Part shown: piece by piece, positions 1 to 64,000 of the stretch | How positions within the stretch are numbered: position 1 is the first letter of the stretch | Layout of the letters: each line of letters begins with the position of its first letter | NCBI GenBank assembly: GCA_050084985.1 | Contig: JBITNC010000001.1 | Span: forward strand, 63,798,001-63,862,000 | Direction: 5' to 3' | DNA: 64,000 nt | DNA from: Nageia nagi | Taxonomy: Eukaryota; Plantae; Pinophyta | Notes under the pieces: model-generated | Database searches by the model: none | Seen by the model: the letters and a program-made list of their open reading frames with translations, nothing else | What the model was told of the DNA's origin: nothing | Program-made: the position numbers and the translations under genes

Positions 1-49
1 GACTGTTATCTTGCGAGATTTGCAGTTCAGTTCTGCAGTAATTCACCAG
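1..49 (+). CDS. ARP9: ARP9 exon (5'-truncated), [16 protein letters not shown]
   Basis: Frame starts at base 2; ends CAG|gttgat, phase 0. Confidence 0.85.
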
Positions 50-3000
50 GTTGATATTTAAACTATTGTCCAATTACTATCATTCATTTATTTGGATATT
101 TCTTTACACTTGTCAGCGTATTATTCCAGATTTCAATACTTCTGTAAAGATAATATATGTATTTTTTTCAATGGAATCGAAAAAGGTTATTGACAGAACA
201 GTGGAATGTTTTGAATTTGTTCTTTTTGAATTCTCATTCTTTAGTATTTTACAATTTAGTGCCAAGGCTTCTTATGGATGTTACATACTTGAGTGAGAAA
301 AAACCTAATTTAAAGCAACATTGGTTTACTTAGAAAAGCATTTTAGAGTTTCATTTTATCCTTGCTGCTTCATTTCCATTTACAGAGAGCAAGATTTTCA
401 TTTCTTTCCAGTACACATCTTAATTAATTTTGGCTCTTCTTCATCTAATTATAGAAGAGGAAGCCTTCAAAAGCGTCATCTGACATTTAATTAAATAATA
501 CTTTAATAAATAAAATTTCAAAAAGACGTTCTTAAATAAAACATTAATATTCCATATTATATATGAAATTAAATCTATGATCACGAACTGTCTGTCATTC
601 TTTTATTTTTTAACCATATAATGCTTTTCAAGAAATGATCAAACACTAAATTCTTTTATCCAAGTTACCTAGATCATAAATTTCACAAGTAAAACACAGG
701 TTTAGATGGGTGTTTTTATTGTTAACGTAGGCAGTAATTGTTTTAAAGATATAAAAGTTGTTTTTGCCACGGATGAGTTGCTATAGTTTTTGTTCATTGG
801 CCAGAAGTCAGCTTAAAAGAACCTTGCATATGATGATTGTAATGTCCCTATCTTGGACGCCCCATTTTATGATAGGAATTTTAGTTTTTAATTAGATTTT
901 ATAAAATTTAAATATGGCATGAGAAAATGGACATCCCATTTAGGGGAATAATATAATTTTATTTTATAAAATTAAGTTATGATTTTAGCATGTGTTCTCT
1001 TGGATGACTTAAGTGAAGGCATAATGGAAAATTATAACATTGAGTATAAAAGGAGAAATGAGCTCATTCTCATTCGTTCTTGGATTATTATTTCTCTTCT
1101 ATATTGTGGAGTGAGCTGCTATTCTAGCTAGCTTCCCATTCTCTTTTGCAGATGAAACCCTGTAGGAGATAGAGAATCATAGGATGAAAACCCTGTGATT
1201 CTCAAGGATCTAGGGACGAAAACCTTTGGGTTCTTGGAGAACAAGGACGAAAACCCTTGCTTCCTCTTGAAGTGAATTCATACTATGCTGAATTGGAGTT
1301 TGTGTTTCTTAGGTTTTGAAGGAGAGTATTCAGATTTGAGATCTGCATTGTTGGAGACTAGATCTGCATTGTTGGAGACTATATCTGCATTATTGGAGAC
1401 TAGATCTGCATTGTTAGACACCAGGTCTGTATTGTTGGAAACCAGATTTGTATTATTGGTACAAGATCTATATTATTCAGTCTTATATAGCTATTTTGAG
1501 ATTAGTACACTTCAGATTTTGTATCAGATTGGGACGTCCAACCCTAGGGAGCATTTGGAGGGCGTTTGAAGTATTTCACGCCAGAATTCAGTCTTCACCA
1601 TTGGGACATCCAGTTTTGGTGGGGATATCTGCATAGATCAGGACCTTGAAGGCTAGACCAACATTTTTATCATCAATTATGGGCTATTACTTGGACGGCC
1701 AGAGAGTGAAGGTTTAATTTGTTGATCTGAAAGTGAATTAAAGTATTTTTGGACTTGTACATTCCAGATTTATTGCTTCTGGAGAGACGCCCAGTATATA
1801 GGAGTCCAAATCTGCAATTTAGGGGTTTCTACATCAGATTTGAGTGTTCAACATCAGATTTGTGGCTCATAGATCAGACGTCCACCACCTGGTGATTGTG
1901 ATTTGCACTTGAAGGGTTTTAAAAACAGTTCTAATACATCCTTATTGGGACGTTCATCTTTGGAATTCATTTGAGTGTGATCTGCATCAGTATTTGAGTC
2001 AGCTTGACCCAACATCCAATTTGGGAACTAGAACTGAAGAGTTAAGTGTGTTTCTTCATCATTTCATTAGTGATCTGTTGTGCCCGCACAACACACCCCA
2101 AGATGTAGCATTTTTGGGACCCAATATTTTCTTGCAAAGGCATTGAGCAGCATTACCCAGGCATGATCAGACTACGGCCAGTGTAAGTATCCTTAAGGCC
2201 TAGATGATTGAGCACCAAGGAGACATGCATTCGGACTAATGCAAAGAGTTGAACTTAGCCAGTGGCCAAGTCAGGGCCTGCTCTCAAGCAACTTCTCATA
2301 GAATGGAGTCATGGATCATGACAACAACCAGACAGTGGAGTTTCAAGCAATTGGCTAGCAAGGTGAAAAAGATGCGTTTTGACAACATTTTAGTTCAGAA
2401 GAGTCAAGTTGACCAAAAAGGAGCATTTTTGCATAGGATCAGTCCACATGCACCAAGCGCAATACAAAGGCACATTTTCGCAAAATTTGAGCATAAAAGT
2501 GCCCAGATGATAGAATGAACACTTTTTTGTCAAGTTTGAGTCCTGGTCTAGTTAATACAATTAAGATGACGAAAATGCGCGTTTTTGTACAATTTGACCC
2601 CGAAAGGGGCATTTAGAATCAAAAGGTGCGTTTTTGTCACTTTTGAGCTTGGAGAGCCAGAAAAGGGTCAGTAACACGAAAAAGCGCATTTTGGTCACTT
2701 TTGAGCTCGGAGCCGGTCAGTATAGCAAAAAAGTGCGTTTTTTCACAATTTGAGCTCGGAAAGCTCGAAAATGACCAAAATTGCCAAGTTGAGCTCAAAA
2801 TGCTTAGAAACACTGGAAATGAGCGTTTTTGCATGTTTTGAGTCCGGAAAGGCCGGAAATGTAAGTTTTGAGCTCAAAATGCCGAAAATGATCTTTTTTT
2901 ACCATTCGAGCTTGGAATTGTTTGGAAATGTCGGAAATGGTCGAAATTCATACTTAGAGCTTGAAAATGCTGAAAATGGCCGGAAATGCACCGTTTGTGC

Positions 3001-6000
3001 TTGTAAAAGATGGTAAAGACCGGAAAGGATATCCCAGGATGAGTTAGAGAGCAAGTTTGAATGCCATTGGGGAGTAAAATAAAAAATGAGCTTTTTGGCG
3101 TTCGAAAAGCTTCAAGTTGACCCCGAAAAAGTGAGTTTTTTCAAAGTGCTCGGAATGAAAATCCGAGAGGTGTGATGCCAAATGACAAATCAAGGTCACT
3201 TTGCTCTTGGAAATGTCGAAAAAATCAACTTTTGACCCCCGAAGAGTTAGGGGGGAGTTTTCCAAGTTTTCCCTCACTTAATCAAATTTCGAAAAATGGC
3301 CTATTCTCTTCAAAACCTGCACCTACCTTTTAGGAGGTCCAAATTGATCTGAAATGGCAATTTTTGAGTTCAGGAGCGTAGAGATTGCGATTCTACATCA
3401 AATTGGTCTTTCAAGTTCGCAGTTTCGACAAGTTTTGCTCAATGAAAAGTGAGAAAAACAGGAAAATGAGCAAAAGGACAGCCAATGAGAATGCTCCAAA
3501 ATTTTGAAAATTCCAAAATTGCAAAAATGTAAATCCAAAGATGAGGTAGGGTGGCAAATCAAAAATTAAGCACTTCTCCTCTTGAAATTTTCGAAATTGG
3601 GTAAATTTTGACCTTCCTAGAGCTAGGTGCTGGTTTTGGGTGTTTTCCCTCATTTTTCAAAATCTTCAAAACACCCCAAACACCTCAAAACCTGCGCCTA
3701 CCCTTCTTGTGCCCCAAGAGTGAAACAAATTGGAAATTTTGACCTTCAAGGGGTATAGGATGGGATTCCACATAAGATTGATGATTTGAGTTTTTTAAAA
3801 AAATGAGATCTACCTCCTCAAATTATCAAAATTCGATTGGCCAATGAGAGAGCTCCAAATTTTTTCTAAATTTGAAGGAGACCAATATTGCCTCTTAAAA
3901 ATTTGCAAAAAAATTAATTTTTGCCCCTCCTTTTCCTAGGCAGCAGTTTTGGCATGTTTCCCATATTTTCCAAATTCTAAAAAAACATGCCAAGACTCCT
4001 AAAACTAGTGCCTAGCCGCCAAGCCTCCTTTTTTGCTCAAAAGTCAAAAAAATTATCCTAGAAGCATAGGAAATCCAATTTTGCATCTTTTTCAAGCTTC
4101 AAGTTTTTTGAAAAACATGGATCTACTCGCCTAAAATGACAAAATTTGGATCAGCCAATGGGAGAGCTTGAAAAGTTTTCAAAATTTTCAAAAAAATTTC
4201 AAAATCGAAATTGGAAAGAAAGGTACGATGCAAAATTCCAAGGAGATCAACATTGCCTCTTGCAACTGCAAAAAAAACAAATATACCCCCTCAAAAAGCT
4301 AAGCGGCAGTTTTGGCATGTTTCCCTCATTTCTAAATTTTCCAAAAACATGCCAAGCTCCTCAAAACCAGCGCCTAGCATGCAAGCCCCCTTTTTTGCCC
4401 AAATATGAAAAATTTGATCCTAGAAGCATGGGGAATCCAATTTTGCATCTTTTTTAAGTTTCAAGTTTTTCGAAAAAAGTGGATCTAACCCCTCAAAATG
4501 ACAAAATTTGGATCAGTCAATTTGAGAGCTACAAAATTTTCCAAAATTTTTAAAAAAATCTCAAAATCAAAATTGGAAAGCAAGGTAGGGTAGCAAATCC
4601 AAATGTGACCATCTTTGCCTCTTGCAAATTTGCCAAAAAAACAAGTTATTACCCTCCAAAAGGTAGGCGCTGGTTTTGCCTTCTTTCCCATGTTTTCTCC
4701 ACTTTCCCAATGTTGGGGATGAAAAGGCTAAGTTCAAAATGCAAATTTTTTGGTCTAAAAAGCTAGGATGTTGACATATGGCACTATTTGAGCTCTCAAA
4801 GTCTATAAATACAGCCATATCCCTCCATTTTTCTCACTTCTCATTTTTGCACCTTTATGCTGCCCAAATTTTTGAGAATTTGAGAGCCAAGTGAGAAAGA
4901 AAGCCATTTTTCACCTTTGGAGCATGATTTGAACACTTAACACTTTGGCCATTCACCCAAACTCCAATGAAATTCGAAATCCAACCATCCTCCATTCACA
5001 TGAACTTCGTTTTCCAAGTTTTTAAGGATTTTCATGTCAAAACCCCATTTTTCCAAACCTAAAACACTTGAAAATTTATTTTTTCAGAATTCAAGTTTGA
5101 TCACTTTTTTGGATACCCTTTATCCTTGTGATCAACTTTTATTTTCAGAAAAAAAACCAAAAAAAATATATATGATCCAAGATCTAAGTGCTCAAAATCC
5201 TCATTTCTTTAAAAACATTTCAAAGAAATTCAATTTGTTTTTCAAAAACTACAAAAATTATTTTTGAAGTCCGTTTTGGCCATTTCAAAGTTTGAAACAC
5301 CTTCCCCATCCATCTAAGGTGTTAGAACTAGATTCAGATATCATTCACCAATTTTGCCAAATTCCACCACTTTTTCCTGTTGAAAAAGTCAACTCTTTTG
5401 AGAAAAATTGAAAATTCTGCAAATTTCCTAAAATTTTGCCAAGGCATTCTCCTTTGAATTATCTTTTTATCATACCAAACTCACCCAAAAAAGCTTTGAA
5501 AGTTGCAAATCTTGACTTTTTTTGATGATGGTACACTTGGAGAAAAAAATGCCCAAAATGCCAATTTTTGGAAAAATTCTCTTAGCTTGCGTAGAAAGTG
5601 CCACAAGCTTCCCAAGACTCCTCTAACATTGTGTTGTTCTTTTAGACAGGAACAAGATGGCATTAGTTGCTCAGAATATCAAAGATAGAAAGCAGAAAAG
5701 GCTCACGATGGATAGTCCCATCACTCTTGAACATACGTCAGAGCCCATGATGCCTACTGCAAGAATCATTGACCAACTGAGTGAGATCGGAGATACAAAT
5801 TGTAACTCCCTTGATCCAATTAAAACTTTGATGAAAATACACACATTGGATCTAGATTTGATAGTGAAGGATACTTTGAAAACTTCCTTATCACTATCAA
5901 CTTCTATGGTGCCATTTGCCACCCCCTTCTCTGAGCTGTGCTACGAGCTAGGAAAGCATTGCGACTTTCGAAACCAAAGACTTCTTGATAGAAGAAACGA

Positions 6001-9000
6001 GAAAGGGCATTCGCTTGGAAGGGCGAAGGTCAATCATACAACGTGTAAGACTCCTTGAAATTCTACAAAGGGCTGAAACCACCGGCTGATTTGATCGGAG
6101 ATTGGTTGGTTGATGATCACAAGCATCTCACAGGGAGAGCCTTAGCAACGCCAAACAGAGGAGAGTTCTATCCAGTGGTCTTCCGAATAATATCAATGCT
6201 TTCCAGAGTGTTCGGACAAAAAGATGACACCAAATTCTGGTCAGAATTCGCGGGGTTTATATATCTAATTAGTAGCGGTAAAGGCATTAGATGGAGCAAA
6301 GTGATTAGTGATTCCTTGTCTCAGCAATTGAGACATATTCAGAAGAGCAAGAAATTCTACATGAACTCCTACCTGGTTTTCCTACTCCTTCATGGTAGGG
6401 AGAGGGTAACTTCAATTGCCAATATCCAATATCTGTATAACCCTACACATCCAGTGTGGGAAAATTACCCCTGGTTCTATGCTCATAATAAATGGAACAA
6501 CGAAAACTTAATGATGATGACTAATGGTTTTGAAGGCAAAATCTATGAAGAGATCTTGGGCAGAGCTAATGTATTCAAAATATCCAATGAAGCTGCTGCC
6601 ACTATCAGGGGACACATGGACTTCTTCATGGAGGACATAGAATTCACATATCTCAGAGTCTATGGCTCCAAAGAAGGTCCATACAAGCTACCCCTTTATG
6701 CAAGTGATCATCTCATCCTTATGGAATTCTCAAGACATTTGCTTAACGTACATGACAAGGTATGGGTAAAGAAGGTGGCCGCCAGCTACCAATTACCTCT
6801 CATCATTTGGGAATTATGAATGCACCACCTGGATTTAGATCGACATGATCAAACAAGAGCTGGCCAAGTATGAGTTCCCAATTGAAGTAGCTGCGGATAA
6901 CTATGATCCTGATGGAGTGATTGATGCATTTTTCCAAAAAACATGGAACGCATCATATCCACATCAGGTCTCCTGGTAGTATTGAAAGGTACAGGAACAT
7001 TCAGGATGCTTTGCAGGTTCAACAAATTCACATGGAGCTGAAGAAAGAATAAAAACAGCAAGAAGCCGAAGAAGCTGCTAGGTTAAGAGCCAATGCACAG
7101 GTCACTGTACCCCCGAGCCAAGGGTATATTATTTCTTTAATATCACCTTCAGTAATCCTAGCTCAAGGACAGAATGGGCAGTATGCTACCAACAACATCC
7201 TTGGACAAACTATTGAAACAACTGTCATGGGTATAAAGAATGCCATCCTGGACCTTAGAAAAGCAGGCTTAATCTCTTAACTACTCAAACACTTGCTGAA
7301 AAAGATAGATCTTCCACAAGGTTTGAATTGGAGTGGTATATGCCTGAATCAAAATCCCAGAACATCATCATCTAGTTTTGGCAAGTATGGGCTGAGCAGT
7401 TCGCCAGAGTCCGATGAAGAGATGGATTTTAGTGCAGTCATCGATATCAATATGGACAGAAATCAAGATATTGTCTTCGACAGGGTTGACATTGGTCATT
7501 CAGTAGAGATTCTTGACAAAGCTAGTCTCTCAATTGATGTGACTGTATAGCAAGCAGTAGGAGCAACCACCTCAAAATCCGCTTCTCAAAAACATGCATC
7601 GCAAATGCCACCATCGCAGAGGACTACAACAACATCAGTACAGAAGGGTATATCAAGACGTAGAGCAATGGCATCATCTTTAGGGGGAGATGATGGAAAT
7701 CAAGAGGATGAGGGAGAAAATGAAGAACAAAGAAGAAAGAGAAGACAAGTAGAGCATGATAGTGAGATCATCAAATACGGAGAGATGGTTCCCTATGGAA
7801 AACAACCCATGGAACCCCGCTTTGACATGGTTGCAGTGATGGCTAATTTGAGTTCAAATCACCCCTGTGAAGGAGAAGATTCCGAAGATGAAAATGAGGA
7901 ACTTCAGCAGATTGATACTCTTACCACCATTGTAGGAAAAATCACCTACAAGGACAAGTTGTACTTAAGAAAACACAAGGCTGGTATCGGAAAGTTTGCC
8001 CTTACAGTTGAAACAAAAGAAGCCCTAGTAGAGATTGTTGGCTCATTGGGAATGGAGCACAACATCATCACCAATGCACGGGCGTTAAGGGAATCCGGTA
8101 CCTTATTAAAGTTAGAGGTCTGAGAGTTGAAGAAGATAGTGGCGAGACAAGAAATGATTGACAAAGAAATCAAGGTTGCTAATTTGATGGTTGAAGACAT
8201 CAAAAAGCAGGTCGACTTAAACACTGGAATCACCGCTTTGAAACAAAGATGGACCAAGAACCTTATTGAGGCCATCAAAGCACTCCAGTCAAGTATGGTA
8301 AATCTTTATATTGAAGAGGAGGGGTCGCATTCTCAAGCAGAGAAAATAGACCAGTTAATTATCAGATGGAAGAGTGGGTACCCCACAATGTTTGACCTAC
8401 AGAGAAGGGCAACCCATCACCTATTCGTGCTCGATTTTTGCATTGATTGGTTCCAATTGTATGATTACCTATTTTACATCAAAGCAAAATCCACTTACTT
8501 CATATACACAAAAACTCAATTCAAAGCCATCATCAGTGAATAGGAAAGGGAATACGAATTCTAGGTACACTTGTTTGAAGAAAACGGTAGCATCAAGGAG
8601 TATATGACAGTGATGGCAATGATCCATGCCACTATTGCAGAACAATTGTGCCCCGAGGACCCACATAGCCTGAAGACAGGAAAACAAATGACAGGAGGGA
8701 TGAGATTGGCCGATTGGTGCAAGGAAATGGTCAAAAGCAATAAGGCCATCCTGGAGCACTTGTTATCAAACGAAGGAGCCCTCTAGACAATCCACCGTGC
8801 CATCAGGAATGTAGAAGCGTTCATGGGAGATGATTTTGAAGCCAAAATTGCTACAAACGTGCAAGTCATCTTTCCACAATCGCTAGAATAGAAAGGGGTC
8901 TATTTTGGCAAGTTTTTAATATGTAAGCCAAATATTGGCTAACTTAGTGGATTTCCACTAAGTTTTATTGTAATCTTAATTAGCAATTTCAATTAGCTTG

Positions 9001-12000
9001 TAAATAGTTTTACTATTGCAATTAGAGATTAGGGTTTCAATAGTGACTTTTAGGGTTTCCTAAAGTCTATAAATAAGAGATCAAGGGTCTCATTTCATTC
9101 AATGACTTCATTTTGAAGCAAAACACTTCAAGCTTGAAGAGAGAACTTTGTAAGAGAGTAGCAAATTGATGTATCCTTGCACAACTCTTTTTCAAATTAA
9201 TACAAAGTGGTTAAAGCAAAGATTTGAGTTTGAAACTTTTCATATTGGTGTTATTGATTGAGTCTTTGAGAGCACTCATAGTGGATTTGTGTACTTTCGT
9301 TTTATTCCTTTGAAAGCTCATGAGCTTTAGGGAAGTTATCTCTGAAAAACTTTAAAAAGTGCTTGAAGTCTACCTATGCTTGTTGCTTGATCCTTAACAT
9401 GCAAGTTGATTGGCTATTCTATGTCATATTTCTACTTTCATGACATCATGTTAGGTCCTTCATCCAAAACCATGATCCTTTCATTTTGAGATTTTCCATC
9501 ACCATCCATTTGACGTTCCTCCCCGCTCCTCTTTGAAGCATTTCGAATGTTGAGTTGTTTGCTTGCAATGTTGGATGAATTGGATGAAAAGTCCTTAATT
9601 GATTCGGAAGAGATCAACTTTTAGACACTTTCCCGTTATTGAACCTCGAACTCATAATCCAACCAAGTATCCATTTGTTTCTCCAAGGTGTTGTCCTTCA
9701 TCTTTTACCATTTTTTCTTTTATGCTTTATTTATACTTTCAAGCCCAAATACAATCATTAAGTCCACACACAAAAGTTCTGAACAAACTCTATACATCAA
9801 AGAATAAAACATCGTTGGTTAACAAACTACATACCTCTCATTCCATTCTATTGAGGCTGATTCCAAAGAGGGATACCGCACTTTCTTTCTATATATATCC
9901 CTATTCAGAAAACACACTTGACAAACAAGCATTACGCCATGACGTTGGAGTTGTTGGGCAAGGTGTTTCAACAAGAGCCTTGGAGTTACACAATCCTTTT
10001 CAACCGGGGGAATTGGTAACACATTCCCAACTATGTTGTTTGAGATCTCCTAAGTTTCTCCCGCGATATTCAGAGTGTCCCGCACGGGAAAGAAAAGTAT
10101 CCTAACATGATCTGCATTAGGTGTGAATTAGACTGGTTTATTTTAATTGCTGCCATTGTATTTTAGTGTGATTTATCAGACATTGCAATAAATATATCAG
10201 ATTTGCAATTCTTTTGTTGTGGATGTTTTGAGTTGTGTGATTTTCTAGTTAGAATTTGTGAAAACTTACAATTACAAATCAAGAAAGTTTTGGTTTTGAG
10301 CACAAAAATTTGCAGCTAGGATTTGCATTTTCAGTTTGGGGATATTTTATGTAACTGAATCCTCCTTTATAAGAGATTTTTACCTTTACTCATCTGCCAT
10401 CTGAAATGATCATTCAGCTCTTTTTGTTGGAGTATATCGAATTGGGTTCTAGAATGCAGTTTGCCTGCCTTCTGTGCTATTGGTCTTTCACTCCATAATT
10501 AGTATTTGAGCTGAGTTTGGAAATTTGGAATTCACTAAATTCACTAAATGTCATCAAATTTGGAAATTTTGATTTCAATATTTTGGCTTCTTTCTATACC
10601 ATGCTAAGATAAGTAAAACATATTTGTATTGATCTTATAATTGAAAGTTACTGTAAATTATTCCAATGAAGAAACTCTTTTATTTGGCATAAAATGGTCA
10701 GGTTTACATCTTGGTCTATTTAAAATGCGAAAACCATTTCCAATATCTCCGAGATGGGTTTAAAATTATGGCATTTCTTTGGACGTATTAATTTGAAGAT
10801 ACAAAAAAATAAGGTTCTGTTAGATCACAGTTTTGTTAAGAAGTTTAGGAGGCATCTATATGAATCCTTTCATTGGATATTTTTTAAGTTGAATTAAAAT
10901 AGTAAATACTCAATTTGATGTACAGTTTTTGAATTATACTTCAGGAAAGTGTTGCTGCAACCTTTGGAAATGGGGTATCTTCTGCATGCGTAGTGAATAT
11001 TGGTGCTCAAGTTATATCCATTTTGTGTACCGAGGCAAGTTCAACTATTGTTTATTAGATTTTGCTTTTCTTGAAACAGGCTATGCATGATGTTTAGTTT
11101 GCTGACTCAATAATAAAGGATAGAACAAACATTGTACATCCCTTATCAAGAAAATCCAATTCTGTTGGACTCTTCAAAATGAGGGATCAAAAATTTTAAA
11201 TGTATTGCTTTTGCCTATTTCCATGTTTGCTCACGATGCATGTGTATGTTTTCCTTGTAATTGTATTCCTGTTAATATTCAGGATGGAGTTGCAATGCCA
11301 ACAACAAGGGTTACACTCCCATTTGGTGGAGAGGTAGGACTACTTTTTTAAGTGATCATCATTGTAAGTAATAGAAAATCTGTTCTATTAACAAATTTCC
11401 TACAGACGATCTTGAATTCTTTTCAGATATGCTGGAAATTCTCTATTGATGAGTATTTGGTGTTGGATTTATCTTTACATTGTAACTTTTATAATTCTCA
11501 GACCATTATATCTTTGGTGTGCACACACGTATGCTGATTTGAACTTTACATAGACTGTTGCATACTCTAAAGCTTTTTTTAGGTTTTTTATTTTTTAATT
11601 GTACATAACTTTGATGGGATTAAAAAGGATCTACATCTTTGTGAAGAAACTATTGCATTTCCATGTACATATCTTCCTTAATAGGCCACACATGTCTTCG
11701 TTCATCATAACTCTGAACTTGACACCTCTATTATGGTTTATAAGTATCCTAAAGTGGACATTATCTTAGTGTGAACCGTGAATAGCTTTTGAGAACTCTG
11801 CATTTTAGTATCAATACTTATTATGTGCTTAGGCACCACATATACTGGTAGTTGCATTGTCAAAATTTGAACATCTGGTGATTCCATGGTGCAACTGAAG
11901 TTGTTATAAATAGAGGATAAAATTAGTTTACCCACCAGAACCTGATGTTCTGTTCTTTAGGGTATATGGACAAGGTAACACTTACGATACCTATGATGTT

Positions 12001-15000
12001 ATACAAGGTAGATGTGTGTGTCCTATATGTAATGTCCCCATTTTTAGCATTTCGCTCATTTTTGCATTGTAATGTATTTATTGGGCCACATGGAGTGGAA
12101 CGCCCCTCTCTCGAAGTTATTAGGAGTGATTTTTAGTAGTTAGGAGTGATTCTTGATATTTTTAGATAATAATGGAACTTTATTTATATTTGAATGTAAT
12201 AATGTACTTGGAGATCTGAAATTTGTAATCCTAAGAAAGAGTTAGAAGTCTCTAGGTGGGACGCCCAACTATAGGAGTATTTTATTACATTAATAGCGGT
12301 TATGAAATGATATTGAGGTTCCTTGGTTTCAGCGCTGATTTTTGGGATCTCAATGAGGAATTAGAAGCACAAGAGGGGATGTCCAACTCTAAAGAGGAGC
12401 CTCCCATTTTGAGGACATCTTTGGCTTCCATCATCTCAGTCACTTTTTGTGGACGAAAACCCATAGGAGAGAGATCTAGAGGATGGAAACGCTCTAAGAT
12501 CTAAGGGCTTAAGGATGAAAACCCTTGAGTTCTTCGGTGGTGGATCCAGTTGGGGTTCACACTTGCATTCCATCTTCATTCTAGAGCTTAGATCTGGGGG
12601 GTTGAGGGCCTAGAGTGAGATGCCCAGCTTGGGGAGGAGATATTTCAGCCTTTCATCCATTCTTCTCCCCTAGACTCAGATGTGCAATAGTTTGAACTGT
12701 TTAGAGTGTTGTTTGAGCATCATTTGTCCTCTCTGGGGGTGAACATGAGGGTGCTCTCCTCTCTGAGGAGGGATCTCTTTGGTCAATAAGGTGCGTGCCT
12801 ATAGAGTTGCTATTTTGGGAAAGAAGAATGTGATCTGTCAAGTCCTCAACGGAGCTTGGGGATCCTAAAGGTGCCTTTTGGTACAATGTTTGGGGAATAA
12901 AGAATCATCTCGCCATCTCCTATGAACTCCTCTAGTTGGAGAAGCTCGAAAAAAGGAAGTGATGCGGCGATCACATGTCGGGTGTGTTGAGTGCGAGCAA
13001 GAGATGCTTCCATATAAGGAAGGTCTCTTGGAGATGAAAAGCTAGACAACGAGCCATGTGCATCTCGAAAGAGAAAGTAATATCGACCTTGGATCTCATA
13101 GTAGGTTGAGCACTGGAAAATGAAGTGGTCCTCAAACTCTATCTCAAGTGAGCAAAGGCGACAAGCACGTAAATCACGGGCTAGATGATACTCTATCTTG
13201 ATCCTCAATTGATGTGGTCAAACTCAAAACTATCCTAAGAATGTCCTCAAATTAGGAGGAAGATGTAAACTGAAATATCCTGGTGGGAGGATCAAACCAT
13301 TGTCGAGTTGTAGATACCGTTGTGCATAATGTACCAACTTTGGGGACAGTGGCTGAGGGGATGAGACCCATGTGATTTATATATAGACCTTGTAGATGGT
13401 ATCTTGGACCTTTGATAATGAGTTTGTTGGAGAACTGATTGAACTCTCCTGTGGTGCAGGACGAATATCCAAAGAGAAACCAAATCTCTGGAGTATCTCA
13501 CTAACCTTAGCAAACTAACATCTATGGCAACCTTGTGCGGCTAGATCCATTGAAGAAGCCAAAGCCCTTGAAGAGAGTCTCCTTGTGTTGCCTTGATGAC
13601 AAGAAAGGTGATGCAAGCGATGGAGAAAGAGGACTATGGAAGTGAGGGCTCACACCTGAAGAGGTTGGCATCCGAACTCTGCCAACATGATAAGGTGGGG
13701 TACCATCCTCTTGCTCTGAATGGAGCAGAGAAATTTGGCACTTGCTTGTGAAGAGGATTCTAGCATAAAAGGTAAAAATTACTAGCAATAACTATATTAT
13801 AAATCCATGTAGAAAATATTGTGGAAATGTGAGATCAAACATAGCAATAATCGTAAACTATGACAATGGGAGACTAACATTTGTAGAGGCAACCTCTCAA
13901 AATATGTAAACTCAATATAAAATATGTCTTTCATTTGCCCTAAGAGCTTGCATTCTTTGCCTTTTCTAAGTGTGATTCAAATTAGCATATTCTTCTTGCA
14001 TATGTTATGTGTTCCCTATATTCCCTTACATATTATTCCTTACATGCAATTTTTCTTTAGATCTATATTCCCTTACAATAATATGTGATATGTATCCACT
14101 CTCATACATTATGAATGATTTGTGCTCACTTGTATTTTACCTTCCAAATTTACATAGATTGAATACATAACACATTTCAAATCTCCATGGTTGTCACAAG
14201 TAAGCAATAGTTTGCCTCAAAACTCTTTTGCTTCTCCTTCTCCTTGGCCTCATTATTATCATTAGACAAGGTCTTTCAATCCTTTGGAGGAAAGTAATGA
14301 TTTCCCACAAGTTTTCATAAGCCTTGGGACCTCAATAGAATTTGCATATTGATTCTCCAATAATCATAGTCTTCATCATGTAACTTAGGAAGAGGAATAT
14401 TTTGCACTTCAATGGAGTCTTGTATTGCTCTCAAATTAGTAAAAACAATCATGATACATACACATAGCAACACCACACACCAAAAAATGAAAAAAGAATT
14501 TACAATATATTACATTTTGGGTACGTCCCTTAAATTTTCTATGCTAGTTGGATTCTCATGAAGTCTTCAGTAACTCCCACATGTCTCTTGGCTTGCTTGA
14601 AGTTGGGAAGACATTGACTTTTTATTTTATTTCATTGTCTATCTTTTGAATAAGAAATAAACATGTCAATTTTTTCATGAAGTGATAAACACCTCATGGT
14701 TTAGTTTTTTGCAAGATTTATTTTATAGCATTTATTTGTTTTGTCCACTTGAGGGAAAAACCCATGTATGGACCATTTCTTGCAAATAGAGGGTCCAATT
14801 TGTTGTTATGTTTTTCTCTTTTCATCCAAAACATGCACAAGACTTGGAGAAAACAACGTTACTTGTTGTCGCCTGAAAGGATTGGTTACCCCAAGCGCTC
14901 CCATGGAATATGGACTAGGGCACAATGGATAGAGATGCATGTTGGTAATTGTATATGAGGGAAATACACTGTCGAAATTCGTTTCACAAAGAGAAAAGAT

Positions 15001-18000
15001 TGCAAAGGTGAATGAAAGTGAAGAAAGATCACAAATGCAAGGATAAATGCATAGGAATATGAATAATGAACTTATGAAGGTATCACCAGTGATGCAATGT
15101 CTCGACAGGTCATCTTTGGATTCTTTAAGAAAATGTATCCACTTATCAAGTTGGGCATCAAATAGCAATAGGCTCAAGTTACTACCAAACGAGAGCAGGA
15201 AGCTGTAGGGTCTGTGATGGAAGAATCAATGGAATGGGATGAAGGGAAATGACCAACATGTGAATACATAAATTCTAACTGAATGACATAGAGATAAGCT
15301 ATACGCCACAGAATACATCCACTTGCATACAAATCATACAATGAACAATTTAAACCGCTTCGAAAGATATTCAGCTATCTTCCCTTAAAACTTGTAGGTT
15401 TCAAAGAGAATGCACTTAAGCAGTAAAAATTACTCGAATCGGCAAGAAAATCTTACAGGATAATATGCATGATCCCACAAATGATAATCTTCATAGCATT
15501 TACTTTACAAAACCATTCCAAAAAGAAATAAACTCACAATGACATTCAATAGCACGAACAGAAGCATTTCTTTCTTGATTGCAAAGCTCTCAATATGATA
15601 TTCAACATGAAACATAGATATGACAATCTGCAACCTTGATATGCATAGAATCCCTTATGTAGCAAATCCTTATGCAAACCATGTGCAAAAATCCTCAGTT
15701 TCAGCAGATGCAACAATCTTATGCAATCAATATTATGCAAAAATCCCCTTCTAAATGGCCCGAGTAAAATATAAATAGCCCACTAGAAGTGCTGCCCTAA
15801 AGGCATCAAATCTGATATGGTGTGCTCACATGCAACACACATACCAATGCAAAAACTATCTTTTACAAAAAACTATGCAAGTGGTATTTAAAAAGCTGAC
15901 AAAATATAAATGCCAAAACTGTAATGTATTTAATCTACCTCTAATCTATGCAAACGAGAAATCAGATATGCACTAAATGTTTGACATCTGAATTGGAGGA
16001 GCAAAACTTCATCCTTGTACCAGTCAGATCCATAAATGAGTTTGACATATTTAATTTAGAGGGAGCAAAACTTCATCCCTACACTAGTCAAATCAAGTAA
16101 ATGAAGTCTAAATACAACAACCACCACCATCAATATGCATTAAACATAGAAAAGATAATCGCAGATAGAATCTACGAGTGGATCAAATCTAGGCTAGATC
16201 TGATCCGGTACCGGCGGAGTTCCACTCTGTGGTGAGACTGTATAACTCAATGGGCTCTTCTAAGAAAACATGACCTTCTGTACTCCCTTGGAAACCATAC
16301 CAACAATGCTACCATTCTGCCTGAAGTAGTCTCCAATCTGCCTAGATGTAGCCTGCATCTGAAATCTCCAGATGACCATCTGCCTCTCATGATGAATGGG
16401 TTGCCTTGCCTTTAGTAGGTTGAGATCCTTGAACTCAAGATGTTCCTGGATTAGATTTTGAGCCTCTGCCAACACCTCTTCCTTCCTACGCATGCTGTTA
16501 TCTTTCCCTTGAAACGTTAGCTAGTTTACATATTTGCTCATTTGTTCTTCTAACTTCTTTCTCAAAGGTATCTTGACTTTCAAAACAACATTACACTTCT
16601 CCACTGCATGCTTCAGCTAGTCGTGCTAATACAAGAATTCATGGCAATAGACTAATTTCTTCGGTCTGTTAGCAAAGATCTGCTACAAATGGGTGACGGT
16701 AGGGAGATGACCATCCAACTTCTCGAGGAGGGCTATTATTTGGAACTTCAACTCCCGGATCTCAACACCTTCCTCCAGGAGGCTATATACTTGAGAAGAT
16801 AACTTCTCAATAGTCTCCATCATCTTCAATTGGTCCTTCATCAATTCCCATCTTGCATGGAACAAGACTTGCTTTTTCAATTCTATAGGGGTGGTGCTAA
16901 CAATTTGGAACTCCTTAATGATTTTCTTGCTAGCTGCGAGTTCCTTCTTGAGTCTTTTCACCACCTTCTTGGCTTCATAGCCTTCTTGTTCCATGATAGC
17001 AAAATTCTGAGTAACAATCTGCTTCTTGGTTGTTAGACCTAACTTAACATGCATCTTGAATGTTTCTATCATACAGTCCTCGGGTCTTTGCGGATGTTTC
17101 TCCTTGGATTAACAATGGTTGATGGAGATCTCCTTTCTTGAAGTAGAAACAAAAGTATCTAAGTGAGCTGTGTTCATGCTCACTTTCTCACCATTGGAGA
17201 CCTCCTCTTTTTCATTTTTAGACCTCAAGTTCTGATCAATTTCTTCATCGTGAGCTGTGTTCATGCTTAAGGCTCTTAGGCAAGCATCTAAGTCAAGATT
17301 TGGGTGTTTGATTGCTGGCTTGGGAGGGAGCCTCTGCACAACACTCGACCTTTATTGATCTTCTCGACTTCCTTTGTGAGAGTGGCTTGAACAAGGGCAA
17401 CTTGCTTACCCTGATGCTCATCCTGCTTTCTCTTCTTCTTTTGTTCTTCGGTCTTTCCTTCATATTCTTCATCTCCACCATCACCACCTAATGATATAAC
17501 TTTCTTGCATGGTTGAGGTGATCTTTCATGGCCGGTCCTCTTCAAAGAGGGCTTCTGGGAAGACGAGGGTGACCTCTTTCCATGTTCGGTAGGATAGAGT
17601 TTGGAAGAACCCACCTCTTTGGCATATTTCACTCCAACTATATGGACTTCTTCATCATAAATCCCAATGTCTATGAACAGGTCATCATCATTGTCCAGGA
17701 GAGTTTCAATTTTCGTATCATAAGTGCGGAAGAACCTACAGCTACATTCTCTTGACAGGGGTACTCTTCATCAACAACATCATTTGCATCATCATCATCT
17801 TCTCCTTCTTTCTCTTCACCATAAATCTCTTCATTGTTTTCTTGACTCTTTGTCTCTTCTTTTGAGCCTTCTTCAGTGCAGCCAGGTTTTTCATCACTTT
17901 CTTCATTAGAAGAAGTGGAGTGTTCGGAAGAACTGGAACTTGGTTGTAATGGGGGAACTTGCTCTCTACATCTAGAAGGACAAGTGGGTCTTGGTGGAGT

Positions 18001-21000
18001 TTTTTCAACAGGGGAATCATTGGCATAGGCTTCCTCCAGTATGCTTAAGGGGATATCATAGTAACCAGTGTCTCTAAGATCAGCCACCACCTGCTGGCTT
18101 TTCTTTGCTACATTAGCCACCACACTGTGTTTACTGGATCCTATTGAGGCATGCTTTTTTGATGCTCCTTATCTTGTGAGCAAAATGTAACTCAAAGCAA
18201 AATCAGCAAATTCGATTACAATAACCTTGATGTCAAGCCTAGGGCATCATCTACAAGTATATACCATACAAAACTGCCAATGTCTAAGCTGGGGTTACAT
18301 GATCAAGCATTTACAACATCCATACACCAACATTTAGCATATCACAGTGGATATCACTTTACAATGCCAATGTCTGGCTCATGCATGCACAAATAAGCAA
18401 TGGTAACCCAATGAATGCACAAGAGTAATGAAGACAATACAAATATGCGATCCAATGCCCTTTTGGCTATACGAAAGATATAGAACGATGATGAATACAA
18501 TACTAGGCCTAAAAGGGCTAACGTTGGCCTCTTAGGAGCCAACTAAGGCAATATAATGTATCTCTCACCATTGGAATAATATCAGAACCCTGGGATAGTA
18601 TTCCTCCTTTGAATAAGAATCCTCTCCATCGAAGGAGTCCTCATCAAACTTTGGATAACCACCCAAGGTAGAAGCAATACCTCGGAATACCACCGGATGG
18701 GCAAAGGTGCTACACTAGTGCCGCAGACAGACAGGATCCTTTAGCCTGAATGCCCTCTAAACGCTGCGCCTATGAAGGTTGCTTAGCACCGCTAAGACTT
18801 GCTGTCCTCTGGATGATATGACAGTAATAATGATCAAGTATATCCAGTAATGAGGCTCCAATGTCTATTTATACATTTTCTTTGTTCGGATCTCACCTAG
18901 GAGTCATCACCTGTCGCCTCTAATCCAACGTTGGCCTCCTGGAGGCTCGAAATACCCAACGTAGGTGTCTAAAGGTAGACATGCCAATGTGGGGGCCGGG
19001 GGTGCATTAAGTGCCAACGTGTGAGCCTAGGAGTGCCACGCCTGCCCATGTGGGTCAAGGGGGAAAACATGGGGTCTAGGTGTCATGCTGGGCCAATATG
19101 GGGGTATGGGAGCCTTCCCAAGCCTAGTACAAGCATATAAGTGGCTGGCCATCACCTCAATGTACAATAGACCTTGGGATTCCCACAATCATGTTTCGGG
19201 ATCTCTAACTATGACAAATACACCTAATCTAACCTTAAGAGAGAGACATCCCACTTGGGGCTCACAGTGGGGTCTATTGACCCATTAAATCTCCTATCCT
19301 AAGTTACAAACATGAAAGTGTAATGCATAAATAAAGTATATTACAAGAGAAACCTATTGGTTCCCATGATTAATTTCGACCATGCAAGGGGGATGTCACA
19401 TGTCTTTTTCCCTATGGGAAGCAAGGATGTCTTGACTTATGGAGGTGCAACGCTTGCAGAAGGAGGCGACGTTTTGATCCTCAACAAGACCTCTTTAGGT
19501 CTTGCTTTTACAGTTCTAGGTCTTTGAGGTGCCTTCTCTACTTGAAGGGGAGCCTTATTTATGCTCAAAAGAGCATCTATCTTCGCTATCTCCTCATCTC
19601 ACACATTTCTGAACTTTTCTGCATTCCCTAAAGATTTGTGCTTGTAAACAACAGGTTTCTGGAATGCGGTGTTGAAGAAATGGGCGATAACACCTTTAGG
19701 ATCATAGTTTCTAGCTACTATCTCCTTGAAGAAGACATACTGCTGCAGCTCCTTCATGCTATTAGCCTCATCCTAGGTTTGGCAAACATAACTTGCAATT
19801 GAGATGGGCAAGTTAATGGTTGTGTCCTTCTGTCTCCACACTCGTTCCTTCAAAAATAGTAACTGTTTGGAAAATTCCATGAGAATCATTCTGTCATTGG
19901 CATATCTAGGTAGGATTAGGGGTTGCTCTTCAGAGCCATAGACCTTGATGTAAGTATGATCAGCATACTGCAGGTAGAAGTCTACGTGTACACTAATGGC
20001 TTGAACAAAAGCATTAGAGATCCTCTTCATTACTGACTTACCTTTGATTTCCTTATAAATGGCATATTCCCACTCGTCATTTCTCTCATAGAAATGCTTG
20101 AATTTGTTATGGTACCACCACTTTAGATGAATTTGCCACACTGGGATGCCTTTCTTTTCTAGATATCCTTCATCTTCAAGCTCCTTTGACCTGAACTTGC
20201 CATGCAACAACAGGTACACAAGATAAGAGTTCATGTAGAACCTTCTGGAAGAGCCAAAGTAGGCTAGCTGGTGGCGCAAGGCATCATTGATTACCCTGCT
20301 CCATCGGATAGCTCTCCCTGAGTTGATCATGGCGATAAATCCAATGAACTATTTCCAATACTTGGAGTCATTTTCCTGACCTATGACTCTGGACAACAAA
20401 GTGATCATCTTAGTGATCGTGGAAAGGAACTCTTCCCTACGAGCACTCATCAATCTCTAGCCTTTGATACCCTGGTAGTCTTCACATAACCATCTTCTAA
20501 TATAATCTCCAGGTCGGGCAATGGAGTCATGGAATTCTTTCGAATGGGCCAGTGTATGATCATCTCCATATCTTCTCCAGCCAAAAGTGGCTTCAATCCC
20601 TTCTGGAGAGAAATCCATGATCATGTTCCCTTCAGTGTCCAAGAGAACTCTCTTGTCATACTTGCAACGTTTGGAAACTTCATAACACAACTCATGAAAT
20701 GAAACAACATAAGGCATCATAGTGGCATTGAATAGCCCACAAGAATGGATGATTTCATTCGACAGATCCTTCTTGCTGATGGAGGCAGTGGATGCTATGG
20801 TCTGGATGAGGTCAACATTTCCCCAATCTGATTCACCAATGAAGATGAATCTCCCCTTAAACTTGGCTTCAGGGAGCACTGGTTTTTCTCTTTCTTGGAA
20901 CCCTATTTGACTTTCCCTCAAGAATCTCTCTATCTGGTCATCTGTGACATGTCTTTCAAAATGTTGCCCATGAATCTTCCTGGCCTTGGTTGGGGAGGCC

Positions 21001-24000
21001 TCACCTTAGAAGTCATCTTCAAATATGAAAAATGTGTAGAAAACTAGAAAAAAAGTTGGAATTCTAGTTGGAAATGCCCTAAGAATGGTCAAGCACCAAA
21101 TTGGATGTGTGTAGAACCAGACGTGCTGGTTTAGGCTGCAAAATGTCCTGCAGAAATGAGCTGGGACTGCCCTCTTATAGAAGCTGCATGGAGGGTTTAT
21201 GCATGGCACATTGTATGTATGCCACCTGTCTTCTTAATCTTTTGACTCTTAGCTTCTTCAATACCTAGTCAATCTCAGCTCATAGTCCCCAAGGCGCATG
21301 GATTTGGGTACGTGCTTTTTCACTGCTTGAAAAACATGCAAAAGGTCTCTTGATGGGCAAACACATCACTTAGTCAAATCTAGGGCAACAATATTCCATT
21401 TGAAAGGCCATATCATCACTTCATGCTAGGGCGCACGGATTTAGGCATGTGCTTTTTCATGTCTTGCAAAGCATGTGCCTCAAATTTCATGCATAAACAA
21501 AAGGAGAATGGATTGCACATGATAGTGTATACTTAGCCAAATTCCTGGATTTGGACCTAGGCACACCGTTTTGAATGAGTCCTTCAAGCACTAGTGAGAA
21601 AATATGCGCATAGGTCAATTTAGGGCAAGCCTTATCAGATAAATGTAAGTGAATTACAAAAAACAGATCTTGAGATCCAACTCACCCCCTTAAAGAAATG
21701 GCTATTGGTAGTTCAGACGCCTCCTCAAACCTTTATTTCTCCTAGGTGCACCAATTTAGATGAGTCCTTAAGCATGTCCCGGAAATAGTGCGAATGGGAG
21801 ACTTAGTCCAAAATGAAATGAAGTTTAAAATGATACAAGGGATGACTTCATATGTATAACCTTCAAGTGTCCCAAGTGTCACCTTTTGGTTGGTTCCAAA
21901 TGATGTCAAATAATGGAGCCAGGATGTGCACGTTTTAGAGTACATGTAAAAGCATGTCCCAAAATGCATGGGCCAACCAACTTTAGTGCATCAAAAGGAC
22001 TTAGTCAATTTCATCATCCTTGAAAACCCTTGCAACTTGGTTGCACCCTTTTGGAGGGGTGCAAAAAGCATGTCCCAAAATCCTTGCGCCTACCAAAGTA
22101 GACACCTTAAAAAATACTTAACTCAAAAATGCTCCAGAATTTTGGGCGCACCTTTTTAGAAGAGTGAAAAAGCATGTACCAAAAAACATGCAGCTAGGCC
22201 TCTTTTACAGAATTTTATACTTAGTCAAAAAAATGCGTCTGGGCCAGGACGTCTAGAAGCTGGCGCACCAATTTGAGTGAGTGCCTAAGCATGTCCCAAA
22301 ATCCTTGCGCCTACCAAAGTAGACACCTTAAAAAATACTTAAAAATGCTCCAGAATTTTGGGCGCACCTTTTTAGAAGAGTGAAAAAGCATGTACCAAAA
22401 AACATGCAGCTAGGCCTCTTTTACAGAATTTTATACTTAGTCAAAAAAATGCGTCTGGGCCAGGACGTATAGAAGCTGGTGCACCAATTTGAGTGAGTGC
22501 CTAAGCATGCTCCAAAAACCATGCGCATAGTCCTGTGGCACACTCTTGAATGCAATGAATTAATAATTAATGAAAATGACCTTAAAAATCATCGTCCAAA
22601 ATAGGGTGCACCATTTGAGGGATGTGCGTTTCTGGACTTAGCGCAACACAATGCTCCGAAATCAACCAAACAAATTGAATGCTAAAGCTAACTTTCCTTT
22701 TATAGACTTGCTCAAGTGGATAGGTGTCATGCAACAATTGGTGTGAGTGAAGGTCCAATGCGTGTGAACACACTTGTCCTTTCTTATTGAACGTCCAGAA
22801 TCCTATACTTTAGCCAAAATTTCCCACATGAAGGAGGGCGCATCGATTTGGGTACTTGCAAAAGCATGTTCCCGAAACCATGCGCTCAACCAATTCAACC
22901 ATTTTTTCTTCAAAATTGGCTAAGTGTTGAAAGTACTCCATCTGCCAAGGCGCACTGATCTGGGTACGTGCAAAAAGCATGCCCCTCAAAGCATGCGTTG
23001 ATGCTGTTTTGACATTTTCCTCTAGAATTTGCTAAGTGTCAAGTTACCTCATTCGCCAGGGTGCATTGTTTTTGCAACATGCAAAAGCTTGTCCCTCAAA
23101 GCATGCGCTTAGGCATAGAACATGCTGATTTACTTCAAAATGACTAGAATGACCCTCAATAATGGGATGCAGTGGAGGGGATGCAATTCACAAAATGACT
23201 AAGTGAAAATGGGCATGAATGATGCAGTTTAAACCCGAAAATGGGTCCTTAAAAATTGCAAATTTTTGGAGGGTGTTGTGTAGGCACAACACAATTGATG
23301 GAGGTTATTGATTGTCCATCTTTGAGGTGTCTCATATGTTTGAAAAGAGCATTGTCCATGGTATGATGTGATATGTGCCATTGTGAGGACCTCTTATGCA
23401 TTTTTATCAGTAGAAGTGTGAAGAATAATTTTGTTTGGATCTAGATAGCTATGGAGAGATTGTTGTTGTGGGACTTGGTTGTGATATTTTCTTGATGTCT
23501 TGAATCTCCTCATTGTTTGGTTTTGAATAGTCTAGGATTATTTGAGATGTGTTAGAAACCTAATCCTTAGTGATTAAAGTTATTTTTATTGTATTAGTTT
23601 TAGAAGTCATAGTTGTGATATTATATTTAAAGTATATGCATTTTTAGGTTTAACTATTGATGTAATTCCAAGAGTCATATGAAGTTGAATATGGAGAGTT
23701 TTTAGGGAGTCTAAGAGTTACCTTGTGCTTGGGTCTTTGCTTCAAATTCCAAACACTTGCGCTTGGGTCTTTGCTTCAAATTCCAAACACTTAGCCAATT
23801 TCAACCCCAGGCCAAAATGCCTAGGACTAGGCACATGACTTGAGAGGTGTGCTTTTCATGCACAGGAAATGATGCGACTAGGGTCTGGCACACCTCCTCA
23901 GACAAGAAATTTCAATAATGACTAAAAAATGCAAACCTGACATAGGTTGCACGTTTTGGAGAACGTGCTTTTTCTCCTTTGACTCCATGCAATGCTCCAA

Positions 24001-27000
24001 ACAATTTTGCAAACAAAGTGATCGAGGCTGACTTTCCTTTATAGCCTTCTAGATAGGACAGACGGTTTGAGTTGGGTGCAAAAGCACTCACTTGAAAGCA
24101 TGCGACTAGCCTTGATTGCTTCAAAAATGGCTAAGTCCCCCTTTCTCGTGTTCACATGGATTTGGATGGGTGCTAAAACACTCATTTGAGAACATGCGAC
24201 TGGCCTTTCCAGAAAAATGCGAAGTATGAGGCTCTAGTCTTGATCATACCGTTTTGGGTGGGTGGAAAAGCACTCACTTGAAAGCATGCAACATGCTTAA
24301 AACACGTTTTCTTGCCTTAAATTCCGACCAAAATGACTTCAAACATGAAATGCAATGAGGGAGAGATGAATTTCTATAGCATGAGGGACCTTGAAAGTGT
24401 AGTTTTGAGACGACAAATGAGTATGAAAATGCAGCATGAGGTTAGCCGCACCGTTTGGGAGGTCTGCAAAAGCACTTCCTTCAAAACATGCGATTGAGGA
24501 AAAATGCGTATTTCTGACTTGATTTGACCATGAATGTGCAGGTTTACCATGTTTCCTGAAGTTAGACCAAAATGCATACATTCCCTCTAACAAATGTTAC
24601 TTCCACACATTGTTCTTTTATTTCAAGGGTCCTCAAAATGCAAAATTTTTGGGGGGGTGTTGTGCAGGCACAACAAGATTGAAGAGTTATTTGGTAGCTG
24701 ATTGCCAAAATCGTGCAATGACTCTACCTGATCACCTGATAATTTCAAATCGTAGAAAGATTTGAACAATAAATTTTTGGGAATTTTTTGGTGCTTTTTT
24801 GTGAGATAGATCACATGGTGTGAATATTGCAGATCACATCTTGTGTGAGCATGCTATGAGTGGCACATAGTGTTTGTTTCTTTATGCACCCATATTATAA
24901 GGAGATCTTTTTGGGTGGGAAAACTTCTTCACATTTTGTTTCTCTTAATTTCACGATTTGTATATTCTATGTGTGGAGAAATTTGGTTGAGGTAACTTTT
25001 CTTCATTGATTCTTTCCGGAGTCTATTCTTGTATTCATTGTGGAGGTATTTGTTCAAGTTTTGATTTTTTGTGAATCATTCTCTTCCTTGGGATGTTTTA
25101 AGTATGAAGAAATTTAATTGCCAAGACATTTTTCTTCACAATTTTTGAGTGGAGACTTTTTGGTTGTACTTCATTCTTCTTGGCCTTCATCTCTTACTCT
25201 TCTTGTATAGATAAAAATGAGTTTGCCCACTATTTTATGACGAAGAATGATTTTGTGGCATTTTTTAGCCCTTTGGATTAAGGGGGGAACATTAGCTTAA
25301 TCCTTGAGATATTTTTTTGATGGAGGAAAATATTGTATACATGTTGAGGCATCATTTTTGTTTTATCCTTTCTTATCCTTTCAAATTAAGGGGGGGGAGT
25401 GATGTTAGAAACCTAATCCATAGGGATTAAGGTTATTTGTATAGTTATGTGATGATCCAAAACTCAACTCAAGCTCAAACTAACAAATTTGGACCATCAA
25501 ACCTAGAGGTCAGGCCTAGGGCATCAAATACAAATAAACCCTCAAGATGACAACGTTAGGGTTACGGCATTCAATATGAATTATAACAATGCAATTATGC
25601 CAACGTCTAAGCTAAGGTTTCATTACCAAGCATCCATACATCAATGTCTAGCCAGTATAATCATATACAACAATAATAACTCAATGCATGCACAAGATGA
25701 ATAACACAATACACAAATGAGATCCGAATGCCCTTGGCAATATACAAATGATCTGGAATAGCAATGATACAATACCAAGTCCAAGAGGGTTGACGTTGGC
25801 CTCTCAAGAGTTAACTAGGGCACAACAATGAATATCCTCACAACTGGAACAATCCTGGAACCATGGGACAGTATGCTTCCTCAAAATTTGATTCCCCTCC
25901 ACCGAAGGAGTCCTCCTCAAACCTTGGATAACCATTGAAGGTAGAAGCAATACCTCGAATGCCACTGGATGGGCAAGGGCGTTGCGTCAATGCCGTAGAA
26001 AGATAGGATCCCTCAGCCTGAATGCCCTCCTAAGTGTTGCACTTAAGGAGATTGCTTAACACTGCTAAGACTTGTTGTCCTTTGGACGGAATGTGTGTAA
26101 TAATAATAGTTTGGATATCCAGTAATGAGGCTTTAGTGTCTATTTATACATTTGCTTTGTTTGGGTCTCATGTAGGAGTCATCACTTGGCTCCTCTAACC
26201 CAACATTGGCCACTTGGGGGCCCGGAATTCCCAACGTGGGTGTCTAAGGGATAAACATGCCAATGTGGGGGTTGAGGGTGCATTAAGTGCCAATGTGTGA
26301 TCATGGGAGTGCCATGCATGCCCACTTGGGTCAGGGGGTAGACGTGGGGTCTGGGTGTCTAATTGGGCCAAAGTTAGGGTATAAGAGCCTCCCCAAGCCT
26401 AGCGCAAGCATATAAGTGGCCGCCCATTACTACAATGTAGAAAAGACCTTGGGATTCCCACAATCATGTCTTGGGATCTCCAAGTAAGATAAATACACCT
26501 AATCTAATTTTAGGAGGGAGATGTCCCATTTGGGGCTCACAATGGGGTCCATTGACCCATTAAGTATCCTAACCTAAGTTAGAATAATGAAAGTGCAAAT
26601 ACATAAAGTATATTACAAAGATGAGCCTTTTGGACCCGATAACTGAACAAAAGGATCGTCACAAGTTACCAGGTTCGTCCGAACTTGTCCAAGGTTCGGT
26701 CCAAACTGAACATTTTGAGCCAATGAGCGTACATAATACATACTAAAAATCAAGTCGTGCTTCCTCATTTATTGATAGAGCTTAGTAGTGTTGTCCATTG
26801 AGCCACCATTCATAAACCCTTCATTGGTTGCAGCACATGCTGATGGATTCGCCATGTAGTGTTTCTCTAGCATTTCCCTAAACAACTCCATGATGCCATA
26901 ATGTGACATAAATGAATGTCCAACATGGCCTCATCAAGCTTTAACTTTACAAATTTATCCTCCATTCTCCCAAATTTCACGAAAGTAATTCGAAGGTTTA

Positions 27001-30000
27001 TGTTTATACACAACTGAAACAACAAACACAAAACTTGCACTCTCTCTATTCAAACATGGAAAGATCCAAAGCCAATGCCTTCTCCATTCTGCCAACTTTT
27101 ATTTCAACCAAAAAAGTGAGGGTTTAACCTTATAGAAAATATACTTAAACAACAAACAAAATTCTCACATTTTGTAATCCAACATGAAGAGATCTAGCAA
27201 AAGAGAACGAAAAAACAAGAAATCGCATACATTTTGCTGACGATCTTCTGTTTGGATTCCTTTTAGAGTGTAGTCCTCCAATTGACATTGACATTGCCAT
27301 TGCTGTTGTTACTGACGGTGGTGGTGGCAGCATCCATAGAGACCTCACTTACTCAGTCTTTCTTGCTTTGCTTGTAGTTAGTCATGGGGAAAGATACCAC
27401 TCTCTAAAAACAAACATTGGCTGAAGCTCAAGCATGCACTTTTGAATTGAAAGAAGGAAGATGATGTTGGAGGCATATCGTGTGACTCTTGGATGCAACA
27501 ACTCCCTGTTTCGAGTGTATTGCCTTATCATGCTAAGAATATAGGATTTATTATAAATAAAATTGGTGATTGACCTTGCTTAGTCAACCATGTCTCTTAT
27601 GCAATCCAATTTGCTTATATCCTCTAATATAAGATCAAAGCAATGGCAAGCACATGGAGTCCAGAAAATGATGGGATACCTCTCCATAGGTATCCTCCTT
27701 GTTGCACCTCTCAATATGGGCTCAAATCTCCTCCTCCTGCACAAACTGGTTTAATATGTCACATAACATAGTTGCATCCTTTGTATGTGTGGATGCATCA
27801 ATGGATTTCATGAATAGCAATATACCGAGAAATTAATCAGGTTCTACCCTTCATATCTATCCACCCATCAGGTAATATGGTGCAACCCGTTAACTTCCCA
27901 GACTCTTGGACTTCAGACATTCTAAAAAAACAAAAACCAAAAACAAAGAAACTATAAATTAAATTACAACTCTACAAAAATGTAACTAAAAAATAAAAAC
28001 TACAATTAAAGAAATATTTTTAAAAAATTTAATGATTAAAATTTAATATACCTCTTCAAGCATTCTTGCTTGAGATTCCACACTAGAGGTCCTAGCAATT
28101 CTTCATAAGTGGGTGCGTTGTACTTAGCCCCAATCAAACAGACTACATCGAACATTAGGGCTCCTAGTAATGTTGATTGGTAGTCCTTCATAATGTACCA
28201 GCTTGGCCACTACCAAGTCTGCCTTTTTCTTCTCATTCTTGTTTAACAAACTGGTAAGAGATGGTTGGGCTCCAGGAGTTGTCCGTGGCCCAAAGTAGGA
28301 AGAGATTCTAGTACGTTGAGAAGTTTGTTGACTTCTACTTCCAACACTAGAACTCACATCAAGAATTTGAAATCTTGATCTTGAAGCATGTATCCCCAAG
28401 TCCATTTGAATTTCAGCATTCATCGCTTTCCTCTAGGGCATGACTTGCACTTTCAAGCTTGCAGCTAAGCAAATTTCCGCTTCTCTCCTTAGAATTTTTG
28501 AAATATGGGCTTTGAACCTTGTAATCAATCCAGAGATTACCTTTTTACAAAGGTTACATTGTAGCTTCCCTAATCTACGCTCATTGCCCTACAATAATGT
28601 TACATACTGCCAAAAGGGATATAACTCTAGGCATTTTGAAATCTAGACTGTAGAATGCAAGAAAATGATGAACATTCTTCTCCCATGGTGGACAAATGTA
28701 GCCTCCAACCTATTCCACGAGATTCACCTTCAAGGCTTCAGGAATGCTCCACACAACTCCACTTTCCCTTATCCCAATCCTACACATAAAAATGGCCCAA
28801 AATATTTTTCAGTTTCTCCATCTCAGCATTCTGTCCTTGTCTGCTGGCATATTTGCACATAAATTTGGTGTTTTTTTGTGTATATACTCACTGAAAAAAG
28901 CGTGTTCTATTTGCTTTAAGTCACATTTTTTTTTTTTGCAAAAATACACATTTTTTTTGAGTATTTATCACGTATATATGCTAAGAAAAATATGGGAAAT
29001 ATGTCATTTTTTGGTATAAATACATCATATTTAAAAATACACATTTTTTTGAAAAATATGCATAAATACAACGTATTTCTAAACTACGAAGATAACATAT
29101 CCAAAAGAATATAAAGAAAATGAACAGAAAAGTGAATTTCATGAATACTGCAATTGAACACAAAGTTTTCCAACTTGGGCTTCCTCTCAACTCGATTAAC
29201 TGTTCAATCCTTTTTAGGTAACTTATACACGGGATATTTGGTGATGTTAATCTTGCACTAACTGCTAGCTTCTACAGAGTCACATTTTCAGATCAACTGT
29301 TCCATATTGATAGTAAATTAATAATGTTATTGGAGCTTGAAGTCTGCATCTTGAACAATTTTGTCATTTTAGATTTGGTAAAAATTTAAAGGAAAGGGAT
29401 TCTTTTCAATGGAAAGTTGTAGTAGGCTTTTAATATTTTATAAATTTATACAGCTGTTTTTCACATAAATCTGACATATATATGCATATCAGTTTGTTTT
29501 CATCAAATATGTTTTTTTTTGGTGTATAAATACTGCTTACATCACAAGGTTTTACAAGAGTCCTCATTCTTACTTCAGCTACTGGAACCTAAGACCTGGC
29601 TAGAACCAAGCCCAAACCCTACCACTAGGGTACCCATCATTGGGTAAATATGTACATATTTGACAAAGTATGTCATGAAAAAACAATGATCTAGATTTTT
29701 TTGCATCTTTTGCTGTTATTCTTGATTTCCTACAACACACATTATGTTATTGAAACACACTTATTTTTTGTTTGAAATTCGAGTTACTCATGTCTGGTTG
29801 CTTCATTGATTCTAATGCAGGATATATCAAGATGCCTTCTATGGTTGCAAAGAGTTAATCAAACTTGGCCACTGATTGATACTGACCCTATGGAGAAGCC
29901 AATAGATATGCTTATGCTTAACAGATTGAAGGAGACCTATTGCAAGATTCAAGTAGGTTTTTAGTTTAAGCTTTTAGAAATGCTTTTTTAAGAACTGGAA

Positions 30001-33000
30001 ACAACCATTTTTTTTGTAAAACATAGAAAACGTAATGTTGAAACTCTGCAAGTCTTGAAAAGAATCTCTGAGTCCTGATCTGATTCAGGTCTAATGAGTC
30101 CAAATGAAATCTGGCAAGTCTAACTTGGCTTGGCGAGTTTATGGGAGTTCAAATCTGATAAATAAAACAAGGAAACTAAAAATACTACATATCCCACATA
30201 TTTCTGTGTATTTTGATTTATAATGTTAATTTGAAGTGTTTGTTTGTCAATGATCTGGATTTGTTGATAACTGTATAAAAATACTGTTTGTTTTTGTGAA
30301 ATTTTCTGGAGTATAGAAATTTTTTTGCCGAGTCTATCTCAAGATTTTACCAAGTCTCTTCCCAAGGCTGAATTTCAACACTTAACTAGGAATTAAAAAG
30401 ATTGTTAGTCTTTCTATGAAACATATGAAAAGCCGCAGAGTGAACATAGGAGATGTGGAATCTGCCTGTGAACTTGATTCACTTTTGCTAGGTATTGGTT
30501 CTATTGATCAAGACATACTATGGTATTCTTTTCTAACCTCACTCAGAAGCAACGTTATTCAGATTGTTATTTTACTTTCTACTAATTGTTTGGATTGTGA
30601 TCATAGTATTATAAATTGTACAGGAAGGAGATTTGACTGCTGAAGCAGATGTCTATTGTTTTAAGGCAAGCTTGCCAACAGAGGTTTATAGAGTCAGTTT
30701 GTCATCTCTAAATGTAAGTCCAAAAGCATAATGAATTTTGATCTTCTCAAATTGGGAAATTTTATTGCATTCTTCAAACTTGTGCATGCTTTGAAGTTGA
30801 GACTTCTGTTGGTTTGTACAGGGCATGCAAATACTTTAGTTCTGACAAGACATGATAATTTTAATACTATAGGACTTTTGACGAGTGAAAACAAAAGCAT
30901 GTTAGCTGTTATTAGAAATCGAATTGTGAGTAGATAAATGACACGCAGTAAAGAATTTTGCAAATTTCTGTGAAATACCTAAGCACCAGATATATTTGGG
31001 AGTAGGAGACTTGCAAATTGAAAAAACATTATTGAGTCTGATTTCAGGGCTGGTCCCAGTTAGTCTCATCTTAGTTTGTGTCTTACTCTTAGCTGTGAAA
31101 GAGAGGATTTATGATAGTCATTTGAAGAATCATCATCATCTGTCACACAATCCTTGAGATATTTTGTTCTTTCTTAACATGTATTCTTATACCACTTTTC
31201 TTTGGGAATCTATCCTCACAAATTGGCTGTATTATGAATTTTTGCGTCTTCTCCTTGTATTGAAGCATTAAGATTTTGTACAATATTCTTTAAGCACCCA
31301 TTTCAGGCTTGATATACCTTGCTATAATTTCTGTGAGTGGAAGTTGTTCATGTTGAATACCAGTCTTGATTCATTCTCCTAGTCACAATCGATTCAAACT
31401 TGCTAGCAATCTAGGAGACAATCTTCTAGTTTTAATCTTGAATTTGTTTCCATCATAAATCTAATTTACTCAAAATAGAATGACTGCAAACTGAACTACT
31501 GCAATGTAATAATTTCTTTCCTCAAGAGCTCTGTCATTGTGATTATACTTGACTCACATTAGGCCCATCATATGGCATAAACCTCTTTGAATATTTACAT
31601 TTAAGGATCTTATAACATTGAGTAAACTTGATACCATGGTTCTGTTGTGCGTGCAGTTGGTTTGTGTCAACCAGTTTATTTCAAGAGCTTGTGCTTTCAT
31701 GATATCAGTTTTTACCTTTTCACAAATGCCATTTGTATGTGTATGGATACAAGATATAAATTCTATAATATAAAGTTTAGTATGTGTTTTAGGGTAGATT
31801 AGTCTCGTTAAATCAGTTTAGTATGATTTAGACTGCCTATCTTTTATGAAGACTGGGGAATACTTGGATGTACAATAATCCAACACTTGGTATTCTATAA
31901 ACTTTAATGAAAACACAAGAGAAAATTTGGCTTTGGCACTATTTTATCATATCCAGAATGAGATCTCTTTGTTAAGCACATTCCTCCTGATCTTGTGAGA
32001 TTTTGCTTGCCAAGCATGCAGCACTTACAAATTTCTTCTTGCATTTTAACTTGCTTGGGAAGCATGATGGTATTATGTTTACAGACAAGAAAGCCAGCAG
32101 TTGTGAAATAGGCAACTACGAAGGAAAGAGATTAGGCAAAGTAGCCTTTCAGAAAATTGCTAAGAAGCCTAAGGATTAAGCTACATTTCAGCCAACACAG
32201 ATCCACCCAACCTCTTTTTTGGGATGGAAATCTTTCCTCTTACTTGGTGCATCGCCTAGGCGATCAAGACCGGAAAGCAACCCAGCATTAGGTGAGAACG
32301 CATTATTGATCTCTTGTAAGGATTGATACCCCAAGGTTTCTTACGGAAGCTTGTGTCGTTAATACAAGCTTGAATTGTGTAGGTTTTGTTTGGAAATCAA
32401 TTAAGTGGTGGGATAGAGATAGTTGTTGTTAACTAACATTTTTTTATAGGGACTGAGGTAATTATCATGCAATGTTCGAAAGTTGCTATGGATTTTAAAG
32501 AAAGTAAAAATAAAGAAAAAAAAAAAGGTTGAGAATGAGGCGGATACTTGGCTAGATTTCAAAGAGATTATCACAATGTAAGCATTGTCTAAATTTTCTT
32601 TCTTTCGGATCAGTTAAGAAGTCTTGTTCAATTCATCAAACTTTGAAAACAAACAGCTGTTGTCCAATCGTTTCAAAGAAGAGCGAAAAGCAAAGCTGAT
32701 TGTCGGTATTCCGTAAACGGGATCGAACAATGAAAAGATCTTAGAGTGGGTCACATGGACGGATAGGTTTTGAACAAGAAAGCCTAATCAGATATCATGA
32801 AAGAAAGGGAATTCAAAACACAAAACATTTAAACATGGAAGCCATGGATTAGCAACAATTTGGGACAATTCAAACACTTTAGAAATATTTCCAACAAATT
32901 CTCCCAAAACTCATGAGTTTTCAAGGAGAGAGCATGAAAATATTCGAATCATTACAAATTGTTCTAAAAGGTCAATCCACAACTCCAATGGATGACAAAA

Positions 33001-36000
33001 ACACTTTGAATCAATTTTTTAGCCACTTGTATTATGTTCATAAAAGAGTTATGCACATGTACATCAATTTGCTCCTCAATTACAAAAAAAATCGATTTTT
33101 ACGAAATTTCTCCTTTTCTTACACTTGAACATTCTAAGTGAAAAGGAGACCCCCTATGATCTATTTATAGACTTTTTAGGGACAACTTTTGGGCGTTGCC
33201 CTAATTCTAACTTAATGAAATTGAAATGCAAACGAAATTACATTTGAAGTGGTAGGAGAGTACATTCTTTTTTTCAACCACTTTAGTGTATTTACATGAA
33301 AATTTATTTTTTTACAAAGGATCTTGTGGATCTTGAGGCTGCTTTGGATCTCCTCCACCATCTTTGAGTACTTTTCGTTAAAATGTAGATTCCATCTTTG
33401 ATTTGAGCGATCTTGGCAAGCTTTTGAGCAATCTTCTAAGGATTTTTTGAAAAATGGATTGTTTGGTCTAAAATCTGGAAAATGATGAGGGGGGGGGTGG
33501 CAAAATTTATAAAAAAATTTAAAAAGTGCCCGAATGGGTCTTATATGGCTATGGGTGGTTTGGTGATGGATCTTGAAGGTGTTTAGGATTGATTTGAAGG
33601 TTTTTGGAGCTTGGGCTCAAAATTTGGGATTTTTAGCATTTTGGAAAAAATTTAGCTAGAGTGACCAAGTATGGTGCTCAAGTTTGGTAAAAAAACTCAT
33701 ATTTTGAAAACCTACGGCTAGCTTGAGGGGGCATCAAATTTGTTCAATTTTGAAACTTCCAAGCCCAATGTTACATGATTTTTGATCCTCTATCAAACCC
33801 ATGTTTTTGATTTTTCATTTGATCATGTCAAATTTTCACCATTTTAGAATGCAAGCATGCTAGGCACCAAAACTTTTGGTTTGATGACATCAAACCCCTC
33901 AAAACATGTGCCTACATCTTGGGGATGGAATTTTGATCCATTTAGGATGATATAAAACACAAAGTCGTGTATTTTTGCACCCTCCATCATGCCATGTGCT
34001 CAAAAAAATTTCAAATTTTTTATGAAATGTGAGCTATCTTACTCCTAGGCGCCAAAAAATTTGCTTTGATGACATCAGAGCACCCTAAACCTGCACCTAA
34101 CCTTGATGGGCATGATTTTAGTCAATTTTTGAATCCTTCAAGAGCAAAGTTGCTCATCTTTACATCTTCCACAATACCCATGTGGTAGATTTTTGAATTT
34201 GGAAAGTTGAAATATTGTCAATTTGGAAGGCAGTTGGGTCTAGGTGGCAAAAAATTTGGTTTGATGATGTCAAACCCCCTAAAACCTGCACCTATGTGCT
34301 TGGGACATGAATTTTGCTTTTTTTCAAAAATTCCAAGTCCAAACTTTCCTCATTTTACCTCCTACACCTTGCCATGTCATCGAAATTGGGATGAAAAAAT
34401 TGTCAAAATTGAGTACTAGAAGCTAGGTGCCAAAAATTTGGCTTTGATGGTGTCAAACCCCTTAAAACATGCACCTAGATCTCCTTGGTGCAATCTTGAT
34501 CCAATTAAAAAAATTCCAAGCCTAAACATGCTTGGAATTCGACCCTTCATGTCTTGGCATTCTTGAAACTCGCTCCAAATTCGATCCAAAAAACACCTAT
34601 TTTGCCTTAGGTTCCAATTTCTAGTCTTTGATGACATCAAAGCTTTGGGAATCTACACCTAGTTGGGAGAGAGAGCAAACTTGATTGAATCCCGAAAATT
34701 GCAAGCCTAAACTTATTTGAAACTGGGTCCTCTACTAGCCTTTCTTTTGATTCCAACTCTGAAAAATGACCCCATCTCTATTGGTCTTATTCGAGACTCA
34801 AAAATCCTGTATACTGGTGAACTCTCTGGATCTTGGCTCCTTGGCTTCAAAATTGGTGGCTGGATGCTATGACACTCTTCAAAGTCTTCGACAGACAATC
34901 TCTGTGAATCACTCCTTGATATCATCTTTGCACTGTTCAGACTCAACTATCCGTCACCTAAAGCCAATCTGAAGCCAATGCATCTCATTGCCTTTGCAAA
35001 AATAGGGTCCCCAACATCTTGTATTTTGAGGTGTGTTTTGTGGGCACAACACTTTCTTATTGACTCTTTCAACCATAAAACAGGGGTCAAGGATGAGGAT
35101 TTCCTTAGTTTTCCACCTAGTAGAGCTCCTTTGATGTACTTGATATATATGGACATGCTATTTGACAGATGAGGACTGTAGATTCTTTTATGCAGATTTG
35201 TTAACCAGAAAACAGAGAGATCTCCTTTGGTGCATTTGTAACGAAAGATTGTCATAGACAACAGCTATTTTTGGAAGCCTATTTCAGCAAAACTGATTTT
35301 TGTACGGATAAGACGATATTAGTGTTGCAGCAGCATTTTCATTAGCCAATCCTGAGGACAAGTGACTCAATATACTCCTTTGCCCATTCTCTCTCATCCA
35401 TTGGAGCCCATTTCCATGAATTTCTTGTCTACATTACCTCTAGTAGAAGGCAGTTTGACTGTAATGCGTGCTGATTGATTGGCTTTCTAACTATAGTTTT
35501 GGCTTCATAGCCTTGCATATGTTTGCATACACAAAGGTGAACATTGACAACATCTGTTTCAGGAAATCCATTTCAACATTGTTGTTGGTCATTTCGGTGT
35601 TGATAAGTGGATAAGACCATTTCAGTTCTGTAATGCTATTTTCATTGGCCAAGTGTAAGGACAAATGTGAATCTCTATATTATAGGACATTTTGTCTGCC
35701 ATTTCCAAACCACGTAGCATGTAAATAGAGTTGTATTATCCCTTGCCCATGACTGGTAGTGTGTGGGAATCCATTTCTAGGGATTGGTTCTCTGGATTAT
35801 GCCATGTCAGAAGACCATTATAGCTAAATAGACAGCCCAACTATATTTCAGAAATGTTTTGGTTCTTTACAGGCTTTATTCTTCTATCATTTTAGATTGT
35901 GATTCTAGATTATTGAGCACTTTTTGGAAATCCCTTTGGTCATTCTTGGATACCAACTTATTCATGGACACGACTATCCTCCAGCCAAATTTGCTTATAT

Positions 36001-39000
36001 ATTATGGGCGTATATCCTATATACCTTGGGCATGTATACCTCAAATCAGAAAAAACCTGACATGCTAGATGAATTAGGGCCAAAGTCAACCAGATTCAAG
36101 CACCCATTACCAATCCAAGCCTGTTGCAACAAGTTCCAGCCATTTCTATATGTGATCCAAAAATGATATATGCACAGGGTATATTTCAAATTTGGCTGGA
36201 GGATAGTCTTCTGCCTTATTCATGTCTACAACATACCATCCACATAGAGATGGAAGGAAAAGTTCATCAATATGACCTCAGTTCAGCTATTATGGATCTA
36301 TACCAGGAAGTTATGTTCTTGGGATGATACCCTTCCTTTTTTTCTCACATAGATATATTATAGTTCAACGTAGTTGTACTTGTTGGAGCCGTGTGACGTA
36401 CCCCTTTGAGTATTGTAATTAATTCTAGAATCCAACGGATTCCCTCTTTGTACATATTTAATTATTGAATTATGTTTTATTAGTTAGGACTTAGGATAGA
36501 AGATATAAAGGTCCGTTGGACCCCACTGTGAGCCCCAAGTGGGACGTCTCCCTCCCAAGTGTAGTTTAGTGTGTTTTAATGTACTTGGAGATCTCAAAAC
36601 ATGATCGTGGGAATCCCAAGGTGTATTTAGCACTTAAAGCGTAGACGATCACTTGATGGCCCCAACGTTGAGATTGGGAGCACTTGTACACATGCGCCAA
36701 CCTTAGGGAGACTTCTAGACCCCCACGTTGGCCCATGACATCCACGCATGCCCCTAGATGCGCACACATGCCTCCTTGACCCACGCATGCATCCCTAAGC
36801 CCACGTTGAGCTTGAGGACCCACGTGGAGTATGAGGGAGTCCTAGATAACCATGTTGGGCCTGGAATGACTCCTAGGTGCCATCGTTGGGGTTTGAGGGG
36901 ATTGGGTGATGACTTTGAGGTGAGATCCAAATCCGAGAAAGCTATATTAGTCCTTGGAGCATCATTGCTGGATATACAGAAATTGATTATCACACATACC
37001 GTCCAGAGGACAGAAATCTTGGCGCAACGTCAAGCAACATCCCTTGGTGCAACATCTAGGAGGGTTAACAGGTTGAGGGATCTTGTTGATCTACGACTTT
37101 GGTGTAGCACATTAGTCCATCCGGTGGCATTCCGAGGCACACTTCTACCATTCAGTTGGTCGCCAGGGTTTGGAGAGAGCTCTTTCGATGGAGAGGATTT
37201 GGATTATTAGGGAGTGACGTTGTCCCATTTAGTGTTCCGTCCGTCCAACATTGAGCATATTCATTGTGCCCTAGTTGGCTCCTTGGAGGCCAACATTGAG
37301 CCCTGTGGGCTTGGTATTGTATCTTTGTTCATCATACATCATAATACAAGCTGTGGGCTATTGGATCTCATATTCTGCTGTGCACTTGTCTGTATTTGCA
37401 ACGTTGTGGTGTATTTGTCCTTTCATGCATGTTGTAGCCAGATGTTGGCACTATTGTGTTGTGTAGACTTGTAATTGATGCCCTTCTTGGCTAGACGTTG
37501 GTGTATACTTGTGTGTTTGGGTTTAATTGCACTTGGATTTGTATTTGGGATTCTACAAGCCCTTTTGAGGTATTCTATGATTTTTCAGGTCTAACACAAC
37601 ATGAGTTGATAACATTGCAAAGTTCACATAACATATTTATAACATTCAGCAGCAAGTCAATGAGATTTTCGAGAAAAAAACGAAGTACAAGGAGCAACAT
37701 AAACAGCACTGTGTCCCTGATAATTTCAAGTTTGGAGATAAATTTAGGATATATTTTGAAAGGAGTCCTTCAAGGGTACTCATTGGAAAACAATTGTTTA
37801 GCTATGGTCTGCACACTGTCATCAGATATGTTGAAGACTTGTTTTTCAGGTTGGTCTTCCTCCTTACAGGGGATTGCATCCAGTCTTCAGTGTTGAGTTA
37901 CTATGCCCATATTATCTACCTCATATGGAGAGAGATGGTACCCACATGGAGCACACTACATATCTTGATGCAGAAATCATCCTTAGAAATGAAATGAAAT
38001 GAAATATTATTAATGTCCCCAGGGGGCCAAAATGGCCCAAGGGACTGCGAAAATGACACCTCAATGACAACATGTGAGAAGGCATAAGCACTCAACAGAA
38101 AAAAAAAAGAAACAAAAGTGCATACAATATCATGACCCAAGGAGTGGGCCTTGAAGAGTAAGGTGGAAGTAGGAAGGAGAGAGAGTGGATAAAGATCACT
38201 TATTAAGAAACAGATGAGGACAGTTTGGAATACAACCAATCCACTGTATTGGATAGTTAATGCTTCCAGATTTCACTTCATACGAAATGGCTTACTTGGA
38301 AACAGATTCAGCAGAAGTTCTCTCATTTACTTGCAGATATTGATGCAGTGAAGGCCATTGCTACCTGGGAGGAAGCCTTGATCCAGACACATCCACTTTT
38401 AGTTATTTTCCAGCTGATAAAGGTCCCATTTTTCTCTTCCTTTGACTTTTGCAATGGCACTGTGGGGTTACCCACCCACATCTATATTTTAAAGACTCAT
38501 TATATTTTTGTAAATATCCAGCTAATCAGTTCAGGTGATGTACATTTATTGTATGCAACGCCTTTGGCTATAAATCATCTGTTTGTACACATTTGTGCAT
38601 ACCAATTTCACTGTGTTCATACTTTTGTGTGGTTTTGTCTTTTTGTCATCTGCCAGACCTGCGTAGATCACATGTTTTGATGATGACATGCCCTTGCAAA
38701 ATTGCTTCACAATTGTAAATACTAGTGCTTCTGTAAACATCCACCTACTCAGGTTAGGTTATGTACATTCAGTTTATTTTATATGTCACTTTCAAGTTTT
38801 TCCTATATGTGTAAAGCCACATGAATAACAAGTTCATCCTTTTGTGCACATTTGTACGTACTGAATGCTGCTTTCTACATACACTTTTGTGGCCGTGTCA
38901 TTTTGTGACCTAGCAAACCCTGCTGGATCTGGATTACAAGTTTTAAGAATTAGATGTCCTTCTTGCACAAAAATCTTCTAAAGGCATTATCATAGACTGC

Positions 39001-42000
39001 AATATCCCATCTTGTGAGTGTATATGCTTTGGCCTCTTGTGTCAATGCAACCACTTATAACCTGTTGTGCATGACTTTCAGGCATCCAGCTCTAACTTTA
39101 GGAATTGATCTTATTCTATGCTTTCTATTACTGATTCCTGGGTATCTGCCAAACCATTTGCCATTTTCCTATGTCTCAGCTTCCTTAGTCATTGCAACTT
39201 CCACATATCATCAAGATTTGGCGAGTACAGGAGCTAAAATTAACTTGTATAAGGCTTTATAATTTTTTTTCCATATCAGAATTTTACCCTTCAGCATTGT
39301 GAGCATGTGGGATGCATTCTAAGTCACAAGACTTGGAATAAAAGTTCTTTGCAGTGTCGACATCCTTGGACTCTAAGACTGATCTTAATGTACTTGAATC
39401 TGGTAATTAGAAGCTGTTCAGGTAGCAAAAGGAATAATATTACGTGCAGTCATAGGTATTACCTCAGCCCTTGCCTTTGTATGATCATTTCCTTTATTCT
39501 TTGCCAGCTTGGGATGCCTGTCATTCTAATAAATATTATCCAGCTAATTCTTCAATGTGATATTGATATTCATATAACTCATGTGATGCAAAAATCTACT
39601 AATATAACTCAAGTTTCATGTGTTTCTTTTGTTTTGAGATGAGAAGGCAGAGTTAAGATAGCAATTTTGAAGTCTTAATTAATCTGTTTGACACTACTGA
39701 AAGAATTACAGGGCTAGTGGGCTGTTTCTCCAATGCACATAGACTCTGCTGTGCATCGAATATAGCCTTACTGCAGATCTGCTGACTGTATTGTTTAAGT
39801 TTCGTGTTCTTGTTTCATTTTGAATTGAATTGAATGTTGTTTTGTTTAACAACATTGATATTGAAGAAGTTATGGGGATAATGGACCTTTTCTTCAATGA
39901 GCATAGACTCTACTTCATATTGAATATACCCTTAGTGCAGACCTGCTAATGTTTTCAAATTAAATCTGCATTCTAGGAAATGCTTCTATGGGTTAAATTG
40001 AAGGATTTAAACATTTTTATAAATGTTTCAATCTCTTTGAAGAAATCCTGCTGGGCAAAGAATTAGGATCAGTATTTCTTTTTCCATCTTTAGAAAAGTT
40101 CAGCGTGTTGCAAGATTATATGTGTGCTCTTTAGACTTTAATAATTAGCATTGATCTTTCTGGTATGTAAATAATTGATTTTCGTTTTGGTCAAATGCAT
40201 TTTGCAAGCTTCATGTATCCTATAGTGTCATTGATTCTCAAACATATTGTATTTTGAAAAAACTTTTTTATGTGAGAGGTATAAGATTAACGGTGTGCCA
40301 TTCAACTAATTCCAGGAGTTGGTGTCAGTGAATAAGTATTAATGGAATTTCATTTGCAAGTGCTTGGAAAAAGTAATAACTTTTGCTTGTCACGTTGATT
40401 ACATGTATAGGTGCCACCCATGGGTCTATTTTATCCATCTATTTTAATGCCAGATGAGTACCCATGTCCTCCAACTCCCTCTTGGTAAGATATAATGAAG
40501 GGAATTCAACTAGAAATGTTTCTGAGAAGCAATGTTTTTTCTGCTAGCTGTGACAATTTAATCAATCAATTTTTTTACTGTTTGATTTTTGACCTAAAGA
40601 GTTTGTTCATATACCGAAGAACCTGTCATTTCTTAAATGGATTAGGTATCATGACCATGAGGATATGTTGGAAGACAGTTCACATAGTGAGTTTAGCAGG
40701 AGACCCGATGGAGCTGAAGTCTACTTCCCTGGTTCTAACTATGGGCTGTTTACACAAGATCCAACTGAGTCGAGAAATATGAATTTAAGAAAAGAAGACA
40801 ATCTAGTTGGTCTTGCTGATGCCATTACAAATAGTATTCTTTCCTCAGGTACAGGCACTAAGTTATTCTTCTGCTTGCATATATGGTTTAGATGGCTATT
40901 TAATATCATAGTATTGAAATTTGGATTCATCCAATATTTGTTTGGGTTGAAACTATTACAATTTGGCCATTTTGAAAATAATATTTGGAAATTATTCAAC
41001 ATTTATGTGGCGATTATTCAATAAAAATAGGATATTCTCAGAGTATACAATTTTTTGCTAAATTTTTTGCAAGTACTTGTTTTGATTGACTCGGTGGATA
41101 TTCGACCGTATTAATTGATGTAATTTTCTCCTGTTTGTTTCCTTTCCTAGTTAAAGTTGGTAAGGATTTGATATCTGCACAATCATTAAGATTTATTGTA
41201 TCTTGTTAGTAATTGCTTTTCCAAATGGCAGGGCGTGTAGAGCTTTACAGAAAATTGTTCACCAGCATACTGCTTGTAAGCTTCTTCTCAGTTTAACTCA
41301 GTGTTTACATTGTCTGGTTCTTTATTCATTATTTTTTTAACGTTGAATCTTGAATCTCTCCTTGTAATATTTTGAGTGCAGGTAGGTGGGGTTGCATCCA
41401 CAAAAGAGCTTGTTGGTGCAGTAGAAGATAGGTGTGCTATGGATTTGACTATTGATTAAAGATTTTAATTATGCATACTTGTATTACTTTTAGTTTATGA
41501 TGCCATCCTCTGAGAGAGAATGCTATTTCAGGGGAATTTGCAGCTGGAAATGATCTAAGTTGGACCATGACTTGACATAGCAGAATTTTAACTCTAATAA
41601 CTTGGCAGAAGTTGCACAATATTTTGGATGATAGTATAATTGATAGATGGAAGAGTCATCTGTCAGATATTGTGCATCCTATCTCCTAACACACTTTTTA
41701 ATTGGTTATAAATAAGATTGTCCAAGTTAATGACCTTTGAAAAACAATACAAGGATTCATGGTATGGTTCTAATTTTTTGATGATAAAACAGTGGTTACT
41801 TAACCAGTTATACTCATTGCAATACAAGGCATTTAATGACCCACTGCAATAAAATGGTTTTTATCTCAAAAGATCTTTCTTCTTGTTGGCTCTGAGCAAC
41901 TTGGGATTTTAAGAGCATCAAATCAAATCAATTGGAACCAGCGTACCTTGCATAACAATAAATAAAACTATTCTCTGAAGTAGAATACCACATCCTGTCT

Positions 42001-45000
42001 CATAGAAAGAAAACTTGAGACCTACGGCAACCAGCAATCTGGTTGTTTCTTTGGATACTTTGATGTGTAGTCGAGTTACCAATCATCCACTTTCAATCAT
42101 GGAACCAAATTGAACTGCTTACCATGTGAGCTGTGAAACACAATTTGAATGCCTGTATATGATTTTGGAGCCAGACTGATAGCTATAGGGATGGACTTCA
42201 GCTTCCTTAATTTTCGTCTGGGAATATTGGTTTTCAATGAACCTTTTTGAGTGGATGCCAAATTTCATGTTTATTAAACTAAAAATGTTTTGTTTAGTTG
42301 AGAATAGGAAGTGTAAATGTTAAGAAAAGGTCTTCTTTACAACAATTATATTGGTTTCACTCAACATGAGAAACAAAGATTTTCTTTATAGATAAGGAGT
42401 TTACTTGGATGGTGATTAATCAAGGACTACTGGATGTGACACAACTTCATAAAAGTGTTATTTCTTATGCTTTGTGCATGAGGTAAAGGAAACTGCTAAT
42501 ATCTTCTAGTGTTGTTCAACTAGTGGAACCTTTAGCACTCTGATCCAAGCCTTTTTCATATTGTTTAATGTGAAACAGGGTTTTGAACTGGGATTCTGTT
42601 GTGGCTTCTACAACATGCCCCAAATTTTAGCAAATTTGGGGGGCCAAAAATTTTGGCAATGAGGAATTGCCTAGGTGGAGTGATCAAGCTAATGGTGTCT
42701 CAAGATTAAGAGGCATTGGAGAATAGGACTGACGAAAAATGAACAAAATTGAACTTCTGGCAGTAGCAAGCCAAAATTTTGGCTAAGTCCTCTCCAAGCG
42801 CATGTCTTCCAAGAGACAACTTGCTTGTCCCCTCCTAGACCTGCGCCATCCTCCAAGATACTTCAGGGACTAATTTTGAGTAACCAAGACCAAATTTGAT
42901 TAAGTATGAGGCATCTTTTTCCTTGGTGCAAGCTTGGAGGGAGACATGCTCCTTAACCCTAGCACACTTGCACTAGGCTTGCCTCTTCCCCTTCTAGCTC
43001 AAATGCAAATTAAGACATCAACTTTAACTCCTCCAAGACCTATGCTAGCATTCTAGAGAGTCATATAAGCGACAAAGGTGGAAATTGACTAAATGTTAGG
43101 CATGAAAACCCCTTCTATACATTAGTGCAAGTATGACATGAGACAATGTAACATCCCCTTTGTGTAAAACATAATTAATTTTGGAATCTTAAGGATTTCC
43201 TTTTTGTAAATATTTATTTACTCATCCATTTGCTGTTAGTTACTTGGGATAGAATTATAAAGGTTCGTTGAACCCACTTTGTGAGCCCCATGAGGGCCGT
43301 TTTCCTCCAAGCTAGGATGTGTTATTTTATTTATCATTTAATGCACTTGGAGATCCTAAAGATGATTGTGGGAATCCCAAGGCTTGTATAGCACTTAGAT
43401 GACACTTTTGCATGGATAAACACCTATTTGCCCCAACATTGGATTTGGGAGCACTTGTACGCATGCGCTAGCTTTGGGGAGACTCCTAGACCCCCACGTT
43501 GGCCCATGATGATCCCCTTGCACCCACACGACTCCTACACCCACATGGCACCTTGGACACCCACGTTGGCATGCGTGGCACCTTAGACACCCACGTTGGC
43601 ATGCGTGGCACCTTAGACATCCACGTTGGCATGTGTGGCATTTTAGACATCCACGTTGGCATGCGTGGCACCTTAGACACCCACGTTGGCATGAATGGCA
43701 CCTTGGACTCACACGTTGAGCATGAATGACCCCTAGGTAACCATGTTGGGCGTGCTTAATAGGCACCCACGTTGGAGATCTTCGGCCTCCAAAAGGTCAA
43801 TGTTGAGATTGGAGAGGTTGGGGATGACTTCTAGGTGAGATCTAGATTCAGTGATGAGCTATATAAGGCTAAGGAGCCTCATTGCATAGATGGACATGAT
43901 TTTATACAGAAACCCTTCTCTTTGGAGTTCCAAAGACTTGGTAGTGTCAAGCACCCTTGTGCGCAACGCACAAGGAGAGTTCAAGAGCCATAGTACACCT
44001 TCTGTCTTACGGTTGAGGTGATAGTTCGTGAGTGAGGTTGCCCTACCTTGAGGCATCCGCAAGCGGTCGACACCTTTTAATCCATCTAGTGGCATTCTGG
44101 AACCACATCCATTCTCTTCACCAGGAGCTAGCCTGTGAGGGAGCCCTTCAAAGAGGCATCCACAGAACTGGTAGGAGGTGGTTGTTCTACATCAATCCAA
44201 GATCTATCTCAACATTTATATGCCCTAGTTGGCTCCTTGGAGGGCAATGTTGAGCCCTTTGGGCCAGTTCGATATTGTACTCATTCATTCATCATTAATT
44301 GAAGTCGTGGCATATTTGGATCTCAATTCTTGTCTCTATATTTGATGTTCATTATTCTATAAGTGCAACATTGAGCTACTTCTATGTATACATGCTTATA
44401 TGGTGCAACATTGGCATTCTTGGATGTATTTTGCATAGTGTATGAGCCCCAAATTGTGATGTTGGGGAATAAGGGTTGGAACTAGCTAGAGATGTGCATC
44501 GTTTGCTTCTTGGCTTGTTATTTTGCATGTTTAATGCGCTAGTGTAGTTCGTGGCATGCCTAGGAGCTTTGTATGATTGTGTTGTAACATTTGCTTGGCT
44601 AATTTGTTCGTGAGAATATTTTGGGGATATTACAATGGTATCGGAGTTGAGATCTTGCCGCCTATGAAAATGGAAGCCAAATCTGTAGCCAAAGTGAAGA
44701 AGTTAGAATTTGGAAAGGTAGTTTTCCGCAAGTTACTCCAGCAGCTTGAAGACAACAAAATCCCTCAGGATGAAAGGGAGAAACTCTTGTGGTATTTGGG
44801 TGAAAGGCATGAGGAAAAGATGAGAAAGAAAAGAGGACAAATGTGGGAGCCTAGATCTATTCCACCACATAAGACTCCACCAAAAATTGAAGTTTTGCTC
44901 CTATTGGGGAGCCACCAAAGAATTCCAAAGAGACATCACTTTCCAACTTTACCAAGATCTCTTGGGATATGGAGTGGCAGAAGGGAGGAAATCCAACGTT

Positions 45001-48000
45001 GGAGGGGAAAAGCCAGGCATGCCTCCAACATCTAGATATGAGCTGTTTAGAAGCATCAAGGACTTAGTTGCTCCCTTGGATCTGAAGAAGAAAAGTAAAT
45101 AGAAGCTTTCACTTAGATCTGGAGCAACATGTAACGGGTTGTAGGCCACCACTCAAATTGTATCAACCAAGAAGATGAGTTCCATCGTCCGGAAGGAGGA
45201 GATAGAGAGGGGTTGTATCTTCACCTTGGCTAAGGGAAGCCCTACGTCACATGCTAAGGAGGAGAGATCGCAGCCAGAGGAGGTCCAATGCATCCTGGAC
45301 AAGTACCTTGACGTTTTTGGAGATATGCCTATAGGGTTGCCTTCCTCAAGAGGATTTGAGCACATCATTGAGTTGGAGCAAGGAGCAAAACTAGTCATGA
45401 TCACTCTCTACCGCCATCCGAAAGTCTACAAAGATGAGATTGAGAAAACTATCAAAGAATTGCTAGACATGGGCTTCATATGGCCAAGCTGAAGTCCCTT
45501 TGCTTCTTCGGTGGTGTTGGTCAAGATGAAGGATGGGACCATGCGGATGTGCTTTGACTACCGAATGCTCAACAAGAAAACCATGAAAAACAGGTATCCC
45601 ATCCCTAGAGTAGATGATCTTATTGATGAATTACATCGTGCTAGATATTTCTCAAAAATTGATTTTAGGTAAAGATATCATTTGATAAGGATAAAGGAGG
45701 ATATTCACAAAATTGCATTTAGATGCCATTATGGACGTTTTGAATTTCTAGTTATGCCATTTGGATTGACTAATGCACCAACCACTTTTCAATCAACCAT
45801 GAATCAGGTTTTCAAGGAATAGCTAAGGAAGTTTGTGTTTGTTTTCTTTGATGACATCTTGGTCTATAGCAAAACGTGAGAGGAGCACGTCCAACACTTT
45901 GACCATGATTTGAGCATATTGCAGGATAAAAAATTCTATGCTAAGCAATCCAAATGTGAGTTTGGCATGACTGAAATTCTGTATTTGGGTCATGTAATCA
46001 GCCATGAGGGAGTTAGGGTGGATGAGCAAAAAATTGTAGCAATTCAAGATTGGCCAAGGTCCACCACCTTGACACAATTGAGAGGATTTTTGGGGCTATG
46101 CAATTACTACAAGAGGTTCATACGTGGTTTCTCACACTTAGCTGCCCCTTTGACACAATTGACCAAGAAGGATGCATTCGTATGGAGTGAGGGAGCTCAA
46201 GATGCTTTTGAGACTCTCAAAAAGGTTGTGTTCTTGTCCTTGCTTAGCTATTCCTGATTTTTCAATCCTTTTTTACTGTTGAATGTGTTGCATCTAAACT
46301 TGGTGTTGGGGCTGTACTCATGCAAAAAGGATAGCCAATAGCATTTGAAAGCAGAAAACTCACTAATGCAGAATAAAATTTTAGTGTATGCCAAGGGAAT
46401 GCTGGCCATTATGCATGCATTGGAGAGATTAAGGCAATATCTAGTTTGTGGCCCCTTCATCATCAAAAGTGACCAAAATAGCCTGAAATACTTTCTCAGC
46501 CAATCAGATTTGAGTGAGAAGCAACAAAGGTGGGTAAGTAAACTTCAATATTTTGATTTTGAAATTCAATATATCAGGGGGAAAAAGAATACAGTTTTTG
46601 ATATATTGTCTAAGAATCCTTCCTTTTACTCTCTCTTTTATTTCTGCTGATTGGAAAACAAATATCATGGCTGAATATGTCAAGGATGAATTTGCTCAAG
46701 GCATTTTAGATAGGACTATTAAAAATGAGAGATACATGGTTAGGGAGGGGCTGATTTTGAAAAATAACATAATTTTCTTGACCCCTAACTTAAAAATGAA
46801 GGAAAAGGTGCTCTATGCCTTGCATAATATCCCCCTTGCAGGTCATCCAGGGATCATGAAAACATATAGAGCAGTAAGGTAGAGGTTTGCATGGAGAGGG
46901 CTGAAACAGGACATTGCATACACATCCAGGAATGTGTGTAATGTTAGGAAAACAAGGAGGAGAATTTAAGGCCAACGTGACTACTTCAGCCATTGTCTAT
47001 TCCACAACAAAAGTGGGAAGATATCTCTATGGATTTCATTACAGGTCTCCTAAAAGTGCAAGGTAAAGATTGTATTTTTGTGGTAGTAGATAGGCTCACT
47101 AAGTTTGACCATTTCTTTGCCATTACTATGACATATACATCAGTACATTTGGTTGATTTGTTCTTCAAAGAGATGGTTTGCCAAAAAGAATTGTAAGCGA
47201 TAGGGACAACAAGTTTATGAGCATGTTTTGGCAAGAACTTTTTCAGTTGAGTGGCACTAATTTGACCGCAAGCACTAGCTATCACCCACAAAATGATGGG
47301 CAAACAACAATTGTAAACAAATGGATATAAGGGTATTTGAGGCACTATGTAACAGGTAGTAGCAAACATGAGTTAAATGGCTTCACATTGGGGAGTATTG
47401 CTACAACTCTATGCACCAACTGTCTATTGGAATGTCTCCTTTCAAAGCTTTGTATGGTTATGATACTCCTAACTTCACATATTTGATTTTTGATGAAGGA
47501 AAAGCTCCAAAAGCTAAAGTTTTTTTGCAGGAAAACCAAGACATCATGAAGGCTCTCAAGGAGAATTTGCAAATGGCCCAAAATCATCAAAAGAAGTATG
47601 CTGATCAAAGGAGGATTGATAGAACCTTTGAAGTAGAAGAGATGTTGTATTTGAGGTTGCAACCATTCAAGCAATCGTCCCTCAAGAAGAGAAGAGCTGA
47701 AAAACTACAGCCTAGATTCTTTGGTCCATACAAAATCCTACGTAAGGTTCGAGAAGTTGCATATGAACTAGAGCTTCCCAAGGAGAGTAAGACTCACAAC
47801 ACCTTTCATGTGTAACTCCTTAAGAAGGCCGTGGGACAGCAAGACACGTCGTCACCTACACTCCCACCACTTGATGAAGAGGGATGAGTGGTTTTGATTT
47901 CGGAAAAGGTGTTGGAAGGACTTGCCTGATGAAGATTCTACATGGGAAGGAGCTGAGATACTAACACATCCATCATTGAATTGCTTGAGAGCAAGCAATT

Positions 48001-51000
48001 TCAAGAGGGAAGGCTTTGTAACATCCCCTTTTTGTAAAAAACAATTAATTTTGGAATCCTAAGGATTCCTTTTTTGTAAATATTTATTTACTCATGCATT
48101 TGTTGTTAGTTACTTGGGATAGAATTTTTAAGGTCCATTGGACCCACTTTGTGAGCCCCATTAGGGACTTTTCCTCCCAAGCTAGGATGTGTTATTTTAT
48201 TTATCATTTAATACACTTGGAGATCCTAAAGATGATTGTGGGAATCCCAAGGCTTGTATAGCACCTAGAAGACACTTGTGCATGGATAAACACCTATTTG
48301 CCCCAACGTTGGATTTGGGAGCACTTGTATATATGCGCCAGCCTTGGGGAGACTCCTAGACCCCCATGTTGGCCCATGATGATCCCTTTGCACCCACGCA
48401 TGACTCCTGGACCCACGTGGCACCTTGGACTCCTATGTTGGCATGCATGGCACCTTGGACTCCCACATTGGCATGCGTGCCACCTTGGACACCCATGCTG
48501 GCATGTGTGGCACTTTGGACTCACACGTCGAGCATTAATGACCCTTAGGTACCCACGTTGGGCATGCTTGACCCCTAAGCACCCATGTTGGAGATCTTGG
48601 GCTTCCAAAAGGTCAATGTTGAGATTGGAGAGGCTGGGGATGACTTCTAGGTGAGATCTAGATCCAGTGATGAGCTATATAAGGCTAAGGAGCGTCATTG
48701 CAGAGATGGAATTGATTTTATACAGAAACCCTTCTCTTCGGAGTTCCAAAGACTTGGCGGTGTCAAGCATCCTTGAGCGCAACACAAGGAGAGTTCAGAA
48801 GGCATAAAACACCTTCTGTCTTACGGTTGAGGTGATTGTTCGTGCAAGTGAGGTTGCCCTACCCTGAGGCATCCACAAGCGGTCGACACCTTTGAATCCA
48901 TCCAGTGGCATTCCGGAACCACATCCGTTCTCTTCGTCGAGAGCTAACCAATAAGGGAGCTTTTCAGTGAGGCATGCATAGGAGCTTTGTATGATTGCGT
49001 TGTAGCATGTGTAGGAGCTTTCAATGATTGTGTTGTAGCATTTGCTTGGCTAATTTGTGCATAAGAATATGTTGGGGATATTACAAATAAATACCTTGTC
49101 TTAAGGACGTGCGCCTAGATCGTGCATACCTCCTTGGCGTAAGTGTGGCCTGTAACAACCTTCATGACTCTCCAAGGACTTGCACCAAACTTCTTGGAGC
49201 TCTAGGGAACAATTTCAGACAACAAAGATAGATTTTGGCTAAATATAGAGCATATCTTCCTTGATCGCAAGCCAAGATACACATGATGACCTCTTCTAGA
49301 CTTGCATTGGACTTTCCTATCCATCATCTTGGCACAAGTGGGAATCTAGATAAGCATCATGAGTCCCCTCTCACTAGCGCCAAGCTTCCCTTTTCTTCCT
49401 GAGCGCAAGTCCTTGCCAAGACAAGTTCCTTGTATTCATTTTGGGCACAAGTCTAGAACAAGACATGAGTTTTGACCTCCCAAAGATATGCGTCAAGACT
49501 AGTTGTCTCTCTTTGGCGCAATTCAAGACCAAGACAAGGTTGTTGACTCTTAGAAGACTTTTGCTAAGCTTGTTCTCATTGCCTTTGACGCAAGTGTAGC
49601 CCGAGATACTCATCTTGTCTTCCCCAAACCTTGGGCAGGGCTTACACTTCCTCTTCTTGGGCGCAAACTCAAGGCAAGACAACCACCTTGACCCTTTTAA
49701 CACATGCGCTAGGCTCACACTCCTCTTCTTGGCGTATGTCTTTACCAGGACAAGGTTGATGACCCCTTTGACACTTGCGCTAGACCTCCAAGCACATATC
49801 CATGTCCAAACAACATCCGTGACCCCTTCATGACATGCACCAGCCTTGTATCTCACAACCTCAACGCATGAATGGCACCAAACAACTCTTCTTGACTCTC
49901 TAAACACCTGTGCCTGCCTCCTGAAGATAGTCAACCTTGAATTTTATGTCAAACTTGCCTAAAGACCGGTGTCCATCCATGAAAGCACATATTCCTAAGT
50001 CTCCAACTAGTTTTGCCCTAGGAAAACCCTAAAAATATCTATAAAAGGGAAAGGTAGACTTCATTTTTACATGACAAGATTGCTCTCTTCTTTCGAATTC
50101 GTTAGGGCATCAAGACAAACAAATTCTTTTGAAGTCGTTGGGGTGAGTTTAGAAAGCATTCCCTCTTCATTCACTAAGGCATTCAAGATACTATTCCACA
50201 TTAAGCATCAAAATGGCAAAGACAAATCCTAAGATGAAAGGGAAGAAGATTGAGCTAGGGGAGGTGTTGACTATTGATGGTGCCTCATCAAAGAAGAAAT
50301 TCAATATTGACCTTGCAACTTCTATGAGAGCATTACACAAAGACCCTGGCTAGAGGGTGAAAGATGAGTCCACAGAGACTCACTATGTGAGCAAGTTCAT
50401 TTTCAAAGTTAATCATACATTGTCAGTCACCAAGGTCTTCTTGAACAAGGATCCATGAAAATCCTAGGACTTGGAGGCTGATAACCGAAAGATGGAGATT
50501 GGCGAGATCAAAACAATTGGAGGTGAATGAATCAAGGAAATCAAAAGGCTCGTAGAGGAATTGGAGGAGAGCTAGAAGAAGCCAAACCTTGAACCAGAGA
50601 ACACTTCCAGAGTCATACAGTCTTCAAGGTAGGGTGACCACTCAAGAATGGGGACATCCTCAACAAGCGAATGATGAAGGCTCAGAGTTAGGTGTTTCAA
50701 AAATGAATGGAGCAACTGAATTCATGGGTAACAGTTGATGGAAGGCGCTGCATCTTGGATGCAATATTTTTAATTTTATTTTTATTTTATGCATAATTTA
50801 ACTATTTTGGACTCCAAATTTTATATATTTTGTTAAGACTTGTGATAGATGAGGATTTTCTCCCACAAGTGCTAGATTTAATTTGGTAGTGCCACATGGT
50901 ATGCTTTTAGTGGACCATTGATAATTAGGGTTATTTTAAATAAATTTATTTTAATTGGCATTAGGGTTAGGACAACACTTAGAGTTGCCACCGAAAAATT

Positions 51001-54000
51001 ATTTATAGCCATTGAAGGCTCATTTTTGAGGAGGATGATCATTTTGCCCAAGAGGGGAAGCTATTGGAATTTTGTTTTAGAACCTTATGACTCTTGTAGG
51101 CAAGTGTTGTGCTTGACTTAATCAAATCAGGAATTGTTTCATTTTATGCGATTGTGGACTTGAGTATTTGTACTAAGTGTTTTCTTATGGTTATTATTTG
51201 ACTTGTGTATATTTCTTGCTGTAAGCTTGTTATATCTTATGAAGTTTTATGATTGCCATTTGATAGACATTGTTCACTCTTTCGCATGTAAATGGATGTA
51301 TGCTAGTAAAATTCTTTCTATGTTGTTTGGCTTGAGATGTTGCCCATGTTATTGTCAATGACAACATTGCTATAGGCTCCTTCTACATGCAATTTGGACT
51401 TGGTCATTTGTGGTAGAATTGGATAGGTGGGTAAACATTTCATAATTAACCCGGGAAGAAAGTGATCTAGCCACTACACCATTGGTGAACTTGTCCCTGA
51501 ATAAACTCACCTCGTATGCCATCATCCCCACTTTGTATTTCCTTTTTCCTGTATCTTGTTATTTTTCTTTTGTTTAGTATCAAAAGTCTATACTTTCAAT
51601 AGGTGTAAGATAGCTCCAATGCCCACAACAAATGTGGTTAACCATTGGTACCTCATATCCCCCCATCGAACATTCCAAGGATAGCTACTATCATAGTCGC
51701 ACAAAAGCCTCTCATGATGCTAGAAACCTTGGGGTAACCAATCCTTTCAAGTGGTGGTTAGTAATGCACCCTCACTCACATGTTGGATGTCCTTTCCCAG
51801 TTATCACTCAGGTGGTTTTCGTAAGTGGAAGGAAAAACACCCCAACAGATTCATTGTAGTTTTGTACAAAGCTACAATATGAACTGGGCTATAATTCACA
51901 TGTTGTTTGTAATTTTTAATGGGAGAACCATTATGAAGTGGCTTTTTAGGATGAATCAAATGCTGCTTGCCTTAGCTTAACAAAAGGTTTTTGCCAAGAA
52001 TGTGCATTCTTGATCCAAGCTCAAACGTTTTTGGATATGTAGAGACTGTCCTTGTCCATTGAGGCAGAAATCTAGGTACTTGCATTCCTGTATTATATTT
52101 CTAGATTCTTGCTATGCCATCATCACCTACAGCTAATATAATGAATATGCGTTTTGAAGTAATTTAAGATCGATCTTTCTGAAAATTGCTTATTTGCTGT
52201 ATGCAATATATTGACGTAGGACATATTGTATCAGATCTGTTGGATACATCAAATATTTTTGGTTTACAGAATACATATCTATAAAGTACTTATACATTGA
52301 TTTGTGCTGGCATATGGTTTCAAACATGACACAAGAAAACCAGATTGCCATGTGATTCTTAGAGCAACATGCTAAGTTATTTGACCATGGAGAGGTCTTA
52401 ATAACTTGACACAGTAGGATCAATTAATATCACTCTTATGTGACTATCAACATGCAGTCACATTTGTGAAGATCCAATGGCCTTCGATGAATAAAATATG
52501 TTAAGGGACATAATGTTTTATCACAAAAATTTAAAAAGCAAAGGGCATCATAGCTAGGTTGGGGCTTGATCAGACCATTATGAAACTTAGCAGAAACACT
52601 CAAGGAAGTATTTGCAAACTAAAATTTGTATAAATATAGAAATAACAAAAATTTGTTCTTTCTTTAAAATTAATTTCATAACTCTAAATATAAAAGACAT
52701 CTGAATATAACCAAACTCATATTTAATAACAAAATGCGATCAAACACTGAACTGCACATAAAAACAGTAAGGAAATGATGTCAATATATAGGATAGTAGC
52801 CACGAAACCCATTATTACTTGGTCTACCCTTGTCGATCTCAAATAAGTCTTGGTAATAGCCATCGGAGTTGAGCAGCAGGCTCTTTTTTCTTATACCTTT
52901 GCCTTTTTCTATGTTTTTGCTAATTCTTTTGACTCCATATCTGTTGTACTTAGCCAAGTGAAGCCCTCCATAAATGTGGGTGTTGGTGTAATGGAGCAGA
53001 GAACAGCAGATAGATTCAATTAACACCCAAAACTAATGAAATTATGTAGAATTGGTCTGCACTCAAATAGATGTGAATTGCTCATATTGGGATGATAATA
53101 CATGCAGATAGAGGCTGTGTATATAACCTTATGCTACTTAATTAGGACCACCCAGCAGGACCTGATCAGCACCTAAACCATTTCAGTTGATTGGGTTCAT
53201 GCAATACAAACGTGACGTTGGATTTGTGCACATATGAATAGAATAATGTAAACAGTAATAGACAACTACTATAAAGTAGATATTATAATCCAATATTCTA
53301 ACAATGGGCCACATAAATTTGTTTGTCTAATATAGAATGGGCCAAACTTTACCCAAGTGAACTTGCCTTGGTGCTGTTTTAATTTTTGTCGATGAAGTCA
53401 AATTGTACAAATCAACTTTTTCACCTTTATTACCCTTATTAGAATTCAAAAATTTATTGGTTTAAACTTCAGACATAGTTGCCCTCACAACTATAGGCGT
53501 TCCATGAACAAGGTTAAACTTTGAGTAGATATCATTTGTACTATTAATTTATTTTATCAATATTGTATAATAAAAACAATTTTGGAGATTTTGAAAGAAT
53601 CAATATAATTTAGGATAAAAAATGCTAACAATTTTAAGGAAAAAGTTCTAATATCATGTTTCATGGAGTAGAACGTTTTTTATTATTATTTTAATGTATA
53701 TAGGTCTTTTAACACTTTTTACTGATCTGTTATGCAGGTTGTTGCAGGCAATTCCAGAAAATGTAGATGTTGAAACCGTTGAGGTCAGATCACATCTTAC
53801 AACATTGGTTTAGAGAGTGTGATGGATGTTTTATTTAGTTTATAATCTTCATGCTAATTTGTGAATGATATCTGGAATTTATCCAAGGTATTTTATGAAA
53901 GTGTTCAATCACAAGTCATAAATGATAAATGGGTGGATCCAATTGCATTGGGAATGATGTTTTGTAGAAATGCTTTTACATAGTCTCAATTATTTATTTA

Positions 54001-54873
54001 GTTACTTTAGTTAAGTGTATTTGATGAAGTCTTTGTATCCAGTGAGAAATAGGGAGGAGAATTCCAGTGAAGCTAATGTCCGTGCCATATTTAAATCATC
54101 ACAAAAAATCTTGATACAAGTCAGATTTTAAAGGTTTTAACTTTTTTTTATTGGTCTTCAATAGTGGATGTTTTCAGTGCTATTGGGTGTCTCTCCAGGA
54201 TTGTTTCTAAATTCTTTACAGGGATTTTATGAATCCTCACAACTTCACATTTATTTGTTAATATTTGAAGAATGATCTCCAAAGTTGTAATAATCTTAAG
54301 TTTTTATCATAAATTTAATCAATTAATGTAGATTTGGTATTCTAATTGAAGCTTTGCATGCACAAGGGCCCTTGCTTCAGAAAGATGTCCCAAAAGGTCT
54401 GCTAGGGAATTCCCTCAACATATTTTATAACTTACAGTTGTCTTTTATACAGACAATGTTACATTTTAGAGTTCAACTGTATAAGCACTGGCAAGTTAAC
54501 TGATGTTAATCTTCAAGTGCTTCTATGGATGAAATGCACATCTAAGATTCTACTTTTGTGCATCTTGTTCTAGGATTTTGTCTCAATTTTTGTTATACAT
54601 TTCTACCAACGAATTTGTGTCATGTGAGAATTTGTTGAGTTAGTTTTTACGAGCTCTGTTGGTTGGACAATTCTTTATTTATTTGTTTCAAGGGTAATTG
54701 CACATTTGTTTCTTTCTCGAAAATAGGATGTTCAGATAATTTTCTTTTTCTTAACTAAATATTAAACATGACATCTTGTGGATTCAATTTTGAATCTTTT
54801 GTATGCATCATTTTCTTACCAGGTAATGCAGCTCAGGGCAGACCCACAGATAATCGTTTGGAAGGGTGGTGCT
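1..54873 (+). CDS. ARP9: Actin-related protein 9 (plant Arp8-like, INO80 subunit); spliced CDS of 11 exons, truncated at both ends by the window
   Basis: Joined exons read [16 protein letters not shown]|[30 protein letters not shown]|[17 protein letters not shown]|[44 protein letters not shown]|[30 protein letters not shown]|[25 protein letters not shown]|[10 protein letters not shown]...[15 protein letters not shown]|[14 protein letters not shown]|[17 protein letters not shown]|[15 protein letters not shown]|[17 protein letters not shown]. No stops and consistent intron phases; colinear with the C-terminal half of plant ARP9 as I recall it. Confidence 0.93.
1339..1477 (+). repeat. 21-bp tandem repeat (agatctgcattgttggagact, about 6 copies)
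   Basis: Directly visible; produces the SALLETR repeat in ORF 1285..1569. Confidence 0.9.
4803..4812 (+). promoter_or_regulatory. Putative TATA box for the LTR-embedded gene of element A
   Basis: ctataaatac followed by a pyrimidine-rich leader, about 850 bp upstream of ATG 5657. Confidence 0.5.
5657..8890 (+). pseudogene. LTR-embedded ORF of unknown function (~1,070 codons, decayed): conserved N-terminal domain, acidic/basic NLS-like linker, coiled-coil-like C-terminus
   Basis: ORF pieces 5657-6058, 6055-6819, 7293-7550, 7605-8123, 8127-8543 and 8571-8786 are colinear with the minus-strand ORF in element B. Confidence 0.8.
9067..9095 (+). promoter_or_regulatory. Putative main LTR TATA box of element A
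   Basis: ctataaataagagatcaagggtctcattt; a similar TATA + gg(t)ctcattt motif lies about 0.85-1.05 kb from the 3' end of the other complete family LTRs (51001, 57173; minus strand 33170, 15780). Confidence 0.55.
10945..11034 (+). CDS. ARP9: ARP9 exon, [10 protein letters not shown]...ILCTE
   Basis: ttcag acceptor; 90 nt; GAG|gcaagt GC donor. Confidence 0.92.
11283..11333 (+). CDS. ARP9: ARP9 exon, [17 protein letters not shown]
   Basis: ttcag acceptor; 51 nt; GAG|gtagga donor. Confidence 0.92.
12028..12720 (+). mobile_element. Truncated LTR fragment related to the LTR at 838
   Basis: TGTAATGTCCCC start; shared gacgaaaaccc, ggatgaaaaccc and gggacgccca motifs. Confidence 0.55.
12930..13760 (-). 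mobile_element. LINE 3' remnant (C-terminal Cys/His domain)
   Basis: [42 protein letters not shown] matches the HxLxIE..RxCxxC..ExExHF..CxxY motif found C-terminal to RT in non-LTR elements. Confidence 0.65.
16190..21016 (-). pseudogene. LTR-embedded ORF homologous to 5657-8890 (~1,200 codons, decayed, interrupted by the LTR at 18175-19400)
   Basis: ORF pieces 20457-20921, 19773-20330, 17671-18123, 17288-17632, 17109-17339, 16683-17072 and 16260-16493; motifs [43 protein letters not shown] and [23 protein letters not shown]. Confidence 0.8.
18175..19400 (-). mobile_element. 1.2-kb solo LTR (chromovirus family of 43147) nested in element B
   Basis: TGTGAG...GGGGATGTCACA; TSD tatct/tgtct (4 of 5 match); homologous to 25448-26663, 36392-37557 and 43147-44634. 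Confidence 0.8.
22066..22502. repeat. Near-perfect tandem duplication of about 220 bp (221 and 216 bp units)
   Basis: aagcatgtcccaaaatccttgcgcctacc... recurs at 22066 and 22287; the second unit lacks 5 bp and has few substitutions. Confidence 0.9.
23550..25447 (+). mobile_element. Small decayed LTR element with two LTR starts, interrupted by F and by the 25448 LTR
   Basis: TGTTAGAAACCTAATCC at 23550 and 25403; purine tract aaggggggggag just before the second copy. Confidence 0.4.
23722..24675 (-). mobile_element. 5' fragment (~950 bp) of another Tat-like hairpin-ended LTR, element F
   Basis: Minus-strand end TGTTGTGCCTGCACAACACCCCC at 24675; carries the same type of inverted-repeat units as element B. 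Confidence 0.7.
25448..26663 (-). mobile_element. 1.2-kb solo LTR (chromovirus family)
   Basis: TGTGATG...CGTCACA; perfect TSD AGTTA (25443-25447 and 26664-26668). Confidence 0.88.
27470..28640 (-). mobile_element. hAT transposase remnant (BED finger and DUF659-type region)
   Basis: Minus strand reads [19 protein letters not shown] (BED), [34 protein letters not shown] (CxxH) and [12 protein letters not shown]; AT-rich intron-like gap near 27925-28050. Confidence 0.8.
29821..29952 (+). CDS. ARP9: ARP9 exon, DISRCLLW...YCKIQ
   Basis: tgcag acceptor; 132 nt; CAA|gtaggt donor. Confidence 0.93.
30034..30383. mobile_element. MITE-like element
   Basis: Terminal inverted repeat tgttgaaa...tttcaaca with repeated gagt motifs and an AT-rich core. 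Confidence 0.4.
30624..30713 (+). CDS. ARP9: ARP9 exon, [10 protein letters not shown]...SSLN
   Basis: tacag acceptor; 90 nt; AAT|gtaagt donor. Confidence 0.9.
32217..35051 (-). mobile_element. ~2.8-kb Tat-like solo LTR without a long ORF, element E
   Basis: Minus-strand 5' end TGTTGTGCCCACAAAACACACC resembles element A; family 3' motif gaaaccttggggtatcaatcctt; TATA at 33170; 3' end and TSD decayed. Confidence 0.7.
35690..36120 (+). mobile_element. Highly decayed Gypsy integrase fragment
   Basis: Remnants VWESIS.DW..GL and [19 protein letters not shown] resemble the integrase core. Confidence 0.5.
36392..37557 (+). mobile_element. 1.17-kb solo LTR (chromovirus family)
   Basis: TGTGACGTACCCC...TTCTACA; TSD agccg/agccc; shares ccccactgtgagccccaagtgggac and gtgggaatcccaagg with the family. 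Confidence 0.8.
40411..40484 (+). CDS. ARP9: ARP9 exon, VPPMGLFYP...PSW
   Basis: tatag acceptor; 74 nt; TG|gtaaga donor, phase 2. Confidence 0.93.
40646..40848 (+). CDS. ARP9: ARP9 exon, [10 protein letters not shown]...[10 protein letters not shown]
   Basis: attag acceptor; 203 nt; G|gtacag donor, phase 1; overlaps ORF 40665..41024. Confidence 0.92.
41232..41275 (+). CDS. ARP9: ARP9 exon, [14 protein letters not shown]
   Basis: ggcag acceptor; 44 nt; CTT|gtaagc donor. Confidence 0.9.
41382..41431 (+). CDS. ARP9: ARP9 exon, [17 protein letters not shown]
   Basis: tgcag acceptor; 50 nt; AG|gtgtgc donor, phase 2. Confidence 0.9.
43147..44634 (+). repeat. 5' LTR (1,488 bp)
   Basis: TG..CA ends; followed by the PBS. 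Confidence 0.9.
43541..43722 (+). repeat. 30-bp tandem repeat (ccacgttggcatgcgtggcaccttagacac, about 6 copies)
   Basis: Directly visible; fewer, more diverged copies at 48410-48530 in the 3' LTR. Confidence 0.9.
44636..44647 (+). other. Primer binding site, tRNA-iMet type
   Basis: TGGTATCGGAGT, 1 nt after the LTR end (consensus TGGTATCAGAGC). Confidence 0.8.
45175..47960 (+). pseudogene. Decayed pol (RT, RNase H, integrase, partial chromodomain)
   Basis: ORF pieces 45175-45492, 45910-46257, 46345-46650, 46553-46882, 46993-47196 and 47411-47815, with stops and frameshifts. Confidence 0.9.
48017..49085 (+). repeat. 3' LTR (1,069 bp, with an internal deletion)
   Basis: Direct repeat of 43147-44634 lacking about 400 bp. 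Confidence 0.9.
50213..50773 (+). pseudogene. Short decayed ORF inside solo LTR D
   Basis: TATA ctataaaagg near 50039, then ATG: [63 protein letters not shown]..., followed by purine-rich coding-like sequence. Confidence 0.5.
53738..53783 (+). CDS. ARP9: ARP9 exon, [15 protein letters not shown]
   Basis: tgcag acceptor; 46 nt; GAG|gtcaga donor. Confidence 0.9.
54823..54873 (+). CDS. ARP9: ARP9 exon, [17 protein letters not shown]
   Basis: accag acceptor; 51 nt; GCT|gtaagt donor; WKGG motif of the actin-fold C-terminus. Confidence 0.92.
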
Positions 54874-55224
54874 GTAAGTATTCCATCTTATAATTATACA
54901 AGTATAGTAATTCAACAACTGCATTACAAATTACTTTGGCATATCCTCTTTTCCTGTTGTGTTGTGGGACTGTTTTTGACTTCAAAAATACAAGGCTTCT
55001 ATTGTGAGATCATGAAAACATAAAGACTGTCATATTGCTTGGTTTCTCTTTCTCTTTCCCTGTCATGCACAAAAACCTTTCATAGAAATGATAATGAATT
55101 TTTTGATTCTTAATCAGTCAAAAACTTGTGGATGAAAGGAGGAACCCATCTTTTGATCCAGCTCACATTTCTATCTATCTCCACTAATATTCTTGTTTTG
55201 ACAATATAGCTTATGATTCCATCA

Positions 55225-55562
55225 CTAGCTGGAAACAAGTCACGTAGTTTCCGAAACGGGAATGCTTGGAAACGTGATCCCTCTAAAATGGGTACACTGG
55301 GGAAACGTGTAATATAAAAAATAAAATATATATATATATATATCTCAGTTTTTTTTAAAATACCACATTGGCTTGCAAAAAAATAAGAATGATATGCATA
55401 AATAACATTTTAGAAGGATTACCATGTCTATTATCTCCCATAGATGATTACATGATGCAAAATCCAAAATAAATCTTTATAGATGAGGCTTTACAAGTTT
55501 CCGAGTTTCGGGAGGTTTCCAAAATGGAAACGTGAATGTTTTACAAGTTTCCTGTAACTTAG
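55225..55562. mobile_element. MITE-like (hAT-derived) element
   Basis: Clustered ggaaac/gtttcc motifs at both ends; 3' end gtttcctgtaacttag; (TA)n core. Confidence 0.4.
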
Positions 55563-55571
55563 TGTAGAACC

Positions 55572-58088
55572 TGTTGTGACTAAAACAATGCTGCCCCAAA
55601 ATCTTGCGATTTTTGGGGACCCTCAATGCATCATGTATATAGTTCATTATGTCGTCATTTGGTCCCACCCAAGTTGTTTCACAAAGACCTGCATTCATGA
55701 ATAATCCCTCTTTGGTTCAAACCTCGTTCTTCACCTAGGGTTAGTCATACCAAGTTAGAAATCTGGAAAATCTTGAAACTAAGTTTGGGAAAATGTAAAG
55801 TCAACTTTAGGAGAACCAAGGAGTCCAGGAAGAGTCGGAGCCCGATCAAGTCAAACTGGGCATCTCCAAGGGTTGGCACATGTTTCAAAAAGACAAGATC
55901 TTGTCTTTTGAAATCATGCAAATGGGCCTGGAGGCCGTCCAGGCTGGAAGGAAGACTCAAAGATGGAATTTGGGTACTTGCAAGCCCAACGCATGCCTCC
56001 GAGGGACAATATCTTGTCTTTTTTGGGCATGCACTAGGCACAGGAAGCAGATTGGAGCACGGAAAATCTAAGGCAAAGACACAAGAAGGTTGGTTCATGG
56101 TTTCAAAAGACAAAATCTTGCCTTTTTGAACCATGCGACTTGGCCAAGAGGAGGAACTGAGCAAGAGAACCTAAGGCACTCAGGAAGCTGGGGCATGCCT
56201 CAAAAAGACAAAATCTTGTCTTTTTGAACCATGTGCCAAGCTTGGAAGGTCTGCTAGTTCGAACAAACAAAAAAAAATCGACAAGTCATGAAGCCCAAAA
56301 CCTCAAGGTCCAATCAAGCTCACCCAGGAGGGCTAGCGCATGATCTCAAAACACAAATTTTTGACTTTTTGAGGCATGCACCAAGCCCAGGAAGCCTCCA
56401 GGATCGAACAAGGATGAAAATTTGACAGGCATGAACACTTGAGCACCAAATCATGAAAATTAGGCCATCTGGAGGCTGGCGCATGATTCAAAAGACAATC
56501 TTGTCTTTTTGAACCATGCGACCAGACTAGACAGGCAGGCAAGGACTGGTGCATGCCTCAAAAAGTCACAAACTTGACTTTTGGAATCATGCGCCAAGCT
56601 CACAGGCTACCCAGGTTGAGATGAGAGATCAAAATTGTCAAGTCCAACCAATAGGAAGACCAAAAATCAGGAGAAATCAGGTTACCGAATGAGTTTGGTG
56701 ATCAAGGCAGGTGAGCATACATTTAGGAGACCCAACGATGGGAGTATACTCGCCCTCAGGGTTGGCGCATGATTTCAAAAGTCACAATTTTGTCTTTTTT
56801 TCTCATGTGCCAAGCCAGTTTGACCTCTAAAACCCCAACGTTCAGGCACATGTGGGCTTTTATGAATTTTTGTGCTACATGTGTTGGAGCTTACAGCTAA
56901 GTTCCTAGACGATGACTTAGAGGGACATGTTGAGGCGTTGGGCCCACCAACCGCCTAGTCACATTATTTGTTTTTATTATATTTCATAATCATTTTACAG
57001 AAACTTTATTTATTTGTTAATAAATTCCCAAGTTTGTGATGGATGAGGAGTTGCTCCCACAAACTTGGAGGACACCTTGTAATGCCATGTGGCAATGTTT
57101 GAGTGGACCACTCATTATTTCTTGGAACTTGCAATTAGGGTTAGGGCAACACATAGGGGTGCCCTAAAAACCATTTATAGCCCACTAGGGCTCATTTATA
57201 GAGGATTAGACACTTCGCATTTGTGAGAGACTTAATATTATTGCCAACTAAACAAGTTTACTCCATTTGTGAATGTGGTGTGACTTCAAGTAATTGAATG
57301 GTGAATGCTTTCATTTTGATGGGACTATGAATGTTGCTTATACACTTTGAGTGGATGAATGCTATTGCTATCTTCTTTCACTTGAGTTGCTTGGATCATC
57401 TCATAAACCTCATTGAGGTGGATGAGAGTGTAGTTGAATATCTTCCGAAGTGATTTGAGTAAAACTTGACTTGTGATAAGTTCATAGTTTGCATAATTAG
57501 ACTTGTGCATTTTGTGATGGCTATCTCTTATGATGCTTAGGTTCGGAAATTCAATCCACAGTCGAAGATCTATCCACGACCTACCTTCTTCCACGCTTGC
57601 CATTGCTTTAGGCTCCTTTTACTAGTCCATTTGTGTTGTTGGCTAGTAGAGTGGATGTGGATTGTGTGAAACCTAAATCAAGCCCGAGAGAAGCAGATCC
57701 CAATCCTATGTACATGTCGATGAGACCATATGCACCTATGCCCGATTCATACACCATGATCTAATCTACTCTTTTCCTTTATTTTTCACTTTTTTTCGCA
57801 TAGCTTTCGCAACCTAATTTTCTATTTTGTTTGAGAAACAACGACTTTTTGGAGATAGGGATCCTTTGAGTCCTTGGTTAACAAATCACATTTGAGTTGG
57901 GAACAACTTCAAACATCTCGACTAGTCTCCTGAGTAACCTCTTGCACACCCCATCACAAGATCTTTGAGTTAACCAATCCTCATAGCGGATAGGAGTCAC
58001 GCCCTATCACTTAGGCGTTGGTGTCTTCCTGCAAGCCTTGCAGGACCATTTGCCCATTAGCAAGGTAGGAAAGAAAAAGCCCCCAACA
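55572..58088 (+). repeat. 5' LTR of the TatII element (2,517 bp)
   Basis: TGTTGTG...GGAAAGAAAAAGCCCCCAACA, followed by a 5-nt spacer and the PBS. Confidence 0.85.
55876..56812. repeat. Array of 8 palindromic ~45-bp units with variable spacers
   Basis: Consensus GCGCATG-n-TCAAAAAGACAA-n-TTGTCTTTTTGA-n-CATGCGC near 55876, 55990, 56093, 56192, 56336, 56479, 56549 and 56764. Confidence 0.85.
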
Positions 58089-58093
58089 TAAAT

Positions 58094-58110
58094 TGGCGCT
58101 AGAAGGAGGG
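58094..58110 (+). other. Primer binding site, tRNA-Asn(GUU)
   Basis: TGGCGCTAGAAGGAGGG is complementary to the plant tRNA-Asn 3' end (CCCTCCTTCTAGCG-CCA, from recall). Confidence 0.8.
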
Positions 58111-58164
58111 CCTTGAACTGTTTCTTTTTCAGTAAAGCTTGTTTCTCTATTTTATCTTGTCAAG

Positions 58165-61100
58165 ATGGGACCTAGAAAAGCTCTGTCATATAACTTGATG
58201 TCAAACATGGATAAAGCTCAACCTAAAGAGGAATTGGAGAGCTCCCAAGAGACCAGTGAAGCTCGTATTCAAAATCTTGATGACACCTCCATTTCTACCT
58301 CATCAAATGCTTCAATCACTAGTCCCAGCTCATCGAAGCGCTTGATTCCTCTCCTGACCAATACACAACCAAGTTTCCAAAACCAACTTGTTGTGCAAAC
58401 ACAATCTTCATCACAACCACAACAAGGTCCTCAACCACAAGTTGGAGCTAATCCGTAACAAAGGAGAAGAATGGCCAATCCACCTTTTGCGCCTCCCGCC
58501 TGGTTGAGATCAAGTCCTATCAGTGTTTTTGGAGCTCGGAATGAAATCCCAAAGGATTAGTAGAAACACTTTCAGAAGGACAACCCTAATAGCCTCACGT
58601 TAGCGGAAGACCACATCTAGTTGTATATCGACACATTGACCAGACTCTACATTGAACATGAGGATGTGGCATGCGGAATGTTTCCATCCACTCTAGAGGG
58701 CCGCGCCCGAGATTGGTATCTCAGGCTCACTTCAAGATCTATCACATCATGGACTTAACTAGAAGAAGCATTCTTGCAAAGATTTCAAGTACCGGTGGAT
58801 CCGGATGTATTATATCACCAGTTTGTAACTAATAAAAAGTTACAAGGTGAACCAGTTAGGAATTTCAATGATAGGTTCTAGAATGCTTATGGAAAAGCAG
58901 TGTAGCTCCATACTGTCTCTGCTGCCAAAGCATTATGCATGTACATACAACCACTTGATCCCCTCACAACAGCCTTCATAAGAAGAGAAGCGGGTACCAT
59001 GACACTACAACGGGCTTATGCCTCTGCAGCTACTATTGAAAGGCAACTTACTCAAAATATTGAGGGAGAAAAGGCCACCAATCTCATGCATTTGTTGGGT
59101 AATTTGAGCGTGAATGCTGCTACTATTCCTTCACAACCTGCTACTCTAATTCCTACACAAGCATCATTACCAAATATCCCAATGACTTCAAACGCAGTTC
59201 AGCCTAACCCCTTGGCCCTCACTCATACCACACATTCTTCTCCATTCGTTCCGGTACCCAATAACCCCACTTCATCCACTTCATTGTCGTCCACTCCACT
59301 GAGAATTGACCACATCACCCAACTCATCACTCACTTGTCACAACCTTCCCATCCTAACCCCACGCACAATCCTTCAGGGCAAGGAGAGCTTAACGTGCTC
59401 AAACAATTCTTGGGCTTGCTCGCAAAAGACACAAAGGATCTTGAGCTGCCCAAGAAAGACCAACAACTTGTTAAGAAGGAATAAAAACTCGCCAGGCGAG
59501 AAAGGTAGTTGGCCAAGAGGGAAAAGGATTAGGATGACTTCAAGACACTCCTGACTAAAATGGTGGAAAACAATAGATGTCATAACAATGTAGGGTTCAA
59601 TCAATAGCCTGCACCCAATAATGATCGCCAGCACAATCCCAACTTTCAGAGGGGAAACAAACATTGGAACACTGGTCCTAACAATGGCACAGGTGTAGTA
59701 CCCAATCCAATAACAAGAGATCCAAGGCCCTCTCAAGTAAATAACACTGATTTGACAGAGATTGCGTTAACCACTTGGTGTAGGATTCACAATGTTGCCC
59801 ATTCAGAGGTTACTTGTCCAGAGTTCACTTGCACTATCAATATGCTTCACCAAGGAAGGAACAATTAGGAGCTCATGCAACCAGATGAATCCGAGTTCCC
59901 AAATACCCACACTGACACTTTAATGTTTGAGGTGTACACAACGATTGAAGATGAGTCACAAGAAGTACCAGAGACTACCCCAACCATCTCTCAGCCTGTT
60001 TTTGCTACACAAGAGAATCCTAGGAGATTCGGTTATGCTTTCAAGAGAAGGGATCGAGAGCCATTGACCGAGCCCAATCCTCCTAATGATCTCCAGGTGC
60101 CTCCAAATCAAGTGTCTTCAAATAATCCCCCTCCACCTAGCTCGGTTGCACAACCAAGCATTCTTTAGAGACAACCAATGTCCAGTATTCCTAGACCCCA
60201 ACAGGCCCAACCATTACAAGGGAGAACCCTTCATCAAGGCCAGATGGGGAATACTAGTAAGAAACAGACCCAAGCTGGGGAAGAGTTGAGTGAGACCCCT
60301 TTTGACATCATGGAGTCTCTAAAGCATGCTAAAATCAGTATGAACCTGATGGATTTATTGGAGTATGAAAAGCCTCACGAGCAGGTCATTAATCATCTCA
60401 AATCTAAGCGGACACAGAAGAAAGAATGGAGGAAAGTTTCAGAACAACAAGTGCAATTAACTTCCCCACCAGCTGTTGAAGACCCTGTGGTTTCTTACGT
60501 CCAAATGGCTCTGGAGAAAGCTAAGACACATAGGCCAAGAAGAGCAATTCCTCCATTCTTGATCACATTGAGGGTGGCCGGTAAGAACTTCATAACTGTA
60601 TGATGGACTCTAGTGTAGGAGCAAACATAATGCCATGGGAAGTTTGTAAGGCATTGAACCTACCCATTGTGAATAGCCTTGATGGTATCACTCAACTGGA
60701 TGACACGCCAGTGAAAGTAGTGGGAATGATCCACAACTTACGCAACCAGATTGCGTCCGAACCAAGAATTAAAAGAGATATAGATGTAGAAGTGTTTCAT
60801 ATACCACCCAAGTATGGGATGTTGCTTAGCAGAGATTGGTCAGAGATGTTGAATGGATTTTGGTCCACGTGTTTTAAGTATTTATGGCTACCATGGAGAG
60901 GCTTGCCCAATCAAATTAAGGTACAAGGAGAGCCATACCTTAGAGACCTCATCACCGACTATAACAACATCAATCAAGTAGTAGTAGTAGAACGAGATTT
61001 GGGTATTTATTGCCTTGAAGTTAATAGACCATCTTCTACTGCCAATCCTACCCTACCCCCATGTCCTACTCCTACCATTGTCAAAACCAAGCAACTAGAG

Positions 61101-63720
61101 ACTAAATGCTGGATTCTCAGGTTTGATGGATCTAGATCCAAGATGGGTGGAGGAGCCGGAATTGAACTCCAAAACCCAAAGGGTAAGAGATATCAAGCTT
61201 CTTTCAGACTCGAATTTCCTTGCACTTGCAACTCAGCAGAATATGAAGCTTTAGTCCAAGGCATGAGGATGGCACTAGCGAAAGGTGTTGAAAACTTGCT
61301 AGTGATGGGAGATTCGAAACTAGTCGTCCGACAGATTAAAGGCCAGTAGGAGTGTAAGGAAGACCTCCTCGCTCAGTACAGAGCACGAACATTGAGCCTT
61401 ATTGAAGATTTCAAGGCTTTCAACATCAAGACAGTGCCTAGAAGATAGAATGTTGTGGCAAACTCATTGGTAGTGGTAGCTAGTACTTTTCAACCTCCGG
61501 AGAATAGCAAGTTAAAAAGATTCACTATTCAAATGTTGTATTCACCTTCTGTGCCAGACAACATCGGGGCAATTCAGATTTTTGATGATGACAAACAGAT
61601 TGAGAACTTCATGGCTAGTAAAGGAGTTTTTACCTCTCAGTGTATAGAAGACGAAAATACTAACAAAGATGAAGGTCATCTGGAGGATGACAATGATGAG
61701 TACATGAATGGCATCCTCCAGCTGAAAACAAATAAGCTTCCAAGGGGAATCATTTATCTTGAGAGATTGTTCAATCAAGATGTTATACAGAAGAATAGAC
61801 CCAAGGAGCATATTGATGTTGAGGAGACGGAGAAAATAAATTTGGGGACAGATCAAGACCCCCAGTACATACTCATTGGCAAATCTTGCCAAGGCAAGCT
61901 TAGAGAAGAGATTATTAAAGCTTGCCAAGAATACATTGACGTGATCGCCTGCACCTATGAACAGCTCAAAACTTATAATCCAAGGATAATCACACATACT
62001 ATACCTTTGAAGCCGGGAGCCAGACCCTTCAAACAGAAATAGAGGGTGTTAAATCCTTTGTTAGAACCCATGGTCTTCTAAGAAGTCCAAAAATTGTTCA
62101 AATTGGGAATTATTATCCCGGTTAGACATTCTACATGGGTCACCAACATTGCCCTTGTCCGGAAGAATTTTGGGGAGATAAGGGTGTGCATTGATTTCCG
62201 GCATCTTAATTAGGCCTCTGAGAAGGACAACTACCAACTTCCATCACTCAATGAAGTCCTTCAGATGGTGAATGATGCCCAGATGATGTCCTTCTTAGAT
62301 GGGTACTCCGGTTACAACCAAGTCCTGGTGGATGAGAAGGATAGATTGAAGACCGCCTTCCCCACCAAGTGGGGAACATTCGCATAAAGTCGTATGCCAT
62401 TTGGATTTATAAACATCGGTGCCACATTTTAGAGGGCCATGGACTTCGCATTCAAGGGGATGGTAGGCAAGAATATTGTCATCTACATGGATGACTTGAC
62501 TGTGTATTCCAAGGACTTGAACGACCATTCACAACATTTAAGAAAAATCTTCCAAAGATGCTGAGAATTTGGAATATCCCTCAACCCCAAGAAATGCATA
62601 TTCGGAGTCACCAAGGGAAGGTTGTTGGGTCACATCATCTTAGACAAGGGAATTTCTATCGATCCTGAGGGGGTAATAGCCATTAAAAAAATTTCTTTCC
62701 CATGCACTTTGAAAGAACTCAGATCTTTCATAGGGAAGATCAATTTTGTCCGTAAGTTCATCTTGGGGTATGCTAAGATTGTGAAACCCCTGACATCAAT
62801 GATGAAGGATGCCAAGATAAAATGGACAAATGGGGCAAAGAAAGCCTTTCATGATATCAAAAAGGCTATCACCAAAGCACCGGTCCTCACCAGCTCAGAT
62901 TATAAGAAAGCCTTCTATCTATATTCTTTTGCCTCGGAACATTCAGTAGTTGGGGTGTTGACTTAGAAAGATGATGAAGAGAGAGAGAAGCCCATTGCAT
63001 TCATGAGTGCCCTATTAAAAGACGATGTTTTTAATTATCCCATGTTAGATAAGCAGGCATATGCCTTGGTTCGAGCAGTGAAGAAGTTCCACCACTATAT
63101 CTTGCGCAGTCCTATAATTGCTGTAGTACCTGACCCAGCTATTAAGAATTTGCTCTCATAGCAAGAGTTAGGGGTTCAGAAGGGCAATTGGGTGTCTACT
63201 TTGCAAGAGTTTGATTTGACCATCCAGCCGATGAAAATTATAAGAGGTCAAGGACTCTCTCAAACCCTTGCATCCTGTCAAGATGAAAAGACATCTGAGT
63301 TTCTAAACAACAACACAGGTTCAACTTCAAATGTTTTGCAGATTTCTACTTCACCTCAGTCTTGGTATACTGAGGTTGTACAATACATTACCTTGGGAGA
63401 ATACCCTCCCAAATTTGTCTCAGCTCAGAAAAGAGCCTTAAGGTATAAAGCGGCCAAGTTTATAATTAGAGAAGGGGTCCTCCACAAGATGAATTTCCAT
63501 GGATTGTACTTAAGATGCCTAAAAAAGAAGGAAGCCCACAAAATTCTTGAAGAGTTTCATAACAAGGAGGGTGAAACCGGCCATGCACCAGGAAATGCTT
63601 TGGCTCACTAAATATTGCATGCTGGTTACTATTGGCTGTACCTGTTCAGAGATGCCCACCAATATGCCAAGACCTGTCACGATTGTCAGACCGCACCTGG
63701 GAGAGAGAAACCCTAACTCC
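58165..63720 (+). pseudogene. Decayed gag-pol (gag, PR, aRH, RT, RH, partial INT)
   Basis: ORF pieces 58165-58458, 58939-59484, 59875-60168, 60178-60603, 60600-61349, 61455-62042, 62622-62966 and 63192-63611; many in-frame stops. Confidence 0.9.
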
Positions 63721-63752
63721 TTTTATACCACAATTCAAGGAGATAATAAATC

Positions 63753-64000
63753 CTAGCTGTTACAATCTACAATCTGCCCATCCAATATTTTTGATGCAAA
63801 ACTGCTCTTAACATACTCTGCCAAAATTTTTGCCTTCCAATGTGCATTTACATCAGTCAGAACATGAAACGAAGGGTTTATGGATAGTGCATGAGCTGTT
63901 GTATTAGCTTTTCCCTTCACGAACTGAATTTGGAAATCATAGACCTGCAACTTAGAGACCCACTTCTGTTGTCTATCGCTTAATTCTCTCTGTCCAAGGA
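63753..64000 (-). mobile_element. Chromovirus-type pol fragment (end of RNase H) in opposite orientation, running off the window
   Basis: KWVSKLQVYDFQIQFVKGKANTTAHALSINPSF...WKAKILAEY resembles [21 protein letters not shown] at about 46530-46690. Confidence 0.8.

What the first reader, a model, noticed from the sequence alone, without database searches (positions are those of the whole stretch)
2076..10107. Giant solo LTR carrying its own ~1,070-codon gene (a gene inside the LTR)
Seen: an 8,032-bp unit with TG..CA ends and a perfect TGATC TSD. It has no second LTR, PBS, PPT or gag/pol, and both ends match the 2.5-kb 5' LTR of the TatII element at 55572. Its layout is repeat arrays, TATA (4803), long sense ORF (5657-8890), second TATA (9067), then the conserved 3' end. 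Known: plant Tat/Ogre/Athila elements carry extra ORFs between their LTRs; genes inside U3 are better known from retroviruses (MMTV sag, nef overlap). Inference: these elements carry a self-promoted accessory gene in U3. It would be present twice per element and would survive as an expression cassette after solo-LTR formation. I do not know of a description of this arrangement in plants.
Basis: partly seen in the sequence, partly recalled or inferred. Interest (0 to 1): 0.9.

Follow-up and report, generated by a model that had tools for sequence, protein, structure and literature searches.

The report
Giant plant LTR carrying a gene
This 8-kb stretch is likely the left-behind end repeat (solo LTR) of a plant retrotransposon and holds a broken 1,078-codon gene; in distant relatives that gene sits inside the end repeats themselves, a layout that common limits on LTR length would partly hide.

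Summary
The unit is real: 2076-10107, TG..CA ends, perfect TGATC duplication, no second LTR, PBS or gag/pol. Its "ORF" is a pseudogene (9 premature stops, at least 3 frameshifts), and it matches the LTR at 55572 only at the tips. The window holds a second such unit (23291-14801, TSD AATTG, 41% identical protein core). No genome was held, so I used 80 metagenome loci with distant homologs (23-37% protein identity). They give 9 whole LTR-start/ORF/LTR-end units of 4.7-6.9 kb in 8 distinct contigs: 5' LTRs before PBS and gag, 3' LTRs after internal sequence, and solo LTRs with TSDs. Two contigs show both LTRs of one element. None shows the usual ORF-then-short-LTR layout. Intact copies (1,027-1,111 aa) have dN/dS 0.13. 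Own promoter, U3 position and function are untested; weak leads point to a PMD/DUF1985-like nuclear protein. Also seen: a reversed PBS-like word, not a purine tract, precedes the 3' LTRs. Ten literature searches found no description.

The parts
2071..2075 (+). left target-site duplication TGATC
2076..10107 (+). unit A: giant solo LTR, 8,032 bp, TG..CA
   Evidence: family cover in public runs
2076..2125 (+). conserved LTR 5' tip with 18-bp palindrome; shared with units B-F and with LTR starts in L033, L062, L015, L004
3154..4710 (+). degenerate repeat arrays (362-bp unit at 3875-4644), partly homologous to the arrays of ORF-less unit C
4803..4811 (+). TATA-like box 1, candidate promoter of the ORF (untested)
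5625..5649 (+). splice-acceptor-like pyrimidine tract and CAG 8 bases before the ATG (untested); similar sites before the ATG in L033, L028, L005, L007
   Evidence: sequence
5657..8891 (+). broken accessory ORF, 1,078 codons: conserved N-terminal domain (about 5700-7000), acidic/low-complexity linker, helical C-terminal part; 9 premature stops, at least 3 frameshifts
9067..9075 (+). TATA-like box 2, aligned with the single main TATA of ORF-less unit C; likely the element's main promoter
9076..10107 (+). inferred R-U5 region ending in the conserved ...AACA
10108..10112 (+). right target-site duplication TGATC
14801..23291 (-). unit B: second giant solo LTR (TSD AATTG) with a homologous broken ORF starting at 21016, split by a nested 1.2-kb solo LTR at 19400-18175
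32215..35051 (-). unit C: ORF-less, about 2.8-kb LTR of the same type, closest DNA relative of A; 3' end and TSD not clean
42597..51847 (+). unit D: solo LTR of the same end type (TSD GATTC) with two TATA-like boxes, a short unrelated-looking broken ORF at 50213 and a nested full-length element at 43147-49085
55572..58088 (+). unit E: 2,517-bp ORF-less 5' LTR followed by PBS (58094), gag (58165) and PROT-aRH-RT-RH-INT

Best explanation
The unit is likely a solo LTR left by recombination between the two 8-kb LTRs of a gypsy retrotransposon whose LTR carried a now broken 1,078-codon accessory gene, likely in U3 and likely transcribed from its own upstream TATA box. Shown: ends, TSD, decay of the gene, and the gene's place inside 4.7-6.9-kb LTRs in several homologous families, where it is in both LTRs and under purifying selection. 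Inferred: the long LTR arose when a promoter-plus-ORF module entered U3 between the repeat arrays and the main promoter, so reverse transcription copies it to both ends; the main transcript starts at the second TATA. Weakly inferred (about 35%): the protein is a nuclear PMD/DUF1985-like factor that acts on the element's own LTR, for example against silencing. Old solo copies are dead weight, not maintained cassettes.
For: TSD and TG..CA ends without internal PBS, PPT or second LTR. Second independent unit B with TSD and homologous ORF, 41% identity over the core, DNA similarity limited to one 83-bp patch plus the tips. Contigs of 4 runs (at most 3 samples, 3 organism labels) cover all 28 bins inside A and almost nothing in the right flank; one contig bridges leader and ATG. 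In 80 loci: 9 whole start-ORF-end units in 8 distinct contigs, 0 with an LTR start between ORF end and LTR end. L062: host flank, 4,989-bp LTR with ORF, PBS, gag. L050, L028, L023, L015: INT, then LTR start, then ORF. L002: 6,948-bp solo LTR, TSD AGAAG. L012 and L063 show both LTRs; the ORF's C-terminal part is in both LTRs of L012, with third-position excess 0.40 and 0.37 against 0.26-0.30, flat in the control tail. dN/dS 0.13 for L033/L028. A TATA-like box lies 807-1,041 bp from the LTR end in A, B, C, D, E and L033 (6 of 10 LTRs scanned). REXdb lists sense extra ORFs both 5' (23%) and 3' (26%) of the polyprotein in TatII (PMC6317226, Additional file 5).
Against: No full-length element of A's own family was seen; relatives are distant (intact ones 23-26% identity to A's core, E 1e-7 to 1e-10; no DNA match). 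45 of 80 loci showed no LTR end and are uninformative; the 80 are the best of 122 confirmed. L033 joins both junctions around one LTR, so it is probably a collapsed assembly, and intact ORFs occur only in such contigs; several contigs hold fold-back duplications. No TATA-like box was found near the end in 4 of 10 LTRs (L062, L051, L004, L002). The shared TATA 14-mer is only marginal (19 of 500). No transcript data. Pfam: 0 of 60 domain sequences hit PMD, DUF1985, Transposase_32 or ATHILA; Atlas scores are below 0.9.
Confidence: 0.82

Rival explanations
1. The ORF is in the LTR but has no promoter of its own: it is read from the 3' LTR copy as a spliced subgenomic RNA, like env-like ORFs.
For: Acceptor-like sites just before the ATG in A, L033, L028, L005, L007; splicing to a 3' sense ORF is reported for Bagy2 (PMC7264820).
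Against: TATA-like boxes lie upstream of the ORF in A, B and L033; a leader intron would explain the acceptor equally well; no transmembrane stretch in 4 intact proteins (KD19 maximum 1.16-1.54).
Confidence: 0.3
2. The genomic RNA starts at TATA 1, so the ORF lies in a very long R/U5 and is the first ORF of the genomic RNA, like Ogre's 5' ORF.
For: TATA 1 has the same 14-mer context as TATA 2; 5' sense ORFs are known in Ogre and TatII.
Against: A's TATA 2 region aligns with the main TATA region of ORF-less unit C (62% over 704 bp) and keeps the 0.8-1.05 kb distance to the LTR end; starting at TATA 1 would need a 5.3-kb strong-stop DNA (inference).
Confidence: 0.12
3. A is a deletion derivative of an ordinary element (short LTRs, ORF between pol and 3' LTR).
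For: That layout is the common one in Athila/Tat; ORF-less LTRs of the same end type exist (C, E).
Against: Needs two deletions, repeated in B; no LTR start or purine tract after the ORF; 0 of 35 informative loci show that layout; the whole 8 kb is repetitive in public runs.
Confidence: 0.04
4. The ORF belongs to another element nested in a short solo LTR.
For: Nesting is frequent here (B, D, L063, L018).
Against: The same order recurs in A, B and 9 units elsewhere; no internal PBS or pol.
Confidence: 0.02

Closest known systems
TatII and other OTA (Ogre/Tat/Athila) gypsy elements with extra ORFs (PMC6317226; PMC4408406; PMC7264820)
   Same: Long LTRs with tandem arrays, 5-bp TSD, a large sense extra ORF; neighbour E has the TatII order PROT-aRH-RT-RH-INT and the same PBS word as L033, L062, L012.
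   Different: Published extra ORFs are placed in the internal region or simply up/downstream of the polyprotein; here the ORF is inside the LTR and doubled. No purine tract before the 3' LTR in the relatives.
Retroviral genes in U3: MMTV sag, HIV nef overlap (recalled, no call)
   Same: Protein-coding gene within the LTR, copied to both ends by reverse transcription.
   Different: No homology tested or expected; plant element without env; ORF about three times longer than sag as recalled.
Maize Grande gene23 and Retand antisense ORFs (PMC7264820)
   Same: Accessory gene with its own promoter and nuclear product.
   Different: Antisense, single copy, between pol and 3' LTR.
PMD / DUF1985 (VANC) / Transposase_32 / ATHILA ORF1 domains (bioRxiv 10.1101/2024.09.27.615353)
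   Same: Nearest named clusters by language-model features; N-terminal domain plus C-terminal helical part as in Tat extra ORFs.
   Different: No Pfam hit, no PDB match; Atlas scores 0.81-0.86 with 113-130 shared features are leads only.

Membership tests
solo LTR | TG..CA ends with a 4-6 bp target-site duplication | tested here: met
solo LTR | no second LTR, PBS, PPT or gag-pol inside | tested here: met
solo LTR | the same sequence flanks an internal region in full-length elements | tested here: inconclusive
   met for homologous families; not seen for A's own family, no genome held
TatII (REXdb) | aRH between PROT and RT | tested here: inconclusive
   met for neighbour E (RVT_3 before RVT_1); A has no pol; not found in the held part of L015; region absent from L033
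TatII (REXdb) | PBS type (tRNA-Asp/Asn dominant) | tested here: inconclusive
   E, L033, L062, L012 share one PBS word that I recall as tRNA-Arg type; L005 has one I recall as tRNA-Asp type; no tRNA set to test
TatII (REXdb) | RT-RH-INT phylogeny within the TatII clade | not tested
   REXdb reference sequences could not be read
TatII (REXdb) | gymnosperm host | not testable with these tools
   host unnamed; gymnosperm inferred from E's domain order
canonical LTR retrotransposon | polypurine tract before the 3' LTR | tested here: not met
   0 of 9 3' LTR junctions in relatives are purine-rich (fraction 0.36-0.48 in 25 nt); not testable in A
gene-in-U3 (MMTV sag type) | ORF wholly inside the LTR and present in both LTRs | tested here: met
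   relatives:
gene-in-U3 (MMTV sag type) | ORF upstream of the genomic RNA start, with own transcript | not testable with these tools
   only TATA position and homology
PMD / DUF1985 / Transposase_32 | Pfam profile match | tested here: not met
   0 of 60;
PMD / DUF1985 / Transposase_32 | shared fold | tested here: inconclusive
   Atlas leads below 0.9; model pLDDT 74.6; no library of predicted plant structures on hand
env-like ORF | transmembrane helix | tested here: not met
   KD19 maximum 1.16-1.54 in 4 intact proteins; simple hydropathy only

The most novel reading that the evidence does not exclude
Gymnosperm gypsy elements turned the LTR into a self-contained cassette: a doubled U3 gene encodes a VANC/PMD-like factor that binds the family's own U3 repeat arrays and keeps the LTR active, and these elements prime the plus strand with a tRNA at a reversed PBS instead of a polypurine tract.
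Probability: 0.15. Interest if true: 0.95.

Novelty: new variant of a known kind. Interest (0 to 1): 0.78.

Why it matters
Extra ORFs of plant retrotransposons are a long-standing open question, and all layouts described in the papers read place them outside the LTR. A conserved 1,000-1,100-aa gene inside 5-8-kb LTRs, in several families and at least two hosts, would be a plant parallel to retroviral U3 genes. The missing purine tract points to an untested way of priming second-strand synthesis.

Tried and rejected
No own genome held. Homolog search limited to longer proteins: none. Viral contig scans: none. Pfam on A, B and homologs: no consistent family. PDB by sequence: 0; Foldseek: none at E 0.001; VIA-align best Z 4.7, uninformative. 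Second model too poor to use (pLDDT 40.5). Sequencing runs: no RNA holder listed; X5 is only guessed RNA, so no claim on expression; contig depth was not used to rank parts. Loose ends at A's termini were not among the rows shown, so what flanks A-family ends in other copies stays open. Promoter 1 versus promoter 2 regions: only the 14-mer aligns, so no ancient LTR duplication could be shown. L079 as an antisense internal copy: rejected, its pol belongs to an opposite-strand element. No tRNA gene in the window. Earlier scan findings: none. The one paper hit for 'gene within the LTR' concerns a host gene inside an element (PMC1560396).
Full report
1. Observation. Unit A runs from 2076 to 10107 (8,032 bp), begins TGTTGTG, ends CCTAACA and is flanked by TGATC on both sides. 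Self-BLAST shows internal repeat arrays (3154-4710) but no repeat joining the two ends. There is no PBS in place, no gag/pol and no purine run of 12 or more between the ORF end and the last 25 bases. CTATAAATA stands at 4803 and 9067. The ORF (ATG 5657, stop 8889-8891, 1,078 codons) is broken: 9 premature stops along the reading path, frameshifts near 5998 and 6808 shown by homologs changing frame and one near 6975 read from the frames. Similarity to the LTR at 55572 is confined to the tips (35 of 50 and 17 of 30 bases; 1 and 2 of 2000 random stretches reach those scores).

2. The window. Five more units share the tips. B (23291-14801, minus strand, TSD AATTG) carries a homologous broken ORF, 41% identical over the core and weakly similar in the C-terminal part (21% over 270 aa); a nested solo LTR splits it, and homolog P0037 aligns across the insertion. 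C (from 35051, about 2.8 kb, no ORF) aligns with A's tip, arrays and the region from TATA 2 on (62% over 704 bp). D (42597-51847, TSD GATTC) has a short different ORF. E (55572-58088) is an ORF-less 5' LTR followed by PBS, gag and PROT-aRH-RT-RH-INT, the TatII order of PMC6317226 (passages), a gymnosperm lineage. F (from 24675) looks truncated. So long and short LTRs of one end type coexist, and A equals C plus a TATA-leader-ORF module (inference).

3. Is A a family? No genome is held. Seven of 19 listed runs hold part of A. In the 4 runs laid (at most 3 samples, 3 organism labels), contigs cover all 28 bins inside A, and the right flank is almost uncovered; one contig bridges leader and ATG. 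A is therefore a repeated unit along its whole length. What flanks A-type ends in other copies was not shown and stays open.

4. Homologs. phmmer found 91 relatives of the 256-aa core at E 0.001, including an intact 1,010-aa protein of like layout. A scan of metagenome contigs with a subfamily alignment gave 122 confirmed matches of 185; the best 80 were kept. They are distant from A (23-37% protein identity; no DNA match); their host was not determined. Probes for LTR starts and ends found a terminus in 35 of 80 loci; 45 are uninformative. Nine whole start-ORF-end units lie in 8 distinct contigs: solo LTRs L002 (6,948 bp, TSD AGAAG) and the nested unit of L063 (4,654 bp, TSD with one mismatch); 5' LTRs followed by PBS in L062 (4,989 bp, then gag), L039 and L063; 3' LTRs in L004, L051 and L012; and L033, where INT, 1.1 kb, a 5,320-bp LTR with arrays and an intact 1,111-aa ORF, PBS and the gag start follow in one contig, probably a collapsed assembly. 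L050, of L062's family (70% over 2.8 kb from the exact LTR start), has INT before its LTR. L012, L043 and L063 hold both LTRs around a 3-kb internal region without detected pol; in L012 the ORF's C-terminal part is in both LTRs, with third-position excess in both and none in the control tail. No locus has an LTR start between ORF end and LTR end; the one downstream start (L018) cuts the ORF in the middle and looks nested. Two loci show a terminus only on the other strand, and L053 disagrees in orientation with its duplicate L054; several contigs carry fold-back duplications, so single contigs deserve caution.

5. Selection and protein. Intact ORFs of 1,027-1,111 aa occur in L005, L007, L026-28 and L033. 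dN/dS is 0.13 for L033/L028 (0.10 N-terminal domain, 0.14 C-terminal part; INT control 0.06); L005/L007 is saturated at silent sites. Collapsed assembly may have removed copy-specific damage. No transmembrane stretch; basic clusters suggest nuclear import (prediction). Pfam, PDB sequence and fold searches gave nothing. The Atlas names Transposase_32 and ATHILA for A's core and DUF1985 and PMD for L033's domain, all below 0.9. PMD-C resembles the DUF1985 domain of the anti-silencing protein VANC (bioRxiv 10.1101/2024.09.27.615353, passages). A role on the element's own LTR is thus a guess of about 35%.

6. Mechanism. Reverse transcription makes both LTRs from one U3-R-U5, so an ORF between LTR start and end is doubled, and LTR-LTR recombination leaves one TSD-flanked copy (established knowledge). 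U3 is favoured because TATA 2 aligns with C's main TATA and a TATA-like box lies 807-1,041 bp from the end in 6 of 10 LTRs scanned. An own promoter is untested; acceptor-like sites before the ATG fit either a leader intron or splicing from the genomic RNA. All 4 TSD-flanked solo copies with the ORF are broken, which speaks against maintained cassettes.

7. Unexpected. None of 9 junctions before 3' LTRs is purine-rich; they end in a word like TCGCCA plus 1-2 bases, the reverse complement of a PBS start, in three families (L063 adds a tenth). tRNA priming of the plus strand is one reading; only about six bases are conserved. PMC3762812 (passages) reports a PBS next to the 3' LTR for PtPiedmont and PtConagree, with LTRs of about 1 kb; whether that is the same feature or an orientation effect I cannot tell.

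8. Literature. PMC6317226 (passages; Additional files 4 and 5 read whole): extra ORFs classed only as up- or downstream of the polyprotein; TatII has 23% 5' and 26% 3' sense ORFs among 27 elements, as a doubled LTR gene would give (inference); LTRs capped at 6 kb. Additional files 1 and 3 could not be read and may bear on this. PMC7264820 (main text), PMC4408406 (passages) and PMC11728184 (passages) place extra ORFs in the internal region or 5'/3' of gag-pol. PMC13477047 (passages) used 100-3000 bp LTRs for LTRharvest. Searches found no description of an ORF inside plant LTRs; subscription journals, Repbase notes and Steinbauerova 2011 (seen only as a citation) were not covered. MMTV sag and nef are recalled.

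9. Verdict. Real feature; structural reading about 0.88 for A, full best explanation 0.82; new variant of a known kind; interest 0.78.

Noticed in passing
L033:2360-2391, L004:1460-1485, L015:5840-5864, L012:5285-5308, L051, L043, L050, L063: No polypurine tract before the 3' LTR; a reversed PBS-like word abuts the LTR start in three families.
   Followed up: partly
window 14801-23291 (-): Second giant ORF-bearing solo LTR (TSD AATTG) with a nested 1.2-kb solo LTR.
   Followed up: yes
window 42597-51847 (+): Solo LTR with two TATA-like boxes and a short broken ORF at 50213 (no Pfam hit), suggesting other cargo in the same LTR slot.
   Followed up: partly
window 43147-49085 (+): Nested full-length gypsy element with 1.1-1.5-kb LTRs and 30-bp arrays; related solo LTRs at about 18175-19400, 25450-26650 and 36400-37500.
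   Followed up: no
L012:2316-5307, L043:1643-4701, L063:385-3326: Two-LTR elements with a 3-kb internal region lacking detected pol: likely non-autonomous elements that keep the LTR gene.
   Followed up: partly
L079:4604-5515 (-): A different 303-aa sense ORF 0.6 kb after INT with weak similarity to the LTR-gene profile (E 1.5e-4 single-sequence, HH probability 3.6%); PMD-like motifs by recall; position relative to its LTR unresolved.
   Followed up: partly
window 2076-2093 and tips of B, D, F: The LTR begins with an 18-bp palindrome.
   Followed up: no
window about 10945-10975, 53700-53790, 54825-54880: Short exon-like stretches with AG/GT borders suggest that the elements lie in long introns of a host gene; not tested.
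   Followed up: no
window 23550-25450: Short repeats at 23550-23592 and 25403-25445 frame a possible copia-like remnant holding truncated unit F (from 24675, minus strand).
   Followed up: no

Follow-up and report, generated by a model that had tools for sequence, protein, structure and literature searches.

Giant LTR-type units carrying a decayed accessory gene with a predicted VANC/PMD-like core

Two long units with LTR-type termini

The window (the whole stretch of DNA that was analysed, 64,000 nucleotides) contains two long units, A and B, with LTR-type ends. Unit A (2076..10107, plus strand) extends over 8,032 bp from TGTTGTG to CTAACA and is flanked by a target duplication, TGATC, at 2071-2075 and 10108-10112. 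Unit B (14801..23291, minus strand) extends over 8,491 bp from TGTTGTG to ACAACA, or about 7.26 kb minus an insert, with the target duplication AATTG on each side. The 5-bp target site duplications (TSDs) of A, B and a third unit, E, are perfect. With a profile built without A, the start of A was recovered at 2076 (E 7e-11; next match 0.028), as was the end, at 10107 (E 1.3e-4, against 0.67 for the following match); this test superseded an initial U5 motif pattern, whose two matches were in B and E only. A U5-like end (9972..10107, plus strand) is common to A, B, D, E and the PBS-flanked LTR F. Once the TG...CA ends and the TSD of A were known, the idea that the unit ended in a Helitron-like 3' hairpin was abandoned.

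Inside A and B, no second LTR, credible PBS or terminal direct repeat was found, Pfam detected no gag-pol, and the sequence 3' of the ORF showed no PPT with an LTR start after it. Because neither unit has a second LTR or a PBS, both are likely to be giant solo LTRs with an ORF in U3. Non-autonomous short-LTR elements of the TRIM/LARD type were discarded for want of a terminal direct repeat.

Coding regions of the two units

ORF A (5657..8891, plus strand) comprises about 1,075 codons and ORF B (16260..21016, minus strand) about 1,170, the 3' end of the latter being placed to within about 70 bp. Both window copies are pseudogenes. ORF A, taken in the initial annotation for a single open frame, is broken into four frame pieces by frameshifts near 6001, 6805 and 6980-6996 and contains about 10 internal stops. 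ORF B is decayed and carries an unrelated, LTR-like insert of 1.2 kb (18175..19400, minus strand), which is flanked by AGACA/AGATA (one mismatch) and is 79% identical to 25671-26633; the homolog P0021 aligns in register to both sides of it.

All 14 motifs quoted in the initial annotation were located, seven of A at +5927..7745 and seven of B at -20699..17426, and its claim of a conserved protein family was borne out: the cores of A and B are 40% identical (107/269; E 1e-68) and their tails 22% identical (57/259; E 8e-06). In the cores, identity per codon position is 0.57/0.65/0.37, with a pS of 0.81 (saturated) and a pN of 0.39, and the coding frames contain 1-7 stops versus 11-46 in the remaining five frames. 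Judged by these comparisons, the ORF is genuine coding sequence rather than a chance frame, and its protein belongs to a large family that evolved under purifying selection. Such selection is visible in the codon-position and pS/pN comparison of A with B, and Pfam and PDB sequence searches returned neither a host gene nor gag or env, the two matters on which the original proposal had been made to depend. That a repeat took up part of a host gene, or a frame open by chance, is highly improbable: capture of gene fragments by TEs is described as frequent in gymnosperms (PMC13477047), but the ORF has no Pfam or PDB sequence match, has hundreds of diverged relatives, and occupies the same position in two families with purifying selection between them.

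The longest stored homolog has 488 aa, and no full-length intact copy was seen among the stored homologs. In a word-indexed search, none of 685 candidates proved to be a longer homolog, a finding of little weight, and a profile search of the same collection found four proteins only. No loci with the family were retrieved from JGI metagenomes and IMG/VR. Some Taxus genes annotated as hypothetical are fragments of this family.

Related units and the pol of element F

Both ends of A and B are homologous to LTR F (55572..58088, plus strand), a 2,517-bp LTR of the same terminus class that lacks a long ORF and precedes a PBS and gag-pol. This PBS (58094..58109, plus strand), which we take to match the 3' end of tRNA-Asn, is the only convincing one of its type in the window. 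Downstream lies a decayed series of gag, a protease-like region (recognised by eye), aRH, RT, RH and an integrase zinc finger (58465..63700, plus strand). The location of aRH between PROT and RT in element F follows the TatII domain order as defined in PMC6317226. The TatII call rests on the pol of element F, not on a pol of A or B, and the lineage assignment of A is indirect because A aligns to F at the termini only, with nothing internal.

Unit E (42597..51847, plus strand) has the same termini, a GATTC/GATTC TSD and a nested insert at about 43147-49085. It contains just a short decayed ORF (50213-50650), which was considered and rejected as a homolog of the A/B linker or tail, 97-419 of 500 shuffles having reached its score. 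Unit D (32215..35051, minus strand), a relative of 2.8 kb, shares the 5' terminus and has an A-like 3' part, no long ORF and no clear TSD, and unit C (23560..24675, minus strand) is a 5' fragment sharing the terminus, the other end of which was not found. The window holds three TSD-flanked solo units versus one full element. This ratio runs opposite to that reported for Pinaceae, where solo LTRs are uncommon, with roughly one for every 4-7.5 complete elements (PMC5751070).

Probable position of the gene within an LTR

The initial annotation described the protein as encoded by the LTRs. The termini, the target duplications and the homology to a PBS-flanked LTR support this description, and the ORF probably lies inside an LTR; LTR encoding is unproven, because a full two-LTR element with the ORF was not seen. 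In contigs of four public runs, unit A is covered throughout, including the ORF, and its flanks barely. Thirty-eight contigs stop exactly at 10107 with differing flanks, in which no PBS consensus was found, a count-based consensus being one that would hide a PBS.

The ORF might instead be an ordinary internal 3' extra ORF, with A and B being deletion or recombination products that join LTR halves to it. Extra ORFs of plant elements are described as usually internal (PMC7264820), an eORF-3'F occurs in 26% of 27 TatII elements, and D and F are related LTRs of 2.5-2.8 kb without the ORF. Nevertheless, two families that are only 40% identical are laid out alike and each have a perfect TSD of their own, the ORF is not followed by a PPT and an LTR start, and among 15 of the 98 joints none skips the ORF, making this origin quite unlikely. 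It is also unlikely that the units are self-contained LTR-derived elements without an internal region, moved whole by the TatII integrase. The excess of TSD-flanked single units in the window and the heterogeneous listed flanks behind the end of A, with no PBS seen, agree with such a process, but the units have no PBS, PPT before an LTR start or terminal direct repeat for reverse transcription, a shared PBS cannot show in a contig-count consensus, and LTRs as long as these should tend to form solo LTRs by recombination.

Repeat arrays and candidate promoters

Degenerate tandem repeat arrays, with periods of about 50-100 bp and 362 bp, are located 5' of ORF A (2465..4711, plus strand) and are candidate binding arrays. 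Those of B, 5' of its ORF (21289..23114, minus strand), include a 216-bp duplication and contain AAGCATG 12 times versus 0.7 expected. The set of enriched U3 motifs differs from unit to unit. Large Tat-type elements often contain tandem repeats in any case (PMC6317226).

ORF A sits between two TATA-like boxes in one unit. The upstream box (4803..4811, plus strand), a motif match only, is a candidate promoter of the ORF, and the second box, 3' of the ORF (9067..9075, plus strand), is a candidate ordinary LTR promoter, in a region that aligns with unit D at 62% identity for about 700 bp.

Protein regions and predicted fold

In the N-terminal conserved globular region of ORF A (5672..6934, plus strand), the first ~300 aa are predicted to be VANC/PMD-like, and they are followed by a ~110-aa beta/alpha subdomain without a clear match. 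Next come an acidic linker and the basic cluster RRKRR (7677..7745, plus strand; 71% DNA identity to B over 91 nt), and then a helical C-terminal region (8046..8813, plus strand; 22% identical to B) that is predicted to form a coiled coil. The basic clusters claimed previously, RRKRR and KKKRK, are both present and NLS-like by sequence, and a crude heptad score points to a heptad-rich C-terminal region of A. The reported lack of RT, INT and gag agrees with a Pfam search of the window ORF pieces, which gave no match. No transmembrane helix of an env-like ORF was found in the scanned A and B pieces (B linker pieces left out), in which the top 19-residue hydropathy is 1.19.

The early suggestion of a PMD/VANC-like protein gained moderate, independent support from fold searches and no Pfam match to PMD, and a VANC/PMD-like fold of the ORF protein is fairly probable. 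The closest solved structure is that of VANC21 (PDB 9LNK), a DNA-bound anti-silencing factor, at 6-10% identity to the core. Foldseek against PDB and BFVD gave nothing at E<=0.001, and PDB chains searched by sequence gave nothing at E<0.3. The rows of the fold searches included no solved structure of PMD or Transposase_32, an absence that is not evidence. DUF1985, PMD (PF10536) and Transposase_32 in Pfam matched none of the window pieces, 60 homologs and 109 aligned members. The link to Transposase_32/ATHILA suggested at the same time likewise found no Pfam match and retains a weak language-model lead: Transposase_32 is found in 12% and ATHILA in 17% of the members of ESM Atlas neighbours, with scores of 0.85 and 0.82, and scores <0.9 are at lead level only. 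The named clusters of the Atlas gave no usable match with P0033 as the query.

The same LTR location and fold could serve another job, that of a structural or chaperone accessory oligomer, similar to Athila ORF1/Transposase_32, in nuclear import, particle function or integration targeting. The Atlas neighbours point in this direction, Athila-domain proteins are described as poorly characterised, predicted coiled-coil pentamers (PMC13547354), and nuclear-import roles have been proposed for accessory ORFs (PMC7264820). Such a job is considered rather unlikely, given that these Atlas scores remain at lead level, that the solved structure matching best is of an anti-silencing factor bound to DNA, and that the gene is behind its own TATA-like box and adjoins repeat arrays.

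A possible LTR-encoded protective factor

We tentatively propose, at somewhat short of an even chance, that A and B probably represent giant solo LTRs from TatII-type Tat Ty3/gypsy elements of gymnosperms, each with a decayed accessory gene of ~1,100 codons, and that the product of this gene, predicted to have a VANC/PMD-like DNA-binding fold, would likely protect or activate its own LTR. The product would likely have been a nuclear, oligomeric, sequence-specific DNA-binding factor for this LTR, and by analogy an anti-silencing or activating role is a reasonable possibility. The upstream TATA-like box would give the ORF its own mRNA. The protein, with an N-terminal ~300 aa predicted to fold like VANC21 and followed by the acidic linker, the NLS-like cluster and the coiled coil, would oligomerise via the coiled coil and bind the family-specific U3 repeat motifs. 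The bound LTR would then stay without silencing marks or transcriptionally active, as with VANC on VANDAL tandem repeats. A gene in the LTR would be doubled at each retrotransposition and kept through solo-LTR formation, and because it is duplicated and outlasts this event, its protein could act in trans. Having a fold in common does not establish what a protein does: MAIN/MAIL1 are described as having first been reported to act in gene silencing (PMC5418596).

A broader and more doubtful reading is that the giant LTRs of gymnosperm TatII elements carry both a gene for a VANC-like sequence-specific anti-silencing factor and the arrays to which it binds, so that each LTR, even a solo one, is a self-contained anti-silencing cassette able to act in trans. 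If true, retrotransposons would have their own equivalent of the VANC system and the PMD/VANC fold would have a branch in gymnosperms, and ORF-bearing giant LTRs would have been missed because LTR finders limit LTR length to about 6 kb.

Significance

The accessory ORFs of LTR retrotransposons in plants have been characterised as internal, with unknown function (PMC7264820), and sequence-specific anti-silencing that has been tested is reported from VANDAL DNA transposons (PMC5735166). A VANC-fold gene in an LTR, adjoining family-specific repeats, would be a directly testable protein-motif pair, and it bears on the persistence of retrotransposons in heavily methylated gymnosperm giga-genomes and on the origin of the PMD/VANC fold. 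If the fold-based role is true, the protection of the element would likely be encoded within its own ends, and solo-LTR formation would lose gag-pol yet retain a trans-acting gene. In practice, LTRs of 7-8 kb escape the 6-kb REXdb limit.

Comparison with known systems

LTR-encoded genes are known from retroviruses, examples being MMTV sag and HIV nef, which overlaps U3. These resemble the present case as genes inside a terminal repeat, whereas their proteins are unrelated and far shorter, the ORF in the plant LTR-type units being about 3.2 kb long. Athila ORF1/Transposase_32 (PF03078, PF20167) is likewise a sense accessory ORF of OTA-clade elements, with weak language-model similarity and, presumably, a motif spacing resembling that of the ORF family; however, Athila ORF1 is internal, and the 109 members of the A/B family have no HMM match to it.

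PMD (PF10536) ORFs of TatIII/Ogre, as described in PMC4408406, are similar in being Tat accessory ORFs with a globular domain and a coiled coil. That account places PMD and coiled-coil ORFs in other Tat lineages and ascribes no eORF to lineages I and II. The known PMD ORFs are internal, being antisense and 3' in TatIII and 5' or 3' in Ogre, unlike the sense ORF of A and B, which lies inside an LTR-type unit with TatII-type ends. With gymnosperm TatII Ty3/gypsy elements (REXdb), A and B share 5-bp TSDs and termini matching the LTR of an element with aRH between protease and RT, whereas their LTRs of 7.3-8.0 kb exceed both the REXdb build limit of 6,000 bp and the reported "up to about 5 kb" (PMC6317226).

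VANC is described as having a fold in common with MAIN/PMD and a predicted coiled-coil oligomerisation (PMC13547354, bioRxiv 2024.09.27.615353). VANC of VANDAL (Mutator-like), represented by VANC21 (9LNK), differs from the ORF protein in host element, a VANDAL/Mutator DNA transposon as opposed to units with LTR-type termini and 5-bp TSDs; in distribution, VANC being called dicot-specific (PMC13547354) and the present ORF likely being from a gymnosperm; and in sequence, with 6-10% identity and the ~110-aa subdomain and long tail added in the ORF protein. The two are alike in their predicted ~300-aa core fold, their status as TE accessory genes and their predicted coiled coil. In both, moreover, the element's own non-coding parts carry tandem motifs specific to the family, motifs of this kind being described as the targets of VANC (PMC5735166).

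Boundaries and structure of the LTR-like units

Unit A begins with TGTTGTG at 2076 and ends with CTAACA at 10107 (+), and TGATC flanks it on both sides. Contigs from four public runs, representing at most three samples and used for cover, not level, densely cover roughly 1970-10180, with the flanks barely covered. Past 10107, the runs contributed 17, 8, 10 and 3 contigs with loose ends, which agree with one another at just 0.43-0.53; such low agreement behind an exact boundary indicates many different insertion sites. Unit B (23291..14801, -) is flanked on each side by AATTG, and a third unit, E (42597-51847), by GATTC. Allowing at most three mismatches, we found the start motif at four places (7 matches over both strands; 0.17 expected), and units E and F were added to this set by alignment. 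The LTR start (2076-2093, +; 23274-23291, -; 24658-24675, -) is a near-perfect short palindrome, TGTTGTG...CACAACA, in which the element's own 3' end motif recurs 18 bases in. Unit A sits within another LTR-like sequence (839-10270, +), which begins TGTAATGTCCC, weakly resembles an LTR-like stretch near 12030-12700, and for which no matching target duplication was found.

Unit F, a 2,517-bp LTR (55572-58088, +), is followed five bases later by a primer-binding site (PBS) and then, in order, by gag, aRH, RT, RH and an integrase zinc finger. This domain order is described as defining TatI/TatII, with TatII as the gymnosperm clade, in the accessible text of PMC6317226. The F element (55572-63700, +) is decayed and apparently truncated inside integrase by other sequence near 63700. 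Profiles built without A located the start of A exactly (E 7e-11; next 0.028), as well as its end (E 1.3e-4; next 0.67). The alignment of A with F is confined to their ends, and F contains no long ORF. In neither A nor B does the first third share a direct repeat with the last third, nor does either hold a credible PBS; no PBS behind the end of A emerged from the contig loose ends past 10107. Within A, repeat arrays are followed by a TATA-like box at 4803, the ORF, a second TATA-like box at 9067 and the conserved end. The simplest reading is that A (8.0 kb) and B (7.3 kb net) are likely solo LTRs whose U3 holds the gene. The initial annotation had the protein encoded by the LTRs; the match of the unit ends to the PBS-flanked F favors this, but no two-LTR element carrying the ORF was seen.

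The distance from the upstream TATA-like box to the ATG is ~850 bp in A (4810-5656, +) and ~160 bp in B; in A, this stretch closes with a pyrimidine-rich AG directly ahead of the start codon, possibly marking a 5' UTR intron. Enriched U3 7-mers differ by unit, being GAGCTCA in A (7 versus 0.4 expected), AAGCATG in B (12 versus 0.7) and AAAGACA in F (10 versus 0.5). This enrichment is due to tandem repeats in U3, which are frequent in Tat-type elements anyway, according to the accessible part of PMC6317226.

Neighboring repeats

A second LTR-like family of 1-1.5 kb occurs at 18175-19400, 25671-26633, 36401-37376, 43147-44634 and 48017-49085. The pair at 43147 and 48017 flanks chromovirus-like RT/RH/integrase remnants (45880-47812), all nested in unit E. 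The two TATA-like boxes of E enclose a short decayed ORF (50213-50650, +) with a basic N-terminus and a helical tail; this ORF showed no significant similarity to the A/B tail. By eye, the stretch 23540-25420, which overlaps unit C and adjoins the start of B, has short ends that match each other (GGATTAGGTTTCTAACA, minus strand) and are possibly copia-type LTR ends. Also by eye, 26800-28430 (-) resembles decayed hAT-like transposase remnants, and 12950-13400 (-) resembles what is left of a LINE-like reverse transcriptase at its 3' end. Short AG/GT-bounded stretches at ~11280-11340, ~53740-53790 and ~54825-54875 (+) resemble host-gene exons. The whole repeat nest may lie within long introns of a host gene.

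The encoded protein family

ORF A (5657-8891, +) survives as four frame pieces with ~10 internal stops, and ORF B (21016 to ~16260, -) is interrupted by the 1.2-kb LTR-like insert at 18175-19400. A natural homolog, P0021, aligns in register to both sides of this insert (residues 1-190 and 190-235). All 14 motifs quoted in the initial annotation were located, seven from A on the plus strand (5927-7745) and seven from B on the minus strand (20699-17426). The conserved N-terminal core is 40% identical between A and B across 269 aa (E 1e-68), and the helical, heptad-rich C-terminal tail 22% across 259 aa (E 8e-06). Core identity at codon positions 1/2/3 was 0.57/0.65/0.37, and coding frames contained 1-7 stops versus 11-46 in other frames. 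Absence of purifying selection had been named as evidence against the family; the core comparison instead gave pN 0.39 against a saturated pS of 0.81. The ORF is thus an old protein-coding gene formerly under purifying selection, and both copies in the window are dead.

A five-sequence profile recovered 277 clusters (50% identity) at E<=0.001 and 95 at 1e-10, mostly fragments, the longest being 488 aa. Species-named homologs, found for 2 of the 30 clusters looked up, were all from Taxus chinensis. Together with the TatII-order element, these homologs point to a gymnosperm host. Pfam gave no credible match for the window pieces, in agreement with the reported lack of RT, INT and gag, nor for the 60 homologs scanned of 150 listed, nor for the 109 aligned members. 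The pieces scanned contained no transmembrane stretch, and simple scoring recovered both the basic (NLS-like) cluster and the heptad-rich region, as annotated. ESM Atlas provided leads only, to Transposase_32 (12% of members, score 0.85) and ATHILA (17%, 0.82). The suggested kinship to PMD, Transposase_32 or VANC did not hold as membership by sequence; the predicted fold points to a possible anti-silencing role.

Possible mechanism

VANC is described as recognizing short motifs, arranged in tandem repeats that are particular to each family and lie in the non-coding portions of the transposon encoding it, and as removing silencing (PMC5735166; PMC10398659). VANC and MAIN/PMD are described as sharing a common fold, and coiled-coil oligomerization is predicted for VANC and Athila-domain proteins (PMC13547354; bioRxiv 2024.09.27.615353). 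By analogy, a protein working like VANC is plausible here. The upstream TATA-like box would drive an mRNA of the ORF, whose product would act in the nucleus as an oligomer, recognizing specific DNA sequences in the arrays of its own LTR family and maintaining LTR activity. This model builds on the observed location, boundaries, selection and family size together with a predicted fold, NLS and coiled coil; transcription, binding, anti-silencing and action in trans from solo LTRs would be its further parts. As a whole, we give it slightly less than an even chance. A self-contained cassette, in which the LTR carries both a VANC-like gene and its own binding arrays and acts in trans even as a solo LTR, is less likely.

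Comparison with known elements

The ORF is a real, conserved accessory gene of a retrotransposon, and its location is unusual. Full-text searches of the openly accessible literature listed no description of a gymnosperm LTR that contains a long ORF, nor of a VANC-like protein from a gymnosperm retrotransposon. Extra ORFs of plant LTR elements are well known and, in the accessible descriptions, internal (PMC7264820; PMC11728184), whereas the ORF here lies inside an LTR-type unit. ORFs combining PMD and coiled coils occur in other Tat lineages; for lineages I and II, one survey (PMC4408406) reports no extra ORF. REXdb limits LTR length to 6,000 bp, which both A and B exceed. Its supplement lists 27 TatII elements with eORF-5'F in 23% and eORF-3'F in 26%, both without an assigned domain; these near-equal shares would match the expectation for an ORF present in both LTRs.

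Follow-up and report, generated by a model that had tools for sequence, protein, structure and literature searches.

The unit at 14801..23291 on the minus strand (element B), in the 64,000-nucleotide stretch of Nageia nagi DNA analysed here (the window), has TG...CA ends and appears to be a solo LTR of a TatII-type Ty3/gypsy family with an ORF in its U3. That a gene of a Tat family lay within the LTR is likely. The ORF copies in B and in its sister unit, element A, are pseudogenes today. The explanation of the whole that on balance we favour is a TatII solo LTR whose U3 gene encoded a VANC/PMD-like DNA-binding protein, which would act against silencing through the element's own array.

Boundaries, decay and past selection

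The edges of element B read CAATT/TGTTG...CAACA/CAATT. The 5-bp target site duplication (TSD) CAATT can be read directly on the left (14796..14800) and on the right (23292..23296), which confirms an earlier sequence-only reading of an insertion on the opposite strand with its own perfect TSD. The 5′ end forms an 18-nt terminal hairpin (23274..23291, minus strand), also noted in that reading; it is family-wide by its recurrence in the window at 2076 (element A), 24675 and 35051. Contigs from public sequencing runs stop at 23291, the 5′ edge of the element, and cover the whole unit (30 of 30 bins in four of four runs), and for this reason we regard it as a repeat family. The public-run search gave five runs with element B, each with a small share, and no RNA run was among those listed as carrying it. 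A nested solo LTR (1.2 kb) of an unrelated chromovirus-type family is located at 18175..19400 on the minus strand (TSD TATCT/TGTCT). Runs X2 and X3 have contigs that connect its two flanks directly, and the relative P0026 reads in frame across its position; it can thus be removed as an insert, as had been proposed, and the element is then 7.26 kb long.

The ORF (16194..21016, minus strand), interrupted by the nested insert, runs sense to the LTR and has about 1,200 codons. It had been read as open from 21016 to 16190. The ATG at 21016 holds, backed by relatives that start at the same place; the open frame does not, with 11–13 in-frame stops across four segments (2 of 13 at segment edges) and three or more frame changes (near 21005, 17750 and 17290), and the end is a TAG at 16196-16194. 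An N-terminal globular domain (20028..20849) and an acidic, low-complexity linker (17288..18174, D+E 0.23 in the first part) are followed by a C-terminal helical, probably coiled-coil region (16194..17285), all on the minus strand; this last region is homologous to A 8007-8813 and its heptad signal is weak. The highest 19-residue hydropathy is 1.19 in the N-terminal domain and 0.79 in the C-terminal region. An env-like ORF of the Athila/SIRE type was rejected for B, as hydropathy (maximum 1.19) predicts no transmembrane helix; the Atlas lead to ATHILA ORF1 reached only 0.86.

Element A (2076..10107, plus strand, TSD TGATC) has the same layout, with a homologous ORF at about 5657-8890. The two units had been described as little alike in DNA with proteins that nevertheless align, and this is what we find: blastn gives one 83-bp patch and the 5′ end, yet the proteins align with 40% identity over 269 aa and 20% over 270 aa. 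The C-terminal regions score 123, where the highest of 1000 shuffles reaches 77. Over 246 codon pairs, identity is 0.58, 0.64 and 0.38 at codon positions 1, 2 and 3, and 6 of 32 four-fold sites are identical (chance 0.25). A dN/dS near 1, named beforehand as the sign against a maintained gene, is not what the pairwise comparison gives; dN is 0.40–0.53 and dS is saturated, so that the ratio has no exact value (LWL85 0.275, ML 0.02; NG86 returns no dS). Because the ORFs keep 43% protein identity despite synonymous sites at chance level, the ORF was, judged by its codons, under long purifying selection in the past. The old, maintained architecture suggested earlier therefore describes the past of the family (selection, same layout) and not the present copy B, a pseudogene.

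Relatives of the B ORF number 213 at E ≤ 0.001; the named ones are from Taxus and one is intact (1010 aa). An alignment search gave 41 protein relatives, none with Pfam domains and some on 11–31 kb contigs, and a word-indexed protein search gave one match at near length and none among longer proteins. No Pfam family matches B at E ≤ 1, including PF10536 and PF09331, which we take to be the accession of DUF1985. Twenty of 23 family proteins have no Pfam match and the rest only unrelated weak ones; PMD, DUF1985, Transposase_28/32 and Athila do not occur among the 25 of 39 families listed for 123 members. The Atlas returned four leads for P0004, all under 0.9, and none for P0027. A sequence search of the PDB with the family profile gave nothing at E ≤ 10, and a protein scan of viral contigs found no relative.

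Predicted fold, U3 array and putative role

The AlphaFold model of B (pLDDT 81.4, pTM 0.80) matches VANC21, an anti-silencing protein that binds DNA, over model residues 53-326, with Z 7.0 for 9lnk (rmsd 4.8, 239 aligned; next row 2.7) and Z 7.2 for 9lnj (rmsd 4.7, 231 aligned). The model of the relative P0036 (pLDDT 88.8) matches 9lnk with Z 7.3 (rmsd 4.2, 209 aligned; next 3.9 over 51 residues). VANC21 is the sole match at Z ≥ 5 of both models among 48,161 chains; it is a moderate match, with Z 7.0–7.3 below Z 8 and within the range that the tool describes as typical for unexplained models, and the two models have most alignment rows in common. Sequence identity between the models and VANC21 is 6–10%, and Foldseek against the PDB and BFVD gave nothing at E ≤ 0.001. 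On the strength of the models, the N-terminal domain probably has a VANC/PMD-like fold. PMD and the VANC domain are reported as related folds, and the targets of VANC are short motifs repeated in tandem within its own transposon (PMC5735166). The likeness of fold in itself shows no function, since host PMD proteins are reported active in silencing (PMC5418596).

The U3 motif array of B (about 21289..23114, minus strand) contains approximately 11 direct units of about 55 nt and two inverted, ORF-proximal ones, with a 216-bp tandem duplication at 22066-22529. It had been taken for an inverted-repeat array; the array is real, but its copies are mostly direct and only the ORF-proximal units are inverted. 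The motif AAAGCATG has nine copies in the U3 of B and none in A, D, E or F, all six window occurrences of ACTTAGTC are inside the U3 of B, and AAAGACAA is found nine times in E and in none of the others. The arrays are located in non-coding DNA, carry member-specific 8-mers and differ between relatives; as protein targets they are putative. Because the VANC21 fold match occurs together with member-specific U3 arrays, the data suggest a VANC-like system in an LTR retrotransposon.

A TATA-like site at 21173..21181 (minus strand), 165 nt upstream of the ATG and, like its counterparts in other members, with a CTCATTT motif after it, may be an internal promoter. It agrees with the site placed near 21180 by the earlier reading; there is a better TATA match besides, ending at 22705 inside the array (22697..22705, minus strand), which is also present in element C. 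The second site, expected near 15780, is found at 15770..15778 (minus strand), about 980 nt from the 3′ end, and may be the LTR promoter. A site 0.85–1.04 kb from the 3′ end is shared by A, B, D, E and F, and the single TATA-like site of LTR E (about 915 nt from its 3′ end) has the same position.

We propose that B would be the remnant of recombination between the two LTRs, each of 7.3 kb, of a TatII-type Ty3/gypsy element from a gymnosperm, with the U3 of B as the carrier of a once-selected accessory gene. The ORF would have been transcribed from the TATA-like site at 21181 and copied during reverse transcription as a piece of the 3′ U3, as would happen with a PPT located upstream of an extra ORF on the 3′ side. 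The protein, with a predicted VANC/PMD-like DNA-binding fold and a coiled coil, would bind the member-specific array upstream of its own gene, and this binding would keep the element from being silenced. Such putative anti-silencing at the own array is a possibility that we put forward tentatively. Rather doubtful is the wider proposal of a gymnosperm Tat system of VANC-type, sequence-specific anti-silencing contained wholly in a 7–8-kb LTR (gene, promoter and bound array), in which subfamilies would co-evolve array and protein, ORF-less LTRs would be served in trans and solo LTRs would leave the module in introns once the rest of the element is deleted.

The in-LTR gene and its fold could have been kept for another job, as a chromatin tether, an integration-targeting or an RNA-handling factor, with the arrays as ordinary U3 enhancer repeats. 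Tat lineages III–V do contain extra ORFs with a PMD and a coiled coil whose function is unexplained (PMC4408406), long non-chromovirus elements often have tandem arrays (PMC6317226), and arrays are present as well in members D and E, which have no ORF. The array of B, with CpG/CHG o/e of 0.40/0.47 versus 0.23–0.50 and 0.27–0.90 in other element parts, shows no CpG/CHG enrichment or retention over those parts and so no footprint of methylation protection. We nonetheless consider another job unlikely, as VANC21, the one solved structure matched, is that of a sequence-specific DNA binder in complex with its target, and as the motifs of the arrays change from member to member in the manner of VANC targets.

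If the anti-silencing proposal is true, this would be the first LTR retrotransposon family with such a system, and the system would be older than the dicot VANCs; the literature on VANC structure and evolution may already report such folds in retrotransposons. The PMD-type extra ORFs of Tat elements, so far unexplained, would also gain a testable job. For more than ten years the extra ORFs in plant Ty3/gypsy elements have lacked an explanation, and the conifer giga-genomes, built of such elements, are heavily methylated. The repeat would have combined a defence against silencing by the host with the DNA motifs likely bound, and solo-LTR formation would leave the gene in place. A VANC-like fold beside member-specific arrays makes binding to the own array directly testable. 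Fragments of the ORF enter proteomes as hypothetical genes, as the Taxus entries illustrate.

Probable solo LTR and alternative origins

The comparison that identifies B as an LTR is with element E. Its 5′ LTR and PBS (55572..58110, plus strand) consist of an ORF-less LTR of 2.5 kb (55572-58088) and a PBS (58094-58110, starting 5 nt after the LTR end) that presumably reads as tRNA-Asn, followed by gag-aRH-RT-RH. The aRH (RVT_3, about 61120-61345, E-value 6.5e-10) lies between a protease motif, read by eye, and RT (RVT_1 at 62223+); RT_RNaseH_2 follows at about 62820+. PMC6317226 gives tRNA-Asp or tRNA-Asn as the expected TatII PBS types, aRH before RT as the hallmark of TatI/II and TatII as the gymnosperm clade. 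The first 80 nt of B match E with z 9.8 (none of 300 shuffles as high) and the 3′ non-coding part scores 83, where none of 60 shuffles exceeds 50; the last 200 nt alone match weakly (z 1.8, 22/300 shuffles). Among the window segments tested, the 14 best matches to the 3′ part of B are all in family members A, D, E and F. The probable R-U5 of B (14801..15550, minus strand) is homologous to the half of LTR E that adjoins the PBS and contains the shared 3′ motif reported earlier (14878-14892). Because the ends and the 3′ 1 kb of B are homologous to this TatII-type 5′ LTR in the same window, we read B as a solo LTR with the ORF in U3. The ends, the TSD and the homology to a PBS-abutting LTR thus bear out the earlier description of a gene-carrying solo LTR; that it is solo is what we infer.

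No second LTR start, PBS or convincing PPT was found inside B, including the segment from the ORF end to the 3′ terminus, where a hidden LTR start and PPT had been named as evidence against the reading. The contig ends and sequence collections scanned gave no paired B-type LTRs around an internal region, and E, the only PBS-bearing member, has no ORF in its LTR. None of the family 5′ ends seen (six in the window, two in L002) is preceded by a PPT, and the five loose ends listed beyond 23291, from a longer set with 29 further rows, have none in common; contigs that overlap the edge by fewer than 31 nt may be missing from that set. One contig past the 5′ end of B has a purine tract 7 nt away. 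A metagenome scan gave one locus, found twice, in which no PPT precedes the LTR start. Three viral-contig loci matching the PBS and hairpin patterns were all unrelated.

A and B might instead be single-unit non-autonomous elements with LTR ends around a gene, moved by Tat integrase without a paired-LTR intermediate and perhaps aided by the hairpin. Only one of the six family members in the window is neither unpaired nor truncated, none of the 5′ ends seen follows a PPT, and the hairpin is perfect in A, B and C and weaker in the PBS-bearing E. B, however, has no PBS or PPT for priming reverse transcription, no terminal inverted repeat above 5 bp and no transposase match, and very long LTRs favour solo formation. 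The ORF-less D and the short-ORF F (which has the two-TATA layout) behave alike, as solo LTRs would. We judge a single-unit origin improbable. A TIR DNA transposon was also rejected, the inverted termini being only TGTTG/CAACA (5 bp) and no transposase family or fold being found.

Very improbable is a deletion derivative, in which a once-internal extra ORF was fused to parts of two LTRs: the known Tat extra ORFs are internal (PMC4408406, PMC6317226) and 21315-21647 is weakly self-similar to the last 330 nt of B (score 53, 0/60 first shuffles), but 53 is also reached by 3 and 10 of 300 shuffles and by 7 of 146 real segments, so that a hidden U5 there was rejected, no second LTR start follows the ORF, and the layout of A (synonymous sites saturated versus B) and the two-TATA layout of F would need repeated identical deletions. 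The layout common to A and B, with no internal LTR boundary, upholds the earlier view that B is not a one-off deletion artefact.

Comparison with known systems

Accessory genes in or overlapping U3 and duplicated with the LTR, like the B ORF, are known in MMTV (sag) and HIV (nef); unlike B, these are animal retroviruses, with genes of 200–320 codons encoding unrelated proteins.

The extra ORFs of TatIII/Ogre elements (PMC4408406, PMC5418596) resemble that of B in combining a globular domain (PMD), a linker and a coiled coil in a Tat element. They are internal (3′ antisense or between the 5′ LTR and gag) and match PF10536, whereas the B ORF is sense, has no PF10536 match and is located between the LTR 5′ end and R-U5; we therefore rejected this type for B.

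VANC of the VANDAL Mutator-like DNA transposons (PMC5735166; 9lnk, 9lnj) has the fold predicted for the N-terminal domain of B, together with a coiled coil and a variable linker, and its gene likewise lies next to tandem motif arrays that vary from one related element to another. VANC, described as dicot-specific, belongs to DNA transposons, whereas B is probably part of a gymnosperm LTR retrotransposon, with 6–10% identity to VANC and no Pfam link, and with putative DNA binding and demethylation.

The TatII Ty3/gypsy elements of gymnosperms (PMC6317226; lineage II in PMC4408406) share with B the TG...CA ends, a 5-bp TSD and an LTR homologous to that of an element with aRH upstream of RT. In contrast to the TatII elements surveyed, the LTRs of A and B are 7.3–8.0 kb long with an ORF of about 1,200 codons inside U3. 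The consulted sections of neither paper place an ORF in the LTR, and the supplement of the survey may show otherwise; PMC4408406 reports no extra ORFs in Tat lineage II. The survey searched LTRs up to 6 kb and gives a maximum of 'about 5 kb' (PMC6317226), so full-length copies with LTRs of 7–8 kb may be missed. Its 27 TatII elements have forward extra ORFs on the 5′ side in 23% and on the 3′ side in 26%, and this would be the pairing expected of an ORF present in both LTRs.

Boundaries and LTR identity of unit B

Unit B occupies 14801–23291 on the minus strand, with TG...CA ends between two copies of CAATT, and so has the opposite orientation and the TSD of its own that the sequence-only reading had claimed. 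Contigs from four public DNA runs cover 30 of 30 bins of B and end at 23291, its outer edge, so B is a repeat with a boundary there. A solo LTR of 1,226 bp (18175–19400; TSD TATCT/TGTCT) is nested inside B; it is bridged by joining contigs in two public DNA runs, and the alignment of P0026, a database protein related to the ORF of B, stays in frame on either side. Without this insert, B measures 7.26 kb.

Six members in the window share a 5′ end: A (2076–10107; TSD TGATC), B, C, D, E, and F. Five of these ends were compared, and 10 of 10 pairs beat shuffles (≤1/300 reaching the score). The decisive member for naming the family ends as TatII-type LTR ends is E. Its 5′ LTR of 2.5 kb (55572–58088) is followed 5 nt beyond by a PBS (58094–58110) and then by gag-aRH-RT-RH, with the RVT_3-type (aRH) domain upstream of RT and RH. 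In the accessible text of PMC6317226 and PMC10508981, this order defines TatI/II, and the gymnosperm clade is TatII. The post-ORF part of B scores 83 against E (≤50 in 60 shuffles), 106 against F, and 125 against A, and its 14 best-matching window segments are all family members; taken by themselves, the last 200 nt show a weak match to E (score reached by 22/300 shuffles). The TATA-like sites claimed near 21180 and 15780 are present at 21181 and 15770–15778 (minus strand), with an additional one at 22705, and the claimed shared 3′ motif lies at 14878–14892 (minus strand). In A, B, D, E, and F, the second TATA-like site lies 0.85–1.04 kb short of the 3′ terminus; given this constant position, the 3′ segment can be read as R-U5, which puts the ORF in U3. 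The array described exists, but it consists mainly of direct repeats, only two units being inverted.

A hidden LTR start with a PPT between the ORF end and the 3′ terminus was not found. B contains no second hairpin start, its first 80 nt are unmatched in its 3′ part (score reached by 14/60 shuffles), its single purine tract has no LTR start behind it, and no PBS-like site follows a CA anywhere in non-nested B. A weak similarity of 21315–21647 to the 3′ end was rejected, as 7 of 146 real segments score equally high. End homology, the boundary test, and selection on the ORF support the initial reading of B as a real, gene-carrying solo LTR: B is probably a TatII LTR with an accessory gene in U3, whose product probably has a PMD/VANC fold.

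The ORF of B and its predicted protein

The decayed ORF (minus strand, about 1,200 codons) starts at 21016, as proposed and as backed by relatives with the same starting point, and ends at 16194 rather than 16190. It is not open: 13 in-frame stops fall over four segments (two of them at segment edges), with at least three frame changes. The proteins of A and B do align, with 43% identity over 246 codon pairs and codon-position identities of 0.58, 0.64, and 0.38 (positions 1, 2, and 3). Four-fold sites are identical at 6 of 32, codons differ at 60 of 97 common residues, dN is 0.40–0.53 against saturated dS, and the C-terminal regions align with a score of 123 (≤77 in 1000 shuffles). The codon-position pattern, the few identical four-fold sites, the saturated dS, and the aligning C-termini show that the protein was conserved while the A and B subfamilies diverged; the ORF of the B copy decayed after insertion.

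A profile search of 1.84 billion representatives gave 213 relatives (E ≤ 0.001), the named ones being Taxus hypothetical proteins. One is an intact 1010-aa protein with the domain-linker-coil layout of B, whose C-terminal part gives no significant alignment to that of B. Neither Pfam nor PDB sequences match B or the family, and no transmembrane helix is predicted in the protein of B. The first 500 residues were modelled with confidence (pLDDT 81.4, pTM 0.80). Foldseek found no match for this model or for that of a 24%-identical relative. Full alignment of the B model with 48,161 chains gave one match at Z ≥ 5, VANC21 (an anti-silencing protein of VANDAL DNA transposons) on target DNA, with 239 residues aligned at Z 7.0 and rmsd 4.8, ahead of a next match at 2.7; a second VANC21 crystal form gives Z 7.2. 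The relative's model also matches VANC21 (Z 7.3, rmsd 4.2, 209 residues; runner-up 3.9 over 51 residues). The Z values are middling and the two models share alignment rows; the match stands alone among the chains compared and spans the domain. A VANC21-like fold fits prior knowledge, since the available portions of the sources describe a fold common to PMD and the VANC domain (bioRxiv 10.1101/2024.09.27.615353; PMC13547354), PMD-A encoded by gypsy elements (PMC5418596), and PMD or PMD plus coiled-coil extra ORFs in Tat lineages III–V (PMC4408406).

Other members and the host gene

The 5′ LTR of the TatII-type E region (55572–63700) is ORF-less and carries a palindromic array; the coding region stops abruptly near 63710, and the 3′ LTR is absent from the window. 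F (42597–51847; TSD GATTC; own length about 3.3 kb) has two TATA-like sites (50039 and 51001) flanking a short decayed ORF (50213–50720, about 170 codons) that the family profile does not match. Nested in the array of F is a chromovirus-type gypsy element (43147–49085; LTRs 90.5% identical). D (about 32218 to 35051, minus strand, 2.8 kb) resembles A in its 5′ end and R-U5 but lacks an ORF, and its ~185-bp array is a different one; CTTTC lies at its right, and the left duplication is degraded. C (23780–24675, minus strand, 5′ end 24675) has a B-like 5′ end and array and is then truncated, with no 3′ end found; it is flanked at 23549 and 25403 by LTR-like starts belonging to a short Copia-like remnant, and a purine tract precedes the start at 25403. 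Outside the window, L002:2582–4241 has an A-type LTR start, a short array, a TATA-like site, and then an oppositely oriented A-type ORF piece (3358–4041), with no LTR end between start and piece; this is an inversion, a rearranged copy, or a misassembly.

Exon 10945–11034 matches Arp8-type actin-related proteins (E 3.8e-05). Together with the Taxus relatives of the ORF, this places the family copies probably in introns of a gymnosperm gene, which we take to be plant ARP9. Its exons (also 11282–11333, 29821–29952, 30623–30712, 40594–40847, and 54823–54875) span >45 kb, and all elements probably lie within its introns. The solo LTRs at 18175–19400, 25448–26663 (81% identical to each other), and 36391–37595 form one 1.2-kb family; the chromovirus-type element at 43147 has related LTRs. 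Stretches 839–2070 and 12030–14512, adjoining A and B, respectively, start with TGTAATGTCCC and resemble pieces of LTRs from a further gypsy family.

Possible role and comparison with known elements

VANC proteins, in the accessible text of PMC5735166, bind short motifs; these accumulate in tandem within the transposon that encodes the protein and vary among relatives. The array motifs here are member-specific, each U3 having its own set. The TATA-like site at 21181 would have driven transcription of the ORF, whose product would bind the array of its own subfamily and keep the LTR promoter from silencing. The gene, copied within the 3′ U3, would be duplicated into both LTRs, and recombination between two such long LTRs would have left B as a solo LTR. 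Against this mechanism, arrays also occur in D and E, which have no ORF (these could have been served in trans), the array of B shows no CpG/CHG retention, and neither a paired ORF-carrying element nor a PPT junction was found among run-contig ends or in viral-contig and metagenome scans. A VANC-type anti-silencing module packed inside the LTR is a tentative and rather doubtful proposal.

MMTV sag and HIV nef are precedents for an accessory gene in or overlapping U3. The full-text literature covered, with incomplete coverage of key VANC papers, describes no plant in-LTR ORF and no VANC-like LTR-retrotransposon protein; the portions of PMC13468544, PMC13477047, and PMC2633040 available hold no information on LTR ORFs, and PMC4408406, as far as its accessible text goes, gives lineage II no extra ORFs. 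According to the accessible part of PMC6317226, 23% of 27 TatII elements have forward extra ORFs on the 5′ side and 26% on the 3′ side, and its supplement lists no domain match for TatII; that these similar shares pair up hints that some lie in LTRs. B, at 7.26 kb, exceeds the 6-kb limit on LTR length of that survey. The review PMC7264820, in the part available, assigns extra ORFs to the internal region.
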